Notes under the pieces: model-generated
The model's database searches: none
Seen by the model: only the letters and a program-made list of their open reading frames with translations
What the model was told of the DNA's origin: nothing
IMG/VR virus record: IMGVR_UViG_3300005544_000005
Span: 5,204-69,203 of that record
Direction: 5' to 3' (one strand)
DNA from: a virus
Lineage: Duplodnaviria > Caudoviricetes
DNA: 64,000 bases
Made by a program: the position numbers and the translations under genes
Shown: in pieces, positions 1 through 64,000 of the stretch
How the letters are laid out: the number at the start of each line of letters is the position of its first letter
Position numbering within the stretch: the first letter of the stretch is position 1

Positions 1-2886
1 TTCGCTGCGTATGTTGAGGATAAATTTCTCGGGTACTTTGCCAGTGCTGACGAGGCTATCAAGGCCGCTGTTACTGCCGCACTACAAGATCCTAAATCAT
101 CAATCCGCGGCCTGTCGGATCTCGTACGGCAAGGACTGGCCGGGTATAATAGCTCACCTGTCTCGACGCTAGACGATTTAGCGAAATTCCTGACTAAGCT
201 CCGTGAGATATCTGATCTTGGCAAATTGCCGGATCAGATCCAGGTTAAAGCTACACTCGATCATCTAGCTAGTCTAACAGACGCACTATTACAAGTACGC
301 GATGTTACTCCCGCTGTCGCACAAGGTTTCCTTGACCTCGCCGCCGCTGGCGCTCAAACCCTGTCAACGTGGCGCGATTCGATTACCGGAACACAACGTA
401 CGGCATACGAGATCTTCGAACGTAGTAAGCTAGCGTTCAACGCTGAAAGGGATTCACGGGAAGCGGCGCTTAAAGCTCAGTATGAAGAGACCAAAGCCAG
501 ACTCCTAGCGGCGGGTGTAACAGTACAAACGACGCAACAAATAGTAGGGGCATTGACATCGTTATCGGCTGCAAGCGGAGCTAACTACGGTGGCGGATCT
601 GGATATAGTGGCGGACCCGGTGGCGGGCTTACAGGATCGAATGGTGGTACTAACCTCGGCGGCGGCGGAGGAACAGGCGGTCCTAACATCGTACTTACTG
701 GCGGCACACCTAAGCCGGTGCCCGGCAAGGATGATCTAATTGCCAGCCTCAAAGCACTGCTTGATTCACTTCTACATGGCCTTGCAGACTTACCGGCCAA
801 AATCACCGAAGCAGATTTCCGCAATCCTAACGCTTCTAACTTCTACGCTAAACAATTAGATGATGCTGTAGATTCATTCCGCCGAGTAAGCGATGCGCTC
901 GCGAAAGCCTCAGAAACATCTGATCAATTCGCGTCTGATTTAGCTTCGGCATTGTCAAACGTCGCACAATCCTTCATAGATACGCGCGATGCAATCACAG
1001 GCCACACTCGCTCTGCCGTTGAAGAGCTTGAGATTAAAAAGCAACAAGCGGCATTGTTTAACGCTGAATTGCCGCTCGAGATTGCCAATCTTAAAGCAGA
1101 AGTGGCCAAAGACCAAGCATTGCTTGCCACTGCCGGCATAACTAACACCTACGCGGCGACTGTACTGGAGAGTGGAAAAGCCGTAGCTGCACTGGCGCAG
1201 ATTACTGCCCAGACTATTGTTCTAACTGGTCAGTTGTCGGAAGCGGAAGTCGAGGCAACGCAACGTAAAATAGATGCACTAAATGGTGTTATCCAGGTAT
1301 TAGAACAGATTAAGCCGATTGATATATCAGAGATCCACGTCCAAGGTGGCGGTGGTGGATCTGCAAGCGGCAAATCACCTACACAGGAATTAGCTGATTT
1401 TTTTGCAGCATTCGACCGGTCGCTATTGCCACAATTGTCACAACAGATCTACGATATTAACAAGAAATACGACGATGAAATCAAGCTTCACGCTAAAGAT
1501 CACACAGCGATAGATCAGCTTAATAAAGACCGCGAGGCAGAGATAGCGCTCGTCCAAAAGGCCGCGCGCGAGGTAGGAGTAAAGAACGCTCAAAGTTTCA
1601 TCGATAGTGGACTGCCCGGACTAGTCACACAGATCAACGGTGTACATAATACGTCACAAGGGTTGATCGATTCTCTGCGGGCGTTAAATTCACAAGGTGC
1701 GCTATCGACACAGGAGTTACATAGATTAGTTCCGGCTATCCGAGCGGCTGAGCAGGCACAAGTAGCTGCTATCAAGACCGGCATATTACAATCTATTGAC
1801 GATTTCGCTGCCACTATCGCTAATCAAGGTTTGCCTGGACAGTTAAAGGGGATTAGTGATCAATCTGTCAAACTCCGCGATTCGCTCAATGCCCTAGCCG
1901 CCGCCGGGACGCTATCGGCGGATGAATTCTTCAAAGCGGCCGGTAAGATCAGTGACGCTGCTAAGGCACAGGAGCAGGCGACATATGAATCCGCTGCCAC
2001 GTCGTTGCTGTCAGAGTTGTACGGGCTCCTACATGATGACACGGCATCGGCAAAGCTTAAATTTGATCTGACTTTGGCTGAGTTACAAATCCGTGAAGCT
2101 GAGTTAGAGAATGCAGTTAAGATATACGGCTTGGTTGGCGATTTCATCCCGGAGATCAAAGCCGCTATTGATAAGTTCAAAGCGGCCGGGCCTGGGATAT
2201 TCTCCAGCTCCGGTTCGAATTCCAGTCCCACAAACTTCACGGACCCGGCGACTGTTCTAAGGTTAGCCGCTGAGAATCAGGCTAACGCGGGCAACAGTCT
2301 ACAGTCGGCGGCACAGGCATTGTCTGTGGCGATTCAAAAACTCTCAGATTACGGCGACTCACTGTTGACCAATTCCACCCTCAGCGCCTTGACTCCGGCC
2401 GATCAATTAGCACAGGCGCGAGCGCAATTACAAGCGGATTACTCGCTAGCCGAATCTGGCAATCTCGACGCTTTCAACGCTTATCAAGGTTTAGCGAATA
2501 CATTCTTGGGGTTATCGAAAGCCCAGAACGTGTCAAATTCCACGTACGGCGTGGATTTTAAATTGGTATTAGATGAAATCCAAGCTCTCAAGTCCATGGT
2601 CGGAATAATATCACTGCCGACGATACCGGCCGTGGGATCATTCGGAGGTGGTAGCGGCGGAACTGGCGGCGGAGGCGGCGTGGGCAGTGGCAACGGTTCC
2701 GGCCAAACTCTAGCTGTGATCAATCTCGACCCTGTTGTATTGTCGATCGGTTCCGCGTCAAACCGTAACCACGATGACCTATCAAATATGGCTGCTAGAG
2801 TTGGAGTACTAACAGAGGTAGTACGTACACAGCAAGATCAATTAACGCGCGTGGTTAGCGTGTTAGAGCACGGGATGGTTCACTAA
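1..2886 (+). CDS. Tape measure protein, C-terminal part (5' truncated by window)
   Basis: Frame open from base 1; long Ala/Leu/Gln-rich helical sequence upstream of tail genes; C-terminus (ALTPADQLAQARAQ...SGNLDAFNAYQGLANTFL) resembles TMP ends. Confidence 0.85.
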   Translation, partial: FAAYVEDKFLGYFASADEAIKAAVTAALQDPKSSIRGLSDLVRQGLAGYNSSPVSTLDDLAKFLTKLREISDLGKLPDQIQVKATLDHLASLTDALLQVRDVTPAVAQGFLDLAAAGAQTLSTWRDSITGTQRTAYEIFERSKLAFNAERDSREAALKAQYEETKARLLAAGVTVQTTQQIVGALTSLSAASGANYGGGSGYSGGPGGGLTGSNGGTNLGGGGGTGGPNIVLTGGTPKPVPGKDDLIASLKALLDSLLHGLADLPAKITEADFRNPNASNFYAKQLDDAVDSFRRVSDALAKASETSDQFASDLASALSNVAQSFIDTRDAITGHTRSAVEELEIKKQQAALFNAELPLEIANLKAEVAKDQALLATAGITNTYAATVLESGKAVAALAQITAQTIVLTGQLSEAEVEATQRKIDALNGVIQVLEQIKPIDISEIHVQGGGGGSASGKSPTQELADFFAAFDRSLLPQLSQQIYDINKKYDDEIKLHAKDHTAIDQLNKDREAEIALVQKAAREVGVKNAQSFIDSGLPGLVTQINGVHNTSQGLIDSLRALNSQGALSTQELHRLVPAIRAAEQAQVAAIKTGILQSIDDFAATIANQGLPGQLKGISDQSVKLRDSLNALAAAGTLSADEFFKAAGKISDAAKAQEQATYESAATSLLSELYGLLHDDTASAKLKFDLTLAELQIREAELENAVKIYGLVGDFIPEIKAAIDKFKAAGPGIFSSSGSNSSPTNFTDPATVLRLAAENQANAGNSLQSAAQALSVAIQKLSDYGDSLLTNSTLSALTPADQLAQARAQLQADYSLAESGNLDAFNAYQGLANTFLGLSKAQNVSNSTYGVDFKLVLDEIQALKSMVGIISLPTIPAVGSFGGGSGGTGGGGGVGSGNGSGQTLAVINLDPVVLSIGSASNRNHDDLSNMAARVGVLTEVVRTQQDQLTRVVSVLEHGMVH

Positions 2887-3314
2887 TGGCTGCCAACATA
2901 CCCCGCCCTAACAATAATACCGATAGCACCTTGATTGACGAACTTATACGTGACTATGGCGAGGTGTTTATAAAGGCTGGATTGACGCATGAGCGTGTAG
3001 TGCTTATTGTAACCAAAGACGTAGAAAAGGTTAAATCAGCCCTAGATTCACGCCTCGCATGGTGGCGTAAGCTGGACGAGGCACGACAAAGGGTACTGGT
3101 GAATATGGCTTTCGGTCTAGGAGTAAACGGGCTATTGTCTTTTAAAAGCGCCTTAAAATCCCTGGAGCACAGTAATTTTGATTCCGCCGCAGATGCCATA
3201 GTCGACTCTAGATGGTATAAACTAGATAAGGCACATGCTGAGAAGATAGCGAATGCTATCAGACGCGGCGACGATAGCGAACGTCGCACGGACTCGGACA
3301 AGTTTAACCAATGA
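2886..3314 (+). CDS. Phage lysozyme (GH24/T4L-like) homologue, apparently catalytically degenerate
   Basis: WWRKLDEARQRVLVNMAFGLGVNGLLSFK...DSRWY matches the C-lobe; catalytic DEG reads DYG and the following hairpin is shortened. Confidence 0.8.
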   Translation: MAANIPRPNNNTDSTLIDELIRDYGEVFIKAGLTHERVVLIVTKDVEKVKSALDSRLAWWRKLDEARQRVLVNMAFGLGVNGLLSFKSALKSLEHSNFDSAADAIVDSRWYKLDKAHAEKIANAIRRGDDSERRTDSDKFNQ

Positions 3315-5707
3315 CCCGTCCAGGCTTGACAGCATTCGGCGAATATGCGGTAGGTGATCTGCCGGCTGCTAATGATATATCCACACCATCTCTATCCGCT
3401 TATCTGCTCGCCAATCGCGCCGACCGGATTATCCTGTTAATCGCCAAGCCCCGTATTCCCGGGTCAATGGGCCAGGTGCGTACGATCTATGCGGCGAGTG
3501 ACGAGTACTCGACCAAACCCACAGATACGCCAGCCAATCAGATATTCCGTGCTAGATTGCTATCCTCGTATAATATCCAATATTCGCTATGGGGTGGGCT
3601 CGGTCAGCTACCTATCCCCAAGCAGACGGTAGACGGCAAGACACAACTACCATCCGTTAGATCTATTCCATCGTTCGGTGTAATATCGTTCGTCGCCGCC
3701 GATGGCGATTACGACAATTTGACTCGACTATCTTGGATCGGCTGTGAGATCGATATCTATGTAACGGTTAAAGACGCTGCATTCTCTCCGCCACCGCAAA
3801 TCTTCAAAGGTACATGTGGCGGTATCACATGGGACCCGGCTAGAATAGATCTCTCTATTCGCGACTTGCAGCAGAATTTTCAGATCCCACTACAGTCGGA
3901 ACTATACACGACCGGGGCTATTACTTTATCCGCCCCATCTACCCCTGCCGCAACCGCCACTATCACCACACCGTCCGGGTCGAAATCCATAGAGTCCTGG
4001 GTTAAACCATCATCCGATTCGTCTACCCGCCGTGATCTAATCGGCTGGCAAGGTACAACCGCGGGATGCTTTGGCATCTATTACAATACGAACGGGTCTA
4101 ATTATCTCACAGCGTTCGCCGTCAACAATGCCGGGACGATATTCAAATTCGACGATAATCTAACCGTCCCATCCGGTACGTGGATTCAAGTCGCTATCAC
4201 CCTCGATGTCACTGCCGGCTTCCTCTATCTTTACATCAATCGCACGTTGCGCGGGTCTGTCGCCGTCACCGGAACATTCACGACCGCGGCGACTGCCTTC
4301 ACACTCGCCAATGCCACGATTTCAGAATTACGTCTGTGGTCTGTGGCGCGTACACTTGGCGACGTGGCATTGAATATGTATCTGTCCTACCCATGTGCCA
4401 CAGGCGGAGCATATACTGGTCTGTACGCCTATTACACCTTCCCGGAATCGGTAGGCACCACGTCTGTCGATCAAACTGGTGTGCGCGGGGCGATTACCCT
4501 AAACGGTGCATCGTGGGATACCGGCGACTGGCAACAGTCACAATGTCTGGGTAAGGTGAAACCTGTCGCTATCGGTGAATTAAAGTACCCCGCTGAGATC
4601 CCTCTTCAGCTAGTCGATCCTAACGCGCCGAGCACTATCATATTCCAAGCTCATCATCGGCCGATGCAAGCGTTTCTAGCAGTGCGGCACGCGGGGCTAG
4701 CGTTAGTGGCCGGCGTAGATTACACCGTTGATCTCTACCGCGGTTATGTCTTTGCGCATGTGAACGTGACAGCGACAATGACAGCGGACGTCCAAGGGGA
4801 TACGGGGGTCGGCTCGCCGGATGGGTTAGGGTATGTGAATCGCAAAGCTGACATAGCCGTCCGGATAGCGGCACTGTACGGTGGGACGCCTTACCCCACC
4901 GGCGTAGACCTCTCTTCCGTGTCAGATCTCAATATCAAAGATCCGTCGCCGCATGGTATTTTCATCAACTCATCCCAAACCATCGGCGATGCTATCGACT
5001 CACTCATGGACGGGTGCTCATGGACATTCAACCGTCAAGGGCAACTAACCCTAGGCCGATTAGACCTACCAGGTGTATCGACTGAGGATATCAATCAGAA
5101 TAAAATCGTCTATGGCTCGCTTTCCCGTCAACCTACACCGGAACCGAGCAAACGTCAGAGAGTGGGGTACAATCACGTCTGGCAGACGCAGCCGCCAGCG
5201 CAATTGTCAACATCGTTAACGACGGCAGATAGAGAGCTATTAAGTCGCCCTGATTCATTCGTAGCGCCCGGGACGGACCTGTCAATAGTGAAAGATTATC
5301 CGCTCGCGTCCGACGTACAAATCCTCACCTTGCGGTATGATCAATCTGCGGCCGAAGCAGAATCTATCCGCCGTCAATTAGTATATGGACAGTCGGCGGA
5401 TATATATAAGGTCAGAGTTGTAGAAGGACTATTCAAGCATTGGTTACTCGACACTATCACTTTGACATATAAAGAGGAAGTGCCAGGGTCGGCGGCAGGT
5501 GCCACCGTTGTACGTTACGACATATCTGGCAGGAAATTCGTCATCATCGGTCTAGTCGAGACCGTGGCATCCGATCCTAGCCAACCGGATGTTGTAGAAT
5601 ATACGCTGTGGGGGCCGCGTGTGTCCGGGTTGATTATTGATACCGCGACGTTGGATAAATTAGTTGTCGACACGGTGACGGGTGATAGGTTGAAGATTGG
5701 CAATTAA
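3311..5707 (+). CDS. Tail hub/baseplate-like protein with inserted LamG/concanavalin-like domain
   Basis: Follows TMP; WIQVAITLD...LYLYIN...ISELRLWSVART is LamG-like; GKVKPVAIGE and WTFNRQGQL motifs typical of hubs. Confidence 0.7.
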   Translation: MTRPGLTAFGEYAVGDLPAANDISTPSLSAYLLANRADRIILLIAKPRIPGSMGQVRTIYAASDEYSTKPTDTPANQIFRARLLSSYNIQYSLWGGLGQLPIPKQTVDGKTQLPSVRSIPSFGVISFVAADGDYDNLTRLSWIGCEIDIYVTVKDAAFSPPPQIFKGTCGGITWDPARIDLSIRDLQQNFQIPLQSELYTTGAITLSAPSTPAATATITTPSGSKSIESWVKPSSDSSTRRDLIGWQGTTAGCFGIYYNTNGSNYLTAFAVNNAGTIFKFDDNLTVPSGTWIQVAITLDVTAGFLYLYINRTLRGSVAVTGTFTTAATAFTLANATISELRLWSVARTLGDVALNMYLSYPCATGGAYTGLYAYYTFPESVGTTSVDQTGVRGAITLNGASWDTGDWQQSQCLGKVKPVAIGELKYPAEIPLQLVDPNAPSTIIFQAHHRPMQAFLAVRHAGLALVAGVDYTVDLYRGYVFAHVNVTATMTADVQGDTGVGSPDGLGYVNRKADIAVRIAALYGGTPYPTGVDLSSVSDLNIKDPSPHGIFINSSQTIGDAIDSLMDGCSWTFNRQGQLTLGRLDLPGVSTEDINQNKIVYGSLSRQPTPEPSKRQRVGYNHVWQTQPPAQLSTSLTTADRELLSRPDSFVAPGTDLSIVKDYPLASDVQILTLRYDQSAAEAESIRRQLVYGQSADIYKVRVVEGLFKHWLLDTITLTYKEEVPGSAAGATVVRYDISGRKFVIIGLVETVASDPSQPDVVEYTLWGPRVSGLIIDTATLDKLVVDTVTGDRLKIGN

Positions 5708-5871
5708 GCAGTAATAGGGGAGAGGAAAGAGTCCCCCCGGAGCGTGTCCAGGGGGCGGGACAGATGTGAGAGGGTAGGATCACCCTACCACACTTTCTGA
5801 CTGGACACAAGGCCCTCGGTACGTGGTAAGATCGCTGCTGTCTGAGAGACCCGAAAGAAGGAGGCGCTCCT

Positions 5872-6069
5872 GTGGCTGCTGACTCTCTCTGTGGCTCCTA
5901 CCTGATCACAAGCCGGACTGCCAACCGATTCGTCGGCACTCTGGAGTGGCGGCCGCGTCAAGGCGTCTACCGGCTGCACGACGGCGCCAACGAACTTAGC
6001 GATTACGGCCCGGGCGCGGTAGCCGCTTCGATCGCTGCCGGTCGGTGGATGCCAATCCAAGCGGGGTAG
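5872..6069 (+). CDS. Small hypothetical protein (moron-like insertion)
   Basis: GAAGGAGG SD before GTG; upstream GTGGTAAGAT extended -10-like motif. Confidence 0.55.
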   Translation: MAADSLCGSYLITSRTANRFVGTLEWRPRQGVYRLHDGANELSDYGPGAVAASIAAGRWMPIQAG

Positions 6070-6173
6070 ATACCAATGCTGTGGTTTTTAGTCGGGGTGT
6101 TTGCCGTAGCAATCTGTATGATCTGGGCGATGACCAGGGCATACTAAACCTTTCTATATTAGACGGAGGGTAT

Positions 6174-8486
6174 GTGCAACATAGGTATAATCAAATTGTC
6201 AGTATAGCGGCGGCTACGTTGGCGGTATTCGTTTGTAGCACTAACGCCCATGCTCAGGACATACCTATCACCGGCCTGCCGCACGTATCGAGCATACAAC
6301 CAACAGACGCATTTATCTTCCAACGGGCTGGAGCTACACGAGACAACTTCATCTACCAGTCTGAGTTATTCAGTGGATACGCTTCGCTCGCCACACCGGC
6401 TATAAGCTGGGCAGTATACGCTGCCGACTATGGCGTCGGTGTAAGTAGCTCGGCCGCAACCAACGATGCCGGTATCGCCGCCGCTATTGCTGCCCTGCCC
6501 GCTTCCGGCGGCACCGTCGTACTACCGTGCGGCAACGGAATAAGTATCTCCGCTACAATTACACTAGGCAATGCGACGACCACGACCGCGAGCACACGCA
6601 ACGGTATTACCCTAACCGGTTGCGGTACCGGCCCCGACGGTATCAACATGACGGCGATCTCTGGCGCTACTCGACTCGTCTGGGTGGGATCGGCAGGCGG
6701 GCGAATGATCGAAATTCACGGCCCGATTGAGGGGATCAATCTCAGCGATTTCACGCTTGACGGTGGCGGTCTCGCCGCTCAGCTTATCCACTCCTATCGC
6801 TCCTTCCAACAAGACGTACGTCGAATGAACCTCATCCAGTGGACGGGTACCGCAATCGCAATTGATGCCGATGGAACCTATACCGGTGCCGGTGGCGGCG
6901 GTGGCGGTGGTGCGCCGTTCCAACAAACTTGGGAACTAGTTAATATCATTAACCCTTCGTCTACCTCCGCTAATGCTGTTACGATTGGATCGAACGTCAA
7001 CGGCAACTACAACGTTAACGAAGTGACGTTCACGCGGTGCCAACTAGAACGCGGTAATACAGACAACGCCTATTCTCTTTGGCTCGGTAATGTAGACCAC
7101 GCAACCTTTGTTCACTCTTGGTTCCTTCGTCGTAGTTCCACTACCGGTAAGGCGATTATCGTTGCACCTCAGTCCGGCGCGCCTACTTGGCCTAGCAATA
7201 TAACCTTCATCGCATCCCCTCTTCAGGGCGGCATCTATCTCGATCAATCCGCAGCTACGTGGTCGAATACCGCTAATCCGGCGCTTCTTTTTTACCCATT
7301 CTACACTGCTGACAGTCAAGCCATTCCGCCTGTCGGAGCGATCTCGACTACTCTTCCCGCGACCCTTGTTGGCGGTATGACAGATACCGGCATGCCGCTT
7401 TCCGGTAGTCAAACGCGTATCTCTCTGTCTACAAATCAAGGTATGTCAGCTAATCAAGAAGCGTTCGGCAATAACGGTATCCTTTTCGAGGGTGCAACGT
7501 CCGATGCCTTCGAGACCTTTCTGACCGTGACCGATCCGACTGCCGACCGTACGATTACTCTACCGAATGTGAGCGGAACTGTCGTTACAACCGGCGACAC
7601 CGCGACCGTTACCGCTGGTATGCTTGCTAACGCTCTTCCGGCGAACACGACCGCTGTAGCAAACCAATTCTTTACGGCTTATAATTCGGCCACAGGGGCA
7701 TACACAAAAGCTCAACCGGCGTTCACGGACATATCCGGCGTCACGACTATCGGCCAGATTCCCACCGGCACAACGTCCACGACCGTGGCACTAGGCAACT
7801 CCAAAACAAACGGCCCCGGCGGCTCAAAATATAGCACCGATCGTATACCGTCGTCAAATACAGACGCCCCTTGCACAGATGAATTCCTTACGGCTACAGA
7901 ATCCGGAACTTGGCGCTGGGGTAATCAAGGCTCAAGCACTCAAGCTTTGACCGGCGATGTTCGCCAGATCACAATCGGCGCTGAAACAACCAATGTCCAC
8001 GTTAGGTGGTGTACGCCGCCCGCCGCAACGGATTGGACGTTTGGCGCCAAAGTATCATGTTTCGCATCAAACTCAGCGAATGCCTGTGGCCTTGCGGTCC
8101 TAGAAACCGGCACAGAGGCCACACCCACCGCTCTGTCGTTCGTCCTAGAAGGTAACGGCAACGGTACCCCGGTCTATGTAACAAAGACCTCTTACACGTC
8201 GGCCTATGCTGGCACAGCCGGTGGGCCGCTTACTTGGGGATCGCTCTTGACAGCCGGTCTCACACACTGGCAAGAAATCACCTACGTATCAAGCTCTAAG
8301 ACGATAGCGTATAAGATCTCACTCGACGGGATCTTTTGGTTTCAGGTCAACTCAAAGGTTTTAGGCGCTAACCCGGTATCGCTCGGTACTTTTGTAGACG
8401 CCAATACAGCTTCAAATACGGGACTAACAGGGATCTTCTACTACACTCGTTTAGTCAAATCGTCCAACGGATTGATAGGGCAGTAG
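6174..8486 (+). CDS. Tail-spike/fibre-like protein (beta-helix plus lectin-like C-terminus) with N-terminal signal peptide
   Basis: GGAGGG then GTG at 6174; QHRYNQIVSIAAATLAVFVCSTNAHA/QD; AAIAALPASGGTVVLP beta-helix start; FEGATSDAFETFLTVTDPTADRTITLP fibre motif. Confidence 0.65.
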   Translation: MQHRYNQIVSIAAATLAVFVCSTNAHAQDIPITGLPHVSSIQPTDAFIFQRAGATRDNFIYQSELFSGYASLATPAISWAVYAADYGVGVSSSAATNDAGIAAAIAALPASGGTVVLPCGNGISISATITLGNATTTTASTRNGITLTGCGTGPDGINMTAISGATRLVWVGSAGGRMIEIHGPIEGINLSDFTLDGGGLAAQLIHSYRSFQQDVRRMNLIQWTGTAIAIDADGTYTGAGGGGGGGAPFQQTWELVNIINPSSTSANAVTIGSNVNGNYNVNEVTFTRCQLERGNTDNAYSLWLGNVDHATFVHSWFLRRSSTTGKAIIVAPQSGAPTWPSNITFIASPLQGGIYLDQSAATWSNTANPALLFYPFYTADSQAIPPVGAISTTLPATLVGGMTDTGMPLSGSQTRISLSTNQGMSANQEAFGNNGILFEGATSDAFETFLTVTDPTADRTITLPNVSGTVVTTGDTATVTAGMLANALPANTTAVANQFFTAYNSATGAYTKAQPAFTDISGVTTIGQIPTGTTSTTVALGNSKTNGPGGSKYSTDRIPSSNTDAPCTDEFLTATESGTWRWGNQGSSTQALTGDVRQITIGAETTNVHVRWCTPPAATDWTFGAKVSCFASNSANACGLAVLETGTEATPTALSFVLEGNGNGTPVYVTKTSYTSAYAGTAGGPLTWGSLLTAGLTHWQEITYVSSSKTIAYKISLDGIFWFQVNSKVLGANPVSLGTFVDANTASNTGLTGIFYYTRLVKSSNGLIGQ

Positions 8487-8543
8487 TGGCTATAACGTGG
8501 CGATAAGAAGGCAAAACAGGGGCAAATAAGGGTAATAATCATT

Positions 8544-9491
8544 ATGTCATCGCCGATTATCGCTAGCCCTGCCCTATCCGATTCTATTGTACTAGTCGGC
8601 GGCGTCACGGCCGGATCTATGCCGTTATCGTATCTACAAACCGATCAACCCAGCGACCGCACGCGATTTACTGATCTAAGCGTCTTGTACGCTCCCGGTG
8701 GCGGATCGGCTGTAGCCTCATCTGGTGCATATGTTGTATTAGATTTCGGAACGCCAGTCGCCTTACATCTACACTACTTCGGAATGACAAATGCCAGTAC
8801 ATTCGCTGCGATTCGTAAAAGAGGCGGAAATAACCCCGATCCTACAATATCACCGGTGTATGATACTGTAATAGGACTAGGCACAGGATCGGCTCATGAC
8901 ATACCATTAGCACCAGTCGATGGGTTGAAAGCTGTTGGTATATCTAAAATCCCGCATATCGATTTCAGCTCCGCAGGTTTTGGCGGATCATCATTTCGAT
9001 ATTGGCGGTTTGATTTTATCGATCCAGACAATCCGGACGGCTATCTAGACATCGGTCGCATGATCTTAGCGTCCTTCTCCTCTATCAATGGCGCTCCGCC
9101 GTCGTGTTATCAATTCCCGCGTGGCGTGTCAGCGTCCAATAGTTCAATCGGATTCAACGAACCGACTGTGCGACTAGAGACAGCTGGCCGTCAAACATAT
9201 TCGGCCGTACGTACGCCATTAGATCAGCAGAAGTTTTCCATCGCCGCTGTTAAGGAGTCTGACTTATTAGGTTCTCTCCGTGCGATTCGTGCTACTAGAG
9301 GAAATTCACGTGGCGTATTGTGGATAGAAAATCCCGCCGATCCGGCTGTGATAGCACAAAAGACCGTATACGGCCTAATGACTATTAACGATAGTCCACA
9401 TTTAGGGCTTATGGCTGTCGGTGGAGTAGTGGTATTTGCCCCGTACACGCAAGTTTACACAGTTGACGGTTCGATTGTAGCGATGAATTAA
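8544..9491 (+). CDS. Distal-tail-like minor tail protein
   Basis: FRYWRFDFIDPDNPDGYLDIGRMILA motif typical of this tail protein class; tail context. Confidence 0.65.
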   Translation: MSSPIIASPALSDSIVLVGGVTAGSMPLSYLQTDQPSDRTRFTDLSVLYAPGGGSAVASSGAYVVLDFGTPVALHLHYFGMTNASTFAAIRKRGGNNPDPTISPVYDTVIGLGTGSAHDIPLAPVDGLKAVGISKIPHIDFSSAGFGGSSFRYWRFDFIDPDNPDGYLDIGRMILASFSSINGAPPSCYQFPRGVSASNSSIGFNEPTVRLETAGRQTYSAVRTPLDQQKFSIAAVKESDLLGSLRAIRATRGNSRGVLWIENPADPAVIAQKTVYGLMTINDSPHLGLMAVGGVVVFAPYTQVYTVDGSIVAMN

Positions 9492-9688
9492 ACTAAGATA
9501 AGGTGATCATTAAAATGGGCGAACGTAAGGAACCTACACCGTTGCCTGAAGGCGTACGTAAGCCTATGCCTCCTCCGGCACCACCACCTCCACGCCGCAG
9601 CACAATTACTATTAAGTTTAGACCAATAAAAGAAACTCTCCGCAACTTATCTGCTTACGATGGTGACGGTATAGTGGTGGACTAGAAA

Positions 9689-9898
9689 ATGTCTATTTTA
9701 ACCGACGATCAACGCGCTATCTTCGACGCTTGGTACACGTCACACAGCAAGTCGACTCTAGACGTCGCCGATCCTGACACCTTGCGAGTGCTAGCGGAGG
9801 CGTCATTCGAGGAAGGGGTTAAGGCGGCGGAATCCGTACGGCCGCATAGTAAGTTTAAAACCAGATACGGAGACGACAAGAAAAGCGCCGAGAGATAG
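9689..9898 (+). CDS. Hypothetical protein
   Basis: ORF packed between tail genes. Confidence 0.5.
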   Translation: MSILTDDQRAIFDAWYTSHSKSTLDVADPDTLRVLAEASFEEGVKAAESVRPHSKFKTRYGDDKKSAER

Positions 9899-9903
9899 CA
9901 ACC

Positions 9904-10755
9904 ATGGCTAACGATAAATCACCGGCTCTAGTCGGCGTTTCCACTTCCACTGTTGGCACAGGCGACTACGCTTGTGGCGCCGCTCTTCCCGGCTTTCGTA
10001 CGTTCAACTCCGGTGTGCTATCCGACGGCGATACGTTCCCATACGAATGCATTGATAAGACGACCACGCCGTACACTTTCGAACGTGGTCGCGGACGATT
10101 CAATGCCGGGCCTAATACCGTCACACGCGTCTTAGTCACTTCCAATAGCGCCAATAATACAGCTCCTATCTCGTGGGGCGCTGGCGGCTCGCGCAATCTA
10201 TTCATTGACGACGGCGACCAAGCTACAGCCAGATCGGTATTAGGATTAGATACAGCGGCATATCTTCCGGTTGGTACGGGTGCCAATCAAATCGTACAGC
10301 TCGATGGCACCGCTCACATTCCGACCTCTCTCTATACGACCCTGCCGCATACTCACTCGTCAATCGTCTCGTCTATCGCATGGACTGGCGGGTCCAATTC
10401 AAACATCCTCAAGTGGTCCTCTGCCGGTGTACTAGCCGCCGCTGGTCTAGGCGATTCCGTTACCGCTCTATGGCCATTATGGGCTAAGGGTTCGGACGGC
10501 GTATATTACACATTCGGCGAGGTACCATTTACCGGGGTTGTGGCTGGACAACGTTACTATCTAGGGGCAGCGGGCGCCATTTCTACGACGTTCTCAAACG
10601 GTGTGAACGATATACCAGACGGCACACACATTATGGTAATAGTGGGGTACGGCGCCGCGACCGGTGTACTATTCTTTAACCCATCGCATCCGTTCGCGTC
10701 TATCCTGTCTTCTGGTACGGCATTGAAGCTTGAGCATGGCGACTTTAAGGTGTAG
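9904..10755 (+). CDS. Tail fibre-like protein
   Basis: N-terminus STSTVGTGDYACGAALPGFRTF...FERGRG...SWGAGGSRNLFI resembles a common fibre anchor domain. Confidence 0.7.
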   Translation: MANDKSPALVGVSTSTVGTGDYACGAALPGFRTFNSGVLSDGDTFPYECIDKTTTPYTFERGRGRFNAGPNTVTRVLVTSNSANNTAPISWGAGGSRNLFIDDGDQATARSVLGLDTAAYLPVGTGANQIVQLDGTAHIPTSLYTTLPHTHSSIVSSIAWTGGSNSNILKWSSAGVLAAAGLGDSVTALWPLWAKGSDGVYYTFGEVPFTGVVAGQRYYLGAAGAISTTFSNGVNDIPDGTHIMVIVGYGAATGVLFFNPSHPFASILSSGTALKLEHGDFKV

Positions 10756-10804
10756 GAACGGTTAGTACAAGTAAATAGCACATAACCTTGAAAGGAGACT
10801 GTAA

Positions 10805-11434
10805 ATGGAAACCTACCGCAGCATCCCCGTTTGGCTCCGTGTCGGCAATTCGGCAGACGAAATCATCTATCGCGACCGCTCCGGCGCCGTCGCCCGTGCG
10901 TCATGGTTACCTGACGAATCGCACGACACATTTGGCGTAAAAATCGGCGGCGAAGACTCCCCCGTCTCGGGTACCTTAGTCGGCGAACGGTATTCCCGTC
11001 AGCTCCTCCAACAGGCTATCCGGGTGGGCGCCCTACCGCTGCGTACTGATTATGTCGTGACGGACCGCGATGACGACCTTATGAAGCTGGTAGCGATTGG
11101 CGACCTCCCTGCCTGGGACGCTCTCGTGGCACCTGTCCTGGCCCGTCTACACCTGTCCGCTCCTCCTAGCTCAGGCCCTGGCGACTCCAACCCCGGCGTG
11201 GTGCCGCCTACCCCAAGCCGGCCGGACGGTGGCGTCCTAGAGCGTCCCACACCCATCGGCACGGCACAGGACCCAGCCATGGGACTGGTGTTCAAACTTC
11301 AGGACGCTCTCCGCGGGATGGCTGCGATGCAGGTGTTCGACACTGCCAGTATGAAGATTGTCAAGATAAGCGACACGGAATACTGGCGAACCACAGTGGC
11401 ACCATTGTTGAAGTCGATGTTTATGTCGAGCTAA
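10805..11434 (+). CDS. Hypothetical protein with Pro/Gly linker
   Basis: AAAGGAG SD; 209-aa ORF heading the putative lysis cassette. Confidence 0.65.
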   Translation: METYRSIPVWLRVGNSADEIIYRDRSGAVARASWLPDESHDTFGVKIGGEDSPVSGTLVGERYSRQLLQQAIRVGALPLRTDYVVTDRDDDLMKLVAIGDLPAWDALVAPVLARLHLSAPPSSGPGDSNPGVVPPTPSRPDGGVLERPTPIGTAQDPAMGLVFKLQDALRGMAAMQVFDTASMKIVKISDTEYWRTTVAPLLKSMFMSS

Positions 11435-11490
11435 GACAGCCAGTCTACGAACGGATAGGGTACAGTGGCGCGCGCATCGGAGACCGTAAT

Positions 11491-11964
11491 ATGACATATC
11501 AACCGCACGGCATGTGCTGGCTTTGGGATTACCGTCTAATCCTTCTCCATGCGCCGTCCGATTTCGCTACCTTTATCGCATATAGCATCATTGTCATTGT
11601 CGCGGCGTACGTCTATCGCTGCGGCACTTTATCCCACCTGCGCACGGCTTATCCGCGGCTGTGGAAGTCTGGAGTCGGATTTATCGGCACGTGTGGGCTG
11701 TCGCACTTAGGAAATTTCCTAGAAGTGTGGTATGGCGGCGGTCTGTACTGGATGTCGGGCGTTAACAAAGTCATAATGGCAGTATTCTCACTGTACTTCG
11801 CCGTACAGTTCTACCGCGTCCGTGACGAGCTAGTGCTAGCCGGAAGAGTACTCCACGCTTCGGCGGATTTTTTACAGGCACATATTGACGGCGAGCGTGT
11901 GGAATTTGATCGTAAACAGCCACATCCGCCGCAGCCGTCGCCACAGCCGCCGCTGTCTCAATAG
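11491..11964 (+). CDS. Stand-alone ethylene-receptor-type (ETR1-like) three-TM sensor domain
   Basis: PHGMCWLW, SDFATFIAY, GFIGTCGLSHL, YWMSGVNKVIMAVFS parallel the ethylene-binding domain; no output domain. Confidence 0.8.
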   Translation: MTYQPHGMCWLWDYRLILLHAPSDFATFIAYSIIVIVAAYVYRCGTLSHLRTAYPRLWKSGVGFIGTCGLSHLGNFLEVWYGGGLYWMSGVNKVIMAVFSLYFAVQFYRVRDELVLAGRVLHASADFLQAHIDGERVEFDRKQPHPPQPSPQPPLSQ

Positions 11965-11984
11965 TGTAACGATAACAGCCGCAC

Positions 11985-12434
11985 ATGCCCATCATCGCTC
12001 AAATGCCCGGACTCGATCCCACCCCCTACACGGCGTGGGGAGTACTTGGTTTGCTTGGCGTGTCGTTAATAGTGATGCTGGGGGTGGTCTGGAAATTAAT
12101 CACCCAGCAGACAGCCAACATGAAAACGCGTGATGAGCTAATCATGAATTTCGTAGATCGCCACCGTAGCGAAACAACCAAAACACTAGCCGAAGTCGCT
12201 AATACCATAGCGGCATCCGGTGAGCGTCAAGCCGCTGCCGCTACAGCATCAAATGAAAAGATTGGCGCTATCCTTACCCGCCACACTAGGATGCTGGATG
12301 AGGTGCTAATGTCTAACCGTGTGCTAGACAAGATTTCAGCTATGAAACAATCTGGCGTGGTCATGAGTCAGGCCGAAATAGAAACCCTGGTCCGGACAAT
12401 CATGCATGAACGCTCCACTGCCCGAGAGGGATAG
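11985..12434 (+). CDS. Holin-like membrane protein (one N-terminal TM, helical tail)
   Basis: TM WGVLGLLGVSLIVMLGVVWKLI; post-tail location. Confidence 0.5.
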   Translation: MPIIAQMPGLDPTPYTAWGVLGLLGVSLIVMLGVVWKLITQQTANMKTRDELIMNFVDRHRSETTKTLAEVANTIAASGERQAAAATASNEKIGAILTRHTRMLDEVLMSNRVLDKISAMKQSGVVMSQAEIETLVRTIMHERSTAREG

Positions 12435-12436
12435 AT

Positions 12437-12769
12437 ATGCGCCAGCCGTGGGGGTCTGTCGAGAAGTGGGGGCCGTGTGTGGTAGCGGTTATTGCGCTAT
12501 TTGCTGTGATAGGGATAGGGTGGACTACTTCAAGTCGAATGTCGAAAATCGAAGGACACACATACGCGCATAGTACCGCGCATGATGGGATGGAGATAGC
12601 TTTAAGAGCCGAAATTCAAACTTGGCAAGCGTATGTCGTAAGCCTGCAAGCAATTATGATTAAAAATGGCATTAAAGACGTACCATTGCCGCCTAAACCG
12701 TTATCGCCATTATCGTCGCCGTCGTCATGCCCATCGAACTGCCCGCCAACTAAAAAGAAGGAGAAGTAA
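12437..12769 (+). CDS. Single-pass membrane protein, possible lysis accessory
   Basis: TM CVVAVIALFAVIGIGW; Pro-rich basic C-terminus. Confidence 0.5.
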   Translation: MRQPWGSVEKWGPCVVAVIALFAVIGIGWTTSSRMSKIEGHTYAHSTAHDGMEIALRAEIQTWQAYVVSLQAIMIKNGIKDVPLPPKPLSPLSSPSSCPSNCPPTKKKEK

Positions 12770-12773
12770 CATC

Positions 12774-13091
12774 ATGGCCGGAGCCGCATGCAAGGTTATT
12801 ATCAACGATACCACCCAGGCGCTATCTAGATCCCTGGAGACCATCCTCACCAACCCTGATATCCACGGCGGCATGATTCCTGAGCGTGATCGCAAAACGA
12901 TGTTGCAATCGCTAGCGGACATCGATATCCTAGCGTTCACCGGCGTGTATAACGCGCCTGGTACGCCTCTAGGACTGCTAGATATCGTCTTAAAGCTTGA
13001 GACGTGTGGGCTAATCACAGACGACGTGTGGAAGGTGCTGCCTAGGCCGGCTAGGGCGGGGGTTGGAAATGGTGGCATCAAGAAGAGATAG
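12774..13091 (+). CDS. Hypothetical protein
   Basis: AAGGAG SD before ATG 12774; ends before terminator. Confidence 0.6.
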   Translation: MAGAACKVIINDTTQALSRSLETILTNPDIHGGMIPERDRKTMLQSLADIDILAFTGVYNAPGTPLGLLDIVLKLETCGLITDDVWKVLPRPARAGVGNGGIKKR

Positions 13092-13115
13092 TCAATAGAC
13101 CGGGCTGTAAAGTGG

Positions 13116-13154
13116 AAAGGCGCCTGGAGGTCGACCCACTCAGGCGCCTTTTTT
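13116..13154. terminator. Probably bidirectional intrinsic terminator
   Basis: AAAGGCGCCTG-loop-CAGGCGCCTTTTTT between convergent genes. Confidence 0.85.
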
Positions 13155-13175
13155 CTCTTCTGTGATTCGAGCCGG

Positions 13176-13439
13176 TTACTGTCCTGCCAACCTCGCCAAT
13201 TCCGTCTCGATAGCCACTTCGATAACGACGGCGGCCGCTGCTTTGACGAACGGATTGCCGATCCGCGACAACGCCTGATCGATTAACGGCTTCAGTTCCG
13301 CCCGGCCTTCTGGACTGGCGAGGTAGCTGAATAGAGCGGCGTTGAATGATGTGGCGTCGACGGAGGCGTGCTCGGTAGCGGCGACGGCGGAGGCGGATAG
13401 ATCTTGTCCGGGTTGTGGCGGATTCATTGGGATTTCCAT
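13176..13439 (-). CDS. Hypothetical protein
   Basis: ORF converging on terminator. Confidence 0.55.
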   Translation of the reverse strand: MEIPMNPPQPGQDLSASAVAATEHASVDATSFNAALFSYLASPEGRAELKPLIDQALSRIGNPFVKAAAAVVIEVAIETELARLAGQ

Positions 13440-13483
13440 AGCCTATAATCCTCTTATCGGTCGACTTGTACGCGCGGTGAATT

Positions 13484-13948
13484 TTAGACACTCGGCGGCG
13501 GAGGCGGCGCGGTTGTGGCAATCGCGGCCTTAACCTTATCGTCCAACGCTTTAAGCTTGGCGGTCAGCTCGACCTCTACCGCGGTATCGCCGTTCGCTTG
13601 TGCCTCTGCCAGTTGACGCTTTAAATCCTCGATCTCTGCCAGATCCTTGGCGATCTCCGCCGAGTCTGCGGCAATCGTAGCCGCCTGTGATGCCTCTGTG
13701 GCTTCCGCCGTTGCCAGTGCGTTAGCCAGGCTATCGACGTCGGTTTCCAGCATGTTCTCGATATTCTTCAAGTCGTCAGCTTCCTTTGACATTCGCTTCT
13801 CCATACGGTTAAGTTGGGCGGACATTTGACCTAATTGATGTGTGATGACGTGTAGAGCATTGATGATGTAGTCTACTTTACTTGGGAACACTGGAATGCG
13901 GCTCATGGTGACGGGTGAGGTTGGCGGTTGTGGCAACATTGGTTTCAC
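13484..13948 (-). CDS. Coiled-coil hypothetical protein
   Basis: Heptad-like Ala/Glu/Leu pattern; GGGGATAGAA upstream. Confidence 0.6.
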   Translation of the reverse strand: MKPMLPQPPTSPVTMSRIPVFPSKVDYIINALHVITHQLGQMSAQLNRMEKRMSKEADDLKNIENMLETDVDSLANALATAEATEASQAATIAADSAEIAKDLAEIEDLKRQLAEAQANGDTAVEVELTAKLKALDDKVKAAIATTAPPPPPSV

Positions 13949-14040
13949 ATTTCTATCCCCCTTTAAGGCCGGTTTATTCGGTATTTATTTGGCGTTGTCT
14001 GTGTGCATTACTCTACCCTTGTTGCGGCCACAAGTCAAGA

Positions 14041-14090
14041 ACTTCCGCCTTACTTGCCCGGAACGAAATGTGGTAAGTGTGTGGTAGGCT
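14041..14090 (+). promoter_or_regulatory. Promoter with 22-bp motif shared with 23932
   Basis: ACTTCCGCCTTACTTGCCCGGA exact match at 23932-23953; GTGGTAGGCT extended -10-like. Confidence 0.6.
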
Positions 14091-14133
14091 GTGAATCGTC
14101 AAGAGGGAGATAAAAGGAAAGGACGGTAGTGAA

Positions 14134-14376
14134 ATGGCAGATAATGACATTCACGTCAACCGTACCGGCTATTGGGTTACGTACCGCGCTAATTCTAGCG
14201 AAGATCGTGACGACCGCGATATTATACGCACGTACGCCTGTACCGATCTGGAGGGGTTGTACGCTCTAATCGACCACTTAACTGGCCGACCTACCGACTC
14301 GTTTCCGTTAGACAGTCGCGGATTGCCAATAGCGCCGAATGTGACGATTGCATACCCGTTGCATATTTACAGTTAA
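14134..14376 (+). CDS. Hypothetical protein
   Basis: AAAGGA SD; first gene of replication operon. Confidence 0.55.
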   Translation: MADNDIHVNRTGYWVTYRANSSEDRDDRDIIRTYACTDLEGLYALIDHLTGRPTDSFPLDSRGLPIAPNVTIAYPLHIYS

Positions 14377-14393
14377 GCCAGAAGGTAACCACT

Positions 14394-14615
14394 ATGAAAT
14401 ACGATCGCCACGGCGCCTGTGCTCAACGTGGTCAACAGTTCCACCGCCACTCCTATCCAATCGGCCGCGCGACGTTAAAATCCGCTAATAACGTTGAAAG
14501 CCCGACTGGATTTAGATCTAGAGGACCCGCTGCGGAGAGACAGGCGAGAAGGTTGGCGCGGCAGGTGGAAAGGAAAGATAAAATAACTGTATATGACAAT
14601 GGACGGCCCCGGTAA
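14394..14615 (+). CDS. Small basic hypothetical protein
   Basis: GAAGG SD; abuts helicase start. Confidence 0.5.
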   Translation: MKYDRHGACAQRGQQFHRHSYPIGRATLKSANNVESPTGFRSRGPAAERQARRLARQVERKDKITVYDNGRPR

Positions 14616-16322
14616 ATGTCACTCGGTCGCGCCACGTCTCACCTACCCTCACCCTCCTCTTTACGTTCGTCGCATTCACGTGTCGAGCCATTGGGTGCCG
14701 CCTCCCTCTCTCCGCCCCGTCTCGACCCGCGCGCTATCGGTCTACCCTCAAAGTTCTCCCGTCTCTATCCACAACAAGAGGACTGCATACTCCAGGCGCT
14801 ATCCTCGCCCAAACGCTTCATAGGCATATTCGCGCCGACCGCTTCCGGCAAAACAGCCATATACGCCTCCATCGCTCTTCTCCGCCATGATCGCGCGCAA
14901 GTCAACGTTCACACTAAAGCACTCCAAGCTCAAATCACCAACGACTTTCCCTCGATATTCTCTATCACCGGCCACCGCAATTATTGCCCGTTAACTGTCT
15001 CTGAATCAGACGCAGACGTCACCGGCTGTCCATTACGGCAAGCGTGCCGCTATCGGCCGGAAGTAGAATACGCCGCGAAATCACAAACTATAGTCACGAA
15101 TTACTCTCATGATTTCACCATCGCCAAATCATTCGCACCGGATAGGCTAGGCGACCGCTCATTACTAATCCTAGACGAGGCGCATGGCATCCATGACGAG
15201 CTGACCGGTCAAATGACAATTGACATATCGACTGCCCGGATTCATCGCCTCATCAATATGTCTGTGCCGAAATCGCTGTCAACTGTTGACTGGTATGATT
15301 GGTCTAGGGAAGCGATAGCCAAGTGTGAAAGCCGTGCTATCACTCTTCACAATGAGTACGAATCCGGTAGCGCCAAAGGTACAGAACTCCGCCGTTTAGG
15401 CCGTCTATCGTCCGATCTGAAACGATTCGTCTTCTCGTCTGCCCCAGCCGGCACACTTGGTAGCGCATTGGGTGTTAACCCTCATTTCGCCGCCGTACCC
15501 TACGTCGTCAAGCGCAAAGATGATACCACCGGCTTCCTAATCACACCTGTTCTAGCCAAATCATTCGCTGAGGAATTCCTCTTCCGCGGAGTCTCTAAGA
15601 TCATACTCACATCGGCGTCAATCGACCGCAAAGACATGTTCGATCTAGGAATCAAGCCCGACGACTTGGAATATATCGAAGTCCCTAGCGTCATTGACCC
15701 GTCACGGCGTAAGATCTATTTCACACCTACGTCTCCACCAACCAGTCTCAAACACCCCGTGTCGAGCGGTGCATTACGTCTCCACTCTATGTTAGCCTCT
15801 GAGATCGTCTCCGGACGCCTCGACCGTCGCGGGTTGATTCAAACCCCGTCCTATCACGTCAATAGTAAATTCTTAGAGGATTTCAAATTCCGTGACATCG
15901 TTATCACTCACGGGGCGGGTGGCGGGCGCAAAGCAGTCGAGACGTTTAAATCGTCACTAATTCCTAGCGTTCTTGTCTCGCCGGCGGTGAGAGAGGGCTA
16001 TGACTTTCCATATGAATTGTGCTCGTACGGGATTATCCTAAAACTTCCATGGCCTAATACTCACGACAATCCCGAACTCGCCATGCGGTGTAAATTAGAC
16101 AAGGACTATCGCGAGCGGTTCGTTACGCAGCAGATGGAACAAATGATAGGGCGGATTGTGCGTACCCCTAGCGACTGGGGCGAAATATTCATCATTGACG
16201 AGCAGTGGGGGTGGTTTGTCAAATCTGCGCCGCTTCATCAGTATGTACGCGATGCGTTGGTAGATTGTTCGGAGAGGGGTAGAGTGCTGCCACTGCCACC
16301 GAAGTTGGACTATCAGATATGA
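14616..16322 (+). CDS. DinG/YoaA-like SF2 helicase
   Basis: APTASGKT, LILDEAH, LTSAS, EGYDF, QMIGRIVRTPSDWG motifs. Confidence 0.85.
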   Translation: MSLGRATSHLPSPSSLRSSHSRVEPLGAASLSPPRLDPRAIGLPSKFSRLYPQQEDCILQALSSPKRFIGIFAPTASGKTAIYASIALLRHDRAQVNVHTKALQAQITNDFPSIFSITGHRNYCPLTVSESDADVTGCPLRQACRYRPEVEYAAKSQTIVTNYSHDFTIAKSFAPDRLGDRSLLILDEAHGIHDELTGQMTIDISTARIHRLINMSVPKSLSTVDWYDWSREAIAKCESRAITLHNEYESGSAKGTELRRLGRLSSDLKRFVFSSAPAGTLGSALGVNPHFAAVPYVVKRKDDTTGFLITPVLAKSFAEEFLFRGVSKIILTSASIDRKDMFDLGIKPDDLEYIEVPSVIDPSRRKIYFTPTSPPTSLKHPVSSGALRLHSMLASEIVSGRLDRRGLIQTPSYHVNSKFLEDFKFRDIVITHGAGGGRKAVETFKSSLIPSVLVSPAVREGYDFPYELCSYGIILKLPWPNTHDNPELAMRCKLDKDYRERFVTQQMEQMIGRIVRTPSDWGEIFIIDEQWGWFVKSAPLHQYVRDALVDCSERGRVLPLPPKLDYQI

Positions 16323-16477
16323 ATAATAATAGGTACGGGTGGCATATTCTAGCTAGAGCGCATGACCATATATATAATGCCAAAAGTATACCACTGAAAG
16401 AGCGTGTCGAGAGTTGCTATCTAGTTATTCGGTTAATGATAAATCTGTTACCCGCCCCGAAAAGGAGACCAGTCGCC

Positions 16478-16705
16478 ATGAAAGCCACCGTTCACGCTGA
16501 AATCACGTTCGACCTAGCCACACCAAACGACTACGACGAGACGATTACGTCATGGGAAGACGCGGCGGAGTATGACCTTCAATATCTGACTATCACAATC
16601 GGAGATAACGACGTAATCTTTTCTACGTCATCATTGCAAATTGAAGGTAAGGAGGAATTTGAACGTACAGACGATGATGATGATGACGACCTAGACAAAT
16701 TCTAA
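16478..16705 (+). CDS. Small acidic hypothetical protein
   Basis: AAAGGAG SD before ATG 16478. Confidence 0.55.
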   Translation: MKATVHAEITFDLATPNDYDETITSWEDAAEYDLQYLTITIGDNDVIFSTSSLQIEGKEEFERTDDDDDDDLDKF

Positions 16706-16777
16706 CCACACAACCACCGGGCCGATAATGGTTATCGCGCCCATCATTAAACGTATACAGACAGGGAGAAAAGCTAG

Positions 16778-17914
16778 ATGCCACTGAATCCTACTACACC
16801 GCAGTTACCACAACAGACCATGCCGCAACAGTCTGCTCCGGCCCAGGTCGGCTCTATCATCCGCCCGCCCGGATTCGTTCCATTCTCAATGGTCGATCCG
16901 GACAACGCCGAAGTTTACGGACTCGCAGACAGATTCCGCGCGACCATCCGCCTCGTACGCGCAGTCCCCTACGACTACTTCCGCCTCCGTCGCCAAATTG
17001 CCGTGCGCGATGGTAAGTCAACCAAAACTATCACTGGCCGCGACGGATACTCTCTTGCCGTTGTCGTCTACTTCGAGCCCGATCCGGGACAAGGGTACGA
17101 ATCGCTCGACCCGGCATATTACTCGGCCGTGTCACTCTACAACTTCGTGCCTTCGCTGGACGGTATCAACGTCATTCCCAATGCTACATGGGAGGGATTC
17201 CAGGAACTCGCCGAAGGTAAGGCCCATATCTTCCACGGCGCCACCAACGACCAACCCTACGAGCACGAAGATCTCCTCGAATACTCCGGGCCGTTTATGG
17301 CACCGGTAGGCGGGTTGGAAGACGACGGCACTCCCAAGCGCGGGCACCGTGGCATCGATTTAGGTTCCGATTGGAAACACTTCCTCGACCACGCCGCGAG
17401 CGCCGGCTTGAAGATCGACCCAGCAGCGTGGGCGGCGAAGGGACTGGCGGCGTTCGAAGGACATCGCGGCCGGTTCGATCGTATCAAGGTCAAGAACAAG
17501 AAGGAGGGCGAGCATGACGTCCTTCTTATGACAGAGTACATGGGGTTTAACGGAGTCGGTGGGCAGGTTAATGGTGGACAGGCCGTGACCGGGGCCACGA
17601 ACGTACAGACACAAGCCAATCAGGCCGTGACTCCTTCGGCTCAAGCCCCTGTCGCAGCTCCAGCGCAGACCACCCCGGCGGCGGCTATCAATCCCGCTAT
17701 CATCGAATTCGTTCGTATGGCCCTCGCACAGGCGGGCGGTAAACTGGCAACCGGCATGCTCATCTCGCAAGTGGCAGCATCTCCACTATTCACCGGCAAC
17801 GGTGTCCTCACCGCCGAAGCCTACCGTACTCTCGCCGCACCAGACGCACCGGCTCGGCTGACAGCAGCTGGATTCGTAGTCAACCCGGCAACGGCCGAGG
17901 TATCGTTGTCGTAA
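16778..17914 (+). CDS. Hypothetical protein, possibly ssDNA-binding/replication accessory
   Basis: 378-aa ORF with GGGAG SD, Gln/Ala/Pro linker; location in replication cluster only. Confidence 0.5.
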   Translation: MPLNPTTPQLPQQTMPQQSAPAQVGSIIRPPGFVPFSMVDPDNAEVYGLADRFRATIRLVRAVPYDYFRLRRQIAVRDGKSTKTITGRDGYSLAVVVYFEPDPGQGYESLDPAYYSAVSLYNFVPSLDGINVIPNATWEGFQELAEGKAHIFHGATNDQPYEHEDLLEYSGPFMAPVGGLEDDGTPKRGHRGIDLGSDWKHFLDHAASAGLKIDPAAWAAKGLAAFEGHRGRFDRIKVKNKKEGEHDVLLMTEYMGFNGVGGQVNGGQAVTGATNVQTQANQAVTPSAQAPVAAPAQTTPAAAINPAIIEFVRMALAQAGGKLATGMLISQVAASPLFTGNGVLTAEAYRTLAAPDAPARLTAAGFVVNPATAEVSLS

Positions 17915-18059
17915 GTGGCCTAGAGCCTAGACATTTGCACGGTGCCGACCGGAATTGAATATAGAAAGGAACGGTATCTGCCAGTCGGCACACTGGAAAT
18001 GTTTAAACACCCGGCCACTATGATTCTTTTGGGTAATATAGAAAGGTACGATAGATAAT

Positions 18060-18320
18060 ATGCCAGTAATCAACAGAATCGAACGCGATTACGATGTACC
18101 GTTAGTCCTCAACTGTGAAGTACAATTTGACAGCGCCAACGATCTCATCCCGTGTGAAACCAACCCTGACACGGGCGCCGAGTCACGTCAATTTGAACGA
18201 TTCCACGCTTACGCTGAAATGACGATTGGAACGAAAGTACCACTGCGCCACGTGTGCAGGGCGTGCGCTAAAAAGTGGCACAAGTCACGGGAACAACGGT
18301 CCGGGATTAGGTGGGCGTAA
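18060..18320 (+). CDS. Hypothetical protein (CxxC motif)
   Basis: GAAAGG SD; HVCRAC. Confidence 0.55.
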   Translation: MPVINRIERDYDVPLVLNCEVQFDSANDLIPCETNPDTGAESRQFERFHAYAEMTIGTKVPLRHVCRACAKKWHKSREQRSGIRWA

Positions 18321-18559
18321 TACCGTGGACGCGTCTATATTAAACGAAGACCAAGAATTTCCAGGCTGCGCGACGAAATAGCTATGTTGCTAGACCGCAA
18401 GATACGTCCGTTACTACCGGCTGAAGATTATTGTTTGACTTTTATAGCACACGTGCCTAGTAATCCTGAGTTGGATATTATCGTCACCCAGGAAGTAGAT
18501 GGTTGTTATTTATAAGACGTTCTAAGAAGACGCTTTTAACCGCAGGTAGAAAGGGTATC

Positions 18560-18793
18560 ATGCGAATCGACTTCGGTCTAGTAGACAACGCCGAAAAAAA
18601 TGGAGACATAGTGTTCTCTGTCGGCGACATTCCTAGCGTACCGCGCGCAGGTGATGAGGTTACATTGCACACAGCCGGAGAGCTTGGTGCTTGGAGAATC
18701 ACACGACTGCGCTGGGATTTCTATCCGCCAATGAACGCCTACGGCGAAGGCGGGCATGTAATAGTCTATGGCTTTGGTGATAAAATCAGATGA
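18560..18793 (+). CDS. Hypothetical protein
   Basis: AAAGGG SD; VPRAGDEV motif. Confidence 0.55.
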   Translation: MRIDFGLVDNAEKNGDIVFSVGDIPSVPRAGDEVTLHTAGELGAWRITRLRWDFYPPMNAYGEGGHVIVYGFGDKIR

Positions 18794-18817
18794 TCTAATC
18801 TACAAGGATAAAAGAAA

Positions 18818-19006
18818 GTGACCGAAGAAAACAGACTTGAATCTATGGCATTTTTATTGTTCGAATTCGAACGAGAAATCCGACAATTTCAATATAGGCT
18901 TAGGCCGGAACGCGTAAACAAGCTCACAGAATTGAGGAAGCGATACAATGACGGTGATAGATCGGAAGAGCTAAGCAAACTTATATTTGAATTCCCGCGT
19001 GTATGA
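18818..19006 (+). CDS. Hypothetical protein
   Basis: Stop overlaps next start. Confidence 0.5.
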   Translation: MTEENRLESMAFLLFEFEREIRQFQYRLRPERVNKLTELRKRYNDGDRSEELSKLIFEFPRV

Positions 19007-19659
19007 ATCAATCTACTAGCGCCCCCGTCCTCATCCACGACGGCTTTCCGCCTGATCTATTCGATTTCTCTTCACCGTTCGGCGGCGGAACTGTCGGCGG
19101 ATCGTCCGCGTCTCGCACGTCGGGCGTTCACATATCCGGAATCACTCACGCTATGGCTATCCATTTCGGATATTTAAAAGAACGACCTATGTCGGAGCTG
19201 ATCCGTCAAGCGTTCATGGGGCTAGGCACTGCGATAGAATGGGCATTAGCCTACGCGTACTCACGTCGCCACCCCGGAGAATACATCCACCAACCCGGCG
19301 AAATGATCAAAGACGGCATCCTTGCCCATATTGATCTGATCCGCACTCCAGATCCGCGCGGGTTGATTGTTGACGACGTTAAGATGAGATGGTGTTCTTC
19401 GCACAAACCACTAACCGATCCTTCCTTCTGGGAAGCTTGGACGCGATTAAAGGGTTATTGTCATTACGTCGGATCACATATCGGCCGGCTTCACGTTGTC
19501 TACCCCAATGGCGAGGGATTCGGTAAGCGCCCGGATGGATCGCCTAAGCAATTCGGCCCGGTCTATCGAATATGGGAATGGGAGTGGACGGAATTAGAGA
19601 TCGAACAAAATTGGGCGATGTTGTTAAATCACAAGCATATGGCAGAAGCGGAAAAGTGA
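19003..19659 (+). CDS. PD-(D/E)xK exonuclease-like protein
   Basis: HISGI, GTAIEWA, AHIDLI...VDDVK, RLKGYC. Confidence 0.7.
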   Translation: MNQSTSAPVLIHDGFPPDLFDFSSPFGGGTVGGSSASRTSGVHISGITHAMAIHFGYLKERPMSELIRQAFMGLGTAIEWALAYAYSRRHPGEYIHQPGEMIKDGILAHIDLIRTPDPRGLIVDDVKMRWCSSHKPLTDPSFWEAWTRLKGYCHYVGSHIGRLHVVYPNGEGFGKRPDGSPKQFGPVYRIWEWEWTELEIEQNWAMLLNHKHMAEAEK

Positions 19660-19663
19660 CAAA

Positions 19664-19942
19664 ATGACTATCACAGCTTATGAACCTGTCATCATACGCG
19701 ATTCAACAATCAGTGTCATGACAATATCCGGTCTATCCCCGCAAATACTTCATCCGGGAGATAGACTATTCACTGGCATAGACGGCAACCTGCAAAAGAT
19801 CACACGTACAACTAAGAACCGCCGTGTCGTTGCCATAGTATTAGAAGAGGCATTTCCGACTCGACGCGGCCGCACCCGTCGCGTACTGGTTTGTATGTTG
19901 CCGTCGCCAAACCCGGATCTTAATCTGTATATACCAAATTGA
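19664..19942 (+). CDS. Hypothetical protein
   Basis: Operon packing. Confidence 0.5.
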   Translation: MTITAYEPVIIRDSTISVMTISGLSPQILHPGDRLFTGIDGNLQKITRTTKNRRVVAIVLEEAFPTRRGRTRRVLVCMLPSPNPDLNLYIPN

Positions 19943-19973
19943 GCCGTTAAATCGAAAGGACACTACCCATATC

Positions 19974-20969
19974 ATGGCAATGGGCAAACACACTCCTCCA
20001 ACCGTTATCACACCGGCCAACATCGGAACCGTCTCCGGTCCTATTGTCGTACGTGAACGTCAAATCGGAGAATTTTCCGGTTCATCTTTCTATATCCTAG
20101 AATCATCCGTAGTCAAACCGCGTCAGGCTAATATACTAGTGTGGGGATTAGACAAAACAGGAAAGACCACGTTCGTAACCGATTATTGTCCAGATCCTAT
20201 CGCGTTTATATCTATCGACCGTCGCGGAGAGGATGCTGTAAAGAAAGCTCAACGCAACGGTCGCAGAATTCTATTCAGCGACTTCTCCATGCCTGGCACC
20301 GTCGCCGAGCTTGGTACCGAGTCGGCACAGAAATTTGGCGAAGAGGCTCTAAGTCTAGTCCGTAACAATGTCTTATGGGCCGTACGCGAATCGGTAACAG
20401 ACGGCGAGTGTATGAAACGTTTTGGGTCTCGACTACGCACGATATTTATAGACACCGGCGCGGAGATGACAGAGATTATCAACCTCGCCATATCCGGGCG
20501 CTCCGACCGTGCCAAGTGGGGAGACAAAGGACGATCTAAAGCGGAAGCTAACGCCGAGTGGCGTAAGATTCTAGACTCTTGCCGTGACGGTAAAGCGCAC
20601 TTGATTATCTCCGGTAGACAAAGAGAGATCTACCTTAACGATAAGGGAACAGGAAGGTATCAGCCGCGAGTCTCCGATATCGTTCATTCGTCTGTCGATT
20701 TCGCTATTGAGACTAGAATCAGTGACTCTACTATGCCCAGCTTAGGCAGTGCGGGCGGAGCTACCATAGGAAGCGTAAGCGGCATGATGAGCGGCGGAGT
20801 GAATAATCCGCGTCCGCCGCAATTCGAATTACGTCCGTCGTCATGCGGTATTAACTCCGCTGAACTAGGCCAAACTTATCGTGCTACGGAATGGGACCTA
20901 CTCGGCGGGCCATTTGTCTACGCTTGCATGCGTCAATGGGTTGGGACTACACCGGAGGATTGGAAATGA
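19974..20969 (+). CDS. AAA_24/Sak4-like ATPase
   Basis: LVWGLDKTGKTT Walker A, TIFIDT Walker B; next to exonuclease. Confidence 0.75.
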   Translation: MAMGKHTPPTVITPANIGTVSGPIVVRERQIGEFSGSSFYILESSVVKPRQANILVWGLDKTGKTTFVTDYCPDPIAFISIDRRGEDAVKKAQRNGRRILFSDFSMPGTVAELGTESAQKFGEEALSLVRNNVLWAVRESVTDGECMKRFGSRLRTIFIDTGAEMTEIINLAISGRSDRAKWGDKGRSKAEANAEWRKILDSCRDGKAHLIISGRQREIYLNDKGTGRYQPRVSDIVHSSVDFAIETRISDSTMPSLGSAGGATIGSVSGMMSGGVNNPRPPQFELRPSSCGINSAELGQTYRATEWDLLGGPFVYACMRQWVGTTPEDWK

Positions 20970-21301
20970 CCTCAGCCCCACCATCTACTTTTGTACCCGC
21001 GTTCGAAGCGTGGGCTATATATCAGCCGTCGACAGGTAAATTTCTGCCGATGCGATGGACGACTGCTAGAGGATATACTCACGATGAACCGTCGTTCGAC
21101 TTTCCGCGATTACTCAGATCAGAACGCGGGGCAAAGCAAGCTTTACGCGCATGGCTTCAAGGGGAGTGGGTAGAAGCCTGTACTTTTGATGAATATAGTA
21201 CGTGTTATGAGTCAACCGGGCCCGAACCTAGTTTGCCGCGACCAGAGCGATATAATTACGGGATGGAAGTAGTTAAATTCATGTTGAAAATTAATGAATA
21301 G
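20966..21301 (+). CDS. Hypothetical protein
   Basis: GGAGG SD; ATGA overlap. Confidence 0.6.
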   Translation: MTSAPPSTFVPAFEAWAIYQPSTGKFLPMRWTTARGYTHDEPSFDFPRLLRSERGAKQALRAWLQGEWVEACTFDEYSTCYESTGPEPSLPRPERYNYGMEVVKFMLKINE

Positions 21302-21316
21302 TTTGGGGGATTGGAA

Positions 21317-21877
21317 ATGACACGTCACCGAGTAGAAACTCTAGTTAACAAACTAAAAAAGGCCACCCCTATGCAATCACCTGCACTCGCCGATGAATTA
21401 GCACAGGCCGTTAGTAACAAACCCAGCAAAATCTATGTCGCATCGTCATGGCGCAATCCACTCTACGACGGCGTCATTGCGACTTTTCGAGCGGCTGGCT
21501 TAGACTTGTACGATTTCAAAAACCCACCTGATTCTATAGGCTTTTCCTGGCAACAGGTGGGCGGACAACCATTACACATGCAAAACACCGGTCAAGGCGC
21601 AGAGACTGCCGAAAACTACTTGCGTATGATCCGCCACCCACGCGCCGTAGAAGGATACCATTCCGATATCGATGCATTACTAGAATCTGATACGGTCGTG
21701 CTAGTCCTACCGTGTGGCCGTTCCGCACATTTAGAGCTAGGTATCGCGATAGGCGCAGGCAAGCGCACAGCGATTTTTCTAACCGAAACTCTAGAGCCTG
21801 AATTGATGTATAAGGCTGTTGACTTTATGACAACTAGCATGGACGAACTCTTGACGTGGTTAGGAGTTGAAAATTGA
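21317..21877 (+). CDS. Nucleoside 2-deoxyribosyltransferase-like protein
   Basis: IYVASSWRN, SDTVVLVLPCGRSAHLELGIAIGAGK, EPELMY. Confidence 0.75.
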   Translation: MTRHRVETLVNKLKKATPMQSPALADELAQAVSNKPSKIYVASSWRNPLYDGVIATFRAAGLDLYDFKNPPDSIGFSWQQVGGQPLHMQNTGQGAETAENYLRMIRHPRAVEGYHSDIDALLESDTVVLVLPCGRSAHLELGIAIGAGKRTAIFLTETLEPELMYKAVDFMTTSMDELLTWLGVEN

Positions 21878-22074
21878 TGCCGCCACTACTAGACGACTAT
21901 TACGCTCGTGACTCCCGCATGCATCATCTAATCGGTAAGGTGGATGCCAAGATAACGTTCCTATTCGCCCGCGGAAAACCAGACCGAGCACGTGAGTACA
22001 TGCGACTGCTGAATAGATTGAAATCGACTAGGTACCGGATAAGAGAACGGATTTATACGTTGACGGTGAAATAG
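21874..22074 (+). CDS. Hypothetical protein
   Basis: Overlap coupling. Confidence 0.45.
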   Translation: MMPPLLDDYYARDSRMHHLIGKVDAKITFLFARGKPDRAREYMRLLNRLKSTRYRIRERIYTLTVK

Positions 22075-22079
22075 GCGAA

Positions 22080-22988
22080 ATGATTATGAGTATGTCTAGC
22101 ACGCAAAATGGCTCGCCTATACCGCAATCGCAATCTATCATCTCTTGCCCTACCGTCCTCATCTCCAATGCTGAAGGCTCCAAACACCTCGTCAATTACC
22201 CGCCGCTATCACAGCCCGGCTGTGGCGTCCTCCTTAACCAACCCTCGACCGATGCCGTATTCTATGGCAACGGCGCCGACAACCGCACTATCTCTATCGG
22301 CGTAGAAGTAAAATCACTCTCCGATCTCCTTACCTCGTTCCAAAACGGCCGCTTATTCGCCACACAAGTCCCAAAACTCCTAGCCGCGCACGACGTCTGC
22401 CGGTTAGTATTCTATGGCATATTCCGTTGCAACCCCGAAGACAATATCACACTTCAAGAATACCATACATTCCCCGCGCGCGACGGTCGCCCGCCGTACT
22501 CTCGCTGGACAGATTTCAAGCTCGGTCCGAAATCACCTATCCGCTACGGCTATCTCATCTCACGGTTAGACAAGCTCGCCCGGCTCGGCGTCCTCTACGA
22601 CCACGTACCGGATATCTCACACGTAGCGCTATGGCTGGCCTGTCTAGCTCGCTCCTACGCCAAACCCTATTCCGAGCAGACCGAAGCTTACCGCGCATTC
22701 GACCAGTCCCGCGATACCCCTCCCGCACGTCTCGACCTTGACTCTACGACCCTACAGATAGCCAAACTCTGCGCCAAGATCCCGGGCGTAGGTTGGGATC
22801 GCGCGTTTGCCTTGGCCGAGCACTTCCCGTCGTATCTGGCCATATGCTTAGCTACGCCGGCCGAACTCGCCGAAGTCGCTACCGTGTCCGCAGACGGCGG
22901 CAAACGGGTGAGATTCGGGCTGAAACTGGCCGAGTCCATCTATAACACCATCCGCGCGGTGCGGCCGGGGTGCCAGTACCGCGCTTAG
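22080..22988 (+). CDS. ERCC4/XPF-family nuclease with HhH domain
   Basis: VEVKSLSDLLTSFQNGRLF..Q; IPGVGWDRAFALAEHF. Confidence 0.8.
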   Translation: MIMSMSSTQNGSPIPQSQSIISCPTVLISNAEGSKHLVNYPPLSQPGCGVLLNQPSTDAVFYGNGADNRTISIGVEVKSLSDLLTSFQNGRLFATQVPKLLAAHDVCRLVFYGIFRCNPEDNITLQEYHTFPARDGRPPYSRWTDFKLGPKSPIRYGYLISRLDKLARLGVLYDHVPDISHVALWLACLARSYAKPYSEQTEAYRAFDQSRDTPPARLDLDSTTLQIAKLCAKIPGVGWDRAFALAEHFPSYLAICLATPAELAEVATVSADGGKRVRFGLKLAESIYNTIRAVRPGCQYRA

Positions 22989-23178
22989 TGCCCGCCATTC
23001 TCCTACATCCTCCCCACCTACTCCGCCCCATCTTCCCAATCTTTCGCCGATCTCTATCGTCTTCCCTATTGACATCCTCGCCGCGCCGTAGTACTCTCCC
23101 CATCGACGACAACCGGCCGGCTGGATACACCGGTAACGGCCACGACCATAACCCACGATTGAAGGGGGAGACCACACC

Positions 23179-23847
23179 ATGGCTAAGATGGGAAGTGCCA
23201 AAGCAGCCGCAAGCACCGAGGACGTCGCCAGTCCTGCCAATCCCACGGTACCAGAGACGACCCCGCCCGCTACCGGCCCCGTCGCCGAGACCGGCCCGAC
23301 CACTTCCGGCGTACTCACGGACGATGCCCCCGGCGACACACTCGGCACCATCATCAATCGCGAGCCGAACGACGCGGCGGCTATCGAGGCTTCTGCCGAA
23401 CGTGGCACCAAGCGCGGCCGTAAGAAGGGTGAGCCGGCCCCGCCGAGCGTCCATTGGAATCTACCCGGCCGTCAGGAGGCCCTAGAGGACGCTATCGCTA
23501 GCCAAATGGCGGGCCACAACGCTATCTCCTACTCCGGGCTCGCCGACATCCTCAAGGCCAATCCGGCGTTCGCTGGCGAGGAACACCTCGTCACCCGTGA
23601 GGCCGTGTCGAGTCGTCTCCGTCTCCTCAAGCTCAAGACGGACGGCGCCGGCAATCGTCTCTACGCCTTCCTCGATGACCTCCCGTTGATCCAGGGCGGG
23701 CGTACCAGTGACCAGCATGTCTCTGCGGCCGAGCGGTTCAAGGCGAAGCTGGCAGCGGCCGGGCTCGACGTGAGCGGAGCGGCACAGGGCCAGCAGACCA
23801 GCGGACAGGGTGTGGTCGGCACGGACCAGGTGGCACCCACGGTCTAA
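23179..23847 (+). CDS. Hypothetical protein, possibly DNA-binding
   Basis: GGGGAG SD; C/G-ending codons; followed by terminator. Confidence 0.65.
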   Translation: MAKMGSAKAAASTEDVASPANPTVPETTPPATGPVAETGPTTSGVLTDDAPGDTLGTIINREPNDAAAIEASAERGTKRGRKKGEPAPPSVHWNLPGRQEALEDAIASQMAGHNAISYSGLADILKANPAFAGEEHLVTREAVSSRLRLLKLKTDGAGNRLYAFLDDLPLIQGGRTSDQHVSAAERFKAKLAAAGLDVSGAAQGQQTSGQGVVGTDQVAPTV

Positions 23848-23886
23848 GCGAGCGGTGGCAAGAGGGTAGCACAGTGCGATTCCCAC

Positions 23887-23921
23887 GGGGTGCGACAGGC
23901 GACTGTCCACCCCACTTTTTT
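23887..23921 (+). terminator. Intrinsic terminator
   Basis: GGGGTG(C)GACAG-GCGA-CTGTCCACCCC then T-run. Confidence 0.8.
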
Positions 23922-23931
23922 ATCTCACACA

Positions 23932-23980
23932 ACTTCCGCCTTACTTGCCCGGATGGGATCGGGCCGGGCTGTGGTAGGAT
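23932..23980 (+). promoter_or_regulatory. Promoter, probably leaderless
   Basis: 22-bp repeat plus TGTGGTAGGAT ending 6 nt before ATG 23987. Confidence 0.6.
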
Positions 23981-23986
23981 TCCGGC

Positions 23987-24151
23987 ATGACGAACTTACG
24001 TAAGACGTCGGTACAAGTGCCGCCCGAACTCATAGATCTGTTGCTAGATCTATACCCGGGTTTAACCTTCTCAGAAATAACTAGGTTGGCACTGTGTCTT
24101 GTGGCTGATATGAAGCCAAAAGTAACCGAAAAACGTTTTACGACAGGGTAG
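23987..24151 (+). CDS. Ribbon-helix-helix-like DNA-binding protein (54 aa, not in ORF track)
   Basis: MTNLRKTSVQVPPELIDLLLDLYPGLTFSEITRLAL fits the strand-helix-helix pattern. Confidence 0.6.
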   Translation: MTNLRKTSVQVPPELIDLLLDLYPGLTFSEITRLALCLVADMKPKVTEKRFTTG

Positions 24152-24389
24152 ACAACTATGCTACCGCCCGTTGTAGACCTCAGCGCCTTACCTGTCGTAT
24201 CACAACTTCAAGAGTACGATGATCGCACATTGGCCGGATTACGCACAATTGGTGCGCCGATGGTCAGATTCTTTTTCAGTACAGAATGGAAAGTAGTATT
24301 CGACAGCGGCCGGTTCTGTACGGCTTTATGGATAGCCGGATAGATAGCCGTATAATACCTACTGTTTAACACAACGGAGACATGAGCGA

Positions 24390-24677
24390 ATGGCTACTAT
24401 ACCGCAGCTGCCCGATACCCCCTCTACCCGGCTCGCTCATGAGATCACCGCCGCCGTCAAAACCTGGTGCGAATCAACCGGAATGTACGTGCGCAAATTA
24501 ACTATAGAAAAGACCAGCTTGACAGACGCTACATATGTCGTACGCATCAAGGAAGCTTCGCCACAGTCAATTATAGATGAACTGTCTAAACACGTCAATG
24601 AGAGAACACAGGCGATGGTCGGGGCTATGCTCGGTGGTATGACTGGCAAAGACGGCGACGATGAGACGGAGATGTGA
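24390..24677 (+). CDS. Hypothetical protein
   Basis: GGAG upstream; TATAAT at ~24349. Confidence 0.55.
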   Translation: MATIPQLPDTPSTRLAHEITAAVKTWCESTGMYVRKLTIEKTSLTDATYVVRIKEASPQSIIDELSKHVNERTQAMVGAMLGGMTGKDGDDETEM

Positions 24678-25108
24678 CCATGAGCGGTGGATCATTCAAT
24701 TACCTATGCCACTCAGACGAGCCGTGGCATCGCAGCGAAGACCTAGAGTCTATGGCCGAAGCCCTAGACCAACGCGGATACGCCGATGCTGCCAAAGAGA
24801 CTAGGCAATGGTTACATTACACTCCGGCCGCACCGCGAGAGGTATTAAAAGATCTGTGGTGGGCTGTTGAATGGAAAACGTCTGGGGACTCGAATGAGGA
24901 AGTCGTAATAGACGCCTATACACAATATCAAGCCTCAGACGCTATTCCATCGTTAGACACTACTGTGCCAGTCTCGCGGCAAGCTTTACTGGCCGCTATA
25001 CACAAGGCTAGGACTTTATACGCCGAGGCTGTCACGGCCGGCGATCATGTCCTACCGGGTCACGAATGTTGGGCTGAATTCGAGCGATTAGCGGAGTATT
25101 TAATTTGA
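24674..25108 (+). CDS. Hypothetical protein
   Basis: MSGGSFNYL start; overlap-coupled. Confidence 0.6.
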   Translation: MTMSGGSFNYLCHSDEPWHRSEDLESMAEALDQRGYADAAKETRQWLHYTPAAPREVLKDLWWAVEWKTSGDSNEEVVIDAYTQYQASDAIPSLDTTVPVSRQALLAAIHKARTLYAEAVTAGDHVLPGHECWAEFERLAEYLI

Positions 25109-26529
25109 CAATCGTCCTCGGCGCCGGCCGTACCCCTTGCCCTATCATGTTTATAGGTGAAGCGCCTGGCGAAGTCGAGGCACGTGAACGTGAACCTTTC
25201 GTCGGTCCGTCCGGTCAAGAACAGGACCGTTACCTATCGCAATTCGGATTCGTTGTCCGAATGTTCTACCGGACGAACTTGATAAAAGAGTACACGCCCG
25301 GCAATCCCGATCCTACACCTAGTCAAATATCACAGTGGCGGGATACGTTGCGGTATGAAATAGCAATGTGCCAGCCGGGTTTAATCGTCACTGTTGGCGC
25401 GTTTGCGACGTGGGAATTCCTCCGTACGTCTATGGCCGATAAGCCGGAACCGTACTTCCTCACTGGCAAGGTACACGGCATTCCTCATTATGTATCACCC
25501 CTATCGCCACACTGTGACATCCTTGCTAAGGTTGTCATCCTCCCCATCATACACCCCGCCGCCGGTATGCGCCCCACCGATGACGCTATGGTGCTGAGAT
25601 CGTCAATATTTTGGGATTACTCACAAGTAGCCAGGTGCATCAATCTAACGCTATCCAATTCACCTATCGATGTACCTGTTGATATCCATGCCGGCAACGA
25701 AGATTACCGTGTCATCTCTCCGGCCGAGCTACCATCCTATCTTCCGTACGATACACCTGATTTTGCACTCGACACGGAAGGCACACCGGATAATCCATTT
25801 TCCGTTCAAATCTCCTGCAAGCCCGGTACCGGCTACATGTTACTATGTGACGACCCCGCCTATCATACTATCGCCGCACCTTACATTCAATCTCTGCTAG
25901 ACCGTGGCACTCTCGTCTACACTCACTCCCGATACGAGATAGAAATGTCGCGAGCTATCAGCCTAAACTTCTCGCGCGCCAATCTCCTCGACACGATGTA
26001 CGCGGCCTATCTTCTTCTTACGGAGCCGCAAGGATTGAAGGCTCTTTGTCACCGCTGGTGTGGCATGGCTATGACGGATCACGATGACACTATTAAGCCG
26101 CTGGGTGTAGAGCGTCAACTAGCCTATCTAGAGTCAATCATCGAGCGCAAATCCGAATGGCCTATTCCCGGCAAACGCCACATTGTCGAGAACGATGGAA
26201 CTATTATCTCTTACAAGCCACAGCCAATCCACAAGTACGCGGCTGGCATTCTACGTGATTACCGTTCTGGCAAGGTCGATAAAGACGGCAATACTACAAA
26301 TTTAGAGAAACGCTGGAAGAAAATAGGCGATGCTTATCGTGGGATTGACAAGGAATTAAAAGGACCAGTTGAATCAGTGCTGGGTAAATTTCCGCATGGC
26401 TCTATCCGAGCACTATACGATAAGGACCGTGACGCCGCTATATACTACTCCTGCCGTGACCCGCATGGAACGTACATGTTCGCACACGCTATCACACCGA
26501 GATTGAAGCTCTTTCACGAACAAAAGTGA
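25105..26529 (+). CDS. Uracil-DNA glycosylase-like domain fused to PolA 3'-5' exonuclease domain
   Basis: IGEAPG, PFVGPSG, TN, HPAA (UDG family 4-like); FALDTEG, LDTMYAAYLL, YSCRD (exonuclease). Confidence 0.8.
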   Translation: MTIVLGAGRTPCPIMFIGEAPGEVEAREREPFVGPSGQEQDRYLSQFGFVVRMFYRTNLIKEYTPGNPDPTPSQISQWRDTLRYEIAMCQPGLIVTVGAFATWEFLRTSMADKPEPYFLTGKVHGIPHYVSPLSPHCDILAKVVILPIIHPAAGMRPTDDAMVLRSSIFWDYSQVARCINLTLSNSPIDVPVDIHAGNEDYRVISPAELPSYLPYDTPDFALDTEGTPDNPFSVQISCKPGTGYMLLCDDPAYHTIAAPYIQSLLDRGTLVYTHSRYEIEMSRAISLNFSRANLLDTMYAAYLLLTEPQGLKALCHRWCGMAMTDHDDTIKPLGVERQLAYLESIIERKSEWPIPGKRHIVENDGTIISYKPQPIHKYAAGILRDYRSGKVDKDGNTTNLEKRWKKIGDAYRGIDKELKGPVESVLGKFPHGSIRALYDKDRDAAIYYSCRDPHGTYMFAHAITPRLKLFHEQK

Positions 26530-26544
26530 AGGCGGATTAATGAT

Positions 26545-26751
26545 ATGACACGTAAAAAATCACACACTGAGCACGAAATGCTCGCAACTATAGAGAAACT
26601 ATACGATCAACTTGTAGAGGCGCGAATAAATACGCGGTGCTTCTGCCATGGTACGCGACACTATCCTTGTCCACGCTGCGAAGTTACACACACACAGACA
26701 GACGATATGCTAGATCTTATTGTGGCTGAATACGGATTCGAGCGGCGTTGA
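26545..26751 (+). CDS. Small Cys-rich protein between the polymerase halves
   Basis: CFCH...CPRC; GAAGG SD. Confidence 0.55.
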   Translation: MTRKKSHTEHEMLATIEKLYDQLVEARINTRCFCHGTRHYPCPRCEVTHTQTDDMLDLIVAEYGFERR

Positions 26752-26752
26752 A

Positions 26753-28057
26753 ATGGACCTTACCACTCTCTGGCACCACGGCTCTTATCTCTCTACTGTC
26801 TGGGATGACATGCAGTCCCGCGGGGTGCCCGTCCATATACCCTCCCTGCGTATACTTGCCGTGGAGCTGGAATCTTCCATGCGTGGCATAGGCGCCTTAC
26901 TCTCGTATCAATTCTGGGGCGGGCTGCCATTCAATCCTAATTCCCCGCCACAAGTAGAGGAATTACTCAAACGTCGTGGCCTAGTTGGATTAGAGCGGAA
27001 TTCCAAGGGCGGCTACTCCACTTCCAAGAAATCCATCGAAGGTTTGCGTTACACAGACCCGGCATTGGCTATGGTATTCGACTGGCGCGAGCATGAGCAT
27101 ATGCTCTCCTCTTTCATCTGGCCCACGCTAGACGATATCCCGGACGATTACGCTGGCACTCATTGGCGTCTCCGCGGCCGTATCAAGAACACCCGCACCA
27201 CGTCACGTCGTCTTGCCGCCGAAGAGCCTAATCCTCTAGCATGGCCTAAGCACTCTAAGCTCGCCAAGCGTCTGCGTGCCTGTTGTAGCGCACCGGATGG
27301 ATTCCAGATCGTCGCCGCTGATTACTCGCAGATTGAAGTCCGTGGCATGGCTAACGCTTCCGGCGATAGACTAATGTGCGATATCTTCAATCGAGATCCA
27401 GCGCGCTATTCCAAGATCGACCGCGACTTTCACATTCAAACTGCGTCTCATCTATTCGGAGTGGCTCCGGCTGATGTAGACGACGATACTCAGCGCACGC
27501 CGGCGAAACGTATCACCTTTGGCGTAGGCTATGGTCTACGCGGCCATGGTCTCGCCGCTCAACTCCAATCCTTTGGCATAACCGGCTGGCCTGAAGATCG
27601 TTGCGAGGAATTCATTCGCGAATGGTATCGACTCTACTCAGGTTTCGCCAAGTACGCTGAAGATTGCACACGTGAGGCCAAGCGCACAGGAATATGTTTT
27701 GACGAATGGGGCATGCCCAGATACGTACCTGGTGTATGGTCGCGTACGCCAAAGATAGCGGCGGAATCTGCCCGACACTTCGTATCCCACCGTATTCAAG
27801 GGTGGGCACAGGGACTGATTCAAAACGCTATGAGATCGCTGAAGCCTATCGTCCTTGACTGGCAAGATAGCGGATTGCCTATCTATTGGCTGCTACAGGA
27901 GCACGATGCGTTAGTATTCGAGGCTGGCGAGGAAGCCGTAGAGACCGTTAAGCCCGTAATCGTCAATGCCATGGTTCATCATCATGGTTTGTGTACGTGT
28001 AAGGTACCTATCGAGGTTGACGTTAAAGTGACTAAGGCTTGGGGGAGTAAGCCATGA
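26753..28057 (+). CDS. polA: Family A DNA polymerase, polymerase domain only
   Basis: AADYSQIEVR, RTPAKRITFGVGYG, QEHDALVFE. Confidence 0.9.
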   Translation: MDLTTLWHHGSYLSTVWDDMQSRGVPVHIPSLRILAVELESSMRGIGALLSYQFWGGLPFNPNSPPQVEELLKRRGLVGLERNSKGGYSTSKKSIEGLRYTDPALAMVFDWREHEHMLSSFIWPTLDDIPDDYAGTHWRLRGRIKNTRTTSRRLAAEEPNPLAWPKHSKLAKRLRACCSAPDGFQIVAADYSQIEVRGMANASGDRLMCDIFNRDPARYSKIDRDFHIQTASHLFGVAPADVDDDTQRTPAKRITFGVGYGLRGHGLAAQLQSFGITGWPEDRCEEFIREWYRLYSGFAKYAEDCTREAKRTGICFDEWGMPRYVPGVWSRTPKIAAESARHFVSHRIQGWAQGLIQNAMRSLKPIVLDWQDSGLPIYWLLQEHDALVFEAGEEAVETVKPVIVNAMVHHHGLCTCKVPIEVDVKVTKAWGSKP

Positions 28058-28308
28058 CAGACAAAGAGCTAGAAAAATTGCGTTTCAAATTGGTAATACC
28101 GCATTTAGTCCAAGCCGGCCTAGATCTGTCACAACTATCAGATTCGGCCTCCTGTCCTGTGTGCGGTTCATGTACTAATATACGTAGGCGGCGACTAAAT
28201 ACTAATTATTACGAAGAGGAGTCTAATTGGATGATTTCGTGTATCGAGTGCTTTAATGATATAGTAGCGCAATACGCTGATATATGGTCTGAATACTATG
28301 CCGTGTAA
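28054..28308 (+). CDS. Zinc-finger-like hypothetical protein
   Basis: CPVC...CIEC; overlap-coupled. Confidence 0.55.
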   Translation: MTDKELEKLRFKLVIPHLVQAGLDLSQLSDSASCPVCGSCTNIRRRRLNTNYYEEESNWMISCIECFNDIVAQYADIWSEYYAV

Positions 28309-28336
28309 AATCTTAATTACCAGTCAGGAGAACTGA

Positions 28337-28828
28337 ATGTCGGACGACAACATTAATCGCACGACCGATCTATCCACGCTAACCGAGGTCAATCCCGGTC
28401 TCGCCGACGTACTGTCTTCTTTACTATCCGAATACACCTCTCTCGCCGACACTATCGACTCCGCCAAAGCACGCCAGTCTGAGATAATGGCCATAGTGGA
28501 ACCGTTAACAGAGTCAGCACAGTTGAAATCCGTCAAGTCCGACAAGTGGACATTGTCGCGCACGAAAGGCCGAACCGGTGCCACGTCTGTGTATCTTCCC
28601 GGTTTACTTCAATATGGCATACCGGCGGAGGCACTAGTGAGTGCTATTCATAAGATCGATGTCACTGCTCTCAGTCAGCCTAAACTAGTCACGGAGTACG
28701 GTGTGCATATAGAGGTGTTGAAGGTCGCACTTGAAGCATCATCTAGTAAAGCGCCAGACGGGCAGGCGTTTTATACTGTACGGCGGAAGAGTGACAAGAA
28801 CGACAACGGCAAGGATGGCGGTAAGTGA
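28337..28828 (+). CDS. Hypothetical protein
   Basis: AGGAG SD. Confidence 0.65.
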   Translation: MSDDNINRTTDLSTLTEVNPGLADVLSSLLSEYTSLADTIDSAKARQSEIMAIVEPLTESAQLKSVKSDKWTLSRTKGRTGATSVYLPGLLQYGIPAEALVSAIHKIDVTALSQPKLVTEYGVHIEVLKVALEASSSKAPDGQAFYTVRRKSDKNDNGKDGGK

Positions 28829-29754
28829 CGGCTATGTTACAACCTTTAACCTTAACCGATCCGATCGGCCCTAAAACCCCTGTTTTAGATCACGGATATA
28901 TCCAAGCAATCGAGGCTTGGGGGTGTGACGAGAGGATTATTGAAGCCGCACGAATGTCAACGGGAAAGGGGTTTCTAGGGTGGGGTAATTCTACCTATAT
29001 AGAGTGTCTTAACCCTAACGGATCGTGTGTCGGCTACTCATGGCAAACAAATTCATCCGAAAACGATGCTATAACCGAAAGAACAGATTTAGGGCTAGGA
29101 ATGCGGTGTCCGTTTTGTTCGGCTGTATTGGTTGTGAACAAGGCTAAGTCGCGCATAGGAGACGGAAAACTACTCCGTTACCTCTACGAACACAAACACG
29201 CCACGCCGTTCGAAATGGCTGGCCTAGTAATCGAAGTACAGGCGCCTATTTTCGTATTCCGCGAATGGCGCACACATCGAACGTGTACACAGACAGAAGA
29301 GGAGATGTTTTGGGACGACGCGTACAATGAGATGTCGGCACGTTACACACCATTACCATACCTGAATTATATCCCAACTATCGAACGATTGCTTATCAAT
29401 AGCAAATCAAATAAGCAAGCCGGAACGGTAAAAGGCGCCGAGGAATTAACCGAGGAAAAGGCGTTAGAATTTCAAGCCGCCCTCTCCTCCGAATATGAAT
29501 ATCAAGAGAAAATCTATCAAACCGCTCTAGCTAACGGCGTGCCTAAAGAACTCGCCCGTATTCACCTCCCTGTAGGCCGCTACTCTCGTATGCGAGCCTC
29601 AGCCAATCTCCGCAACTGGCTAGCCTTCCTCACTCTCCGCATGGACGCGGCGGCTCAATGGGAAATCCGCCAATATGCGAACGAAGTGGGTGTAATCATC
29701 TCGCAACTCTATCCGCGCACATGGGAATTATTCGTGGAGGATAAAAAGATATGA
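28825..29754 (+). CDS. thyX: Flavin-dependent thymidylate synthase
   Basis: KHATPFEM, FVFREWRTHR, NEMSARY, ELARIHLP, NLRNWLAFLTLR...AQWEIR. Confidence 0.9.
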   Translation: MTAMLQPLTLTDPIGPKTPVLDHGYIQAIEAWGCDERIIEAARMSTGKGFLGWGNSTYIECLNPNGSCVGYSWQTNSSENDAITERTDLGLGMRCPFCSAVLVVNKAKSRIGDGKLLRYLYEHKHATPFEMAGLVIEVQAPIFVFREWRTHRTCTQTEEEMFWDDAYNEMSARYTPLPYLNYIPTIERLLINSKSNKQAGTVKGAEELTEEKALEFQAALSSEYEYQEKIYQTALANGVPKELARIHLPVGRYSRMRASANLRNWLAFLTLRMDAAAQWEIRQYANEVGVIISQLYPRTWELFVEDKKI

Positions 29755-29984
29755 GCACGAGCGCTGTAGATCATCCGCCGCACTACAATCTCTCGCCGTC
29801 CGGTATCGAATGTATTGACGTTGTAGAACACATGAGTTTCAATGTCGGCAACGCCGTTAAATATCTGTGGCGGGCCGGTGTCAAATCAAGCGACCCTATC
29901 GAAGACCTTCGCAAGGCGGAGTGGTATGTGCGTAGAGAAATAAGGCGTCTGACATCCGATCAAACTAGCGAGGTGGGCCGATGA
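29751..29984 (+). CDS. DUF3310-like protein
   Basis: VDHPPHY, IECIDV, GNAVKYLWRAG, EDLRKAEWY. Confidence 0.85.
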   Translation: MSTSAVDHPPHYNLSPSGIECIDVVEHMSFNVGNAVKYLWRAGVKSSDPIEDLRKAEWYVRREIRRLTSDQTSEVGR

Positions 29985-30205
29985 AATTCCGCTTAGTCTG
30001 GTACGACACACCGCACGATAACAAGTATGAATCCCTGTGCGAAAATCGCTACGAATACTTCGGCGACCGTCAATCGATATGGCGACTATGGTTTGAGCTA
30101 GTCGAAGAACGAAGATGTAAGCACGTAGAGGTATATAATCTAGCCGGTGATCCCTGTGACATGTCAAAGGGCATTTACGGTGGAATGAGGGAGCGCGTAT
30201 TATGA
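29981..30205 (+). CDS. Hypothetical protein
   Basis: GAGG SD; overlap-coupled. Confidence 0.55.
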   Translation: MKFRLVWYDTPHDNKYESLCENRYEYFGDRQSIWRLWFELVEERRCKHVEVYNLAGDPCDMSKGIYGGMRERVL

Positions 30206-30423
30206 ACCGTATCAAAGACGACGGACGCACACGCGAGTGGTTGGATCTCGATGGCAACTTCCTTTTCGGCAAACACGGAGGAGAAGATGTTAACGACGTA
30301 GCTAGAAAAGATCCGGATTATCTCCGCTGGATACTAGAGACAGTCGAAAACATGCGTGATGACGATAGTGAGACTATTCAAGGCGCACTCGACTTCGCCG
30401 CACGCGGCAAGAGAGACCGGTAA
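30202..30423 (+). CDS. DUF3820-like small protein
   Basis: FGKHGGEDV..V..KDPDYLRW. Confidence 0.65.
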   Translation: MNRIKDDGRTREWLDLDGNFLFGKHGGEDVNDVARKDPDYLRWILETVENMRDDDSETIQGALDFAARGKRDR

Positions 30424-30433
30424 CGGTTGGTAT

Positions 30434-31087
30434 ATGGCATACTTAGGTCCTAGTCGTAACGCCGTCATCGGTGAAGGTGTCGATTCCAACCCACGACCTT
30501 ATATTAAGTCTGAGTCGGAGTCGTCACCTGTCACCACCATACCCGACCCTGACCCTATTCCCTCTATAATCCCCCTACCGGACGACAACGACCACGGTTA
30601 CAACCTAACCCACCTTGAATATCGCATCCTTCAAACACTCCTCACTCGTCCACTTGGCGAGGGTATTCCGTCTGTCGCCAAACGAGCCCACACGTCCGTC
30701 CTATGCATCAAGCGTGCGTTATCTAATCCGGTATTCTCGGCGGCCTTGCAGCGTGAAGTTGAACTCGACCTAGGCTCGCACCGTCCGATTGTCGCCGCCG
30801 AATTACTCCGTATCGCTACGACTCCGTCCCACCCTAGACAGCTTCAAGCTATCGAAACCTATTTCCAGCGTCTAGACGGGCTGAAAATCGACGTTAACGT
30901 AACCGGGCCGAGCGACCGTTTTCCGTGGCACGTACTGAGTATAGAGACCCGGCGGCGAGTGTTAGAGGAACTAGAGATAGCGGCCGCGGCAGGTAAGACA
31001 GACACAGGGTTGATACGTACATTATCATCGTCATACGAAGACGGTGTCCATACCGATAACATTATAGACGCCGAACTAAGCAAGTGA
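30434..31087 (+). CDS. HTH protein, candidate terminase small subunit
   Basis: IPSVAKRAHTSVLCIKRALSNPVF HTH followed by helical segment and KIDVNVTG. Confidence 0.5.
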   Translation: MAYLGPSRNAVIGEGVDSNPRPYIKSESESSPVTTIPDPDPIPSIIPLPDDNDHGYNLTHLEYRILQTLLTRPLGEGIPSVAKRAHTSVLCIKRALSNPVFSAALQREVELDLGSHRPIVAAELLRIATTPSHPRQLQAIETYFQRLDGLKIDVNVTGPSDRFPWHVLSIETRRRVLEELEIAAAAGKTDTGLIRTLSSSYEDGVHTDNIIDAELSK

Positions 31088-31226
31088 GCGATAACTTATA
31101 TCTTACGCTCCACTCTCCCTCTATCCCCTCTCCTCGACCTATGTTAACCTACTGACTGCACTTATCTTACGATCCTATGGCCTACCTTTCGCATCGTGGT
31201 AGTTACGAACTTCCTCTACACCTCTT

Positions 31227-32240
31227 TTGACCGGAGGCTGTCACGTGGCATTGCGCTCGCACCGCTCGAATGTCCTACCGTTTAATAACCTTGATAGCCA
31301 AAGTTCACATGACGAAGATGCCGTAAACACACTGGACGATGATGCCGTAAAACCTCGTATAGGCCCTCTGTCAGGACCTCTGGCCGAAGCACTCGGTGCC
31401 ATTCTACAATCCCACACAGTCTCCCCTGTCACAACCCCGCCACTCGCCGAAAACGTCCACCCTCCGATGCCGACAGGCGCCGTGTCATGGTCAATGCCGC
31501 AACCGTTGCCGTCTGTAGGACCACCACCCTCGCCACCTCCCGCCCCTCGCCGTTTAGTCAGTCGCCGACAATCCACCATATCGCACACCCCTATCTCCAT
31601 GGTGGATGTGGACGATTCCACCGCCAACCCCGTTCCGTATAGCCTACTACACGAGGTTATCGTCAACCGCGACCTATACACAGCCGACGACAAAGCACAC
31701 ACTGTCAAAGTCTACGACTACCCCTCAACGATTAAAAACGCTCTCTCTCGTGTAGTCTACACAGTCGCTGACCCCTCCCACCGTCCCACACAAAGTCTCC
31801 TTCTCGTCTGCGCTATCCATCATGGCCTAGACGTATTAGAACTCGATAACGTCACAGAGTCGATGGACGATTTCCGCGCACGTCTATGTGGCCCGTCTTC
31901 CGGCTGGCTACCAGAGCGATACTATCAACAATTTGCTACGTGGATAGACAACCTCCCCATTCGGCCGGAATCATACGGCGACCGCACATCGATATTACAA
32001 CTCCGACTGCCCGAAGGTATTTACAACCGTGTGTGCAAATTGGCAGGGGTACTAGGAACGCCGCTATCAACTATTGTGATAGTGAGCGCTATGGCAGGAC
32101 TAGCTAGCCAGGACAATCTGCGCGAGTACGTCGATATGTTTAGCTCGGCCGTGTCTAGGTTCAGATCACTAGTGCGGGTTAGACTGGCTATGTATAGAGC
32201 AATGTTGACGGCGTTGGAGAGTGAGTACAACAGCCGTTAA
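31227..32240 (+). CDS. Hypothetical protein with Pro-rich N-terminus
   Basis: 337-aa ORF; start codon uncertain. Confidence 0.55.
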   Translation: MTGGCHVALRSHRSNVLPFNNLDSQSSHDEDAVNTLDDDAVKPRIGPLSGPLAEALGAILQSHTVSPVTTPPLAENVHPPMPTGAVSWSMPQPLPSVGPPPSPPPAPRRLVSRRQSTISHTPISMVDVDDSTANPVPYSLLHEVIVNRDLYTADDKAHTVKVYDYPSTIKNALSRVVYTVADPSHRPTQSLLLVCAIHHGLDVLELDNVTESMDDFRARLCGPSSGWLPERYYQQFATWIDNLPIRPESYGDRTSILQLRLPEGIYNRVCKLAGVLGTPLSTIVIVSAMAGLASQDNLREYVDMFSSAVSRFRSLVRVRLAMYRAMLTALESEYNSR

Positions 32241-32243
32241 ATG

Positions 32244-32477
32244 TTATTCGATATCATCACCGCCGCCTAGCGCAAAGCCTAGCGCAAAGTCAAGCGACTC
32301 TTTTATTATAGCTTGTTCAAACTCTTCTGCCTCTATTATCTCCGCTATACATTTGCCGCGACTCCATGGACCATCCGCGTCCGCAATGATTCGCAACTGT
32401 CTGATAGTGTAAGGGGCATCACACAGTCGCTCTATACGGCCTAGCATGTTCTGGAATGCGTTAGTCGAGTCGCTCAT
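32244..32477 (-). CDS. Hypothetical protein
   Basis: ATGA overlap with upstream gene. Confidence 0.55.
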   Translation of the reverse strand: MSDSTNAFQNMLGRIERLCDAPYTIRQLRIIADADGPWSRGKCIAEIIEAEEFEQAIIKESLDFALGFALGGGDDIE

Positions 32478-33268
32478 ATACGCTCTCCTATCTTCTTATC
32501 CGGCGCTACTAGCCCGCCCCTAGCCTTACCGCCGATATTAACCTTGTCGCCGTGGCTATAACCTGAGTCATAACCATCATCGGACGATACTCTGCTATTC
32601 AATGGCGCCGGTCTCAATCCGAGATCTTTCTGCGCTTCCGCAATCGCAACCTTGCGCTTGTCTAGCACGATTAAAGCACCGCCTGTCGCCGTTTTCATAC
32701 CGGCATAGTACTCCTCTATGATCCTAGTTGCTACACGCGCCGCACATCCCAGTCTAAACGAATTCTTCCAAGCCGATCTTCCTCGACCCGATTCGTTACC
32801 CTCATCCATCATAAAATACGGATCATACTCTTTGCGCCAACGATATTCATTATCCGCGGCGTCTGATATCTGTCTGCAAATCATATCTTGCAGATATTTG
32901 AACGCTTCTAGGTCGCCCCTGCGTCCTGTCGCTCTGATCTGCCCACCGTATGTGAACATTTTACAGCCGCATACCGTCTGCAATGCCCTAGCGATCCTCA
33001 TTCGCCACGCAATGCGATGTCCCTTGACCTTACCATCTATTTCACCGTGTGATATATCCAACCTCTCTTCCTCGCCGGCCAGGTCGATGATAGTAGCCTC
33101 ATCTATATTATACTCCATCATCAATTTGGCAGCGGCAGCGGCAGCGTTGGACGCCTCGCCCTCTGTCGTATTCGAGCGGTCGCGGTCGGCTAACGCTAAG
33201 AACTTGCGGATGCGGTCGATTACTTTACTACTTACACCTGTCGTCTGCCCACTCCGTACTGTTCCCAT
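32474..33268 (-). CDS. DUF2786-domain protein
   Basis: KVIDRIRKFLALA...EGEASNAAAAAAKLMMEYNI; NSFRLG. Confidence 0.8.
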   Translation of the reverse strand: MGTVRSGQTTGVSSKVIDRIRKFLALADRDRSNTTEGEASNAAAAAAKLMMEYNIDEATIIDLAGEEERLDISHGEIDGKVKGHRIAWRMRIARALQTVCGCKMFTYGGQIRATGRRGDLEAFKYLQDMICRQISDAADNEYRWRKEYDPYFMMDEGNESGRGRSAWKNSFRLGCAARVATRIIEEYYAGMKTATGGALIVLDKRKVAIAEAQKDLGLRPAPLNSRVSSDDGYDSGYSHGDKVNIGGKARGGLVAPDKKIGERI

Positions 33269-33317
33269 TTGTGCGGCCCCTTTCAATTAGTATAACACAC
33301 TCATAAACTTTTTGTTT

Positions 33318-33578
33318 CTAGATATCGAGGATAGCGTTCTCCGCGAGGAGCGCACGTCTGGCTGATTCTAAAAGAGGGCGATCGATTTCGAAGAATTCAT
33401 CTAGTAGACTGTCCAGCGATCGATGGGCCTTCCAAGACCATTCGAGAGCGGCATTAGGGCCACTCGTTGCGTCTTCGATGAATTCTTCGATTGCATACCT
33501 TTCGACGGCGTGTGAGGCCCATTTTTCGAGTTCTGCGGTCTCTTCAGGTGTCATTGGATCTGTGCCCCTTTCGCTCAA
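33318..33578 (-). CDS. Hypothetical protein
   Basis: Overlap-coupled. Confidence 0.5.
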   Translation of the reverse strand: MSERGTDPMTPEETAELEKWASHAVERYAIEEFIEDATSGPNAALEWSWKAHRSLDSLLDEFFEIDRPLLESARRALLAENAILDI

Positions 33579-33871
33579 GAATACAATGCGCTTACGAACT
33601 CTTTGATATAACCAGCTATGACGACCTTATCCGTGGTCTTACTCGGCGTACACAACCTCTCCCACTCATCTTGTGTAAACGACAGTCTCACTTCCACTCT
33701 ACCAACACCTCTCCGCTCGCGCCACTTCCTCCGCAACCTTTCAACGGCATTCGGCGTACCGATACGTCTGGCTACTTCTATACACGCGGCACGTGCGCTA
33801 TAACCGTCGTCGCGGACGAGGCTGGCAATGGTGTCGAGGTTGATATCGTCGTTGATTGGTAGGCGGCTCAT
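33575..33871 (-). CDS. Hypothetical protein, possible DNA binder
   Basis: GAGAG SD; helical basic sequence. Confidence 0.5.
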   Translation of the reverse strand: MSRLPINDDINLDTIASLVRDDGYSARAACIEVARRIGTPNAVERLRRKWRERRGVGRVEVRLSFTQDEWERLCTPSKTTDKVVIAGYIKEFVSALYS

Positions 33872-34003
33872 TACGAATCACTCTCTTTCGCCGGCATAGT
33901 GCTCCATAGCCTCAGCCTTGGCACACCACTTACAACAAGCTGGGCTAGCATAATGGTGAAATCGCTCCGGGCCTTGAACTTCATACCCGCTAAAGATAAC
34001 CCT

Positions 34004-34357
34004 TTAAGTAACACTCTTCTTTGTTATATTGTGGATGAGGTTTTCCGTTCCTGCCTTGCTTATAACCTCGTTCGTAGCGCCACCCGTCCCACGCTTCAGC
34101 CCCAAGTCTTTCATCGCCTTGGTGCGCTCGCGAGCATTGCGGTTGCGACGTTGACGGCTGGCCTCACGGCGAATAAGCTTAGCTTCCGGCTCGGAAATAG
34201 GGTCAATAGTACGAAGTACAGTAGATCTATTTACGTTGCCTACCTCGAATAGGTGTGGAAGGAGTCGTACTTCGCCGTTTGTCTCGATCTGGTACCGTAC
34301 ACCCTGGTACGTCACGCGGCACGGTGTGCAGTGGATTGGAGGCTTAGGTGTAGTCAT
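34004..34357 (-). CDS. Hypothetical basic protein
   Basis: GGGGAA SD. Confidence 0.55.
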   Translation of the reverse strand: MTTPKPPIHCTPCRVTYQGVRYQIETNGEVRLLPHLFEVGNVNRSTVLRTIDPISEPEAKLIRREASRQRRNRNARERTKAMKDLGLKRGTGGATNEVISKAGTENLIHNITKKSVT

Positions 34358-34384
34358 GGCTTTAATTCCCCTGTCACAATTATT

Positions 34385-34582
34385 TTACATAATCTTACTG
34401 CTGTATTCGATGCCGGTGGCTTCTTTGAATCCGCGCCGATAGTAATCGTCAACCGGTTCGACGTCGTCCCAAGACTCCCAATACCCCAAACCGCGATTGT
34501 ACAAGAGACCGTCCTCGAAGCCGTTAAGGTAACTCTGGTGATTCATCTCATTCTCGTAATCCAGTGCGATTTTGGTAGTCAT
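34385..34582 (-). CDS. Hypothetical protein
   Basis: GAGGAG SD downstream of minus-strand promoter. Confidence 0.6.
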   Translation of the reverse strand: MTTKIALDYENEMNHQSYLNGFEDGLLYNRGLGYWESWDDVEPVDDYYRRGFKEATGIEYSSKIM

Positions 34583-34620
34583 TTTGTATCTCCTCTTCGG
34601 TGTCGTCTCTCAATAACCAG

Positions 34621-34701
34621 ACTCTAACCCGGGTCGCGACCCACTGTCAACCCCTAAGACGGGTTTCAACCAAGACTTTACAAATGAAAGTGGGGCGTAA
34701 G
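34621..34701 (-). promoter_or_regulatory. sigma70-like promoter with conserved upstream motif
   Basis: Minus strand CTTACGCCCCACTTTCATTTGTAAAGTCTT...TTGACA-18-TAGAGT. Confidence 0.8.
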
Positions 34702-34794
34702 ACCAGCGAGGGTGGGTCCCTAGAGGAACACGCGCCCGCATAGCAATAATCGTGCCAGCCGGCGAGGAATAGCGTGGCCGTCCTATTTAGAGGA

Positions 34795-34860
34795 CATTTG
34801 TAAAGTCTTAGCCCGATCTCATCCCGCCCTATTGACAGCCGTTATAACCCATGGCATAGT
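34795..34860 (+). promoter_or_regulatory. sigma70-like promoter, probably leaderless
   Basis: CATTTGTAAAGTCTT; TTGACA 34832-17-CATAGT; ATG 6 nt later. Confidence 0.8.
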
Positions 34861-34866
34861 ACGTTT

Positions 34867-35079
34867 ATGGCAACCGAGATGACAACGACAGCGACCGAGA
34901 CGGCCACGACCACTCCGGCTTATACCATCCTCACGGTTCCTAGTACCGCCCGTGTCTGGTACACCTATACCTATATGGGTAAGGACGGCCGGCAGCATCA
35001 ATCCACCGTCGTCCACCCCGACCGCGCCTATGTGGTGCGGCTGGCGAAGCGCACCGCGGCGGATATGGTGGCGGCATGA
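34867..35079 (+). CDS. Small early-type hypothetical protein
   Basis: ATG at predicted TSS. Confidence 0.6.
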   Translation: MATEMTTTATETATTTPAYTILTVPSTARVWYTYTYMGKDGRQHQSTVVHPDRAYVVRLAKRTAADMVAA

Positions 35080-35261
35080 TCGAGGACGCGGACCTCCGCC
35101 ATCTGGCCAATTGGCTAGACCGTGAATATGGCGGTACCAGGCCGCGCGCCGAATACGACCGCGTCAAGGACCTAATCCTCTCCATGCTGGTAGACTACCC
35201 TGATATGGTTAACCGGCCGTGGGGTGAAGTACTGGCACTAGCGGAGCGGAGAGAGGGGTAA
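35076..35261 (+). CDS. Hypothetical protein
   Basis: ATGA overlap. Confidence 0.55.
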   Translation: MIEDADLRHLANWLDREYGGTRPRAEYDRVKDLILSMLVDYPDMVNRPWGEVLALAERREG

Positions 35262-35269
35262 TCATACAA

Positions 35270-35467
35270 ATGAATGCTACTGTCCACTTGACCATGTCTG
35301 AAACTGGCGATTGGTACAATTGTACGCACGAATGGACCATCTACGGCGACTTCGAGTTAGGCGACGTCCCCGGTGCTGGACCGCGCGAGGAGGTTGTGTG
35401 CGTCAAGTGCGGTTGCCCGGGTGAGCGATACACGGAAACCGGCGAGGTTGAATGGCCGACGACGTAA
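35270..35467 (+). CDS. Hypothetical protein (CxxC)
   Basis: GAGGGG SD. Confidence 0.55.
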   Translation: MNATVHLTMSETGDWYNCTHEWTIYGDFELGDVPGAGPREEVVCVKCGCPGERYTETGEVEWPTT

Positions 35468-35491
35468 AAGGGGCCATAGCCGATAGCCGCA

Positions 35492-35561
35492 CTTACGCCC
35501 CACTTTCATTTGTAAAGCCTTGCTTCGCCCTCTTGACTGGATCGCGACCCACTGCTAGAGT
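35492..35561 (+). promoter_or_regulatory. sigma70-like promoter, probably leaderless
   Basis: 30-bp motif; TTGACT 35533-17-TAGAGT; ATG 6 nt later. Confidence 0.85.
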
Positions 35562-35567
35562 CTAACC

Positions 35568-35831
35568 ATGGCAACCAACAACGGACACGACCACGGCTAC
35601 CACAGCGACACCATCGACCGCCGTACCGTCGATACCCCTACCCCTTGGCAACGTAATCCGCTCAACGTTCGCACTGACACCGGTTTTCTAGTCCAATACT
35701 GGCGCGACGGCGACATGATTACGGCTGTGTCATCGGCCGCCGCGCAGGATCTAGTCCGTCGCGGCAAAGCGTTCGTTATCACCTCGTACGCCATCGGTGC
35801 GTTAGACGAAAAAGGAAGGTTGGCGTCATGA
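35568..35831 (+). CDS. Hypothetical protein
   Basis: ATG at predicted TSS. Confidence 0.6.
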   Translation: MATNNGHDHGYHSDTIDRRTVDTPTPWQRNPLNVRTDTGFLVQYWRDGDMITAVSSAAAQDLVRRGKAFVITSYAIGALDEKGRLAS

Positions 35832-36130
35832 GAGAGAGCAAGACCGGGACCATTACCGCCGAAGAGCCCAACCCGCTAGCGGAGCCTGTCTCGTCGCCGC
35901 GCTCAACCGGCCATATCGCATTCGACGGTCCGCACGAATACTTCATATCACTAGGCGCAATCTACCGCGCGCGCACGTCTGACAGTATCATCGGCGGCCC
36001 CGGCGGCCCCGGCCACCGTCCAGCACAATACGTCTGTGCCACGTCCGACGTCTATTACGACCGTCCTAGTACAGATAGACTACTGCCTGAAACAGTCCTC
36101 GAAGTCATCCGCCGCACGATGGGCGTCTAA
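35828..36130 (+). CDS. Hypothetical protein
   Basis: GGAAGG SD; ATGA overlap. Confidence 0.55.
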   Translation: MRESKTGTITAEEPNPLAEPVSSPRSTGHIAFDGPHEYFISLGAIYRARTSDSIIGGPGGPGHRPAQYVCATSDVYYDRPSTDRLLPETVLEVIRRTMGV

Positions 36131-36147
36131 ACCAAAGCTAACCACGC

Positions 36148-36195
36148 TTACGCCCCACTTCGCCTATTGACACTCTAACCGGCTTAGTCTATACT
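36148..36195 (+). promoter_or_regulatory. sigma70-like promoter with truncated motif
   Basis: CTTACGCCCCACTT; TTGACA-17-TATACT. Confidence 0.8.
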
Positions 36196-36204
36196 CTAAC
36201 CATC

Positions 36205-36396
36205 ATGAGAACCGAGACAGACACGACACTGAAAACCAAGGTAAGCGAACTAATCGAATACGTCTATAACCTACCGCACCCGGGCGCAACAACGGCGGCA
36301 CTTGAAGCCGCAAATGAGTATGCAGCCTTGACGGCTACGACTTTAGAATTTAGGTGCGACGGTGCTATGCTCTTCAAAAAGGTCAACAAGTCATGA
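36205..36396 (+). CDS. Hypothetical protein
   Basis: Directly after promoter. Confidence 0.5.
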   Translation: MRTETDTTLKTKVSELIEYVYNLPHPGATTAALEAANEYAALTATTLEFRCDGAMLFKKVNKS

Positions 36397-36707
36397 GCGT
36401 CTCTACTAGACGCACCGTCACCCGCACGTCTACCCCGTCCTCTTCGTGGATCTCCTCTCTCGTCTACGTCCGCGGCGGATCTCGCGGCCAGGACCGCTAT
36501 CTTGCCATCATCCCATCCGACTGTGACGACTGTGTCCTCCTCTACGGCGGGCCTACGACCCCCATTCCGCCATGGCTGCCGGGGTTAATCGCTGCTGGGA
36601 CCGGACGCAGATCTCCCGGTCTCGCTTACAACCGCCTAGTCAAAGGCAAATACGACTATACACGCGTGGACCGTGCGCAGTTTGAACGCGCATTGATGCA
36701 CGTGTAG
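36393..36707 (+). CDS. Hypothetical protein, weakly KTSC-like
   Basis: SSSWISSLVY...SPGLAYNRLVKGKY recalls KTSC (SSxIxSVGY...SxGxYFNxxIK). Confidence 0.5.
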   Translation: MSVSTRRTVTRTSTPSSSWISSLVYVRGGSRGQDRYLAIIPSDCDDCVLLYGGPTTPIPPWLPGLIAAGTGRRSPGLAYNRLVKGKYDYTRVDRAQFERALMHV

Positions 36708-36740
36708 AGAAGTATCGAAACGGATTGAAGGAGAATAAAG

Positions 36741-36965
36741 ATGGAAGTCTACGACACAGGCCATTGGGCCTACCTCAGACATGACGGCGTGACACTCTTA
36801 GCAGTCACTCTGGACGGCGATTCTATCGAAGGCAAACGCGCACCGGATGCGGACGCCCGAGTAGCCCTACTCGCCAAACTCGGCGCGCTCTTAGTGGACT
36901 ACGGTCACTTCGAGCCACTGTCCACAATACCCATACAACGCAGTCCGGGACACTACTCGTCTTGA
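36741..36965 (+). CDS. Hypothetical protein
   Basis: AAGGAG SD. Confidence 0.6.
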   Translation: MEVYDTGHWAYLRHDGVTLLAVTLDGDSIEGKRAPDADARVALLAKLGALLVDYGHFEPLSTIPIQRSPGHYSS

Positions 36966-37022
36966 CATCGAATTAGACGGCCAAACAAACACAAAACCAC
37001 GTTTATAGAGAGGTGTACGACA

Positions 37023-37562
37023 GTGCCCAAAATAAACCACGTCGCCAGCGCCAAACTCCCCACCGCATGTGACAAGTGCGGCGCGTCTATCCCATCCGGC
37101 TCCCCTTATCAATGGACCAAATCACGTCACGGCAACAAACGCGTGCGGTGTGTCAAATTCTCTTGCCGCTTCCGTCCCACCGATCTCAGTACAGCCAAAA
37201 CGGCTCGAATCTATGAGGCAATCGAGGACGCTGAAGATCTAATCGCTACAGCGTCCGACTACGAATCTATCCAATCCAGCCTCAACGACGTAGCCAATGT
37301 CGCTCGCGACGTAGCCACTGAGTACCAGGACGCCAGCAGCGCTTGGGCAAGCGGATCGAACGATGCCTTTGATGAAAAGGCCGACATATGTGAGAGTTTC
37401 GCCGACGACTTGGAGAGCTGGGAGTACACCGGCCCGTGTGACGAGGACGAAGCGAGGAAATGTGCGGCTGAATTCTGTGAAGATGAGAATGAGATGTGGG
37501 ATATTGCGCTAACGGAAATGAGAGAGGAAGCTATTAGCCTTCTCAACGAGTTCTCAGTATAA
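37023..37562 (+). CDS. Hypothetical protein, N-terminal Cys motif and acidic C-terminus
   Basis: GAGAGG SD; CDKC. Confidence 0.65.
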   Translation: MPKINHVASAKLPTACDKCGASIPSGSPYQWTKSRHGNKRVRCVKFSCRFRPTDLSTAKTARIYEAIEDAEDLIATASDYESIQSSLNDVANVARDVATEYQDASSAWASGSNDAFDEKADICESFADDLESWEYTGPCDEDEARKCAAEFCEDENEMWDIALTEMREEAISLLNEFSV

Positions 37563-37856
37563 AACCTGCATTTTGTGTATAAGTGGGGTGGATGAATGTT
37601 AGCGGAACATTTCTGGGCGGGTGTGGCTCGACATGGGCAGAATCCGGTTCGGCATGCCGTCGATACACCGATGATCCACGGTCTAGGCTATAAGGCATTA
37701 TGTGGGGTACTTGTCGCCGGCTTGAACGGTCAAAGGTTCGGAGAGAACCATCCGCGCGCATGTCCCAAGTGTATACGTCTCACACGCGGAGCTGTACAAT
37801 CTACAACGCCCACATCCGGTGGCGACGAATTCGGCAAGTTCTAAAGCCATAAAGGT

Positions 37857-38798
37857 GTGTCAAAAGGAGTGCTACCCGTGTGGAATTACATTCTCGGCTT
37901 CATCGTCACCATCACCCTATTCTTAGTCGTCTGTTACTTTGCCGCTCTCTTCACTAGTCTACCTAGCCGTCTGCGATCTCTCTCTATTGCCGCCGACAAC
38001 CACGACCAACCCGCCCTAGCCGAGTGCCTTGTCCGTCTAGGCGCACTGTGGGAAGTAGGACTAGTCGATAACGCGCTCGAAGCACTGAACCGTGTCGATA
38101 GACCCGACGACCTATCGCTATACTCATTGCACGCACGGTGCGGTAAAGCCTTGCCACATCCTGGCACTGTTGAGCGTGCGGTGTTCCGTGACGGTTGCCT
38201 AGTTGGTTATATACAATCCGGCAACCTCCTCGGCAGCGGTATCGACGAGTACAGAGCAGTAGACATAGGCGATGCTACATTCCTCAAGCGCAACTCTTAT
38301 TGGATAACCTACGACAAAGACAGCGTACTAGCACAACTTCCATCACACGTTTTCCGTCTGGCTACCTTACTACTTACTATACTGTTTCTAAGCTCGCCTA
38401 CCACGTCCCAGGCACAACAAATCTTCGCCCCGTCCTCTCTCAGCCAATACGGCCACATCGCCAGCCACATCGCCATACGCCCGGGCTCTTCCGTCTGTTC
38501 CATCGGCTATATCGAATCCATTCACAACGAACGTGACGGCGACATTCACGTGTGGCTGTGTGAATCTCCGTCTCCGCTATACCCCTCTACCGTCAAACTC
38601 ACAATGGCCGACCGTCGTCACAGTTGCATCTTAGGTGAGATAGTTCCATCTAACCCACTGCCACAGCCGACCAAGCACGCCCACGTCATCATGTGCGGCA
38701 ATTGGATCGATGAAGACATCGCGCACAAATGGACAGAGCTACACCCGGTTACGTCTATCGAATCCATCGCACCACAACAACCAGCTAAACTCCGCTAA
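37857..38798 (+). CDS. Membrane-anchored protein with C-terminal OB-fold-like domain
   Basis: N-terminal TM; internal signal-like segment; ERDGDIHVWL...WTELHPV. Confidence 0.5.
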   Translation: MSKGVLPVWNYILGFIVTITLFLVVCYFAALFTSLPSRLRSLSIAADNHDQPALAECLVRLGALWEVGLVDNALEALNRVDRPDDLSLYSLHARCGKALPHPGTVERAVFRDGCLVGYIQSGNLLGSGIDEYRAVDIGDATFLKRNSYWITYDKDSVLAQLPSHVFRLATLLLTILFLSSPTTSQAQQIFAPSSLSQYGHIASHIAIRPGSSVCSIGYIESIHNERDGDIHVWLCESPSPLYPSTVKLTMADRRHSCILGEIVPSNPLPQPTKHAHVIMCGNWIDEDIAHKWTELHPVTSIESIAPQQPAKLR

Positions 38799-38818
38799 TT
38801 ATAAGGAGATTAAAACCC

Positions 38819-39160
38819 ATGCCACAGTCACACCCTGTCTCAAACCCGACCCCATTCCGGCTGTTAAACGAGATCGAGTGCAATGCTATCCTACAGTGGG
38901 TCGACCGAGACAATAACTTTCCATATGAATACTTCAAAGACACTTGGTTAGACGAGATTTATGTTTCATACCGCCGCCATCGCGGCAATTTCACCATCTG
39001 CACGTTATCTCTCACCTATTCACATCCAACTCGCGGCCTGTCTCACGAAATACGTACCGGTGCGTCGCGCCGCCACGACAAGGATTCGCCTAATCCACTC
39101 CGCGGGGAATTGGAATCGCTCCACCGCGCTATCACAGCGAAACCTATTACACTGCCGTAA
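38819..39160 (+). CDS. Hypothetical protein
   Basis: AAGGAG SD. Confidence 0.55.
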   Translation: MPQSHPVSNPTPFRLLNEIECNAILQWVDRDNNFPYEYFKDTWLDEIYVSYRRHRGNFTICTLSLTYSHPTRGLSHEIRTGASRRHDKDSPNPLRGELESLHRAITAKPITLP

Positions 39161-39180
39161 AGATATGCGAGGTACACGTC

Positions 39181-39414
39181 ATGAAGGTCTGTGAAATCAT
39201 ACCGTACTCGACGGAGCCTAAAGTCGTAGAAGCGACTATTAGAACGATAAGATCTTTGTCGACGACGACGGAGACACATGTTGAGGTACGTAAAGGAGTT
39301 TTATATGTCATAGGCGGCGACCCGTACTACATACAATTCGCCTGTGAAAGTCAGGGATACGCCGAATCTGCCAAAGTGATAGAGTGGGATCACACAAAAG
39401 GAGCGCCACTATGA
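39181..39414 (+). CDS. Hypothetical protein
   Basis: GAGG SD. Confidence 0.55.
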   Translation: MKVCEIIPYSTEPKVVEATIRTIRSLSTTTETHVEVRKGVLYVIGGDPYYIQFACESQGYAESAKVIEWDHTKGAPL

Positions 39415-39803
39415 TAACCAAAGACGAACGCCGATACGACTTAGCCAAAATGTTCGCCGCCGAATTCCTCCATATGGTCACACCTGGCACTGAGATACAG
39501 GAGTCTGATCTAGCTAAGGTACTTGCTAAGGAATCCGTGATCTACGCGGATGCCTTAATCGAGGCACTAGAAATGGAACCTACGACACCAACAATACAGG
39601 AGACGACACCGCTGCCAGTGGCCGCTATACTCGCTGACGTCTCTGTCGTACTAGACGGGTTCGAAAAAGGTATATTCATACGTGATACTTCACACGACAA
39701 TGAACTAGGTTGGACCATTAACCTATTACCGTATATCGTCGCCATGGCTAGGCTGTTTGATGCCGTAGATAACAACATACAAATAAAGAAAGTAGAGCCA
39801 TGA
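39411..39803 (+). CDS. Hypothetical protein
   Basis: AAGGAG SD; ATGA overlap. Confidence 0.6.
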   Translation: MITKDERRYDLAKMFAAEFLHMVTPGTEIQESDLAKVLAKESVIYADALIEALEMEPTTPTIQETTPLPVAAILADVSVVLDGFEKGIFIRDTSHDNELGWTINLLPYIVAMARLFDAVDNNIQIKKVEP

Positions 39804-40168
39804 CGCCATTTGAGCTGTGGCTGGCAGGTAAAGGCCCGGAGCCTACAATCTATGCGCCGGATACCAGTATGGGTGACTATGTGGAAGACGTATCAGGTAA
39901 CCTAACACGTCGTCCGTGGAAGTGGCGCAGTCGCATACACCGGCACTATGCCAAGCCTTATGAGCTGGGGGCGCTAAGCGAGGCTCGTGATTATGCCGCG
40001 GCCGCTGAAGAACAGCGTACAGCACTAGCACAAGCGATAGCTGCGCTCCCCAACATATGCGAAAGGCGCCCGCTACCAGACGAGTTTCGTTGTTTCATAT
40101 GTAGCACAGAGTGTGCTACGAAAACGGACAGCGGCTTAGCGGTTTGCGAAGAACATTGCCCTGATTAA
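39800..40168 (+). CDS. Hypothetical protein with C-terminal Cys motif
   Basis: CFIC...CEEHC. Confidence 0.55.
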   Translation: MTPFELWLAGKGPEPTIYAPDTSMGDYVEDVSGNLTRRPWKWRSRIHRHYAKPYELGALSEARDYAAAAEEQRTALAQAIAALPNICERRPLPDEFRCFICSTECATKTDSGLAVCEEHCPD

Positions 40169-40657
40169 TCTGCTTTCAACGGACGCGATAATGCCAACCC
40201 GTTCGCATTCTCGCCCCACTCTCGCCATGTCCCCGCCTAACTTATTCCTTATCCAGTACCAGACAGAATACCCTACTCCATCTTCACAGCGATTGCCAAT
40301 GTACTCTCTCACGTCCTGTTCTCGTCGGATTACCGCCTGTTGCGGCTTACTTATGCCTTATCGAGTGAATCGTCACGTGCGCTATCTCTTAGCGAATCGT
40401 AAGCGCGGCGGGCGGGAATAGGGCGATTTACGCCTTACTTACTTCGAACCATAGCTGAAGACTCATAACTACTGCGGTAGTAGGACAGACAGACTATAGG
40501 GTTAGCTGTCTTCTACTTAAACATGGTTTCCGCGCCGCACTTACGACTTATCGAGCTGTCTATCGAATGCTGCTAACAAGGCGTAAGTGGGCGGGCTGAG
40601 ATAGGGGCGTAAGTTGTAAGGGTTACACGGCGGTGACGAAGGGACGGGGGGGTGGCT

Positions 40658-40727
40658 TTACGCCCCACTTTCATTTGTAAAGCCTTAAGCCAGAGTATTG
40701 ACAGGGGTTATAGACCAGCGGTATAGT
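40658..40727 (+). promoter_or_regulatory. sigma70-like promoter with conserved motif
   Basis: TTACGCCCCACTTTCATTTGTAAAGCCTT; TTGACA-18-TATAGT. Confidence 0.85.
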
Positions 40728-40758
40728 CCTTACTAGAGACAAAGGAGACCAAACCCAA

Positions 40759-40968
40759 ATGGAGACCAAACCCAAATGGACTACCGCGACGACCACGATA
40801 ACAGCCAAACTCAATAACGGCAAAACCGTAGTCGCTAAGCCTGATGGATCGGCTAAGCAATACCGCTCATGGACTGCTGCATGGAAAGCCTGCTGCAAGC
40901 TGGATATCGGTACGCAGATCTGGCAGTCACCTATGTCGCGCGTGTTTTATGTGGTAGTGTTGAGTTAA
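40759..40968 (+). CDS. Hypothetical protein
   Basis: AAAGGAG SD. Confidence 0.6.
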   Translation: METKPKWTTATTTITAKLNNGKTVVAKPDGSAKQYRSWTAAWKACCKLDIGTQIWQSPMSRVFYVVVLS

Positions 40969-41092
40969 GACACAGTGGGCTATAGGCTCCAGGCGTGATA
41001 TAGAGGGCGGGTTGCCTAGGTGTCGTCTTTGCGAACAGCGAGAAAGAGGCTATTTATCAAATCGTTCTTGCTCCGGTCGCTAAGGTGGGGTA

Positions 41093-41121
41093 TTGACAGG
41101 GGCTATAGACCCGGGTATAGT
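41093..41121 (+). promoter_or_regulatory. sigma70-like promoter
   Basis: TTGACA-17-TATAGT; spacer similar to the 40698 promoter. Confidence 0.8.
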
Positions 41122-41165
41122 CGTCTGTATTGAAGGCTCGCTATAGGGTCAAAAGGAGAGACTCA

Positions 41166-41273
41166 ATGGACTACGAAGCTGATTACGAACCGACTGAGGA
41201 AGATTACAAGGATTGGGTGCAATGCTTAGCCGACCGTGATGCAGAAGAGCAGGTGGACGAGGTGCAACCGTGA
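41166..41273 (+). CDS. 35-aa acidic peptide coupled to helicase
   Basis: AAAGGAG SD; MDYEADYEPTEENYKDWVQCLADRDAEEQVDEVQP; GTGA overlap. Confidence 0.55.
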   Translation: MDYEADYEPTEEDYKDWVQCLADRDAEEQVDEVQP

Positions 41274-42802
41274 GCGCCATAACGACGGCGATGACGGCAG
41301 ACCAGGCACTCAAACCTACGGCGCAACAAGCGGCGTTTTTCTTCGCCTTAACCGATACAGAAGACAATATCCTACTGCGCGCGCGTGCAGGCACCGGTAA
41401 GACCTCTGCTATCCTCATGGGCGTTGACGCATACGTTGACCGTTTCCCGTCGCATGAAATCCTTGTTTTAGCCTACAACAAAGCCATCGCAGACGAGGTG
41501 TCCGGCAAGCTCAAGCATCGCGGGCACACGGATTGGCATAGGGTCCAAGCATGTACGCTTCACTCTTTGGGATTCGGGCTATTGCGGTTCGCGTTTGGCT
41601 CCAAAGTGGACGACCAAAAGGTGCGCAATATCATCTGTGCGCATGAAGAGGTCGAGTATACCAACTACGCCGCCCAAATATCGTCGCTAGTCCGGTACGC
41701 TAAACAGGCCGGTGTGGGATTCTTTCCGGACGCACAGATAGGCGATCCGCGCGTGTGGTACGATCTCGCCGACCATTTCGACGTTAACGGGTTCGATGAT
41801 ACGACCGAGTCAGACGTAGTAGTATCGTGCGCGCAAGTGGTCTATCGCGAGTCATTAGCGGCTACCGCTACTGTCGATTTCGATGATATGATCTTAATGC
41901 CGCTGGTTAAATCGCTCCGTGTCAAATTCACAAAAGACCTTATTTTCCTAGACGAGGCGCAGGACCTCTCACGCGCACGCCAAGCTCTCGCCCGCAAATT
42001 CATGCGCACGGGTACCGGCCGGATGGCTATTGTAGGCGACGACTGTCAAGCGATATATGGTTTCTCTGGTGCGGATGCCGCTGCTCTAAACAACCTCGCT
42101 ACTGCTCTAGCCGCAAAGTCTATGCCGCTGTCCGTGACGTGGCGTTGCCCCAAAACCGTCGTCAAGCTGGCACAGCGTCTAGTGGCTGATCTAGAGGCCG
42201 CACCAGATGCACCGGAGGGGGCCGTCCTTAGCGTCGAGTCGCTGCCTGCCGACCTCACCCCCGGCCGTGATGCTATCCTATGTCGCAACACGGCGCCCTT
42301 AATCGACCTCGCCTATAAGCTCATTCGTGAGGGTAAGCCGGCCAAAGTTGAAGGCCGCGCGATAGGCGACGGTCTGATAGCACTAGCGGCCCGTTGGAAG
42401 GTACGTACGACGGCGGCACTCATCAATAAGTTAGATGATTACTTGGCGCGTGAGACCCAGAAAGCACAAGCTAAAGGTAACGAACAAAAGGCCGCAGACG
42501 TCACCGATCGTGTGGAGACGCTGCTACAGATCGTCGCTGAAGCTAATCGTAAGGGGCTGCACACTGTCGATGCTGTCGTGGCCCACATACAGGCGCTATT
42601 CTCAGACGGCGACAACAACGTTATTACCTTAGCGACGTATCACCGCTCTAAAGGCCGTGAGTGGGACCGCGTATGTCTTTGGGAGCACACGGGGCGTTGC
42701 CCGTCACGTGCGGCACGTCAACAGTGGCAACAGGAGCAGGAGCGGAATCTGGCTTATGTGGCGATGACGAGGGCGAAAGGTACGTTAGTTTTCGTAGGGT
42801 AG
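41270..42802 (+). CDS. UvrD/Rep-like SF1 helicase
   Basis: ARAGTGKTS, LAYNK, FLDEAQD, VGDDCQAIYGFSGA, TYHRSKGREW, YVAMTRAK. Confidence 0.9.
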   Translation: MSAITTAMTADQALKPTAQQAAFFFALTDTEDNILLRARAGTGKTSAILMGVDAYVDRFPSHEILVLAYNKAIADEVSGKLKHRGHTDWHRVQACTLHSLGFGLLRFAFGSKVDDQKVRNIICAHEEVEYTNYAAQISSLVRYAKQAGVGFFPDAQIGDPRVWYDLADHFDVNGFDDTTESDVVVSCAQVVYRESLAATATVDFDDMILMPLVKSLRVKFTKDLIFLDEAQDLSRARQALARKFMRTGTGRMAIVGDDCQAIYGFSGADAAALNNLATALAAKSMPLSVTWRCPKTVVKLAQRLVADLEAAPDAPEGAVLSVESLPADLTPGRDAILCRNTAPLIDLAYKLIREGKPAKVEGRAIGDGLIALAARWKVRTTAALINKLDDYLARETQKAQAKGNEQKAADVTDRVETLLQIVAEANRKGLHTVDAVVAHIQALFSDGDNNVITLATYHRSKGREWDRVCLWEHTGRCPSRAARQQWQQEQERNLAYVAMTRAKGTLVFVG

Positions 42803-42868
42803 GTAACCTTGACTAAGCGGCGTGGGAAAGGTCCCGCGTTCGCTATCTTAAAAGAAAGGTGTAGCTTT

Positions 42869-43153
42869 ATGGCAAAGATTCGTTTCGTATTAACGGCCGC
42901 CGTTCTGTCGCTCTTTGTGCTCGGTTTGTCGTCCACGGCGCACGCCAACTGGTATGACAACTGGTATTGCAGGGTGATCTCGGAGAACTGTCTCTCCTGT
43001 TGTATTCATAACGAGGAATCCTGTGAAGGTGCAGCGGCAAACCAGACGCAGAAGGACGCGTGCGTCGATTCCGAAGGTACGTGTCTTGCGAGCTGTCCGA
43101 CTGAGGGCGGTAGTAGGTGCGTGCCTGGCGTTGATCCGGGTTGCGGCGGCTAG
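42869..43153 (+). CDS. Secreted 10-Cys miniprotein
   Basis: Signal MAKIRFVLTAAVLSLFVLGLSSTAHA; 10 Cys in mature part; GAAAGG SD. Confidence 0.7.
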   Translation: MAKIRFVLTAAVLSLFVLGLSSTAHANWYDNWYCRVISENCLSCCIHNEESCEGAAANQTQKDACVDSEGTCLASCPTEGGSRCVPGVDPGCGG

Positions 43154-43157
43154 ATAT

Positions 43158-43198
43158 AGGGGTTGCTGCCGGGGCGATTTGTCCCGGCAGCAACCCCT
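43158..43198. terminator. 16-bp hairpin, terminator-like
   Basis: AGGGGTTGCTGCCGGG-loop-CCCGGCAGCAACCCCT. Confidence 0.7.
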
Positions 43199-43275
43199 TG
43201 GTCCGGTGGAACTAACGGCTATCGGTTGTGGTCGAGGTGTCTCACCGAAACCGCTACAAGAGGGGTAAAGGTAAA

Positions 43276-43468
43276 ATGATAGGCGACCGTATTGGTGTAC
43301 CTACACATCTATTAGAGGGCGGTACCCGTGAGCAACATTATGTCTTACGCGTCGTTGGCGATTCGATGGCGTGATATGGTACGGTTGCAGTCGTGTTCTA
43401 GCAGCATTCCCGTAGTTTTCAGGTATAAAGTGGAGAGTGTTAAAACTCAAGGCGTCGTCGGATTGTAA
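43276..43468 (+). pseudogene. LexA/S24 peptidase remnant with internal deletion
   Basis: 43276-43374 IGVPTHLLEGGTREQHYVLRVVGDSMA*; 43376-43468 MVRLQSCSS...KTQGVVGL*. Confidence 0.65.
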
Positions 43469-43501
43469 GTTTACACGTGGGACTGTAATAGAGGCAGATA
43501 A

Positions 43502-43969
43502 ATGAGACTCACTAATACAACCGATATCCACAATGATATTATCCGTGAGGTACTACGATTCGTACGCCCGCCCGGCATAAGCAATTTCGACGTGCGCGTT
43601 TCGAATACCGCTCGCGGAATCGCTGGCACCGCTTACACTAAGGGTTCCAGCTACCACGATCGCGCATGTCCTTTTGTGGTGCTGAGGATCGGTAAAACAG
43701 GGTGGCCATCTGGCGAATTGCCCCCCCATCGCCCGGGCTATAGGGGCGTACCGTCTCTAGCGAATAAAGTGGAAGCGCTGGTGTTTTTGGCAGCGCACGA
43801 ACTCCGGCATCTGTGGCAAGCGAGGGGGGTACGACGGGGTAGAGCGAAGGGATCGAGGGGCAGCGGAATGAGTGAATGGGACGCGGATACTTACGCATAT
43901 GAAAAACTTGCCGAATGGAGAGCGGCGACTACCACATCACCTCTGTCCTTACCCCATCTACTCAAGTAG
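43502..43969 (+). CDS. HExxH metallopeptidase-like protein (SprT-like)
   Basis: AAHELRHLWQ...EWDADTYA. Confidence 0.7.
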   Translation: MRLTNTTDIHNDIIREVLRFVRPPGISNFDVRVSNTARGIAGTAYTKGSSYHDRACPFVVLRIGKTGWPSGELPPHRPGYRGVPSLANKVEALVFLAAHELRHLWQARGVRRGRAKGSRGSGMSEWDADTYAYEKLAEWRAATTTSPLSLPHLLK

Positions 43970-44103
43970 TAGAATAGCAAATATTTGAAGGCAAGAGACA
44001 AATTGCGCTATCTCCGCGTGTCCGGCACAGCACAGTATAAAATATATAACCCAGATAACGAAAGTAAAAACAAATGCGCGCTTTAGGTCCTTGTGTCTAG
44101 TGT

Positions 44104-45621
44104 CTACCACATCACCCCCGCCCTTATCCCGCTAATACCCAGCGTCAATTCATTATAAGCGATTGCGCTGGCGTCAACCCATTCGTCCTCGTCTTCGTCA
44201 TCGCCTACAAAGTCGCACATTAGATCTATATATCTAGCGTTCCAAGGACCTCTCACTATCGCCACATTCCCGGCTTCACACTCGGCCCGGAAAGCACTCG
44301 ATTTCGTGACCTTATCGACCATGGCCACAGTCCACATATAATCCCATCCGGCGAATGATCGCTTCCGACTCTGTACCACAGCGTCTCCGCTGGCCCCTGG
44401 CTCTCTCTCTTCTCGAATGGCACACGCCCGGCCGTCTAGTTCTGCCAATTGATGCATCATCATATCGACACCAAGATCCGTCAACCGCTCGTCCTCGTCT
44501 CGAAAAGCGTCTTCGATATAGAATCGCGGGCTAGCTTTCGGATCGATTGTCATAGCTATCTTGACACTGCCTGTGTGGTCTTTCGCTTTACCTGTCGCAG
44601 TGTCCCACCCTCTTACTCTACGCACCCGATACGGTACTTGATTGGCATCCACAAATTGCTGGAAATACTTCCGTTTGAATAGTCCGCCGGCCAGTGGAAT
44701 AGGGTGCTGTTGTAGTTGCGCGGCAGACCCGTACGGACCTAGCTCTATCTCTAATTCGCGCACCTTTTTCTCATTAAATACACCGGGAAATAATAGCTCG
44801 CCCTCTACCGTTCGCCAGTCGTGCTTATCCGGTGTAATAATTCGTACCTTATCTGGATCGGTCGGGTCTGCCCTTGCCGGCTCGAATCGCATAGGTAGGA
44901 CTAATCGTTCCCACCCACCTTTGCCCATTAAATGGCCACTTGGATCATCCTTATGCAGCCTCTGTCCGACATTCAATACAACCGGGTTTAACCTTTGTCT
45001 TGTAGGCAGCGTGAAGTCTAGGAACCCATGCACCTTCTCACGCGCCTTTTTCGATCTCGCTTCCTGCGCTTTCAACAAGTCGTCTAGGATAATCCTATTC
45101 GGATGTTCGCCGGTTATCGCCCCACCCACCGATGACGCTATCCTATACCCGCCGGCGGAATTCATGAACTTTTCAAGCGCATTCGTCCCACGTGCCAATC
45201 TCACGTCTAGGCTATCCCACCCGGCCGATTCCCTCGCCGATTTAATCCAAAATGATTCTCTATACCAGTCGGATTGGACTATCGCGCGTGAACAGGTATT
45301 ATCCCGGATAGTATTGTCCGGTGCGTACGCCACGGAGATGTAGCGATATTGTGGCCGCTTAATCCATTCCCAGCACGGCCAGAAGACGTTAATGATCGAT
45401 GACTTGCCACAGCCTGGTGGGATGTTGATATCCCACTTGCGAGGGAGTTCTCCGGCCGATATGGACATTAATAGATCGCATAATACGTCTAGATGGCGAC
45501 CCCATTCGAGCTTGCGTCCTTGCGAGTAAGGGTAATACTCCCAGGCGCCGCGAATGAAATCGGGTAGCGAGTCCGCATACAGTGACGTGCGGAGGGAGGA
45601 TAGGGAGAGGGAAACGCTCAT
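44104..45621 (-). CDS. terL: Terminase large subunit
   Basis: NIPPGCGKSS, ILDDLL, QRLHKDDPSG, YSAAQLQQHP-like segment, RGWD, DEWVDA. Confidence 0.9.
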   Translation of the reverse strand: MSVSLSLSSLRTSLYADSLPDFIRGAWEYYPYSQGRKLEWGRHLDVLCDLLMSISAGELPRKWDINIPPGCGKSSIINVFWPCWEWIKRPQYRYISVAYAPDNTIRDNTCSRAIVQSDWYRESFWIKSARESAGWDSLDVRLARGTNALEKFMNSAGGYRIASSVGGAITGEHPNRIILDDLLKAQEARSKKAREKVHGFLDFTLPTRQRLNPVVLNVGQRLHKDDPSGHLMGKGGWERLVLPMRFEPARADPTDPDKVRIITPDKHDWRTVEGELLFPGVFNEKKVRELEIELGPYGSAAQLQQHPIPLAGGLFKRKYFQQFVDANQVPYRVRRVRGWDTATGKAKDHTGSVKIAMTIDPKASPRFYIEDAFRDEDERLTDLGVDMMMHQLAELDGRACAIREEREPGASGDAVVQSRKRSFAGWDYMWTVAMVDKVTKSSAFRAECEAGNVAIVRGPWNARYIDLMCDFVGDDEDEDEWVDASAIAYNELTLGISGIRAGVMW

Positions 45622-45660
45622 CTCTTTAAATTCATCTAGGTTCGTCTAAATGGGCGGCTT

Positions 45661-45900
45661 TTAAGAATAATGGGTGGAGTCTATCTTTAGATTTACGTCC
45701 GTCCCATAGTACGATAACCGATCTAGCGGGCCCCATACCGCATCCGGTCGCTTATCTGGAGATTTGCCACGCCCTACGACAGTGCCGCAACGTGATTTGT
45801 CGGTGCGCTTGAAAAATGACGGTTGACGGCTAGCAAATTCGGATAGTATAACACGGTCGCCTAATTTGAATTCATTCATGATTTTAGCTATATCAGACAT
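45661..45900 (-). CDS. Hypothetical protein
   Basis: FKLGDRV start; overlaps upstream gene. Confidence 0.5.
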   Translation of the reverse strand: MSDIAKIMNEFKLGDRVILSEFASRQPSFFKRTDKSRCGTVVGRGKSPDKRPDAVWGPLDRLSYYGTDVNLKIDSTHYS

Positions 45901-46267
45901 AATACACCTTTATCCCCTTCTTTATCGCCCGCTTAATACAGTCCTCTGTTCCGGTTCCGCCCGGGAACGCAATCCACCCCACTGCTCGCGGTTCTTTCCT
46001 AATCATTCTCCCGTTACGATTATTGCCAGCACAGTGCCAGCTAGGACCATCAATATTAATATCTATCGGGACAGGATCTAGCATGAAGCCATGATCTCTA
46101 GCGTATTCAGACGCTTTGGTATCTACACCTCTGGCGGCACCATGGCGGATAGTATTAGCGTTTAACGATTCGGCGATTGATATAAATGCACGTAATTCAT
46201 CCTCGCTTGGTCGATAGTCACGACCGCCTGTAATGCCTATTACGACAGGAGTAATTGACGTGCTCAT
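45893..46267 (-). CDS. SLOG-superfamily (DUF2493/YspA-like) protein
   Basis: IGITGGRDY, HGAARGVD, AGNNRNGRM, IAFPGGTGT. Confidence 0.8.
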   Translation of the reverse strand: MSTSITPVVIGITGGRDYRPSEDELRAFISIAESLNANTIRHGAARGVDTKASEYARDHGFMLDPVPIDINIDGPSWHCAGNNRNGRMIRKEPRAVGWIAFPGGTGTEDCIKRAIKKGIKVYYV

Positions 46268-46445
46268 CTGTAGTCGTCCCACGCTATACCGCGGCGGTGG
46301 CGTTCGTTATGAATCTCGCGGCGTGAGTATAAATCATAATCGTTATCCAACCGGTCTAATGCCCATTTCGGTTTGTTAGGCGGAGTGGGATCTGGCGGCG
46401 GATCGTTTGAGATATTACGTTTGGGTGATTTACGTTTGCTCATTT

Positions 46446-46763
46446 CTATATCACTACTCTTTCAATCGTCACACCTAATTTCTCTGCTATTCTGGCGCAC
46501 GTTGCACATGGATCGATTGGCAACAACTCACCGCAACTCCCCACCCTAACTATTACTATTCTCGTTAGCGACCGCGGCAACCTACGCATTAACACTTCCT
46601 CGGCGTGATAGCCGCGCATGGGTAGACGGGGAGAGTTAACGGCGATTCCGATTATACGACCGCGATAATCAATGCCGGCGGCAGCGACTCGATAACGGCA
46701 CGAGGTGACACGTAGAGCCGCGCGGATCATGCGCGCGTGGAGAATGGAGGGGTGGGATTTCAT
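46446..46763 (-). CDS. Zn-dependent cytidine-deaminase-fold protein
   Basis: VAAAGID, HAEE, PCATC. Confidence 0.8.
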   Translation of the reverse strand: MKSHPSILHARMIRAALRVTSCRYRVAAAGIDYRGRIIGIAVNSPRLPMRGYHAEEVLMRRLPRSLTRIVIVRVGSCGELLPIDPCATCARIAEKLGVTIERVVI

Positions 46764-46949
46764 CGCCCTATGGTATCTTACTAGAACAACTTATAGAGAT
46801 CTTTACTACGATCCGATATGGTACATTGAATCGCTCGCACAACATGCGTATCACACGCTTGCTAAGTTCTCCGCGCACTAATTGCGGAAGGTAGCCATAA
46901 CGTTCGATATGATCGAAGAATTCAAGCACTGAATCTATAGTACTCGCCA

Positions 46950-47219
46950 TTACGACGACTCCTTTTCCTGTATAGCAGCACCGAGCGATTGAAGCCACGG
47001 CACAACCTTACCGTGGAAACAGTCGGTACACAGATCCACTCTATAGGTCGTGACGCTGTGACCTTCCGGCCATTCATCGCCTTCACGGAATTCGATATAG
47101 CCCTCATCAATACTACAGCCGTATCTAGTGATTTCACTTTCGCAAATGTCGCACGTTTTCCATGTACGAACAACAGTGACGACTTCTTTAGTTTCTTTTT
47201 TGGTTTCTTGACGATTCAT
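46950..47219 (-). CDS. Zinc-finger-like hypothetical protein
   Basis: CDIC...DLCTDC; AAGGAG SD. Confidence 0.6.
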   Translation of the reverse strand: MNRQETKKETKEVVTVVRTWKTCDICESEITRYGCSIDEGYIEFREGDEWPEGHSVTTYRVDLCTDCFHGKVVPWLQSLGAAIQEKESS

Positions 47220-47481
47220 TTGACGTATCTCCTTCTTTAAATCCGTGTTTGGCGCAGGCGGAAACGGTGGGTGTAGGGGTACGGCGTATAACCTCTTTTA
47301 TATTCAAATAATAATTAAATTTATCCACTCTCGCACTGTGCGACCGTTGCATGTTCCGTCCTAGCCATATCTGTCCGTGTATTAGTCCGCTGCGTCTCTG
47401 TTTCTCGGTCGGTTTGCGGCAAACTTCACCGACAGGCGCAGAACATAATGGGCAAACTATTGTGAGACATTTAGATGGCAT
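47188..47481 (-). CDS. Zinc-finger-like hypothetical protein
   Basis: CPLCSAPVGEVC...HSAR. Confidence 0.55.
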   Translation of the reverse strand: MPSKCLTIVCPLCSAPVGEVCRKPTEKQRRSGLIHGQIWLGRNMQRSHSARVDKFNYYLNIKEVIRRTPTPTVSACAKHGFKEGDTSNESSRNQKRN

Positions 47482-47486
47482 TTGGC

Positions 47487-47774
47487 TTACTCCGTCCTCT
47501 TAACTTTTCCCGTCAACCCAGGTGCGTACCTTTCCCCTCTCGCTCTCCACCGCGGCAGTAACGCTATCAAACTCCCATTCCCGCCTGTGCAATCCCAGCA
47601 CTCTCTATTGTCGTGTGGGAGGTATCCTATTCCCGGTGACGGCGCCGGCTCGTTAAGGTCGCGCCAGTCCCAAGTAGGGCGGTCGCGGGAGAGGTAGAAC
47701 AGACAGGTGATGATCATCGAGGCTATGACTAACGCGAATACGGCTAGGCCTATTATTAGATCCAGTGTCTCCAT
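47487..47774 (-). CDS. Small membrane protein
   Basis: N-terminal TM; GGGGAG SD. Confidence 0.55.
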   Translation of the reverse strand: METLDLIIGLAVFALVIASMIITCLFYLSRDRPTWDWRDLNEPAPSPGIGYLPHDNRECWDCTGGNGSLIALLPRWRARGERYAPGLTGKVKRTE

Positions 47775-47812
47775 GTTTACTCTCCCCTTTCCGTACCGGT
47801 ACTACTCCCTTT

Positions 47813-48097
47813 TTATCGGCAGTTATCCGCCGTCGCCGATCCTAGTCCGCCCTCGATTACCGACCGTCGACAGTCGTGACAAGTTAGGTAATAGAGCCCG
47901 CCATCGGATAGCTTAGGCGACGTGGCGTCTACGTTGCCGCGTGGCGATCCGAAGTTGTGACGATTATAGGATGATGATTTACCATGAATAACTCCGGCTA
48001 TACCTTTGGCGTCATCTAGGACGGACTTCATACGACGCGATACGTCGGCGGATGCGAGCTTAGATAATACGGTATTGGCGGTTTCCTTTGCGTTCAT
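47813..48097 (-). CDS. Hypothetical protein
   Basis: AAGGGA SD. Confidence 0.55.
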   Translation of the reverse strand: MNAKETANTVLSKLASADVSRRMKSVLDDAKGIAGVIHGKSSSYNRHNFGSPRGNVDATSPKLSDGGLYYLTCHDCRRSVIEGGLGSATADNCR

Positions 48098-48424
48098 GGT
48101 TTGTCCCTTTCGTTATCCAGCGTCGAGTTAATGTCGCCTTTTTCTTATGTTGCGCCACACACCACTGTGGCATGCTGGCTGTGACACGTCTTGTCTGATC
48201 TTTTACATATGCCGCTGATCCGATCGCAATTGCTATACCACGTCGTTTTAGTTTATATTTTTGATACTTAGTCAGCACTCGCATGTATCCATTGTCGGCG
48301 GAGCATAGCACGGTGCCATCATATATGTGCTGGCGGCAAGTTGGATCTATTAATACAGATGCTAGCATTTTACTTGTTCTTACCGGGAATATAAACCGGC
48401 ATTTTTAAGTCAGTGTCCTCACGT

Positions 48425-48706
48425 TCACCTTGCCTTCTCCCCTAAGATGTATACGTGTGATCGTAATGAGCTGGCTTTAACCTTATGTATTGTGTGCTTG
48501 TCTATTAATACAACTATTGTACGATTCTTGGACATTATACGGATCTTATTGTCATGGCTGTACGATTCATTCGGTAGTATTTTTACTCTCAAGCACGTAT
48601 TAGATGGTATTTTTTCGTCACAACATGTGCACGTAATTACTCCTGTTGTAATATACACCACGTCTTTTTGTAGTAGCGTAGACGATTCCATCTTTGGCGA
48701 TTCCAT
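48425..48706 (-). CDS. Hypothetical protein
   Basis: Abuts AbrB-like gene. Confidence 0.45.
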   Translation of the reverse strand: MESPKMESSTLLQKDVVYITTGVITCTCCDEKIPSNTCLRVKILPNESYSHDNKIRIMSKNRTIVVLIDKHTIHKVKASSLRSHVYILGEKAR

Positions 48707-48709
48707 TTT

Positions 48710-48880
48710 CTATAACTCTCTATCTTCTGTGCTTGTCAGCGTCACGACTTTTCCGCCGTCCGTGCGTACAATTATTCTATCACCTATTTGAAGTCCAGCG
48801 ATGTCCAGTATCCGCCGCGGGATAGAGATAACGACGGAGCCACCGACGCGGCGGAGCTTGGATGTGGTGATTTCGGTCAT
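48710..48880 (-). CDS. AbrB/MazE/SpoVT-like DNA-binding protein
   Basis: SKLRRVGGSVVISIPRRILDIAGLQIGDRI. Confidence 0.8.
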   Translation of the reverse strand: MTEITTSKLRRVGGSVVISIPRRILDIAGLQIGDRIIVRTDGGKVVTLTSTEDREL

Positions 48881-48887
48881 GTGCCCG

Positions 48888-49094
48888 CTAACTGTCCCGA
48901 TCAAATTCGCCTGTAGCAAGAAAGCAGTGGAGAGCGTATCGTAGCTCCTCGATACAGTCGCGATCTACAACAGTAGAGTTGCTGCCGTATAATTTCGTTA
49001 TTTGTACGGCGTCGCCTGATAATCTGGTTATCAGTATATCGGTTTTACCGTTGTCTTTGATCGCTACGGTATCGGATGTTGTGTTTACGTACAC
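48888..49094 (-). CDS. Hypothetical protein
   Basis: AGGAGG SD. Confidence 0.55.
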   Translation of the reverse strand: MYVNTTSDTVAIKDNGKTDILITRLSGDAVQITKLYGSNSTVVDRDCIEELRYALHCFLATGEFDRDS

Positions 49095-49120
49095 CGGTAA
49101 TCCTCCTAATTTGTCGCCAG

Positions 49121-49321
49121 TTAGACGTTAGGGTCGTCTACTATAACTTGCGACAGTTTATTGCCTACTATTTTCTCCGCACGACCGAATAGGCATTCAA
49201 CGATGGTGGCGTTGCCATTATCATCTGGCATTGTGTAGACCACGGTTAAATTACCGGGATAGCTACAAACGAGGACAGGGGAGACGGAGACAGGCCGGCG
49301 TTTCCTTGTTATTTCGTCCAT
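49121..49321 (-). CDS. Hypothetical protein
   Basis: First gene of divergent unit. Confidence 0.5.
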   Translation of the reverse strand: MDEITRKRRPVSVSPVLVCSYPGNLTVVYTMPDDNGNATIVECLFGRAEKIVGNKLSQVIVDDPNV

Positions 49322-49336
49322 GGCTTGCAGCCTACC

Positions 49337-49406
49337 ACATATCCCGCGGATATGTCAACATATCCGTACATATCTCCCACATATCTCACATATATCTGGA
49401 CATACC
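49337..49406. repeat. Phased ACATATC repeats upstream of portal
   Basis: Copies at 49337, 49349 (inverted), 49358, 49368, 49379; variants at 49388, 49400. Confidence 0.8.
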
Positions 49407-49527
49407 TCTACCTGCCTGTGTCCCGGCTGATCCTTTCGACCCCTCCGCCCGTCCCCCGTGTTACCCTTGAGACAAAATACCCCGACCGCCCCAAAATGTC
49501 CCATATCGCTGCCAACCCTGAGACCAA

Positions 49528-51723
49528 ATGACCCAACCGGCCGGGCCTATACTAGATGATGTCAGCGGCCGTCAAGCTGGCGGCAGTGGGGCTGTCTCGG
49601 GCAACGGTGGCGGCGATCCGGCCGGCCCGGCAGCCGGCCTCCACACCCCTCTCGGCCCCTCTGGTCTGCCCGGCCCCGACTCTGCCCTAGTCCGTCTCCT
49701 CTCCTCGGCCCTGGTCGAGCGCCAGCGCTTCCGGGCGTACGGCCCCGGCCCCAACCTCTACGGTGGACGGCGCGACCTCTATGGCGCGGTGGGTTATCCT
49801 AGACAGTTAACGAGTGACGATTACCGCGACTTTTACGAACGTGGCGACGTGGCCGCAAGATTAGTCGAATTCTATCCACAATCGACTTGGTTGCCAGCTG
49901 TCGCGGTGAACGAGATAGATGACCCCGACACACAGACGGAATTTGAGCGTATATGGATAGATTTTGATCGCCGACTAAATGTGATAGCTGACATTTTCAT
50001 GCGCGCCGATATCCTAGCGTGCACGTATCGCTATTCCGTCATCGTGATAGGCGCGCCTGGTGACCTATCGACTGAGCTACCTCGCGGCAATGGCCGCCCG
50101 GATGCTATCAAATATCTAACGGTGCTTGGTGAGGACAGGGCGGCTGTCACTAGGTTAGTCGGCCAGGATGACACCGATGAGAACGGACTATACCCCGGCG
50201 CGACTGGCTATATAGACCCGGTGTCTAGTTCGCGCTTTGGCCTACCGTTAACCTATTGCTGTAAATTCGGCGTTGCCATTAACTATTTCACTAGCGATGG
50301 ATCAGTTAGCTCGTCAACCGGATCGCTAATTGAGCGCGATGTACACTGGTCGCGCGTCTGGCACATGGCTAACGGCACGCTAGACAATCGCGTCTATGGC
50401 CAGTCTATGTATCGGCGCGTGGCTAATGCGTTAATAGATTACCAGAAACTACGTGCGGCCTACGCGGAGTCGGCATGGAGGACGGCGAGCCCCAAGATTC
50501 ATGCCAATATGGACCCGACGATGATGATGTTGCCGGGCGAGGAAGAGCAGTTAAGGGAAGCTATCGATAGGCTACGCCACGATATGGAAGATGTGGTACG
50601 TACCCGTGGTGTGGATATTAAGATGTTGTCATCGCCGGTGGGGTCTATGGAGGCTAACGTCCATACCCTGTTACGTGTTATATCGGCGGCGTGGGGTATT
50701 CCGGCGCGCGTGATGACTGGATCGGAAGAGGCTAAAGCTGCCGGGACGCAAGATGACAGACACACTAATGACAGGCAGACGGAGCGGTGGGGATATTATG
50801 CTACGCCTCAGTTAGGCGGGTTTATCGGGCGATTGGCTGATTACAATTACATGCCGCGGCCGAAGGACTTGACGATTGTCTGGCCGGAGATTGAAGAGCA
50901 CACGGAATCTGAGAAAGCGGCTATCGCTAGTCAGTTGGCGTTGGCGAACAAGAATCAAACAGACGCTCGCGACACGCCTATACGTACATCGGCGGAATTG
51001 AGAGATGAATTGTGGGGATTGAGAGATCCTATTATCATGCCCGACGTCGCGCCGAATGACAATCAAAATCTAAACGATAATCCTATGACTGACAATCCTA
51101 CTGTCGATTCCGTCCGCGCGGCTAGTCAGTCGCCTGATAGCCGCATCATCATCATTGGCGGTCCGCGACGCGGGAAGTCCACTATCGCCCGCAACCTCCG
51201 TACGTCAGCATCGGCTATTCCAACCTATTGTGGCGACCCGGTCAATTTAGTCAAAGAGCCTGAGGACGGTGTCACGTATCTCCCCGCGAATCTATCGTGG
51301 TCGGAATCGTCGGCGTATATAGCTGAGAATTGGCTGACTCAGCCCGGCCCATGGTGCTGTGAAGGTGTGGCGATGGCTAGAGCGGTACGAAAGATGGTAA
51401 TAGCCGGGAAGACTGCCATACTAGACGGCGTGGATATTGTCGTATTGATAGAGCCTTACGAAGGAGCCTCAGAGACAGCCGGCCAGGCGATTATGGCTAA
51501 AGGCGTGATGACAGTGTGGGCGGAGGTGGCTGATTTATTTCCACAAGCTAGGACTATATCGACGGGCAGAAATAGCGCCAATAAACAGTCGCAAGCGCAA
51601 TCCGCCACGGTCGCCAACCGTAAGCTTGACACGTGGGAAGTGACGATGCCGGCCGGGCGCCGTGCGATAGCGTCAAAGAAGAATCACAAATCTAGTCCGC
51701 GGTTTAGTTTTAAGGTATGGTGA
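49528..51723 (+). CDS. Portal protein (DUF1073-like) with C-terminal P-loop kinase-like domain
   Basis: VHWSRVWH, ISAAWGIPARVMTGSE; first gene of head operon; IIIIGGPRRGKST near aa 545. Confidence 0.8.
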   Translation: MTQPAGPILDDVSGRQAGGSGAVSGNGGGDPAGPAAGLHTPLGPSGLPGPDSALVRLLSSALVERQRFRAYGPGPNLYGGRRDLYGAVGYPRQLTSDDYRDFYERGDVAARLVEFYPQSTWLPAVAVNEIDDPDTQTEFERIWIDFDRRLNVIADIFMRADILACTYRYSVIVIGAPGDLSTELPRGNGRPDAIKYLTVLGEDRAAVTRLVGQDDTDENGLYPGATGYIDPVSSSRFGLPLTYCCKFGVAINYFTSDGSVSSSTGSLIERDVHWSRVWHMANGTLDNRVYGQSMYRRVANALIDYQKLRAAYAESAWRTASPKIHANMDPTMMMLPGEEEQLREAIDRLRHDMEDVVRTRGVDIKMLSSPVGSMEANVHTLLRVISAAWGIPARVMTGSEEAKAAGTQDDRHTNDRQTERWGYYATPQLGGFIGRLADYNYMPRPKDLTIVWPEIEEHTESEKAAIASQLALANKNQTDARDTPIRTSAELRDELWGLRDPIIMPDVAPNDNQNLNDNPMTDNPTVDSVRAASQSPDSRIIIIGGPRRGKSTIARNLRTSASAIPTYCGDPVNLVKEPEDGVTYLPANLSWSESSAYIAENWLTQPGPWCCEGVAMARAVRKMVIAGKTAILDGVDIVVLIEPYEGASETAGQAIMAKGVMTVWAEVADLFPQARTISTGRNSANKQSQAQSATVANRKLDTWEVTMPAGRRAIASKKNHKSSPRFSFKVW

Positions 51724-51750
51724 GAATAATGCGAGCGGCCCATCAACAGA

Positions 51751-53259
51751 ATGCTATCGGCACTCCTCCGGGTCGCCCGCGCTCCGTCGACGGTATCGGC
51801 CGGGGAGAACCGGCAGCGTCGACGTCTCCGAGCGAGGATAAGTAGAGCACAGATAGAGGCCATGTACAATAGAGCAAATAAGGCGGTAGTCGCGAGAGGG
51901 TCTGTGGGCTTATCACGTCCCATTCCCTCGTCTATTCGCTCGGCGACCCGGTCCTTGTCGTTCCGTCTATCCTCAGCCAAATGCCGCGAGGAAACTTATC
52001 TCGGCGAATCACATCTAGTCGTACCGGTAATCCCGTTAGTTGGCAATATAGTATTTTGGCCGACTGGTGCCGAGGGTTATGAATGGGTGCCTGATTACGT
52101 TATCGCCGCCGCTCCGGTTGGGTGGAATAATAGGCCGGTTGTGCCTATTCATCCGGACATATCGCTGCCAACCGCTAATACACCGGAATTCTTGACAGCC
52201 TATTGTTTTGGGCAATTGTTTAATACTTATTACGGTGCCGATGATAAGCTCCACACCGAGGCGTGGCTGAATCGTACCCGTGCGGCGCAAGTGGGGACGA
52301 TGGCAACCGGCGTACTAGCGAAGTGTGAATCCGGTGAAATGGTAGAGGTTAGCGTAGGGGCGCAGATTCAGTTTGAAAAGCGCGCAGGATCGTTCAATGG
52401 TCAATCTTACGTCGGCATATGGCGTGGACTGGTACCAGATCATTTGGCGGTCGGATTGAATGGTTCTGAAGGTGCGTGTTCGATTGAAGCCGGATGTGGC
52501 GGGCCGAGGACGGCAGTGACGAAGATTAAACCTGTTAAGCCTACCGATAAGTCCGATAGGCCGAGATCTAGATCTAAATCTAAATACGTATTCCTAGAAT
52601 CCAATCGTTCACGATTAATAGGAGCTACCACCATGCCAATGCCTTCACTGCGCGAATCCGTTACCGGCCTATTAACCGCTCTTCGCTTATCCGGCACTCC
52701 CGCTGAAGACGCGGAGGAAGCAGCCGAACTAATCGCCTATGGGTCGATGAGAGACTTGGTCGATAATGCAATCGCCAAGCTTCAAGCGGCCAGAGTAGAT
52801 ATTGTATCGCTAATCTCTGCTGAGACAGAATCGCCAACCGAGAGTGTAGAAGCGGAGTCGGCGGAAGAGACTATAGAGCTGGCGCAGTATTCGCGGATTA
52901 GAACGTTACTCTACTCTGCCGGTGATGAAATCTATGCTGCGTCCAGTGTCGTTTACGATCTGTATCGTGAGCACGTGGCCGATAAGTTGGAAGAGGAAGC
53001 TGCTGCCGATGGCGCGACACCGGTTGTGATTGTGGGCGATACGAGATATTACGCCGATGGTAGTGGCGGCGACGGCGCGAGATCAGCAGCCGGCGCGCGG
53101 CACAGCAAAGAAGACATGAAGATGATTCAGTCGACGCACGACACGACTGTCAAGCTCGGCGCTGTGTGTGTGAGCGAGGAGACTAAGGCGGCGGCGGCCA
53201 CGGCCACAGCCACGACCGTTAAACCGTGCGGATGCCACAATCCGGCGTCGTTGTTTTAA
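51751..53259 (+). CDS. DUF2213-like prohead protease with scaffold-like C-terminus
   Basis: WNNRPVVPIHP, EVSVG, PDHLAV, GACSIEAGCG. Confidence 0.75.
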   Translation: MLSALLRVARAPSTVSAGENRQRRRLRARISRAQIEAMYNRANKAVVARGSVGLSRPIPSSIRSATRSLSFRLSSAKCREETYLGESHLVVPVIPLVGNIVFWPTGAEGYEWVPDYVIAAAPVGWNNRPVVPIHPDISLPTANTPEFLTAYCFGQLFNTYYGADDKLHTEAWLNRTRAAQVGTMATGVLAKCESGEMVEVSVGAQIQFEKRAGSFNGQSYVGIWRGLVPDHLAVGLNGSEGACSIEAGCGGPRTAVTKIKPVKPTDKSDRPRSRSKSKYVFLESNRSRLIGATTMPMPSLRESVTGLLTALRLSGTPAEDAEEAAELIAYGSMRDLVDNAIAKLQAARVDIVSLISAETESPTESVEAESAEETIELAQYSRIRTLLYSAGDEIYAASSVVYDLYREHVADKLEEEAAADGATPVVIVGDTRYYADGSGGDGARSAAGARHSKEDMKMIQSTHDTTVKLGAVCVSEETKAAAATATATTVKPCGCHNPASLF

Positions 53260-53423
53260 GCAAAAGGCTAGGTGGCCGACTATGAGACGTTTAGATGAGT
53301 CGTTAGACGTGCGGCGCTTATTAGACTTGCCTAAACCAGAGATCGATCTTAGGAAAATAGCAATTTCCGCTGGCGGTAACGTTCAACCGTCAAACGTATT
53401 AACTCGACAGGAGGATTCCACTC

Positions 53424-54071
53424 ATGGCAACCGTAGATGAACTCGTAACCCGGGCCGCTAAGACCGGCCTATACACCGAACCGGAGCTGACGGCATTTCG
53501 CGCAGCGCTCGGCCCAAACGCCAAGCCCGAGGAGAAGGAAGCGGCGTTGGATGGATTGGTCGGGAAGTTGGAGGCGGCAGCGGATAAGGTGCGAACGGCG
53601 ACGGCAACCAATCCGGCGACTGTTAATCCCGCCGCGACCGCCAACCGGCCGGCAAATGCCACGGCGGCAGCAGCCAACCCTACACCCCCTGCGCCTGTCA
53701 CTGCCCCGACCGTTATGACAGTAGATGAGTATCTCGCTACTGCTCCTCCGCTCGTCCAAGGTGTGGTCCGTAAGGCTATGGCAGCAGAATTAGCTGCACA
53801 CGCGGCTATGCTCGCGACCGTTCGCACTGCCGCTGTGGCTGTGGGGTACACAGAAGCAGAGTTGACGGCGATGTCAACTGAGGATTTGCAACGTCTCGCC
53901 AACCTTTCAAATATCGCTACGCCGAAGATGGATTATTCGGGCCTGGGGATTGTCGCTCACGGCCAGGTTCCGGTTGAGGGTAGAGCGGCTGTCGTACGGC
54001 CGGCGGATGCTTGGGAGGATGAACTCGGCGACAAGAGGAATAAGGGGAAGTCAGCGGCAGCAACGAATTAG
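53424..54071 (+). CDS. Scaffold-like head protein
   Basis: AGGAGG SD; Ala-rich; position before decoration and capsid genes. Confidence 0.6.
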   Translation: MATVDELVTRAAKTGLYTEPELTAFRAALGPNAKPEEKEAALDGLVGKLEAAADKVRTATATNPATVNPAATANRPANATAAAANPTPPAPVTAPTVMTVDEYLATAPPLVQGVVRKAMAAELAAHAAMLATVRTAAVAVGYTEAELTAMSTEDLQRLANLSNIATPKMDYSGLGIVAHGQVPVEGRAAVVRPADAWEDELGDKRNKGKSAAATN

Positions 54072-54156
54072 GACGAACGCGGGGAACATTGAGTATGTAA
54101 CCAGTCTGACCTTTTAACGTTTACATAGACCGATATCACACGGAGGCCACTTTCAC

Positions 54157-54618
54157 ATGCCTAACAATCCGAACAAGATCCTCCTGTCCACACGGCACGA
54201 GGAACTTATCGTCAATCGCTACCCGGCCGGCGAGGATGGACTCATAAAGCCTGGCCACCTGATCGAGCAGTTCAACCATAACACGCTAGGTATGGCGTGG
54301 CAGCGAAATTCATCGGCTACCAATATGCCACAAATGATGGTGGCGTTGCCGATGGATATCGTAGGCCAGGGGATCGACACGCCGTATGTGCTTGGGGATA
54401 ACTTGGTAGCGCACCCGCTTCACTCGGGAATGGTGTTCTACGGGATCTTGCCATCCGGGCAGAATATCACCCGCGGCGATAAGCTACAGTCGAATGGCGA
54501 CGGCAACCTTAAGGCGGCGTCACCTGTCACGGCGGCAGGCGGGGTCGCCAAGTTCATCGCACAGGAGACCATCGGGCCGATTAACGTGCCGACTAGAGTT
54601 CGGGCGATGGTGCTGTAG
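54157..54618 (+). CDS. Head decoration/cement protein
   Basis: IKPGHLIE, GDKLQSNGDGNL; directly before MCP. Confidence 0.7.
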   Translation: MPNNPNKILLSTRHEELIVNRYPAGEDGLIKPGHLIEQFNHNTLGMAWQRNSSATNMPQMMVALPMDIVGQGIDTPYVLGDNLVAHPLHSGMVFYGILPSGQNITRGDKLQSNGDGNLKAASPVTAAGGVAKFIAQETIGPINVPTRVRAMVL

Positions 54619-54718
54619 GCCACCGAGCGACGAAATATTATACTATACTATATCAAACTACACTACAGATAGAAAGGGTTTTACCGTCATAGCTATCTGC
54701 TCTTAGGAGATTTCACAT

Positions 54719-55843
54719 ATGCCACTCGCCGCCGGAGTCACGGGTCCTAACCCGTCATTTACTGCAAACCCGAACGGTACAATCTTAGAGGGTGTGCCGT
54801 CTGAATACTGGCATAACCCTATCGGGTATATTCGTTCATGCACGCCGCCTATGCCACAGTCGCGCAACCCAGAGTACGAAATCCGCAACGGCGCACCTAT
54901 CCCTCTTCACGCAGAGGAACTGATCGATCGCGCTATCAAGTCAGTGGGGCTGAAGCGCTTGAAGATCCTAGCCGATCTATTGAATGCCGGGCTGAAATTC
55001 GTAGTCCCAGATTGGCTCGGCGTCATGGCCGTGCGGTGGCAGCGTGAAGGTGTCGTTGGTAATCCGCAGTTCTCCATGCTGCCTAACACACAAATGGAGG
55101 ATTTCGGCCTGGACCTCGACTTGGTGTCGCTGCCGATGTATTGCCTGTCGAACGGATTCAATATCCACCCGCGGCTGTTTGAAGAGTGGCAGCGGTATGG
55201 TACGCCGTTGGATCTTCGCAGCGCCAAGCAAGCGGTACGCCGGCAGAATGAATTCCTGGAGCTTTCTATTATCTGGGGCGCGCCGATTCAGTCGATGGGC
55301 CTGCCGGTGCCGGGCATCCTCACTGCGCCGCATGCCAACTTCGTACCGCTCACTGGTGCGCTTTCGTGGTACGACGCCAACAAGACCGGCCAACAGATCA
55401 TTGGCGATATCAGCACCATGATCGACGCGGAGAACGCCAATAACCACTACGGACCGTTTTGGCTGTATGTTGGTACTAAGGCAGGTAATCACCTCCAGAG
55501 TCTGGACTACAAGACTGCGGCATCCGCGTCGTCAATGTCTACGTGGGAGCGGATCGCGGAGATGCCGTCGATCGGTCGAATCGAGATCGCCGACTATCTC
55601 CCGGCCGACAATCCGGTCATGATCGACCCGGACGATAGCGTTATCGATGTGCTCTACGGGCAGGCGCCTACACAGTTGAGCTGGATGACCGGGCCGAATG
55701 GGTTACAGACACGGCACTTCATGGTGTTAAGCTCGATCGTGCCGCGGATCATCGAGAGCCAGACGAACCAGTCGGGGATTGTTGTTGGAAAGTTGAACCA
55801 GGGCGATGTGCTTACCTCGCCGTGGCAGTCGTTACTGGTGTAA
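54719..55843 (+). CDS. Major capsid protein (encapsulin/linocin-like HK97 fold)
   Basis: AGGAG SD; PGILTAPH, HYGPFWLYV, SIVPRI; head operon. Confidence 0.8.
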   Translation: MPLAAGVTGPNPSFTANPNGTILEGVPSEYWHNPIGYIRSCTPPMPQSRNPEYEIRNGAPIPLHAEELIDRAIKSVGLKRLKILADLLNAGLKFVVPDWLGVMAVRWQREGVVGNPQFSMLPNTQMEDFGLDLDLVSLPMYCLSNGFNIHPRLFEEWQRYGTPLDLRSAKQAVRRQNEFLELSIIWGAPIQSMGLPVPGILTAPHANFVPLTGALSWYDANKTGQQIIGDISTMIDAENANNHYGPFWLYVGTKAGNHLQSLDYKTAASASSMSTWERIAEMPSIGRIEIADYLPADNPVMIDPDDSVIDVLYGQAPTQLSWMTGPNGLQTRHFMVLSSIVPRIIESQTNQSGIVVGKLNQGDVLTSPWQSLLV

Positions 55844-55897
55844 ACGGAGAGTAAAGTACCGTACATATATAAATAGACTATACGGAGGAAACCATAC

Positions 55898-56188
55898 ATG
55901 CAAGTCCGTGTGATGCATGGGCCAAAGGCGACAGACTATACGACATATCACAACTGCCGCGGTGTAGTCGTGAGCCGACAAGGGGATGAGATCATCGCTA
56001 GATGGAAGTCTGGCGATGACGAAGATAGAGACGTTCCGTATATGGAGAAACGTGTGCCACACGATGGCCACGAGATATTTGTAATGGGGGATAACGGAAA
56101 AACCATTACGGGGTACCGGATCAAGGGGCAGAATGGTGGGTATAACGGCGGTACCGTCAACGGAGATGGCGGCAATGGAAACGCTTAG
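55898..56188 (+). CDS. Hypothetical protein
   Basis: GGAGG SD. Confidence 0.6.
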   Translation: MQVRVMHGPKATDYTTYHNCRGVVVSRQGDEIIARWKSGDDEDRDVPYMEKRVPHDGHEIFVMGDNGKTITGYRIKGQNGGYNGGTVNGDGGNGNA

Positions 56189-56663
56189 TCAGCCGGAAGT
56201 TGTTAAGCCGAAATATCTATACCTTATAACCGCTGGCGTTGTCGTCATTCCGGGCTATGTCGGGCCGGCGCCTGATTATATCTGGAATAAGGGTGAAGTG
56301 CTGGGGGTCGGTAGTACAGTGGAGTTGACAGAGGAAGACGCGCGTGGGATCGGCGTGCACAGGGTTAGGAGGGTGGATACGACCACACATACGCCCGTGT
56401 CCGTGCCTGTGTCGCCTACAACTATGCCTACACCAGTGCCCGCACCGATCCCCACCGTAGCCACTACGGCGGTGGCTGTGGATACGGATTGGACGTTCGT
56501 CTCCACGATGACAGTGCCGGACGTCGTGGCATTGATCGACAGCATAAACGACGTCGATTCTCTCTCTTCCATCTATGAAGCGGAGAAAGCCAGCCTAGAT
56601 CGTAAGGGGGTGCTTAACCGTGCGCTATCTCGTATTGCTACGTTGAGAGGGGGTGAGAAGTAA
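56175..56663 (+). CDS. Head-region protein with Thr/Pro-rich linker
   Basis: C-terminal VPDVVALI...EAEKASLDRKGVL motif common after capsid genes. Confidence 0.6.
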   Translation: METLSQPEVVKPKYLYLITAGVVVIPGYVGPAPDYIWNKGEVLGVGSTVELTEEDARGIGVHRVRRVDTTTHTPVSVPVSPTTMPTPVPAPIPTVATTAVAVDTDWTFVSTMTVPDVVALIDSINDVDSLSSIYEAEKASLDRKGVLNRALSRIATLRGGEK

Positions 56664-56669
56664 TCGTCT

Positions 56670-57263
56670 ATGCCTATTACCATCGATGCGACTGTTAACG
56701 GCGCCAACGCCAATTCATACGTGACAGTGGACGAATTCACGTCCTACTGTGCCACACGTGTACCTGTCGTGATATGGCTGGCAACTGCCACAGCCGACTT
56801 CATAGCGGTGTGCATTATCACAGGGACTAGGCTATTCGACGCTTCGTTTGATTGGACAGGCGTCGCCGCCACGGCGACTCAGCGGCTAGCGTGGGGCCGC
56901 AATGGAATGTCCACGCGGAATGGGTACGGAATAGACGGCGCTACTATTCCCGGCGATCTCAAAGCTAGTGTATGTGAGTTTATTATCGCTGTGGGGGATT
57001 CGGCTGTACAAGGCGCTAACCGTGCCGGCGATGATCAGGCGGCTAGAGCGAACGTCGCGGGGGTGAAAGCAGGCCCGGTGGAAGTGAGATTCCAGTCCGT
57101 TAATACGTTTACGAGAGAATCTGCGGATGTGACGATTAGGCGAACGTGGCCGGAGTTGAACTATGCTAGTTTAACGGTGCCGGATATCGTAAGGTATTTG
57201 CTTCCGGAGTCGTGGTATAGACGGGCGAGTGTGATGCAGACGATACAATTTAGAGTGTCATGA
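56670..57263 (+). CDS. Head-tail adaptor (often annotated DnaT-like)
   Basis: ATVNGANANSYVTVDEF, QRLAWGR, IPGDLKASVCE, KAGPVEV. Confidence 0.8.
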   Translation: MPITIDATVNGANANSYVTVDEFTSYCATRVPVVIWLATATADFIAVCIITGTRLFDASFDWTGVAATATQRLAWGRNGMSTRNGYGIDGATIPGDLKASVCEFIIAVGDSAVQGANRAGDDQAARANVAGVKAGPVEVRFQSVNTFTRESADVTIRRTWPELNYASLTVPDIVRYLLPESWYRRASVMQTIQFRVS

Positions 57264-57282
57264 CCGTGGGGAGGCGTCAACG

Positions 57283-57495
57283 ATGAAGAATACCTATTGC
57301 ACATACTGCGGAAGCGTATATCACCCGACTAGCCACTGCCCTAAGACGTATAACGGCTCAGCTAACAGAGCTCGTCTAAGATGTGCGTATTGCGGCGGCA
57401 CAGATCATAATGCAGACGCTTGCTACCGCTCGCGTCATTTACCTGGCCTAAGCCTCGTCCGTTGTGTGGCCGTCAGAATCGAGTTAGGTACCTAA
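57283..57495 (+). CDS. Twin CCHC zinc-knuckle protein
   Basis: CTYCGSVYHPTSHC and CAYCGGTDHNADAC, both CX2CX4HX4C; GGGAGG SD. Confidence 0.75.
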   Translation: MKNTYCTYCGSVYHPTSHCPKTYNGSANRARLRCAYCGGTDHNADACYRSRHLPGLSLVRCVAVRIELGT

Positions 57496-57600
57496 CTCAG
57501 CCCGAGGAGGACTATAACACAAGCCCAAGCCGGCTGTATCCCGGTAAGTAAGGCGTAAATAGCCACCACCCCGTCCGTCCTCAAAAAGGAGCCCATCTCT

Positions 57601-58008
57601 ATGGCCTTCCCCCTCGAAATCGTCCGCTCTGGGATTGTCCTTGCCAACGGCCTCACCAAAGGGCTACAATGCAAGGTGAAGTTTGAAGCCGTCACGGGAC
57701 AAGGGGCTAACGGCCGGACATACGCCGCGCCCATCTATATAGATGCCGCAGTGGATATGACAACTAAGGAACGGGTGAGACCGGACGGGAAGATATTGAC
57801 TATCGCGGCGACGGTGACGGTTGTGGGAGATATACCGGCTAATGGGACGGTTATCGTGGGTAATCCACGGCGTGAGCCTGTAGATCCACGCGATAGGGTG
57901 ACGTTGCCGAACGGGTTTACCGGGCCTATTATCAGTGCGCCTGGTAGTGTTATCGACCCGGGTACAAATCGCGGATTGATCCATGTGATAGAGCTGGGGG
58001 CGGTATAG
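57601..58008 (+). CDS. Head closure/stopper protein
   Basis: AAGGAG SD; DPRDRVTLPNG; follows adaptor. Confidence 0.7.
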   Translation: MAFPLEIVRSGIVLANGLTKGLQCKVKFEAVTGQGANGRTYAAPIYIDAAVDMTTKERVRPDGKILTIAATVTVVGDIPANGTVIVGNPRREPVDPRDRVTLPNGFTGPIISAPGSVIDPGTNRGLIHVIELGAV

Positions 58009-58045
58009 ATAACTAATCAAAAAGATAAAGAGAGGAGTAGATCAA

Positions 58046-58633
58046 ATGCCATTCACCAGATTCTATAACAAAACTACACTAGTAAAGGATTTGCCGCTTG
58101 ACGACTACGAGGCGATGGTAGATCACTTCTACTTGCGCTATTACGGGTGGTTTTTAGAACCTATTGAGGACTTCCCGCGAACCGGCCATGACGCTTTTGT
58201 AGCATTAATCTCTGTCTGTACGATGGCGGCGCAGATAGGTGGTCTATTATATCCATGTAGTTTATTTGATAGTCCGGAAGATAATCGCACGGCCGAATTC
58301 GCTACGCTACTAGAGCATTGGTTTGGCGATAGTTTTCCGGTATTTGTGATAACCGAACCCTCTGATGCACTCACAGACACCGGACTAGCTGCCAGATTCT
58401 ACAAGAGTGTATTTAACGGTAGCGGTTCTGATCCGTCTGTAGGAATATCCGGTACTGGCGTATTGCATACGCGATCTGATGATGGCGTAGATGTTATCGA
58501 TCCTTGGGTTTTACGTGACAAGGTAAAGGAAGCGTTTGAAGAGTGGTGCTGTACGGCTAAAAAAGCGTATAGTGAGGAGGGTCGTGAGCTGTATATGCAA
58601 GCGTTCCGCACGGCAGCCGGGCTAGACAATTAG
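58046..58633 (+). CDS. Hypothetical helical protein, weakly HEPN-like
   Basis: GAGGAG SD; AT-richer than neighbours. Confidence 0.55.
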   Translation: MPFTRFYNKTTLVKDLPLDDYEAMVDHFYLRYYGWFLEPIEDFPRTGHDAFVALISVCTMAAQIGGLLYPCSLFDSPEDNRTAEFATLLEHWFGDSFPVFVITEPSDALTDTGLAARFYKSVFNGSGSDPSVGISGTGVLHTRSDDGVDVIDPWVLRDKVKEAFEEWCCTAKKAYSEEGRELYMQAFRTAAGLDN

Positions 58634-58688
58634 TCAGACCTAGACAAATAAACCATACTATACTATAAAAGAAAAAGAGGACGAGACC

Positions 58689-61600
58689 ATGAGCGAACTC
58701 AGATATTTAACGGATGCAGAGTTAGAGCAGGCATATTTCGACGAATCAGAGATTTTCGCTGATACACCAGATCGCGGCCTTGTTAAGGGCCGTTTGAAGG
58801 CGATGATGCGGTCCGCTAACGGGGCACCCGCGAAATACACGTTTATATACGGTTACAAGGTGGACACAACCGATGTCGGAGAAAGCCCATACCGTATCGG
58901 TAGATTTATAGGTACTGCGGGATTTTTTCTTAGTGATATACCCGACCAGGCCGCTATCACCCGCCACGACATCGCCGTCGTTATGATCACGACCGACCGT
59001 GTACCGTCGTATTTCGCGCAAACTTGCCAACTACTCCGCGAGTCAGAAGGGCTAGACAGCTTCCTCGATATCGAGCGGTCTGGTGTGGCTATTTCCACGT
59101 TTATAGATTCGAATCATAAGCCGAATCGTAACGCCGCGCAGGCGCTCGGATGGGGGGCCAGTCAGAATCGCAAATGGGTGTTATTCCTAGAAGACGACCT
59201 TCGATTCTGTAATCGATTCATTGACTCTGTGGCGGCGTGGCTATCAAAATATCATAGCGCTTTTGACAACGGTTACGAACGGTACACCGCATCCCCTATT
59301 TACCTTTTTGGTTCTGCGTCCATTGTCGATACTCCTAAATCGAAAGGTATACATACTGTCTACGAAGGATTACCTCACGGTGACGAGTGGGCATCCGTAC
59401 CTATTGAGGGTTTTTACGGTACGCAAGCTTTTGCAATTCTTGCAGAAGACGCAGCGAGTTTAGCTCAACATCTGGCGGCAACCGACGATCCGGTCGGACA
59501 GTATGACTTGTCTATAGCTAAATGGTGTCATGATTGCTATCCACGCGTACAGTATTTCGTCACTTCTATACCCTCTTTCGTCCAACATATCGGTGAAGAG
59601 TCTAGTATTCGTCCGGGTGGACCACATTTTACTTTCCCGTCGTGGCCGGGTGAGAAGTGGAGTTATTTACAACAGGACATAGACGATAAACGCAAAGAAG
59701 CTGTAGAGGGTATATTCGCTGAGGTTGTAAAGGGTGGTGGTAGGTTCGCAGAAATACCAGGCTCCGATAGCGACGGCAATCTCCGACCACAATCGGCTTT
59801 AACTTCCGTCAAACCTTGTAATCTGATTTGCACCCGCTGCGGCAAGCCTATAGACGAAATGGACGTATCTGTGGGAGATCGAAAGGCCGGTAATAACAGT
59901 CCAGGATATAAATTTGCGCACTACGGCTGCTACTTCGCTGATGAAATATCACATCCTTTGCGCGATCCTGCGGTCCGCGCCGCTTACAAACGCGGCGATA
60001 TTCTCGACGGGCAACGCAGAATGTTGTCTTATTTGGAACAGCAAGAGGTGTGCAGTCCAGAAAAGGGCTGCGGTGTGGCCGCCGACGATCATTTCAAAAA
60101 CCCTGACCGTATTTTGGTGTGCGATGCGCCGCCTAAAGCTAATTTCTATAGCGCCGGGCAAGTAGCGAAAGATGCAAAGAAGATGGCCGCTATTATCACA
60201 GACGGTTATGGGCCCGACATAGTGTTAGCGCCGCCGTCTCAAATACCATCGCCAGAGCAATCGTCAGAGGATACCTTAACGATTAAACCCGGTATGCTTA
60301 TCCAGTACAATAATGCCACCGCAGTAGCTATGTCCTCTAGTACGGTACGCACCTGTACTAATCCGATTTGTCAAGACCGCACACCGAGTGACGCAGAAGA
60401 TCTGCCGCCCGAAGTCGCGTACGATGACAACGACGGCAAAGGCGACCTCTCCGCTCCCATCCTCACAACCTCTCGCCGTGTCCGTGCCGAGGACTTCCGC
60501 TCTGACTGGTTACGCCAATTAGCGGCGGAAATGAATGAACCTGTCAGAATGCACAGGAAGTTGTGGGAGTATGCGGCGATTGCAAAAGTTTATCTAGAAA
60601 GAGTGCCGCGCGCTGGATATCGTGCGTTCGACGCAACCGGGTACCTACGTCCACACGTTCTCGGTTTTGGCGTAGGCCGCGACCCCTTAGCTGTATGGTT
60701 TGCCAGTCGCGGCGCCGTTGTCGTCGCCACGGATAAACCCGAAGAGACGACTAGCGATGATTGGAAGTTAACCGGCCAGCACGCGAGCGGGAAAGATCAA
60801 TTGCGACGGTTGAAGAGCACGACGGATGGGGATTGGAAACGTATTACGTATATGCCGTGTGATATGAATGACATCGCTGTCAAATGGGCCGGCGGGGTTG
60901 ACATGTTATATGACCTCACGTGGTCTTGTGGTTCATTCGAGCATATCGGCGGCATTCAAGCATCCATCGACTTCTTCGTCCGTCAAATGGCCTGCCTCAA
61001 GCCTGGCGGCGTAGCTGTCCATACCACGGAGTATTCTACACTTCACACCATGCTTGACTCGCCAGACCTATGCTTACTCCGCTCGTGTGATATCGCTATT
61101 ATCGCTAGAAGACTAGCGGAACAGGGCGACTTACTCCTCCCATTCGACCCCACGCCAGGGAATGAGCCGGCTGATTTCTATATTGATCGGCCGCCGTATC
61201 CGGGCAATCTAGTTACACCGGTAGAGGGGGCTATCCCGGCAAGTGCGAAGCTAGGCGCTATCGGTCCGTGGCATTTATCGATGGAAGTGGGTGGGCATGC
61301 TACGACATCAATTGTGCTGATTGCAATACGTGGTAATGGCGCGCACGACAAACTCACTGACAGCGAAGTCTTACAAACGGCAAACGCTAATCGTGAACTG
61401 AAAAGCTTATTTTTAGCCGGCAAACCTGATAAAACCATTAAGCCATCTATCCTCTTCCTCGGTGATGCTGTAGTATCTAGCGGCTTTGCAAAGTCAACTC
61501 ACTCCGTATGCAACTATCTTTTCTATCATGGTTGGGATGTACGCGTCTGCGGAATGAATTACTATGGGCAACATATGACAGCTGAGGATCATGCGCGTTA

Positions 61601-62720
61601 TCCGTATCCCATTCACCCCGCATTCGACCCCGTCCATGGCCCATCTTCGCCGGATGGCTCTACTCTTCTCCCGCGATTGATCTACGATTACCGCCCCGAT
61701 ATTGTCGTAATCCAACAAGACCCGTGGAATATCCCAACTTACACTCGTGCGATAGATCAGGCGTTCTCAGCTATCGATCGCGCTACCCCTCCCATTGTCG
61801 GCTTCCTAGCTGTGGACGGCGCCAACCAAGCTGGTATGCCATTGAATCGTCTTGCGGCCGTGGCAACATGGACACAATATGGATTATCGGAATTACGCTC
61901 GGGTGGTTATACAGGCCCGGGCTACGTTATTCCGCTCGGCGTCGATACTGAGGTATTCCGGCCGCTCGACCGTCAAGCGGTTCGCCGGAAATTCGCCGAA
62001 TCCGTTCGCGCGATGCCCGGGAAGCTAGCCGACGACATCGACATAGAGACGACATTTATCGTCGGATTCGTAGGGCGGAATCAGCCGCGGAAGAGGATCG
62101 ATTTACTCCTGCAATCATTCTCAGAATGGATTCGCGGCATTCACGGCAACGAACCAGTCGCCAATGCCATGCTCGTCCTACACGTCGGGCCTACCGGCGA
62201 CACGGGATTTGACATTCCATCTCTCGTTAGGTATTGGAAACTTGACGGGCGCACTATTGTCTACACGCCAGAGATCGGTCAGGGCGAGACCGAGGAATGG
62301 CTTTGTGAGCTATATAACACATTCGATCTATTCGCCACGTGTACACAAGGCGAGGGGTTCTGGTTGCCAGGATTTGAGGCAGCAGCGTGTGGCGTGCCGA
62401 TTGTAGCACCGAGGTATTCAGCGATAAGTGAGCTATTCGGCAGATCTGCTATGATGGCCGAGTGTGTGAGTACGATAGCCAGTGCGCCGATCAATGGCGC
62501 TATGTCTACATTAGGCGGATTGGTATCTATTATACACTTCGTCGAAATACTAAATAAGATGTATAGCGCTAGGAGTCTGCGTGACGGGATAGCCGAGAAT
62601 TGTTTGCGATTGTCCAGTGAATATTCTTGGCAATCAACCGGCTGTCATTTCGAGCAGATGTTACGTGCTATACTAGGTTTTTTAGAAACTCTCGATATTG
62701 ACGACGACAACGACAGCTAG
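58689..62720 (+). CDS. GT-A glycosyltransferase / SAM methyltransferase / GT-B glycosyltransferase fusion
   Basis: LFLEDD and VQHIG; HRKLWEY, LGFGVGRD, SFEHIG, LKPGG; VGRNQPRKRID, EGFWLPGFEAAACG. Confidence 0.85.
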   Translation: MSELRYLTDAELEQAYFDESEIFADTPDRGLVKGRLKAMMRSANGAPAKYTFIYGYKVDTTDVGESPYRIGRFIGTAGFFLSDIPDQAAITRHDIAVVMITTDRVPSYFAQTCQLLRESEGLDSFLDIERSGVAISTFIDSNHKPNRNAAQALGWGASQNRKWVLFLEDDLRFCNRFIDSVAAWLSKYHSAFDNGYERYTASPIYLFGSASIVDTPKSKGIHTVYEGLPHGDEWASVPIEGFYGTQAFAILAEDAASLAQHLAATDDPVGQYDLSIAKWCHDCYPRVQYFVTSIPSFVQHIGEESSIRPGGPHFTFPSWPGEKWSYLQQDIDDKRKEAVEGIFAEVVKGGGRFAEIPGSDSDGNLRPQSALTSVKPCNLICTRCGKPIDEMDVSVGDRKAGNNSPGYKFAHYGCYFADEISHPLRDPAVRAAYKRGDILDGQRRMLSYLEQQEVCSPEKGCGVAADDHFKNPDRILVCDAPPKANFYSAGQVAKDAKKMAAIITDGYGPDIVLAPPSQIPSPEQSSEDTLTIKPGMLIQYNNATAVAMSSSTVRTCTNPICQDRTPSDAEDLPPEVAYDDNDGKGDLSAPILTTSRRVRAEDFRSDWLRQLAAEMNEPVRMHRKLWEYAAIAKVYLERVPRAGYRAFDATGYLRPHVLGFGVGRDPLAVWFASRGAVVVATDKPEETTSDDWKLTGQHASGKDQLRRLKSTTDGDWKRITYMPCDMNDIAVKWAGGVDMLYDLTWSCGSFEHIGGIQASIDFFVRQMACLKPGGVAVHTTEYSTLHTMLDSPDLCLLRSCDIAIIARRLAEQGDLLLPFDPTPGNEPADFYIDRPPYPGNLVTPVEGAIPASAKLGAIGPWHLSMEVGGHATTSIVLIAIRGNGAHDKLTDSEVLQTANANRELKSLFLAGKPDKTIKPSILFLGDAVVSSGFAKSTHSVCNYLFYHGWDVRVCGMNYYGQHMTAEDHARYPYPIHPAFDPVHGPSSPDGSTLLPRLIYDYRPDIVVIQQDPWNIPTYTRAIDQAFSAIDRATPPIVGFLAVDGANQAGMPLNRLAAVATWTQYGLSELRSGGYTGPGYVIPLGVDTEVFRPLDRQAVRRKFAESVRAMPGKLADDIDIETTFIVGFVGRNQPRKRIDLLLQSFSEWIRGIHGNEPVANAMLVLHVGPTGDTGFDIPSLVRYWKLDGRTIVYTPEIGQGETEEWLCELYNTFDLFATCTQGEGFWLPGFEAAACGVPIVAPRYSAISELFGRSAMMAECVSTIASAPINGAMSTLGGLVSIIHFVEILNKMYSARSLRDGIAENCLRLSSEYSWQSTGCHFEQMLRAILGFLETLDIDDDNDS

Positions 62721-62740
62721 ACGACACGTATACTCCGGCC

Positions 62741-63148
62741 ATGGCCTACTACCTTGAACTCATAGCCATTCAACGCCCGTTCGCTATCGGTCACGATGAC
62801 GACGGGCGGGCGTTATTCTCTTTCAATCTCCGCGCGATCGGATTCGGAACCAACTCCACTTGGGAGGATGACATCGCCACCTTGATTTCCGGGGCCGGTC
62901 TTGGTACTCTGTGGTCTGACATGTTCATAGGATCATCGGCGGATATTCCATCGGGGTCGGCGAATACCACGCCGTATATAGAGATCATCGGTACCGGTGG
63001 AATGGCTACAAAATTCACAGCCGAAGATAACCAGCTACCCAATTTGAGCGTACAGATCATGGTGCGCGCTGCCGGATACCAGAATGCACAGGTGAAAGCT
63101 AATCAGATATTCGAACTGTTGAACGGAAAAAGGAATTTTCAAGTATAA
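62741..63148 (+). CDS. Tail terminator protein
   Basis: GTGG...PNLSVQIMVRAAGYQNA; precedes tail tube. Confidence 0.75.
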   Translation: MAYYLELIAIQRPFAIGHDDDGRALFSFNLRAIGFGTNSTWEDDIATLISGAGLGTLWSDMFIGSSADIPSGSANTTPYIEIIGTGGMATKFTAEDNQLPNLSVQIMVRAAGYQNAQVKANQIFELLNGKRNFQV

Positions 63149-63282
63149 ACCACGTCACACTACTATATTATACCATGCCGCGCCATACCACACCACGACC
63201 ATACCACATTATCCTTATCGAAAGGAGACTACCCCATGACCTCGCCTTGACCTCTCCGTTATCGAAATAAGGAGCCCCTGCC

Positions 63283-63777
63283 ATGCCCGTCACCCCTCAC
63301 GGCCCACAAGCCGGCCACGGCGTTGTAATGTCGCTCGAATTAGACCCGGTCGGCGCCCCGGGCGTATTCACTCGTCTCGCCAATATAACCTCCGGCATCG
63401 ACCTCCCCAAACATGACCGGCGTGAAGCTGAGATAACAGCCCACGACAATACCATCGATGATTGGATGCTGTCGGTTCCGATGCGGGACGTACTAACCGT
63501 TACGGCGGCGTTTTGTTTCGACAACCCCAGCCACGACCACGTAACGGGCGCAATCAAGCTTTATTATTGGGGCGGAACCTTCGGTGTCAAGTTCGACGGC
63601 CCGGCATATCCTAACGGCGATTCCTCTGGATTCTATATGGCCAGTGGACAGTTGAAAACATATCAGATCAAACAGCCCAACCTTCAGGGTGAGCGCCAGT
63701 TAGACCTCACCTTCCGTTTCCGTGGACCGGAGATCATTTCCGCGCCGGCCACCGGTGCCGTTCGTTACGGTACGTAA
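63283..63777 (+). CDS. Tail tube (major tail) protein
   Basis: AAGGAG SD; DLPKHDRREAEITAHD; position. Confidence 0.75.
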   Translation: MPVTPHGPQAGHGVVMSLELDPVGAPGVFTRLANITSGIDLPKHDRREAEITAHDNTIDDWMLSVPMRDVLTVTAAFCFDNPSHDHVTGAIKLYYWGGTFGVKFDGPAYPNGDSSGFYMASGQLKTYQIKQPNLQGERQLDLTFRFRGPEIISAPATGAVRYGT

Positions 63778-63845
63778 AACGCTAAGATATAACGACAGTA
63801 CCGATAAGGACACTAACTTAGACGATAACAGAGGAGACTATCACC

Positions 63846-64000
63846 ATGTCACCAAACCTCACTGCCGCCCTACTCGCAGAGCGCGCCAAGCGCGTTACCG
63901 CCGTCGATATCCCGGAGATCAACGCAACCGTCCACGTACGTAAGCCGTCGTATAACGAGGGTCGGGACTATGCTAGAAAAAGCACAGCTGTGACGATGGC
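63846..64000 (+). CDS. Tail assembly chaperone (3' truncated)
   Basis: AGGAG SD; AVDIPEINATVHVRKPS; follows tail tube. Confidence 0.6.
   Translation, partial: MSPNLTAALLAERAKRVTAVDIPEINATVHVRKPSYNEGRDYARKSTAVTM

Follow-up and report, generated by a model that had tools for sequence, protein, structure and literature searches.

A tailed-phage portal protein with a predicted C-terminal P-loop kinase-fold domain

The portal-kinase gene and its surroundings

We analysed a window of 64,000 nucleotides from the genome of a complete 69-kb soil phage, in which a single open reading frame of 731 codons and a stop holds a portal and a P-loop domain in one frame (Table 1). The portal part matched the phrog_146 'portal protein' profile over aa 80-539 (E 1.8e-42) and PF06381 (Phage_portal_3/DUF1073) with 36 bits against a cut-off of 33.8 (E 4.1e-9). 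In the AlphaFold2 (AF2) model the pLDDT of the portal body (aa 50-498) was mostly 70-95. When the full-length model was compared with solved portals using Foldseek, the best match was the Sf11 portal (9yin, E 1e-18, TMt 0.75), and the portals of FCWL1, Pam3, HFTV1, T1, G20c and T4 came next. The N-terminal part of the protein is a genuine PF06381/phrog_146 portal with a portal fold.

The gene sits in a head-morphogenesis module. The large terminase subunit (TerL) of the same phage is encoded about 4 kb upstream in a divergent arrangement, and a head gene for a 502-aa protein lies downstream. In a protein atlas the nearest named clusters of this product were PF09979 (DUF2213), with a score of 0.93 that serves as a lead only. 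Further downstream are a decoration-like gene, an MCP-like (DUF6260) gene and adaptor genes.

Table 1. Coordinates in the window of the portal-kinase gene, its parts and two neighbouring genes
Feature	Position	Strand	Basis or remark
Whole portal-kinase fusion ORF	49528..51723	+	731 aa; identical product on at least 8 contigs
N-terminal Gly/Pro/Ala-rich region, aa 1-49	49528..49674	+	predicted disordered, pLDDT 31-42; poorly conserved
Portal body, aa 50-498, PF06381/phrog_146	49675..51021	+	profile matches and AF2 model
Variable Asn/Asp/Pro-rich linker, aa 499-534	51022..51129	+	pLDDT below 50 at aa 499-524; holds ATG 51085 (Met520)
P-loop kinase-fold domain (predicted), aa 535-678, about 145 aa	51130..51561	+	AF2 model, structural matches, conserved residues
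Walker A GGPRRGKS, aa 544-551 (G544-S551)	51157-51180	+	sequence motif
Asp570, after strand 2	51235-51237	+	invariant in 18 fused proteins
Glu612-Gly613, after strand 3	51361-51366	+	invariant in 18 fused proteins
Arg618, Arg621 and Gln653, further key residues of the kinase-fold domain		+	invariant in 18 fused proteins
Variable spacer, aa 679-704	51562..51639	+	identity 0.15; pLDDT below 50
Basic C-terminal tail, aa 705-731, end …RFSFKVW	51640..51720	+	identity 0.74 among close relatives
Large terminase subunit (TerL)	44104..45621	-	phrog_38 E 9.6e-56; PF17289
Downstream head gene, 502 aa, DUF2213-like, putative scaffold/protease-type	51751..53259	+	phrog_760 E 4.5e-9

Among seven close relatives, the mean pairwise identity of aa 1-49 was 0.19. 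Identity in the linker was 0.26 versus 0.65-0.69 in the flanking domains. The basic tail ends in an alternating hydrophobic/basic motif. Analogous basic tails with ends of the F/V-x-F/V-x-V type occur in distant phrog_146 portal-kinase fusions, and no such tail was found in the unfused portals or stand-alone kinases that were compared.

The initial annotation had described a portal body, an Asn/Asp linker and a P-loop domain in one reading frame and had quoted the Walker A motif; both descriptions proved correct. It had also pointed to an in-frame ATG in the linker where a C-rich, gene-start-like composition resets. The ATG exists, and the GC skew turns C-rich over positions 51013-51200 (about -0.1 to -0.23 vs +0.1 to +0.35 upstream). 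This compositional shift, together with homologues that form separate genes overlapping the end of a portal gene (see below), would fit two separate proteins, with the kinase produced from the internal ATG, or a fusion created by a sequencing or assembly error. We regard either possibility as highly improbable. The translation contains no stop codon between the portal and kinase domains, and an identical 731-aa product was called on at least eight independent contigs, the four listed of which come from four different ENA/JGI samples. The uninterrupted portal-linker-kinase architecture was also present in six relatives with 59-92% identity, and fused relatives down to 31% identity (range 31-92%) share this architecture and retain every putative catalytic residue. 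Therefore, an assembly artefact was rejected. No Shine-Dalgarno-like sequence, of the kind found before many genes of this phage, precedes the ATG, and Met520 is replaced by Ala in the 92%-identical relative and is missing in the other fused relatives. On these grounds a separate start at this site is unlikely.

Predicted fold and conserved residues of the passenger domain

The kinase domain was folded alone with 22 homologues, which yielded an AF2 model of alternating strands and helices (pLDDT 95.2, pTM 0.90). The top structural matches of the model were all P-loop kinases, namely AK6/hCINAP (3iij, Z 9.9), gluconate kinase (1knq, 9.7), adenylate kinase (1aky, 9.2), polynucleotide kinase (4gp6, 8.8) and shikimate kinase (2iyq, 8.0), with Z-scores of 8-10 that are modestly above the background of 7-8 stated for the tool. 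The superpositions on these five structures covered 121-129 residues with an rmsd of 3.2-3.8. The best Foldseek match was a shikimate kinase (E 5.5e-4), and the identity of the domain to solved kinases is 9-20%.

Assignment to a kinase family at the sequence level was rejected, since Pfam, PHROGs and PDB profiles matched the P-loop segment only, with the exception of a gluconate-kinase-family glucokinase (4eun, E 3.4e-4), the sole match in the PDB profile search to span the domain. None of the Pfam kinase models was significant, the best matches being nSTAND3, AAA_28 and KTI12 (E 0.1-0.22, P-loop segment only), and the PHROG search with the kinase domain gave no match. The curated kinase family models that were searched, including SKI, AAA_33, ADK, dNK and Zeta_toxin, gave no significant match. 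A Zeta-toxin kinase was likewise rejected, given that Pfam had no match and a Zeta-like viral model appeared at Foldseek rank 23 only.

Residue roles were assigned from secondary-structure position. The P-loop contains an arginine (GGPRxGKS), and we take the E-G…R…R arrangement after strand 3 to resemble the D-G-F-P-R motif of adenylate kinases. An NMP-binding insert was not found in the domain model, and none fits in 145 aa. In an alignment of 98 sequences no arginine was conserved in the LID segment between strand 4 and the next helix; this segment has a conserved Gly-Gln (Q119) and Met, with the Gln starting the LID-position helix. The initial annotation had called the domain 'NMP-kinase-like'. 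Structure prediction and Foldseek supported a P-loop fold of the kinase type; the domain has no significant Pfam kinase match, no NMP insert and no conserved LID arginine. Judged from the model, the label 'NMP kinase' applies at the fold level only.

Over 98 diverse family members, the residues G15, K16, D36, E78, G79, R84, R87 and Q119 (domain numbering) are invariant or nearly so, G15 and K16 without exception, and all of them are invariant in 18 portal fusions. Mean identity among these 18 proteins is 54% in the kinase domain, 38% in the portal body and 8-13% in the linkers. The sequence comparison indicates that purifying selection is stronger on the passenger than on the portal body, with all putative active-site residues invariant. 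The most conserved stretch, CGDPxSLVKxPEDGVTYLP, corresponds to a surface hairpin that is specific to the subfamily of this domain and absent from the others.

Since no LID arginine is conserved, the domain could be an NTPase or a nucleotide-binding switch and not a kinase. As an assembly factor of this kind, it would bind and hydrolyse NTP to chaperone or time the assembly of the portal ring, the scaffold or the procapsid; the AK6/Fap7 ATPase, which chaperones a ribosomal protein, offers a model. AK6/hCINAP is the top structural match and Fap7-Rps14 also matches, the domain is very small and has no acceptor-binding insert, and the subfamily-specific hairpin could be a protein-binding element. 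The fusion partners of the family described below (portal, scaffold and terminase) are all assembly components. However, the Asp that follows strand 2 is nearly invariant and, like the pair of arginines behind strand 3, typical of P-loop kinases that phosphorylate a substrate; the Z-scores do not separate AK6 from true kinases, and many family members lie outside head modules. We therefore consider an assembly switch improbable.

Family distribution and possible sites of action

The domain belongs to a mostly viral family of 972 cluster representatives at 50% identity, collected from 1.84 billion proteins, which has no Pfam or PHROG name (22 of 22 stand-alone homologues have no Pfam assignment). 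Free-standing homologues, for which the initial annotation had suggested a search, were found in large numbers, as most family members are stand-alone proteins of 130-180 aa. Other members are fused to two portal families (the second being phrog_2662/12), to both ends of the large terminase and to a scaffolding protein. In the terminase fusions the domain is located at the N terminus (P0045) or at the C terminus (P0092, P0120 and P0134, and also P0100, which consists of a terminase fragment and the domain). In a FastTree phylogeny of the domain, which is short, these fusions fall in at least three separate places; the tree serves only to show their scatter. In one cluster pair (P0070 and P0081) the kinase is followed by a C-terminal DxDGT HAD-like module, a weak, sub-threshold match (Hydrolase_6 E 0.011, 2obb E 0.19).

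At seven loci (L001, L024, L025, L027, L028, L030 and L031) the portal gene overlaps at its 3' end with the ORF of a stand-alone kinase. According to the coordinates, this ORF is always in the +1 frame relative to the portal at L001, L024, L025, L027, L030 and L031, which prompted the idea of a fusion by programmed frameshift. However, at the overlapping loci the kinase domain starts approximately at the portal stop, and an ordinary start codon is present just upstream (annotated in MW202476.1), so that simple translational coupling would suffice. Other stand-alone genes are located 4 nt upstream of the terminase gene (L023 and L029), convergent with or near it (L002, L005, L011, L012, L013, L015 and L022), or directly 3' of genes for exonuclease-annealing proteins (L014, L017 and L018); the kinase gene of L002 follows an exonuclease VIII-like gene. 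Fusion partners and neighbours of this kind provide unusually direct hints of the workplace of the domain.

The reading that we favour, tentatively, is a portal that carries a predicted catalytically competent minimal P-loop phosphotransferase as a tethered passenger, which would be head-carried cargo of the portal/MuF-effector type. In the model the domain is linked to the portal by a flexible linker. In solved portals the C-terminal crown points into the capsid; if this portal is alike, as many as twelve copies of the enzyme would be suspended on tethers of about 35 residues inside the procapsid or capsid, round the inner mouth of the DNA channel. By analogy with shikimate, gluconate, polynucleotide and adenylate kinases, the chemistry would be ATP-dependent phosphoryl transfer, in which Lys550 and Ser551 would bind ATP-Mg, Glu612 would serve as the Walker-B residue, Asp570, located where strand 2 ends, would be the acceptor-activating base, and Arg618 and Arg621 would bind a phosphate-bearing acceptor. 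This last assignment would make a nucleotide or a nucleic-acid end the most likely substrate. The enzyme may act on DNA or nucleotides at the portal, in the head during DNA passage; alternatively, it may be set free, possibly by proteolytic cleavage of the linker, and act when the next infection begins. The initial annotation had proposed that the portal-borne copies phosphorylate nucleotides or defence signals, which is purely conjectural.

One family member is fused to a scaffolding protein, likewise a component of the procapsid interior, which agrees with the cargo reading. Against this reading, a domain that remains joined to the portal cannot be injected.

The large terminase is not a virion protein and is not packaged. 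With terminase fusions in several separate lineages, a role as delivered cargo alone therefore does not account for all of the family, and these fusions speak no less for work at the packaging vertex than for an anti-defence enzyme that is injected. A less probable alternative to head-carried cargo is an accessory enzyme of the terminase-portal motor that is active during DNA packaging in the producing cell, the portal fusion being just one route of placement at the vertex. Such an enzyme could phosphorylate or hold the DNA ends made by the terminase, like a polynucleotide kinase, or regenerate ATP or remove ADP at the motor, like an adenylate kinase, with axoneme-tethered adenylate kinases as a parallel. 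The repeated terminase fusions at both termini, the stand-alone genes next to terminase and exonuclease genes, the weakly matched HAD-like module, which has its counterpart in T4 Pnkp, and the nearly level Z-score of polynucleotide kinase 4gp6 (8.8 vs 9.9 for the top match) all favour this alternative. On the other hand, the C terminus lies inside the shell in solved portals and, with the channel full of DNA, would be cut off from both the terminase and bulk ATP. The ends left by terminase nucleases normally bear a 5' phosphate, for which a kinase seems unnecessary, and the HAD link is confined to a single pair of clusters. Moreover, no RNA ligase, ATP-dependent DNA ligase or 2H enzyme for end healing was found in the 69-kb genome. 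A phage RNA-repair pathway was rejected for the same reason.

It is conceivable, though rather doubtful, that the family of about 145 aa is as a whole a previously unrecognised accessory of the packaging vertex of tailed phages and not an injected effector. It would use ATP and would have been joined time and again to portal, large terminase or scaffold because it acts on the end of the DNA, or on the ATP/ADP pool nearby, while the genome enters the head. Its two main carriers, portal and large terminase, are precisely what Avs-type immune receptors sense; more speculatively, the passenger might be a cis-acting countermeasure. The portal is commonly regarded as a passive ring. Its fusions with enzymes suggest that phages make use of it to station enzymes where every genome must pass. 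The substrate, once found, could either add a new enzymatic step to the packaging or ejection of DNA or bring to light a new class of counter-defence enzymes carried in the head, and would allow many 'hypothetical' genes of phage head modules to be annotated.

Comparison with known systems

The domain shares with kinases of the shikimate, gluconate, AK6, adenylate and polynucleotide classes the Walker A pattern GxxxxGKS and an alpha/beta fold that aligns over 120-130 residues with Z-scores of 8-10, as well as the acidic residues after strands 2 and 3 that are followed by arginines. It differs from them in its small size, in having neither an NMP/acceptor-binding insert nor a conserved LID arginine, in the Gln at the LID-position helix, in the Arg within the P-loop and in matching no Pfam kinase model (best E 0.1). 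Like T4 Pnkp, it is a small P-loop kinase-type domain whose strand 2 ends in an Asp, and its family is associated with DNA-end-handling enzymes; the order of kinase and sub-threshold DxDGT HAD-like module in the cluster pair described above is also that of T4 Pnkp. No significant sequence match to T4 Pnkp was obtained (1ly1, E 0.71, P-loop only), and this phage has no ligase partner.

A tblastn search of the domain against 50,697 phage records matched only MW202476.1 (Caudoviricetes sp.), so that a relation of the domain to annotated phage DNA kinases was not detectable. The stand-alone homologue in this record is 34% identical over the domain (E 2e-7), and the portal gene of that phage overlaps at its 3' end with the homologue's gene, but the homologue is a separate protein of 149-168 aa without the basic tail. 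Its name, 'ADP-ribosylation factor-binding protein', is uninformative and probably wrong. The genome studied here encodes ThyX and UDG-PolA, and no hydroxymethylase was seen in it; a role in DNA hypermodification, of the 5-hmdU DNA kinase type, is speculation.

The closest published theme is that of the portal/MuF-effector 'polyvalent' fusions, which were read as packaged cargo (Iyer, Burroughs, Anand, de Souza & Aravind 2017, PMC5512222). In the passages of that paper that were consulted, the portal passengers named are the PBECR RNase, 2H and InPase, the kinases are Ser/Thr/Tyr-type protein kinases, and a P-loop kinase on a portal is not mentioned. Related PF06381 portals carry MuF (P0009 and P0017) or a 2H/Acb1-like domain (P0010 and P0013) at the position of the kinase, which, together with these published cases, bears out the earlier suggestion that portals of the DUF1073 type can have accessory C-terminal enzymes. 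Like the portal/MuF-effector proteins, the product analysed here has an N-terminal portal and a putative enzymatic passenger in one polypeptide, is encoded in a head module and has relatives among which passengers have been swapped. Unlike typical injected effectors, its passenger belongs to a family that is also found on the large terminase and often outside head modules, and in contrast to long multi-domain effector chains it has a single passenger and a conserved basic tail. The protein is a new variant of the portal/MuF-effector theme.

Architecture and integrity of the portal–kinase fusion

The window protein is a portal to which a conserved P-loop kinase-fold domain is tethered. Its ORF is uninterrupted over 731 aa, and residues 80–539 match phrog_146 'portal protein' (E 1.8e-42), while the match to PF06381 lies slightly over the gathering score. 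A full-length AlphaFold2 model, for which an alignment of 25 relatives was used as input, comprises a portal body (aa 50–498), a low-confidence linker (aa 499–524), a compact kinase domain (aa 535–678, pLDDT 85–93) and 50 low-confidence residues at the end. The best solved portal in a Foldseek search with this model was that of Sf11 (E 1e-18, TMt 0.75), followed by the portals of FCWL1, Pam3, HFTV1, T1, G20c and T4.

The identical 731-aa product was called on at least eight contigs, each of the four listed coming from a different ENA or JGI sample. The fused architecture is kept in six relatives at 59–92% identity and in a further dozen phrog_146 portals with identity down to ~31–41%. Among 18 fused proteins, mean pairwise identity is 54% in the kinase domain versus 38% in the portal body and 8–13% in the linkers, and all putative catalytic residues are invariant. 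The initial annotation had pointed to an in-frame ATG at 51085, where C-rich gene-start composition resets. The ATG is present, and a C-rich turn in GC skew (~51013–51200) exactly spans the linker and the kinase-domain start, consistent with the proposed C-rich gene and domain starts. However, since this methionine is replaced by alanine in a 92%-identical relative and, unlike in many window genes, no Shine-Dalgarno-like sequence precedes it, the compositional reset is possibly the scar of an earlier gene boundary and not a functional start.

All phrog_146 portal–kinase fusions finish in a basic, Ser-rich stretch that closes with an alternating hydrophobic/basic motif (…RFSFKVW in the window protein, analogous in distant relatives). 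Close relatives share 74% identity in this tail, which is absent from both unfused portals and stand-alone kinases and is specific to the fusions of this clade. The tail, which is predicted to be disordered in the AlphaFold2 monomer, may bind DNA, or the inner capsid or scaffold surface.

Coordinates of the portal–kinase fusion and of features in the same and related phages
Feature	Location	Strand	Remark
DNA polymerase A, UDG + 3'-5' exonuclease ORF and separate polymerase ORF	window 25105–28057 and 28825–29754		split gene
Large terminase	window 44104–45621	-	head module of the fusion phage
Portal–kinase fusion	window 49528–51723	+	kinase domain 51130–51561
Conserved basic C-terminal tail	window 51640–51720	+	ends in F-x-F-K-V-type motif
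DUF2213-like post-portal protein	window 51751–53259	+	502 aa; protein atlas
Glycosyltransferase-domain ORF	window 58689–62720		1343 aa
Acb2/Tad1 hairpin-domain protein	L002:10821–11138	-	105 aa; PF24729
Exonuclease (phrog_107)–RecT/SSAP-like annealing single-ORF fusions	L014:5041–7002, L017:4936–6999, L018:4207–5991		stand-alone kinase-family gene directly after

Fold and conserved residues of the C-terminal domain

The domain was also folded alone (window 51130–51570) using an alignment with 22 stand-alone homologues, yielding a model of alternating strands and helices with a pLDDT of 95.2 and a pTM of 0.90. Its good structural neighbours were P-loop kinases without exception; the neighbours were AK6/hCINAP (Z 9.9), gluconate kinase (9.7), adenylate isopentenyltransferase (9.6), adenylate kinase (9.2), polynucleotide kinase (8.8), shikimate kinase (8.0) and chloramphenicol phosphotransferase (8.0). 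The top Foldseek matches were shikimate kinases (E ~5e-4). These structural scores establish the fold class as P-loop kinase; they are slightly above the aligner's stated background and cannot pick the kinase type. Pfam and PHROGs searches with the domain sequence recognised nothing past the P-loop, and a 98-sequence profile found one PDB match spanning the domain, a glucokinase of the gluconate kinase family (E 3.4e-4).

Conservation across these 98 family members is complete or nearly so at the Walker A Gly and Lys, at an Asp ending strand 2, at a Glu-Gly ending strand 3, at two Arg in the next helix and at a Gln opening the helix at the LID position; no LID arginine is conserved among them. 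In shikimate, gluconate, chloramphenicol and polynucleotide kinases, the acidic residue after strand 2 is the base that activates the acceptor, and adenylate kinase has an acidic residue and an Arg after strand 3. By comparison with these P-loop kinases, the conserved pattern looks like that of a working phosphotransferase.

Breadth of the family and possible roles

When 1.84 billion representative proteins were searched with a profile, 972 family members were returned at E ≤ 1e-3, of which 645 reached E ≤ 1e-10; the majority are stand-alone proteins of 130–180 aa. The nearest protein-atlas clusters are labelled 'hypothetical' and are 91–100% viral. The multidomain members include at least 12 representatives of phrog_146 portals with a C-terminal kinase domain, two portals of another family (phrog_2662/12), large terminases bearing the domain at the C-terminus (three) or N-terminus (one), one terminase fragment followed by the domain, and one member in which it precedes a scaffolding protein. 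In the domain tree (FastTree topology), terminase fusions are scattered over at least three separate positions, and one of the phrog_2662 portal fusions sits next to a portal fusion of phrog_146.

We surveyed the neighbourhoods of kinase-family genes in 26 IMG/VR loci and 5 other loci. The kinase was fused to the portal in three, overlapped the 3' end of the portal gene in seven and lay immediately 3' of a phrog_113 portal in two. Its gene was located 4 nt upstream of the terminase in two loci, convergent with it or within a few kb in about eight, and immediately 3' of an exonuclease–annealing-protein gene in three; in a few of the surveyed loci no recognisable packaging gene was nearby.

The C-terminal crown of solved portals points into the capsid lumen; should this portal do likewise, up to twelve kinase domains would be carried on flexible tethers around the inner channel mouth. 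Related portals have MuF or 2H/Acb1-like domains in place of the kinase, and Iyer et al. (PMC5512222) interpreted portal/MuF proteins fused to RNase, 2H and InPase domains as effectors that are packaged and injected; most simply, the kinase domain would therefore be enzymatic cargo carried in the head, a reading we tentatively favour. The terminase fusions, together with the exonuclease and annealing-protein neighbours, point instead to a function in the producing cell, either at the packaging vertex or on DNA ends, a reading we rate as less likely. Neither these fusions nor these neighbours fit an injected effector, since terminase is not packaged; on the other hand, terminase normally leaves 5'-phosphates, giving end phosphorylation no obvious need, and partner ligases are absent from the 69-kb genome. 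A nucleotide-dependent assembly switch, for which AK6/Fap7 would be the model, seems improbable.

Genomic surroundings and comparison with known systems

The source record (69,203 bp, of which the window is bases 5204–69203) has direct terminal repeats and is 100% complete according to CheckV. The genes around the portal make up a head module. In the stretch 44104–49527, the minus-strand large terminase lies ~4 kb from the plus-strand portal with a block of small minus-strand ORFs between them, and no small terminase was identified. The head genes 3' of the portal encode DUF2213-like, decoration-like, DUF6260-type capsid and Ad1 adaptor proteins. In the protein atlas, 72% of the members of one cluster of such DUF2213 head proteins are fused to 2H phosphoesterase, which makes this a further head protein serving as an enzyme carrier. 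A large ORF among the neck/tail genes of the structural module contains GT4-type glycosyltransferase domains (Glyco_trans_1_4, E 1.5e-9), and a related phage (L035) has this gene at the equivalent place. ThyX thymidylate synthase is encoded near the split DNA polymerase A, and the two might be a sign of unusual base chemistry in the DNA.

Two PF06381 portals of the same clade as the window's portal, P0010 and P0013, possess a C-terminal 2H phosphoesterase (PF13563, over cut-off) and score 23–27 bits against the Acb1 anti-CBASS model PF23474, just under its cut-off of 27; P0010 also has a C-terminal ParB-like 'DGHHR' stretch. The phage of locus L002, which encodes a stand-alone kinase-family gene, carries its Acb2/Tad1 hairpin-domain protein inside the structural gene block.

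In two homologues, P0070 and P0081, the kinase domain is followed by a C-terminal DxDGT HAD-like module ('VDFDGTIHDG') with sub-threshold HMM and PDB similarity, a domain order shared with T4 Pnkp. Our literature search found no published description of this kinase-fold family and its fusions. Portal–enzyme fusions are of an already known kind; what is new is this unnamed kinase-fold family with its wide range, the repeated joining of its members to portal, terminase and scaffold, and the fusion-specific tail.

Follow-up and report, generated by a model that had tools for sequence, protein, structure and literature searches.

The question raised by this locus is what a small protein with two CCHC zinc knuckles does among the head and neck genes of a tailed phage, and whether it is a head-completion protein at all. 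To our knowledge, work on CCHC knuckles has been confined almost entirely to retroviruses, retrotransposons, and eukaryotic proteins that bind RNA. The DNA analyzed, in the following called the window, is a stretch of 64,000 nucleotides that corresponds to bases 5204–69203 of a virus record that is complete at 69,203 bp and carries direct terminal repeats.

The zinc-knuckle ORF and its surroundings

An ORF of 70 amino acids was read from the sequence at 57283–57495 on the plus strand (stop codon included), with the Shine–Dalgarno sequence GGAGG (57270–57274, +) located 8 nt 5' of its ATG. The predicted product consists of a first knuckle (residues 6–19, C6-x2-C9-x4-H14-x4-C19, CTYCGSVYHPTSHC; 57298–57339, +), a basic linker of 14 residues with three Arg and one Lys (PKTYNGSANRARLR; 57340–57381, +), a second knuckle (residues 34–47, C34-x2-C37-x4-H42-x4-C47, CAYCGGTDHNADAC; 57382–57423, +), and a C-terminal tail (57424–57492, +), whereby both knuckles match the pattern CX2CX4HX4C exactly. 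In the alignment, the tail keeps the LPG and AVRI motifs of its subfamily, which in the window protein are separated by a 7-residue insertion relative to the subfamily. Scanning the six-frame translation of the window (127,996 residues) yielded three occurrences of CX2CX4HX4C, two of them inside this ORF and the third interrupted by a stop. By chance, 0.08 single motifs would be expected in the window, and about 2e-6 pairs spaced within 30 aa. The GC content of the ORF is 51% vs. 52% in its surroundings. An AlphaFold2 model, calculated with an alignment of 80 sequences, reached a mean pLDDT of 73, with block means of 80–88 across residues 1–40 and means of 54 (residues 51–60) and 47 (residues 61–70) in the tail, and it places a short helix at linker residues 23–30. 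We regard the ORF as a real gene.

The knuckle ORF lies on the operon strand (+), 19 nt past the stop codon of the head–tail adaptor gene Ad1 (56670–57263, +; phrog_477, E 1.6e-20; PF20557, E 1.1e-17) and 105 nt ahead of a head–tail connector gene, which is head-closure-like (57601–58008, +; phrog_3881, E 1.4e-4). The sequence-only reading of this locus, which had described 70 aa with two exact CX2CX4HX4C motifs, a basic linker, and a good Shine–Dalgarno sequence between adaptor and stopper genes, was thus borne out in its description of both the ORF and its location. Further upstream, the operon encodes the portal protein (49528–51723, +; phrog_146), a protein without assigned function (51751–53259, +; phrog_760), a product with a weak match to a major head protein family that is scaffold-like by its position (53424–54071, +; phrog_1650, E 0.003), a head decoration protein (54157–54618, +; phrog_766), a major capsid-like protein (54719–55843, +; DUF6260, phrog_771), and two products without family match (55898–56188 and 56133–56663, +). 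The connector gene is followed by a 195-aa ORF without family match (58046–58633, +) and then by a 1343-aa glycosyltransferase-containing fusion (58689–62720, +; phrog_2170, phrog_854), the central stretch of which appears methyltransferase-like by eye. TerL (44104–45621) is encoded on the strand opposite to the head–neck operon. A megablast search with window positions 50000–64000 against a phage collection gave no match.

Between the knuckle ORF and the connector gene there is a non-coding spacer of 105 nt (57496–57600, +). The spacer and the flanks of the ORF gave no Rfam match, and a consensus scan of the flanks detected neither a sigma-70-like promoter nor an intrinsic terminator beside it. 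Since the gene has its own ribosome-binding site but no detected promoter or terminator of its own, it is probably transcribed together with the late head–neck operon. A perfect 18-bp palindrome (GAGTTAGGTACCTAACTC; 57481–57498) covers the stop codon of the knuckle ORF. There is no T-run behind it, and the surrounding stretch of 136 nt folds better than shuffled sequences (z −2.6). The palindrome occurs only once in the window and is thereby ruled out as a repeated regulatory site. A 68-aa Cys/His-containing ORF at 26545–26751, placed between UDG-exonuclease and polymerase ORFs, is unrelated, since a search of the genome with the knuckle profile returned the knuckle ORF alone.

Family membership and conservation

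By itself, the window protein stayed below every Pfam threshold, with zf-CCHC_4 as best knuckle match (E 0.33; cut-off 27 bits), and it gave no significant match among the PHROG, NCBIfam, and PADLOC models. Among 80 members of its family, Pfam matches were obtained to PF21759 (AIR2-like ZnK4) in 47, to zf-CCHC_4 in 13, to the Lin-28 ZnK2 model in 11, and to PF00098 in three cases, so that the zf-CCHC search proposed in the sequence-only reading succeeded for the family and failed for the window protein alone. An unnamed PHROG was matched by only a few members. Searched against solved structures, the family profile found Air2 (E 4.9e-7 and 1.6e-6), the nucleocapsid (NC) protein of Rous sarcoma virus (RSV; E 3.9e-5, with an alignment running through both knuckles and the linker), and Lin28 (E 3.4e-4), whereas the matches to MoMLV NC (about 1e-3) and HIV-1 NC (0.03–0.05) were weaker. 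The closest Atlas clusters of the family are zf-CCHC families. Foldseek returned no significant match; knuckle proteins headed both lists, with E values of 0.2 for the PDB library and 0.035 for the BFVD viral library. A protein of two knuckles may be too small for a fold search. Overall, the profile matches to solved knuckle proteins support the assignment of two CCHC knuckles to the predicted protein.

Six relatives with 55–61% identity to the window protein came from a word-indexed search, and tblastn matched Gp64 of Klebsiella phage phiKO2, its copies in N15-like phages, and Pseudomonas phage RSP. The family as a whole is much larger, as 1.84 billion cluster representatives, when searched with the profile, gave 170 matches at E ≤ 1e-3, of which 72 reached E ≤ 1e-10. 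Most of the profile-matched sequences (115 of 155) are not longer than 135 aa, and 96 of these 115 carry two exact motifs. Prophage copies were found in assemblies of Devosia, Rhizobiaceae, Roseomonas, and Actinomycetota. The members of this phiKO2 Gp64-like family are stand-alone proteins of 58–80 aa that start with M-x-C and have two knuckles joined by a 14-aa linker with a conserved T and G, and L-R usually precedes the second knuckle. The window protein fits this pattern, but differs by three extra N-terminal residues and by the 7-residue insertion in its tail. The linker has a length of 14 residues in 83 of 93 members, the median pI is 9.1, and the net charge is about +6.

All eight metal ligands are invariant in 80 aligned small homologues, although these were chosen mostly for having two motifs and the invariance partly reflects this selection; G10, T22, G25, Y36, and G38 are conserved to at least 90% in the same alignment. 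Conservation of the Cys/His pattern in homologues, on which the sequence-only reading had staked its interpretation, was therefore found. In a core of 42 codons from 71 distinct DNA sequences, pN/pS amounted to 0.16 for pairs with a pS of 0.02–0.2 and to 0.20 for pairs with a pS of 0.2–0.4, which indicates that purifying selection acts on the knuckle protein. The motif P-K-T-W-x-G-[SN] recurs after the second knuckle in many members, and BLAST also pairs knuckle 1 of the window protein with knuckle 2 of Gp64. Because of the repeated post-knuckle motif and the cross-knuckle alignment, the protein resembles a tandem duplicate whose unit comprises about 28 residues.

At one locus two twin-knuckle ORFs occur in tandem (L060:6007–6428), the second of which (6219–6428) has diverged much further and contains a longer linker. 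Longer fused forms were also sought, which led to one over-called ORF and one possible read-through, but to no informative domain fusion. In the 321-aa protein P0157, a twin-knuckle N-terminus is followed first by a hydrophobic segment and then by a longer, by eye lysozyme-like region; the protein may represent a genuine fusion or two genes joined by read-through, and it echoes the endolysin-adjacent contexts described below (L007, L049).

We found no published study of the family, including the function of phiKO2 Gp64, and papers on telomere phages and on polyvalent proteins did not mention it. BFVD contains entries from uncultured Caudovirales phages that are labeled “Zinc finger, CCHC-type,” which means that automatic annotation has met such phage proteins before. 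The family was first deposited as phiKO2 Gp64 and is a twin-knuckle phage family without a curated model.

Gene contexts and accessory status

Among viral contigs, the connector protein of the window found two relatives, L101 and L102, and no relatives were found for its Ad1 protein. L101 is a complete phage of 63,876 bp with the same order of capsid gene, small ORFs, and adaptor, connector, methyltransferase, and glycosyltransferase genes, at identities to the window of 30% (capsid), 36% (adaptor), 46% (connector), and 37% (glycosyltransferase). In L101, only 12 nt separate the adaptor stop from the connector start, compared to 337 nt in the window, and a profile search of the whole L101 genome found no knuckle gene anywhere, while the same profile recovered the gene of the window at E 7e-22 as a positive control. 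In L102, the adaptor–connector gap is 433 nt and is filled by an unrelated ORF (L102:2474–2986, up to 170 aa, start uncertain). The 12-nt gap of L101 and the unrelated ORF of L102 show that the insert in the window sits in a variable slot. Thus, the knuckle gene is an accessory gene and not a conserved part of head completion. As in morons, it is present or absent at one junction between syntenic relatives; an own promoter and terminator, which would also be expected of a moron, were not detected.

The region behind the connector gene differs between the two phages as well. In L101, the connector gene is followed after 18 nt by a 269-aa gene, and no ORF of at least 40 aa matches the 195-aa ORF of the window (58046–58633), which may be a second lineage-specific insert. 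The region of the 1343-aa ORF is represented in L101 by separate genes, with the 269-aa ORF having motifs visibly similar to the central stretch of the fusion and a 654-aa glycosyltransferase being 37% identical to its C-terminal third.

Contexts of the gene elsewhere were drawn from 12 IMG/VR loci of the window's subfamily, 80 loci of a second subfamily (130 stretches confirmed), and six genome loci, using crude ORF calls and hand-picked neighbors that were annotated with PHROGs. In one broad, phiKO2-like lineage (part of L059–L098) the order is HNH gene, phrog_2473, knuckle gene, TerS, and TerL. In other loci, the knuckle gene precedes TerL (L004, L008, L016) or follows it (L010, and L057 with the portal gene next), follows the portal gene (L027, weakly L066), lies between Ad1 and the head closure gene Hc1 (L030–L038), or follows an adaptor gene (L046). 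Among tail and other virion genes, it was found ahead of the tape measure gene (L011, L073), ahead of a short ORF with a weak tape-measure match that is itself followed by the tape measure gene (L063 group), behind the tape measure gene (L043), behind the tail sheath gene (L042), adjoining MuF-like head morphogenesis genes (L048, L024), behind a virion structural protein gene (L023), ahead of a baseplate hub gene (L013), and ahead of a major tail protein gene (L054). It also adjoins genes for exonucleases (L003), RusA (L009), a helicase (L051), and endolysins (L007, L049). Most annotated contexts are thus packaging or virion modules, which with hand-picked neighbors is a lead only. Often the gene is separated from its neighbors by just 1–12 nt or overlaps them by 4 nt, and this tight spacing fits co-translation within operons. 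In the L031–L038 phages, a sialyltransferase-like gene (L031:5295–5699; phrog_4603, E 7.6e-54) was seen just upstream of Ad1, which is another glycosyltransferase within a head–neck module that carries the knuckle gene.

The Ad1 and closure proteins of L031 and L030 have no BLAST similarity to those of the window, indicating that the shared slot arose independently. Moreover, the contexts vary even inside the window's subfamily, at identities of 55–65%, which suggests that the gene moves between phages. The sequence-only reading had regarded the twin-knuckle architecture as atypical of tailed-phage head modules. This does not hold, given the 170 cluster representatives and the 130 IMG/VR stretches for one subfamily alone; the family recurs in packaging, head, and tail operons and stands directly after an Ad1 adaptor three times. 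The survey of homologues and synteny that it had suggested did reveal many phage homologues, but not the fixed head-completion part that the location had implied, as L101 lacks the gene.

Possible functions and comparison with known systems

The best explanation, which we hold with moderate confidence, is that the gene encodes an accessory zinc-dependent nucleic-acid-binding protein, which is probably made with the late genes. The knuckle gene would have been inserted in the window lineage into the variable slot between the head–tail adaptor and connector genes. Its product would be small and basic, with one zinc ion expected per CCHC knuckle, and its late expression would follow from the gene context. 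Binding of single-stranded or structured nucleic acid could take place via the basic residues and one conserved aromatic residue per knuckle (C-x-Y/F-C). From the analogy with known knuckles we infer both zinc and nucleic-acid binding, the latter being the most likely activity because of the homology with the knuckles of Air2, Lin28, and retroviral nucleocapsid. As the gene lies next to packaging and virion genes in most of the contexts, and this in phages that are unrelated, we prefer a role in which the protein acts on the DNA of the phage, either late in infection or during entry, whereby it might bind DNA ends or packaging intermediates and might be carried in the capsid with the DNA. It has been described that late-expressed genes among virion genes can have products that are packaged and injected together with the DNA (PMC5512222). 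Homologues in recombination, replication, and lysis regions (L003, L009, L051, L007, L049) count against the accessory nucleic-acid-binding explanation, as do the sub-threshold Pfam match of the window protein, the non-significant fold searches, and the position of the aromatic residue at C+2.

Knuckles need not bind nucleic acid, as knuckles 4 and 5 of Air2 contact a protein, Trf4. It could thus also be, although we regard it as unlikely, that the product is a protein-binding zinc module without nucleic-acid binding, either as an inhibitor or decoy of a host factor, for instance with a defense sensor or nuclease as its target, or as a small assembly or packaging cofactor that, like knuckles 4 and 5 of Air2 on Trf4, docks on terminase, portal, or neck proteins. 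The Air2 ZnK4 family is indeed the best sequence match, and the gene is small, patchy, and shifts its position within one subfamily, as counter-defense genes often do; its absence from the close relative L101 would fit as well. However, no PADLOC or anti-defense family was matched, no conserved partner gene was found across the contexts, and the strongly basic character of the family (median pI 9.1) is better explained by nucleic-acid binding.

Somewhat more doubtful is a nucleocapsid-like phage chaperone. It would be produced late, then be placed in the capsid or on the DNA end that is packaged last and sits in the portal–neck channel, and enter the cell with the DNA. In the cell, it might shield the end or speed the annealing of cohesive ends. 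If true, this would explain the repeated siting of the gene beside terminase, HNH, portal, adaptor, and closure genes, and the CCHC pair would be a virion nucleic-acid module common to DNA phages and retroelements, by descent or convergence.

A regulator of late genes, acting transcriptionally or post-transcriptionally by binding to late promoters or late mRNA, appears improbable. The size and the putative zinc-binding character of the protein would suit a small regulator, Lin28-type knuckles recognize specific RNA motifs, and a 105-nt spacer with a palindrome lies behind the gene. P2 Ogr, a small zinc-binding phage regulator, is a loose analogue. However, Ogr/Delta late activators have the spacing C-x2-C-x22-C-x4-C, which is absent from the window protein with its two CCHC motifs, and the Pfam scan gave no Ogr/Delta match at E ≤ 1. 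The gene also sits inside the late operons that such a regulator would control, it keeps no constant position with respect to a promoter or leader, and the palindrome is present in a single copy in the window and has no Rfam match.

We consider it still less probable that the protein is a stoichiometric structural component of the neck, i.e., a true head-completion protein. The slot formed by Ad1, knuckle gene, and head closure gene is seen in at least three unrelated lineages (the window, L030–L038, and L046), but the complete syntenic relative L101 has the neck module without the knuckle gene, and in other phages the same subfamily adjoins genes for an exonuclease, RusA, an endolysin, or terminase. 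Finally, an insert that is decaying or has no function, or an ORF that arose by chance, to which the poorly modeled tail with its 7-residue insertion compared to the subfamily and the absence of the gene from the nearest relative L101 might point, is very improbable in view of eight intact ligands, a good ribosome-binding site, purifying selection on the family, and the chance expectation of about 2e-6 for the motif pair.

The family represents a sizeable group of stand-alone twin-knuckle proteins in tailed phages that is under selection, dispensable, and shifts its position between phages. If one member binds DNA ends or RNA or travels in the capsid, a function would be at hand for well over a hundred phage protein clusters, and a new type of small late accessory factor would be defined. 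For the window, the annotation is improved, as the gene is now described as an accessory zinc-knuckle gene and not as a head-completion component.

Among the known knuckle proteins, bacterial-type proteins with five N-terminal CCHC knuckles that precede SH3_3, SPOR, Lcl_C, or Fib_succ_major domains (P0094, P0095, P0109, P0124, P0134) differ from the phage family. They contain C-x2-C-G-S-x2-H-x4-C-P-H-G repeats, pass the Pfam zf-CCHC cut-off, and match the phage profile at E 1e-8 to 1e-4, but they are long, multi-domain proteins with short inter-knuckle linkers and are not phage-encoded as far as seen. We know of no described function for them. Knuckles 4–5 of yeast Air2 (PF21759; PDB 3nyb, 2lli) are the best sequence match and share with the phage proteins the post-knuckle motif C-P-x-[IT]-W. 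However, Air2 is a eukaryotic nuclear RNA-surveillance cofactor of 344 aa with five knuckles, whereas the phage protein consists of two knuckles alone. Lin28 is similar in having two adjacent knuckles that form one RNA-binding unit and occupied the top, non-significant Foldseek rows, but its linker is very short, it has an added cold-shock domain, and the residues with which it specifically recognizes GGAG are not evident among the phage proteins.

The retroviral NC-like architecture, which the sequence-only reading had put in the foreground, was confirmed as far as the two knuckles and the basic linker are concerned, but not with respect to a Gag origin or an aromatic residue at C+1. Like the phage protein, retroviral NC is small and basic and carries CX2CX4HX4C knuckles, two of them with a basic linker in RSV and HIV-1. 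In contrast, NC is cut from Gag beside the capsid domains, while the phage protein is encoded by a stand-alone ORF of a DNA phage with its own ribosome-binding site. In HIV-1 NC, the aromatic residue directly after the first Cys (F16, W37) forms a base-stacking platform, whereas the phage knuckles have Thr or Ala at C+1 and the aromatic at C+2 (Y8, Y36; C-T-Y-C). The phage linker is also longer than that of HIV-1 NC, constant in length, and partly helical in the model.

Among phage-encoded proteins, the comparison leads to phiKO2 Gp64, a protein of 66 aa that shows 55% identity to the window protein over residues 1–47 and has both knuckles and the 14-residue linker. As in the window, it is the product of a small stand-alone gene, with copies in the N15-like telomere phages Kpn74, 48ST307, KpLi5, and NAR688. 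The gene maps to the right end of the virion genome, where an HNH endonuclease gene precedes it by a few genes, and its IMG/VR look-alikes lie directly upstream of TerS–TerL, whereas the gene of the window lies in the neck module. Gp64, which is annotated only as Gp64 or hypothetical, further differs in its acidic tail (...NDD..LD). With these relatives, the phiKO2-type Klebsiella telomere phages provide a cultured model for the family.

Follow-up and report, generated by a model that had tools for sequence, protein, structure and literature searches.

Glycosylated phage particles have, to our knowledge, been demonstrated for only a few mycobacteriophages, and few signs of virion glycosylation in other phages were reportedly found by Freeman et al. 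in 2023. The mycobacteriophage systems include Che8 gp108-110, those of cluster O (Corndog/Ashwin) and that of Myrna; in these accounts the cluster O cassette comprises an O-methyltransferase and three glycosyltransferases (GTs) (PMC11600133, PMC12363180, PMC11256854), and capsid glycosylation is described as requiring Che8 gp110 and Corndog gp38 (PMC12363180). In the chlorovirus PBCV-1, the 638-aa protein A064R is described as combining two rhamnosyltransferase domains with a methyltransferase, the latter placing a 2-O-methyl group on the terminal rhamnose of the capsid glycan (PMC7826918, citing Speciale et al. 2020). A third point of comparison is the Synechococcus phage S-CBS4, whose gp014-016, a glycosyltransferase, a ‘galactosyl transferase’ and a SAM methyltransferase, lie between portal and protease.

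The gene described here is a single open reading frame (ORF) at 58689..62720 of the window, the whole 64,000-nucleotide stretch of viral DNA that was analysed, and the ORF, its domains and the neighbouring genes mapped next lie on its plus (+) strand. The ORF begins with ATG, carries the Shine-Dalgarno-like AGAGGA about 8 nt 5' of its start, has no competing long ORF and encodes a protein of 1343 aa (P0001) with the order GT-A, linker, SAM methyltransferase, GT-B; it belongs to the complete, 69-kb genome of a tailed phage. The fusion is part of a same-strand late operon, with connector genes before it and, after it, the genes for tail terminator and tail tube. The head-tail adaptor Ad1 (56670..57263; PHROG 477, E 1.6e-20) is followed by a conserved connector-type gene (57601..58008; PHROG 3881, E 1.4e-4), for which searches of PDB and Pfam returned nothing decisive, and by a 195-aa gene (58046..58633) that has no family match and finds only unnamed bacterial clusters in the protein atlas. 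The fusion starts 55 nt after this last gene and ends 20 nt before the tail terminator (62741..63148; PF12691, E 1.5e-10), behind which lies the tail tube protein (63283..63777; Phage_tail_2 / Phage_TTP_12 in the protein atlas, score 0.97, TM 0.7). Promoter-like and terminator-like sites around the fusion gene do not rise above those in shuffled sequences. The original prediction had placed the gene between a stopper and the tail terminator; the terminator holds, the stopper becomes a putative one on its weak PHROG match, and the 195-aa gene intervenes. It had also recognised no HK97-gp10-like gene at this place, and none is indeed present at the fusion locus; the genome does have one, but beyond the window.

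The N-terminal ~90 aa (58689..58958) have no family match and differ among the four full fusions, the other three of which (P0002-P0004) come from independent phage-sized contigs of 63-70 kb with the same GT-A/methyltransferase/GT-B architecture. The GT-A domain follows at aa ~91-330 (58959..59678). Its own sequence matches nothing in Pfam, only 12 of 57 homologues show a weak match to MGAT4_cons, sequence searches of the PDB gave nothing useful and tblastn against 50,697 GenBank phage records gave no significant match; PHROG 854 ‘glucosyltransferase’ is found on aa 138-188 (E 9e-7). The fold is assigned by an AF2 model of aa 85-340 (pLDDT 86, pTM 0.87), for which the top Foldseek matches in the PDB are exclusively GT-A enzymes (probability 1.00) and include GnT-I, POMGnT1, LH3, ppGalNAc-T2, PBCV-1 A64R and mimivirus R655. 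The DxD-type metal/nucleotide-sugar motif E168-D169-D170 (59190..59198) is invariant in the 57 homologues and aligned with the EDD of Che8 gp110. Over 143 columns, hhalign joins the GT-A family to Che8 gp110, Ashwin gp37, Myrna gp238, ECP1 gp23 and Ardmore gp87 (95.8%, E 6.5e-9), and Ardmore gp87, 85% identical to Che8 gp110, ranks third for the GT-A model in BFVD (Foldseek, E 1.2e-10). Judged by these profile and structural comparisons, the GT-A of the fusion is a remote homologue of Che8 gp110, cluster O gp37 and Myrna gp238 and a distant member of PHROG 854. The family is almost confined to phage-sized contigs, and its only cellular matches are three prophage-like loci with structural synteny unchanged. 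Genes resembling gp110 are also present in enterobacterial phages, and this counts against a role in the virion.

A poorly conserved linker of ~260 aa (59679..60458), variable in length, containing nine cysteines and without a family match, separates the GT-A from a class I SAM-dependent methyltransferase at aa ~591-885 (60459..61343). The sequence of this second domain has no Pfam match of its own, no significant tblastn match among the 50,697 GenBank phage records and, as a single sequence, no match in the PDB, where a profile returns weak methyltransferase matches alone (E of at least 0.04). Methyltransf_11 is matched by 44 of 52 stand-alone homologues, and for the AF2 model of aa 595-900 (pLDDT 86) the top Foldseek matches are all class I SAM methyltransferases, the nearest solved folds being the small-molecule N-/C-methyltransferases CcbJ, NNMT and CFA synthase. 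Motif I, G659-F-G-V-G663 (60663-60677), retains the conserved GxGxG, and the SAM-binding acidic residues D682 and D725 are conserved. The GT4-like GT-B domain, aa ~915-1343 (61431..62717), is recognised by PF13692 Glyco_trans_1_4 on aa 1124-1258 above the Pfam cut-off (E 1.5e-9), by a weak Pfam match of Glyco_transf_4 on aa 932-1088 and by PHROG 2170 glycosyltransferase (E 3e-23). Its EX7E motif (E1222/E1230; 62352-62378) is invariant, together with R1130 and K1135, in 25 of 25 distinct homologues. Cultured phages carry homologues at 25-27% identity, next to the primase in S-EIVl and in a pre-terminase sugar cluster in TJE1; since these lie elsewhere, the GT-B family is not generally bound to virion modules. 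No membrane segment or signal peptide is predicted from the sequence, which points to a soluble protein. The predicted 1343-aa ORF with an EDD-type GT-A, a class I methyltransferase and a GT4-like GT-B is thus borne out by profiles, AF2 models with Foldseek, and conserved motifs, its domain coordinates having been accurate to ~100 nt. Three catalytic folds with intact motifs are established, and the chain is read as a soluble trifunctional enzyme.

Set beside the mycobacteriophage systems, the locus is alike in joining a gp110-type GT-A with more GTs and a methyltransferase and in its proposed product, a glycan attached to proteins of the capsid or the tail tube; as in cluster O, the GT cassette sits inside the structural module. 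The gp110-type GT adjoins further GT/O-methyltransferase genes in Che8 and Ashwin, whereas in the present phage these activities are fused into one 1343-aa chain, and glycosylation is here a prediction. The slot lies between connector and terminator genes, unlike that of the mycobacteriophages, which follows the portal or lies at the end of the genome, and the host lead is Acidobacteriota rather than Actinobacteria. The partner of the GT-A also differs from that of Che8, as it is a GT4 GT-B for which no homology to gp108 is found beyond fold class; the methyltransferase belongs to another family than the cluster O O-methyltransferase, again with no homology beyond fold class. This resemblance in fold class alone, as far as sequence comparison tells, speaks against a role on the virion.

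The fusion and A064R are both viral single chains that unite two GT domains with a methyltransferase. There is no sequence homology between them, PDB sequence searches being blank, and only a fold-level similarity to A064R domain 1 (2p72), which is among the GT-A fold matches (E 4e-5, 10% identity). The order is GT-A / methyltransferase / GT-B here and GT / GT / methyltransferase there, the fold types differ, and the present fusion is double the length, with a Cys-rich linker; A064R, moreover, comes from a giant virus of eukaryotes, where it elongates an N-linked glycan. In S-CBS4, three equivalent activities likewise lie within a siphovirus structural module, as three separate genes, and its GT-B is a homologue of the fusion GT-B (26.5% identity, E 2e-23). 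The fusion is nevertheless not simply a fused S-CBS4 cassette, because gp015 and gp016 do not resemble the GT-A and methyltransferase found here. What is new is the link, by profile comparison, of the fusion's GT-A family to gp110.

The wider distribution of the locus was followed in 30 IMG/VR records chosen solely by capsid homology; a search for related loci with the tail terminator protein alone as query found nothing. These relatives form an uncultivated siphovirus lineage with genomes of 58-85 kb, probably from soil, some members being prophage-like elements in Vicinamibacterales, and the probable host is Acidobacteriota. A group-1 GT (the GT-B) is present in 20 of the 30 records, and in five of the six that are at least 90% complete, just 5' of the gp10-like, terminator and tube genes wherever the loci extend so far; the GT-B is near-core in these capsid-anchored relatives. 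The GT-A occurs in seven of the 30, accompanied in 7/7 by the GT-B, which is nearby in the loci examined. The domains are arranged in several ways: as three genes for methyltransferase, GT-A and GT-B (L009), as GT-A followed by a methyltransferase-GT-B fusion (L003), as X-methyltransferase followed by GT-A-GT-B (L007), or, in further relatives, as a GT cassette lacking the methyltransferase, and in one relative, as a point against the virion reading, the methyltransferase lies ~19 kb away from the GT-B. Because relatives shuffle them in this manner, the domains are shown to be a functional unit and not a chance fusion. ORFs lying after the connector gene and before the GT-B include matches to GT2, GT15, DegT-type sugar aminotransferases and hexapeptide acyltransferases, and others match different methyltransferases and B12-radical-SAM enzymes; the slot 5' of the GT-B is a variable sugar-pathway island. 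In a relative without the GTs, the connector gene directly adjoins the gp10-like and terminator genes. The linkage of homologues to structural genes, which the original prediction had named as a check, is confirmed in part: the cassette holds its slot in the capsid-chosen records, and distant GT-B homologues lie outside structural modules.

Taken together, the best reading, to which we give somewhat more credence than doubt, is that the fusion glycosylates the phage's own virion protein or proteins with a methylated glycan. Decoration of the virion is favoured because the gene stands among head-to-tail genes and because its GT-A is related to a mycobacteriophage glycosylation enzyme, namely gp110, which is described as essential for capsid glycosylation. 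The proposal of a single-chain builder of virion glycans finds partial support in the late-operon position, the conserved slot and the gp110 homology, while its ‘assembly line’ is deduced from the fusion. Expressed late, the enzyme would act in the cytoplasm while virions are assembled or shortly beforehand; there the gp110-like GT-A, the retaining GT4-type GT-B and the methyltransferase would jointly build a short methylated glycan on structural proteins. The GT-A may prime or extend on Ser/Thr of a virion protein and the GT-B may extend further, the methyltransferase would O-methylate a sugar, and fusion into one chain could serve channelling or stoichiometry. The glycan might be carried by the capsid protein (54719-55843), the decoration protein (54157-54618), the product of a Thr/Pro-rich ORF (56133-56663) or the tail tube protein, all of them candidate acceptors. 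A comparison of the C-termini of capsid, decoration and tube proteins yields only a weak trend, confounded by relatedness; in the capsid and tube tails, no clear Ser/Thr signature sets GT-bearing relatives apart from GT-less ones, which counts against the virion reading.

Lipid-linked or cell-wall acceptors are common substrates of GT4 enzymes, which argues against a virion target, and the foremost rival, possible but rather doubtful, is that the enzyme, working during infection from the cytoplasmic side, alters a glycan of the host envelope, be it lipopolysaccharide, capsule, exopolysaccharide or S-layer glycan. Such a change might, for example, mask receptors and spare progeny from loss on infected cells or debris. 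A GT4 GT-B with DegT, hexapeptide and GT2 genes is typical of surface polysaccharide loci, and the relatives' slot holds genes of this sort; the methyltransferase family counts 1195 representative homologues, many of them longer proteins, one of which (P0008) pairs the methyltransferase with a GT-B, and the non-structural setting of distant GT-B homologues fits as well. However, the protein is predicted to be soluble, and the adjacent genes in the window include no flippase, polymerase or membrane partner. A gene inside the late virion operon without a promoter signal of its own would also come late for receptor masking, and the GT-A is both homologous to a virion-glycosylating enzyme and almost restricted to phage-sized contigs.

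It is less probable still that the target in the infected cell is a different one, for instance a metabolite or a host protein such as pilin or flagellin. In the PDB, the GT-A comes closest in fold to protein O-glycosyltransferases, which would suit any protein acceptor, and the folds nearest to the methyltransferase are the small-molecule enzymes named above. Yet the position beside the terminator and tube genes is fixed across the lineage and, with the gp110 homology, favours a virion acceptor, and no candidate host target is apparent.

Modification of the phage DNA had been put forward as an alternative. On this view, a modified base would be glycosylated and then methylated for the evasion of restriction; T-even and other phages do carry GTs, of both folds, that glucosylate hydroxymethylated bases. 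A search of the complete genome for a Thymidylat_synt-type enzyme found none, ThyX alone being present, and the alternative is weakened by this absence of a ThyA-type pyrimidine hydroxymethylase. The gene also lies in the late structural operon, away from replication genes, and the GT-A groups with gp110-type enzymes, its top PDB folds being GT-A enzymes, many of them protein-acting, with no DNA glucosyltransferase among them; DNA modification by the fusion is unlikely, and we regard it as a marginal prospect. Equally marginal is a mainly structural or assembly role of the GT-B part in the neck with vestigial enzymatic domains, which its near-core, fixed position between neck and tail genes would suit, but against which stand the invariance of EX7E, R1130 and K1135, the conserved EDD and SAM motifs and the GT-less relative that joins connector and terminator region directly.

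Returning to virion decoration, what stands out is that the key enzyme of the mycobacteriophages has a distant homologue here, which forms part of a chain of three enzymes and is encoded at a fixed site between neck and tail genes in a large uncultivated lineage. If the virions are coated, the known range of the phage glycosylation trait would be widened, a bacterial-virus counterpart of the chlorovirus multidomain capsid-glycan enzymes would be at hand, and a compact system of one gene would be available for studying, in a heterologous host, how acceptors are chosen and glycans are built. A glycan coat is relevant to phage stability, adsorption and recognition. More tentatively, the connector-terminator junction of this lineage could be a serotype-like, hypervariable glycan locus, with the fusion as its most condensed, single-chain form; such a locus would be anchored by the near-core GT4 enzyme, together with a gp110-like primer enzyme in some members, and would give every phage its own methylated or amino-sugar coat. 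Should this be true, virion glycosylation would be an ancient, widespread and diversifying trait that reaches beyond Actinobacteria.

The fusion is encoded by one open reading frame (58689..62720, plus strand; 1343 residues) with an ATG start preceded by an AGAGGA ribosome-binding site, on a complete virus record of 69,203 bp that carries a 30-bp terminal repeat at its end and of which the window covers bases 5204-69203; no hydrophobic stretch in the protein reaches the membrane-segment threshold. Its C-terminal domain is a GT4-type GT-B glycosyltransferase: it matches Pfam Glyco_trans_1_4 (E 1.5e-9) and PHROG 2170 (E 3e-23), and the EX7E glutamates E1222 and E1230, together with R1130/K1135, are invariant across 25 distinct homologues. 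The SAM methyltransferase (MT) and GT-A domains have no Pfam match in the window's own sequence and were therefore tested through relatives and predicted structures. The MT domain (residues ~591-885) has 1195 representative homologues; Methyltransf_11 is matched by 44 of the 52 stand-alone MT homologues, the AlphaFold model (pLDDT 86) finds only class I SAM methyltransferases as top matches, and the GxGxG motif and acidic SAM-binding residues are conserved. The GT-A domain (residues ~91-330) belongs to a small family of ~250-residue proteins that the sources assign to no Pfam family and name, if at all, only as "hypothetical protein"; its model (pLDDT 86) matches the GT-A enzymes GnT-I, POMGnT1, the LH3 glycosyltransferase domain, ppGalNAc-T2, PBCV-1 A64R and mimivirus R655, and E168-D169-D170 is invariant among 57 members. 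The original prediction of three domains and their coordinates is thus correct, GT-B being confirmed by Pfam/PHROG, and MT and GT-A by relatives and predicted structure. The first ~90 residues and the 260-residue cysteine-rich linker (59679-60458, plus strand) match no Pfam family; the linker holds nine cysteines in CxxC-like pairs, its equivalent in P0004, another protein of the same full architecture, has FCSxxC-like motifs, and both may form small metal-binding modules.

The same GT-A/MT/GT-B order is found in three further proteins, on separate 63-70 kb contigs (79%, 61% and 58% identity over 93%, 55% and 58% of the query, respectively; BLASTP). Other IMG/VR relatives arrange the domains differently: as three separate genes, MT, then GT-A, then GT-B (L009), as GT-A with an MT-GT-B fusion behind it (L003), as X-MT ahead of a GT-A-GT-B fusion (L007), or as GT-A and GT-B without MT (L004, L005, L006, L008 and L012). 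Because the same domains are fused in some phages and shuffled in others, the set is marked as a functional unit. In one relative (G020, the record of L038), a close MT-domain homologue (bases 12044-12802; E 1e-99) lies ~19 kb from that phage's GT-B; the MT is therefore not always within the neck island.

Upstream of the fusion are genes for the portal, decoration, capsid and adaptor (Ad1) proteins, a small zinc-knuckle ORF, a conserved connector-type gene and, directly 5', a gene of 195 codons (58046-58633, plus strand) that resembles only unnamed bacterial protein clusters of ~200 residues and has no homology to genes at this position in relatives. The tail terminator (PF12691) begins 20 nt 3' of the fusion and is followed by the tail tube gene, then, past the record's end, by the tail chaperone T and a 2007-residue tape measure protein; promoter-like and terminator-like sites at the fusion locus do not exceed shuffled expectation. 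In relatives, an HK97-gp10-like gene lies between GT-B and the terminator. Its absence from the slot between connector and terminator, noted earlier, holds, but a homologue (E 1e-18 to the family profile; PHROG 5) is present elsewhere in the genome, just before the tape measure gene (record bases 1679-2026, outside the window).

Thirty IMG/VR records chosen by capsid homology alone provide a test independent of glycosyltransferases. A group-1 glycosyltransferase occurs in 20 of the 30, and in five of the six at least 90% complete, just 5' of the gp10-like, terminator and tube genes where loci reach far enough. GT-A is found in 7/30, always together with GT-B and close by in the loci examined, and the MT family strongly in 3/30. 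One locus without any glycosyltransferase, L042, runs straight from connector into gp10-like and terminator genes, and in a Brevundimonas phage, the closest cultured relative as judged by capsid, no gene of that region is annotated as a glycosyltransferase. Family matches among the 33 ORFs between connector and GT-B in relatives comprise GT2 (6/33), class I methyltransferases (four), Methyltransf_24 (two), DegT-type sugar aminotransferases (two, best E 6e-112), hexapeptide acyltransferases (two), B12-binding (two), radical-SAM (two) and a GT15 mannosyltransferase (one), and come from L019, L020, L025, L028, L029, L032, L033, L046 and L048 (of L019-L048). Such mixed sugar-enzyme matches make the slot a variable glycan-synthesis island anchored by GT-B; they indicate that amino-sugar and C-/O-methylated sugar pathways are encoded inside the relatives' virion modules. 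The island of L026 (record G008) may be far larger: ~7.6 kb separates its capsid gene from its adaptor gene, and two weak group-1 glycosyltransferase matches are found 13-14 kb downstream of the former. In GTDB genomes, the GT-A family, searched with a single narrow peptide pattern, appears only at three prophage-like loci of one Vicinamibacterales (Acidobacteriota) MAG, on three contigs (L051, L052 and L053) that each carry, in this order, genes for capsid, GT-A, GT-B, terminator and tube; these related elements give a host lead for the lineage.

Among viral models searched with Foldseek, Mycobacterium phage Ardmore gp87 ranks third for the GT-A model (E 1.2e-10) and is 85% identical to Che8 gp110. 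Profile-profile comparison of the GT-A family with an alignment of Che8 gp110, cluster O Ashwin gp37, Myrna gp238, E. coli phage ECP1 gp23 and Ardmore gp87 gives a probability of 95.8% (E 6.5e-9), with EDD falling on EDD and PSFVQH on PSLVDH. Che8 gp110 and Corndog gp38 are reported to be the enzymes essential for glycosylation of the capsid (PMC12363180).

The late-operon position, the lineage-wide synteny, the soluble enzyme and the gp110 homology lead us to favour, by a modest degree, glycosylation of a virion protein by the fusion. Modification of a host envelope glycan appears rather unlikely, even though surface polysaccharide loci typically hold GT4 and DegT-type sets and the phages S-EIVl and TJE1 carry their distant GT-B homologues outside virion modules; action on another protein or a small-molecule acceptor, with which the domains' fold matches would be compatible, is improbable. 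DNA modification is very improbable, the complete genome having no ThyA-type hydroxymethylase and only the flavin-dependent thymidylate synthase ThyX (28825-29754, plus strand; E 4.5e-35). For virion glycosylation, a possible glycan acceptor, or else a head fibre, is the product of a 176-codon ORF after the capsid gene (56133-56663, plus strand), which has a Thr/Pro/Ser-rich, mucin-like middle tract and no homologue in related loci. The capsid protein itself (54719-55843, plus strand) carries a C-terminal extension, ~17 residues more than relatives; a comparison of C-termini across relatives shows no more than a weak trend, which relatedness confounds. The shortest capsid C-termini belong to three relatives lacking glycosyltransferases (L042, L044 and L047).

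In comparison with known systems, the cassette genes of cluster O Ashwin are placed between those for portal and protease, and the mycobacteriophage MT and GT-B are unrelated to those of the window beyond fold class. The nearest precedent in architecture is chlorovirus A064R, which combines two rhamnosyltransferase domains with a methyltransferase and acts on the capsid glycan (PMC7826918). The fusion is classed as a single-chain GT-A/MT/GT-B form of a phage glycosylation cassette, belonging to a lineage distant from the actinobacteriophages in which the trait has been shown; specific to this case are the fusion itself, GT-B as a near-core anchor and the homology to gp110 measured here.
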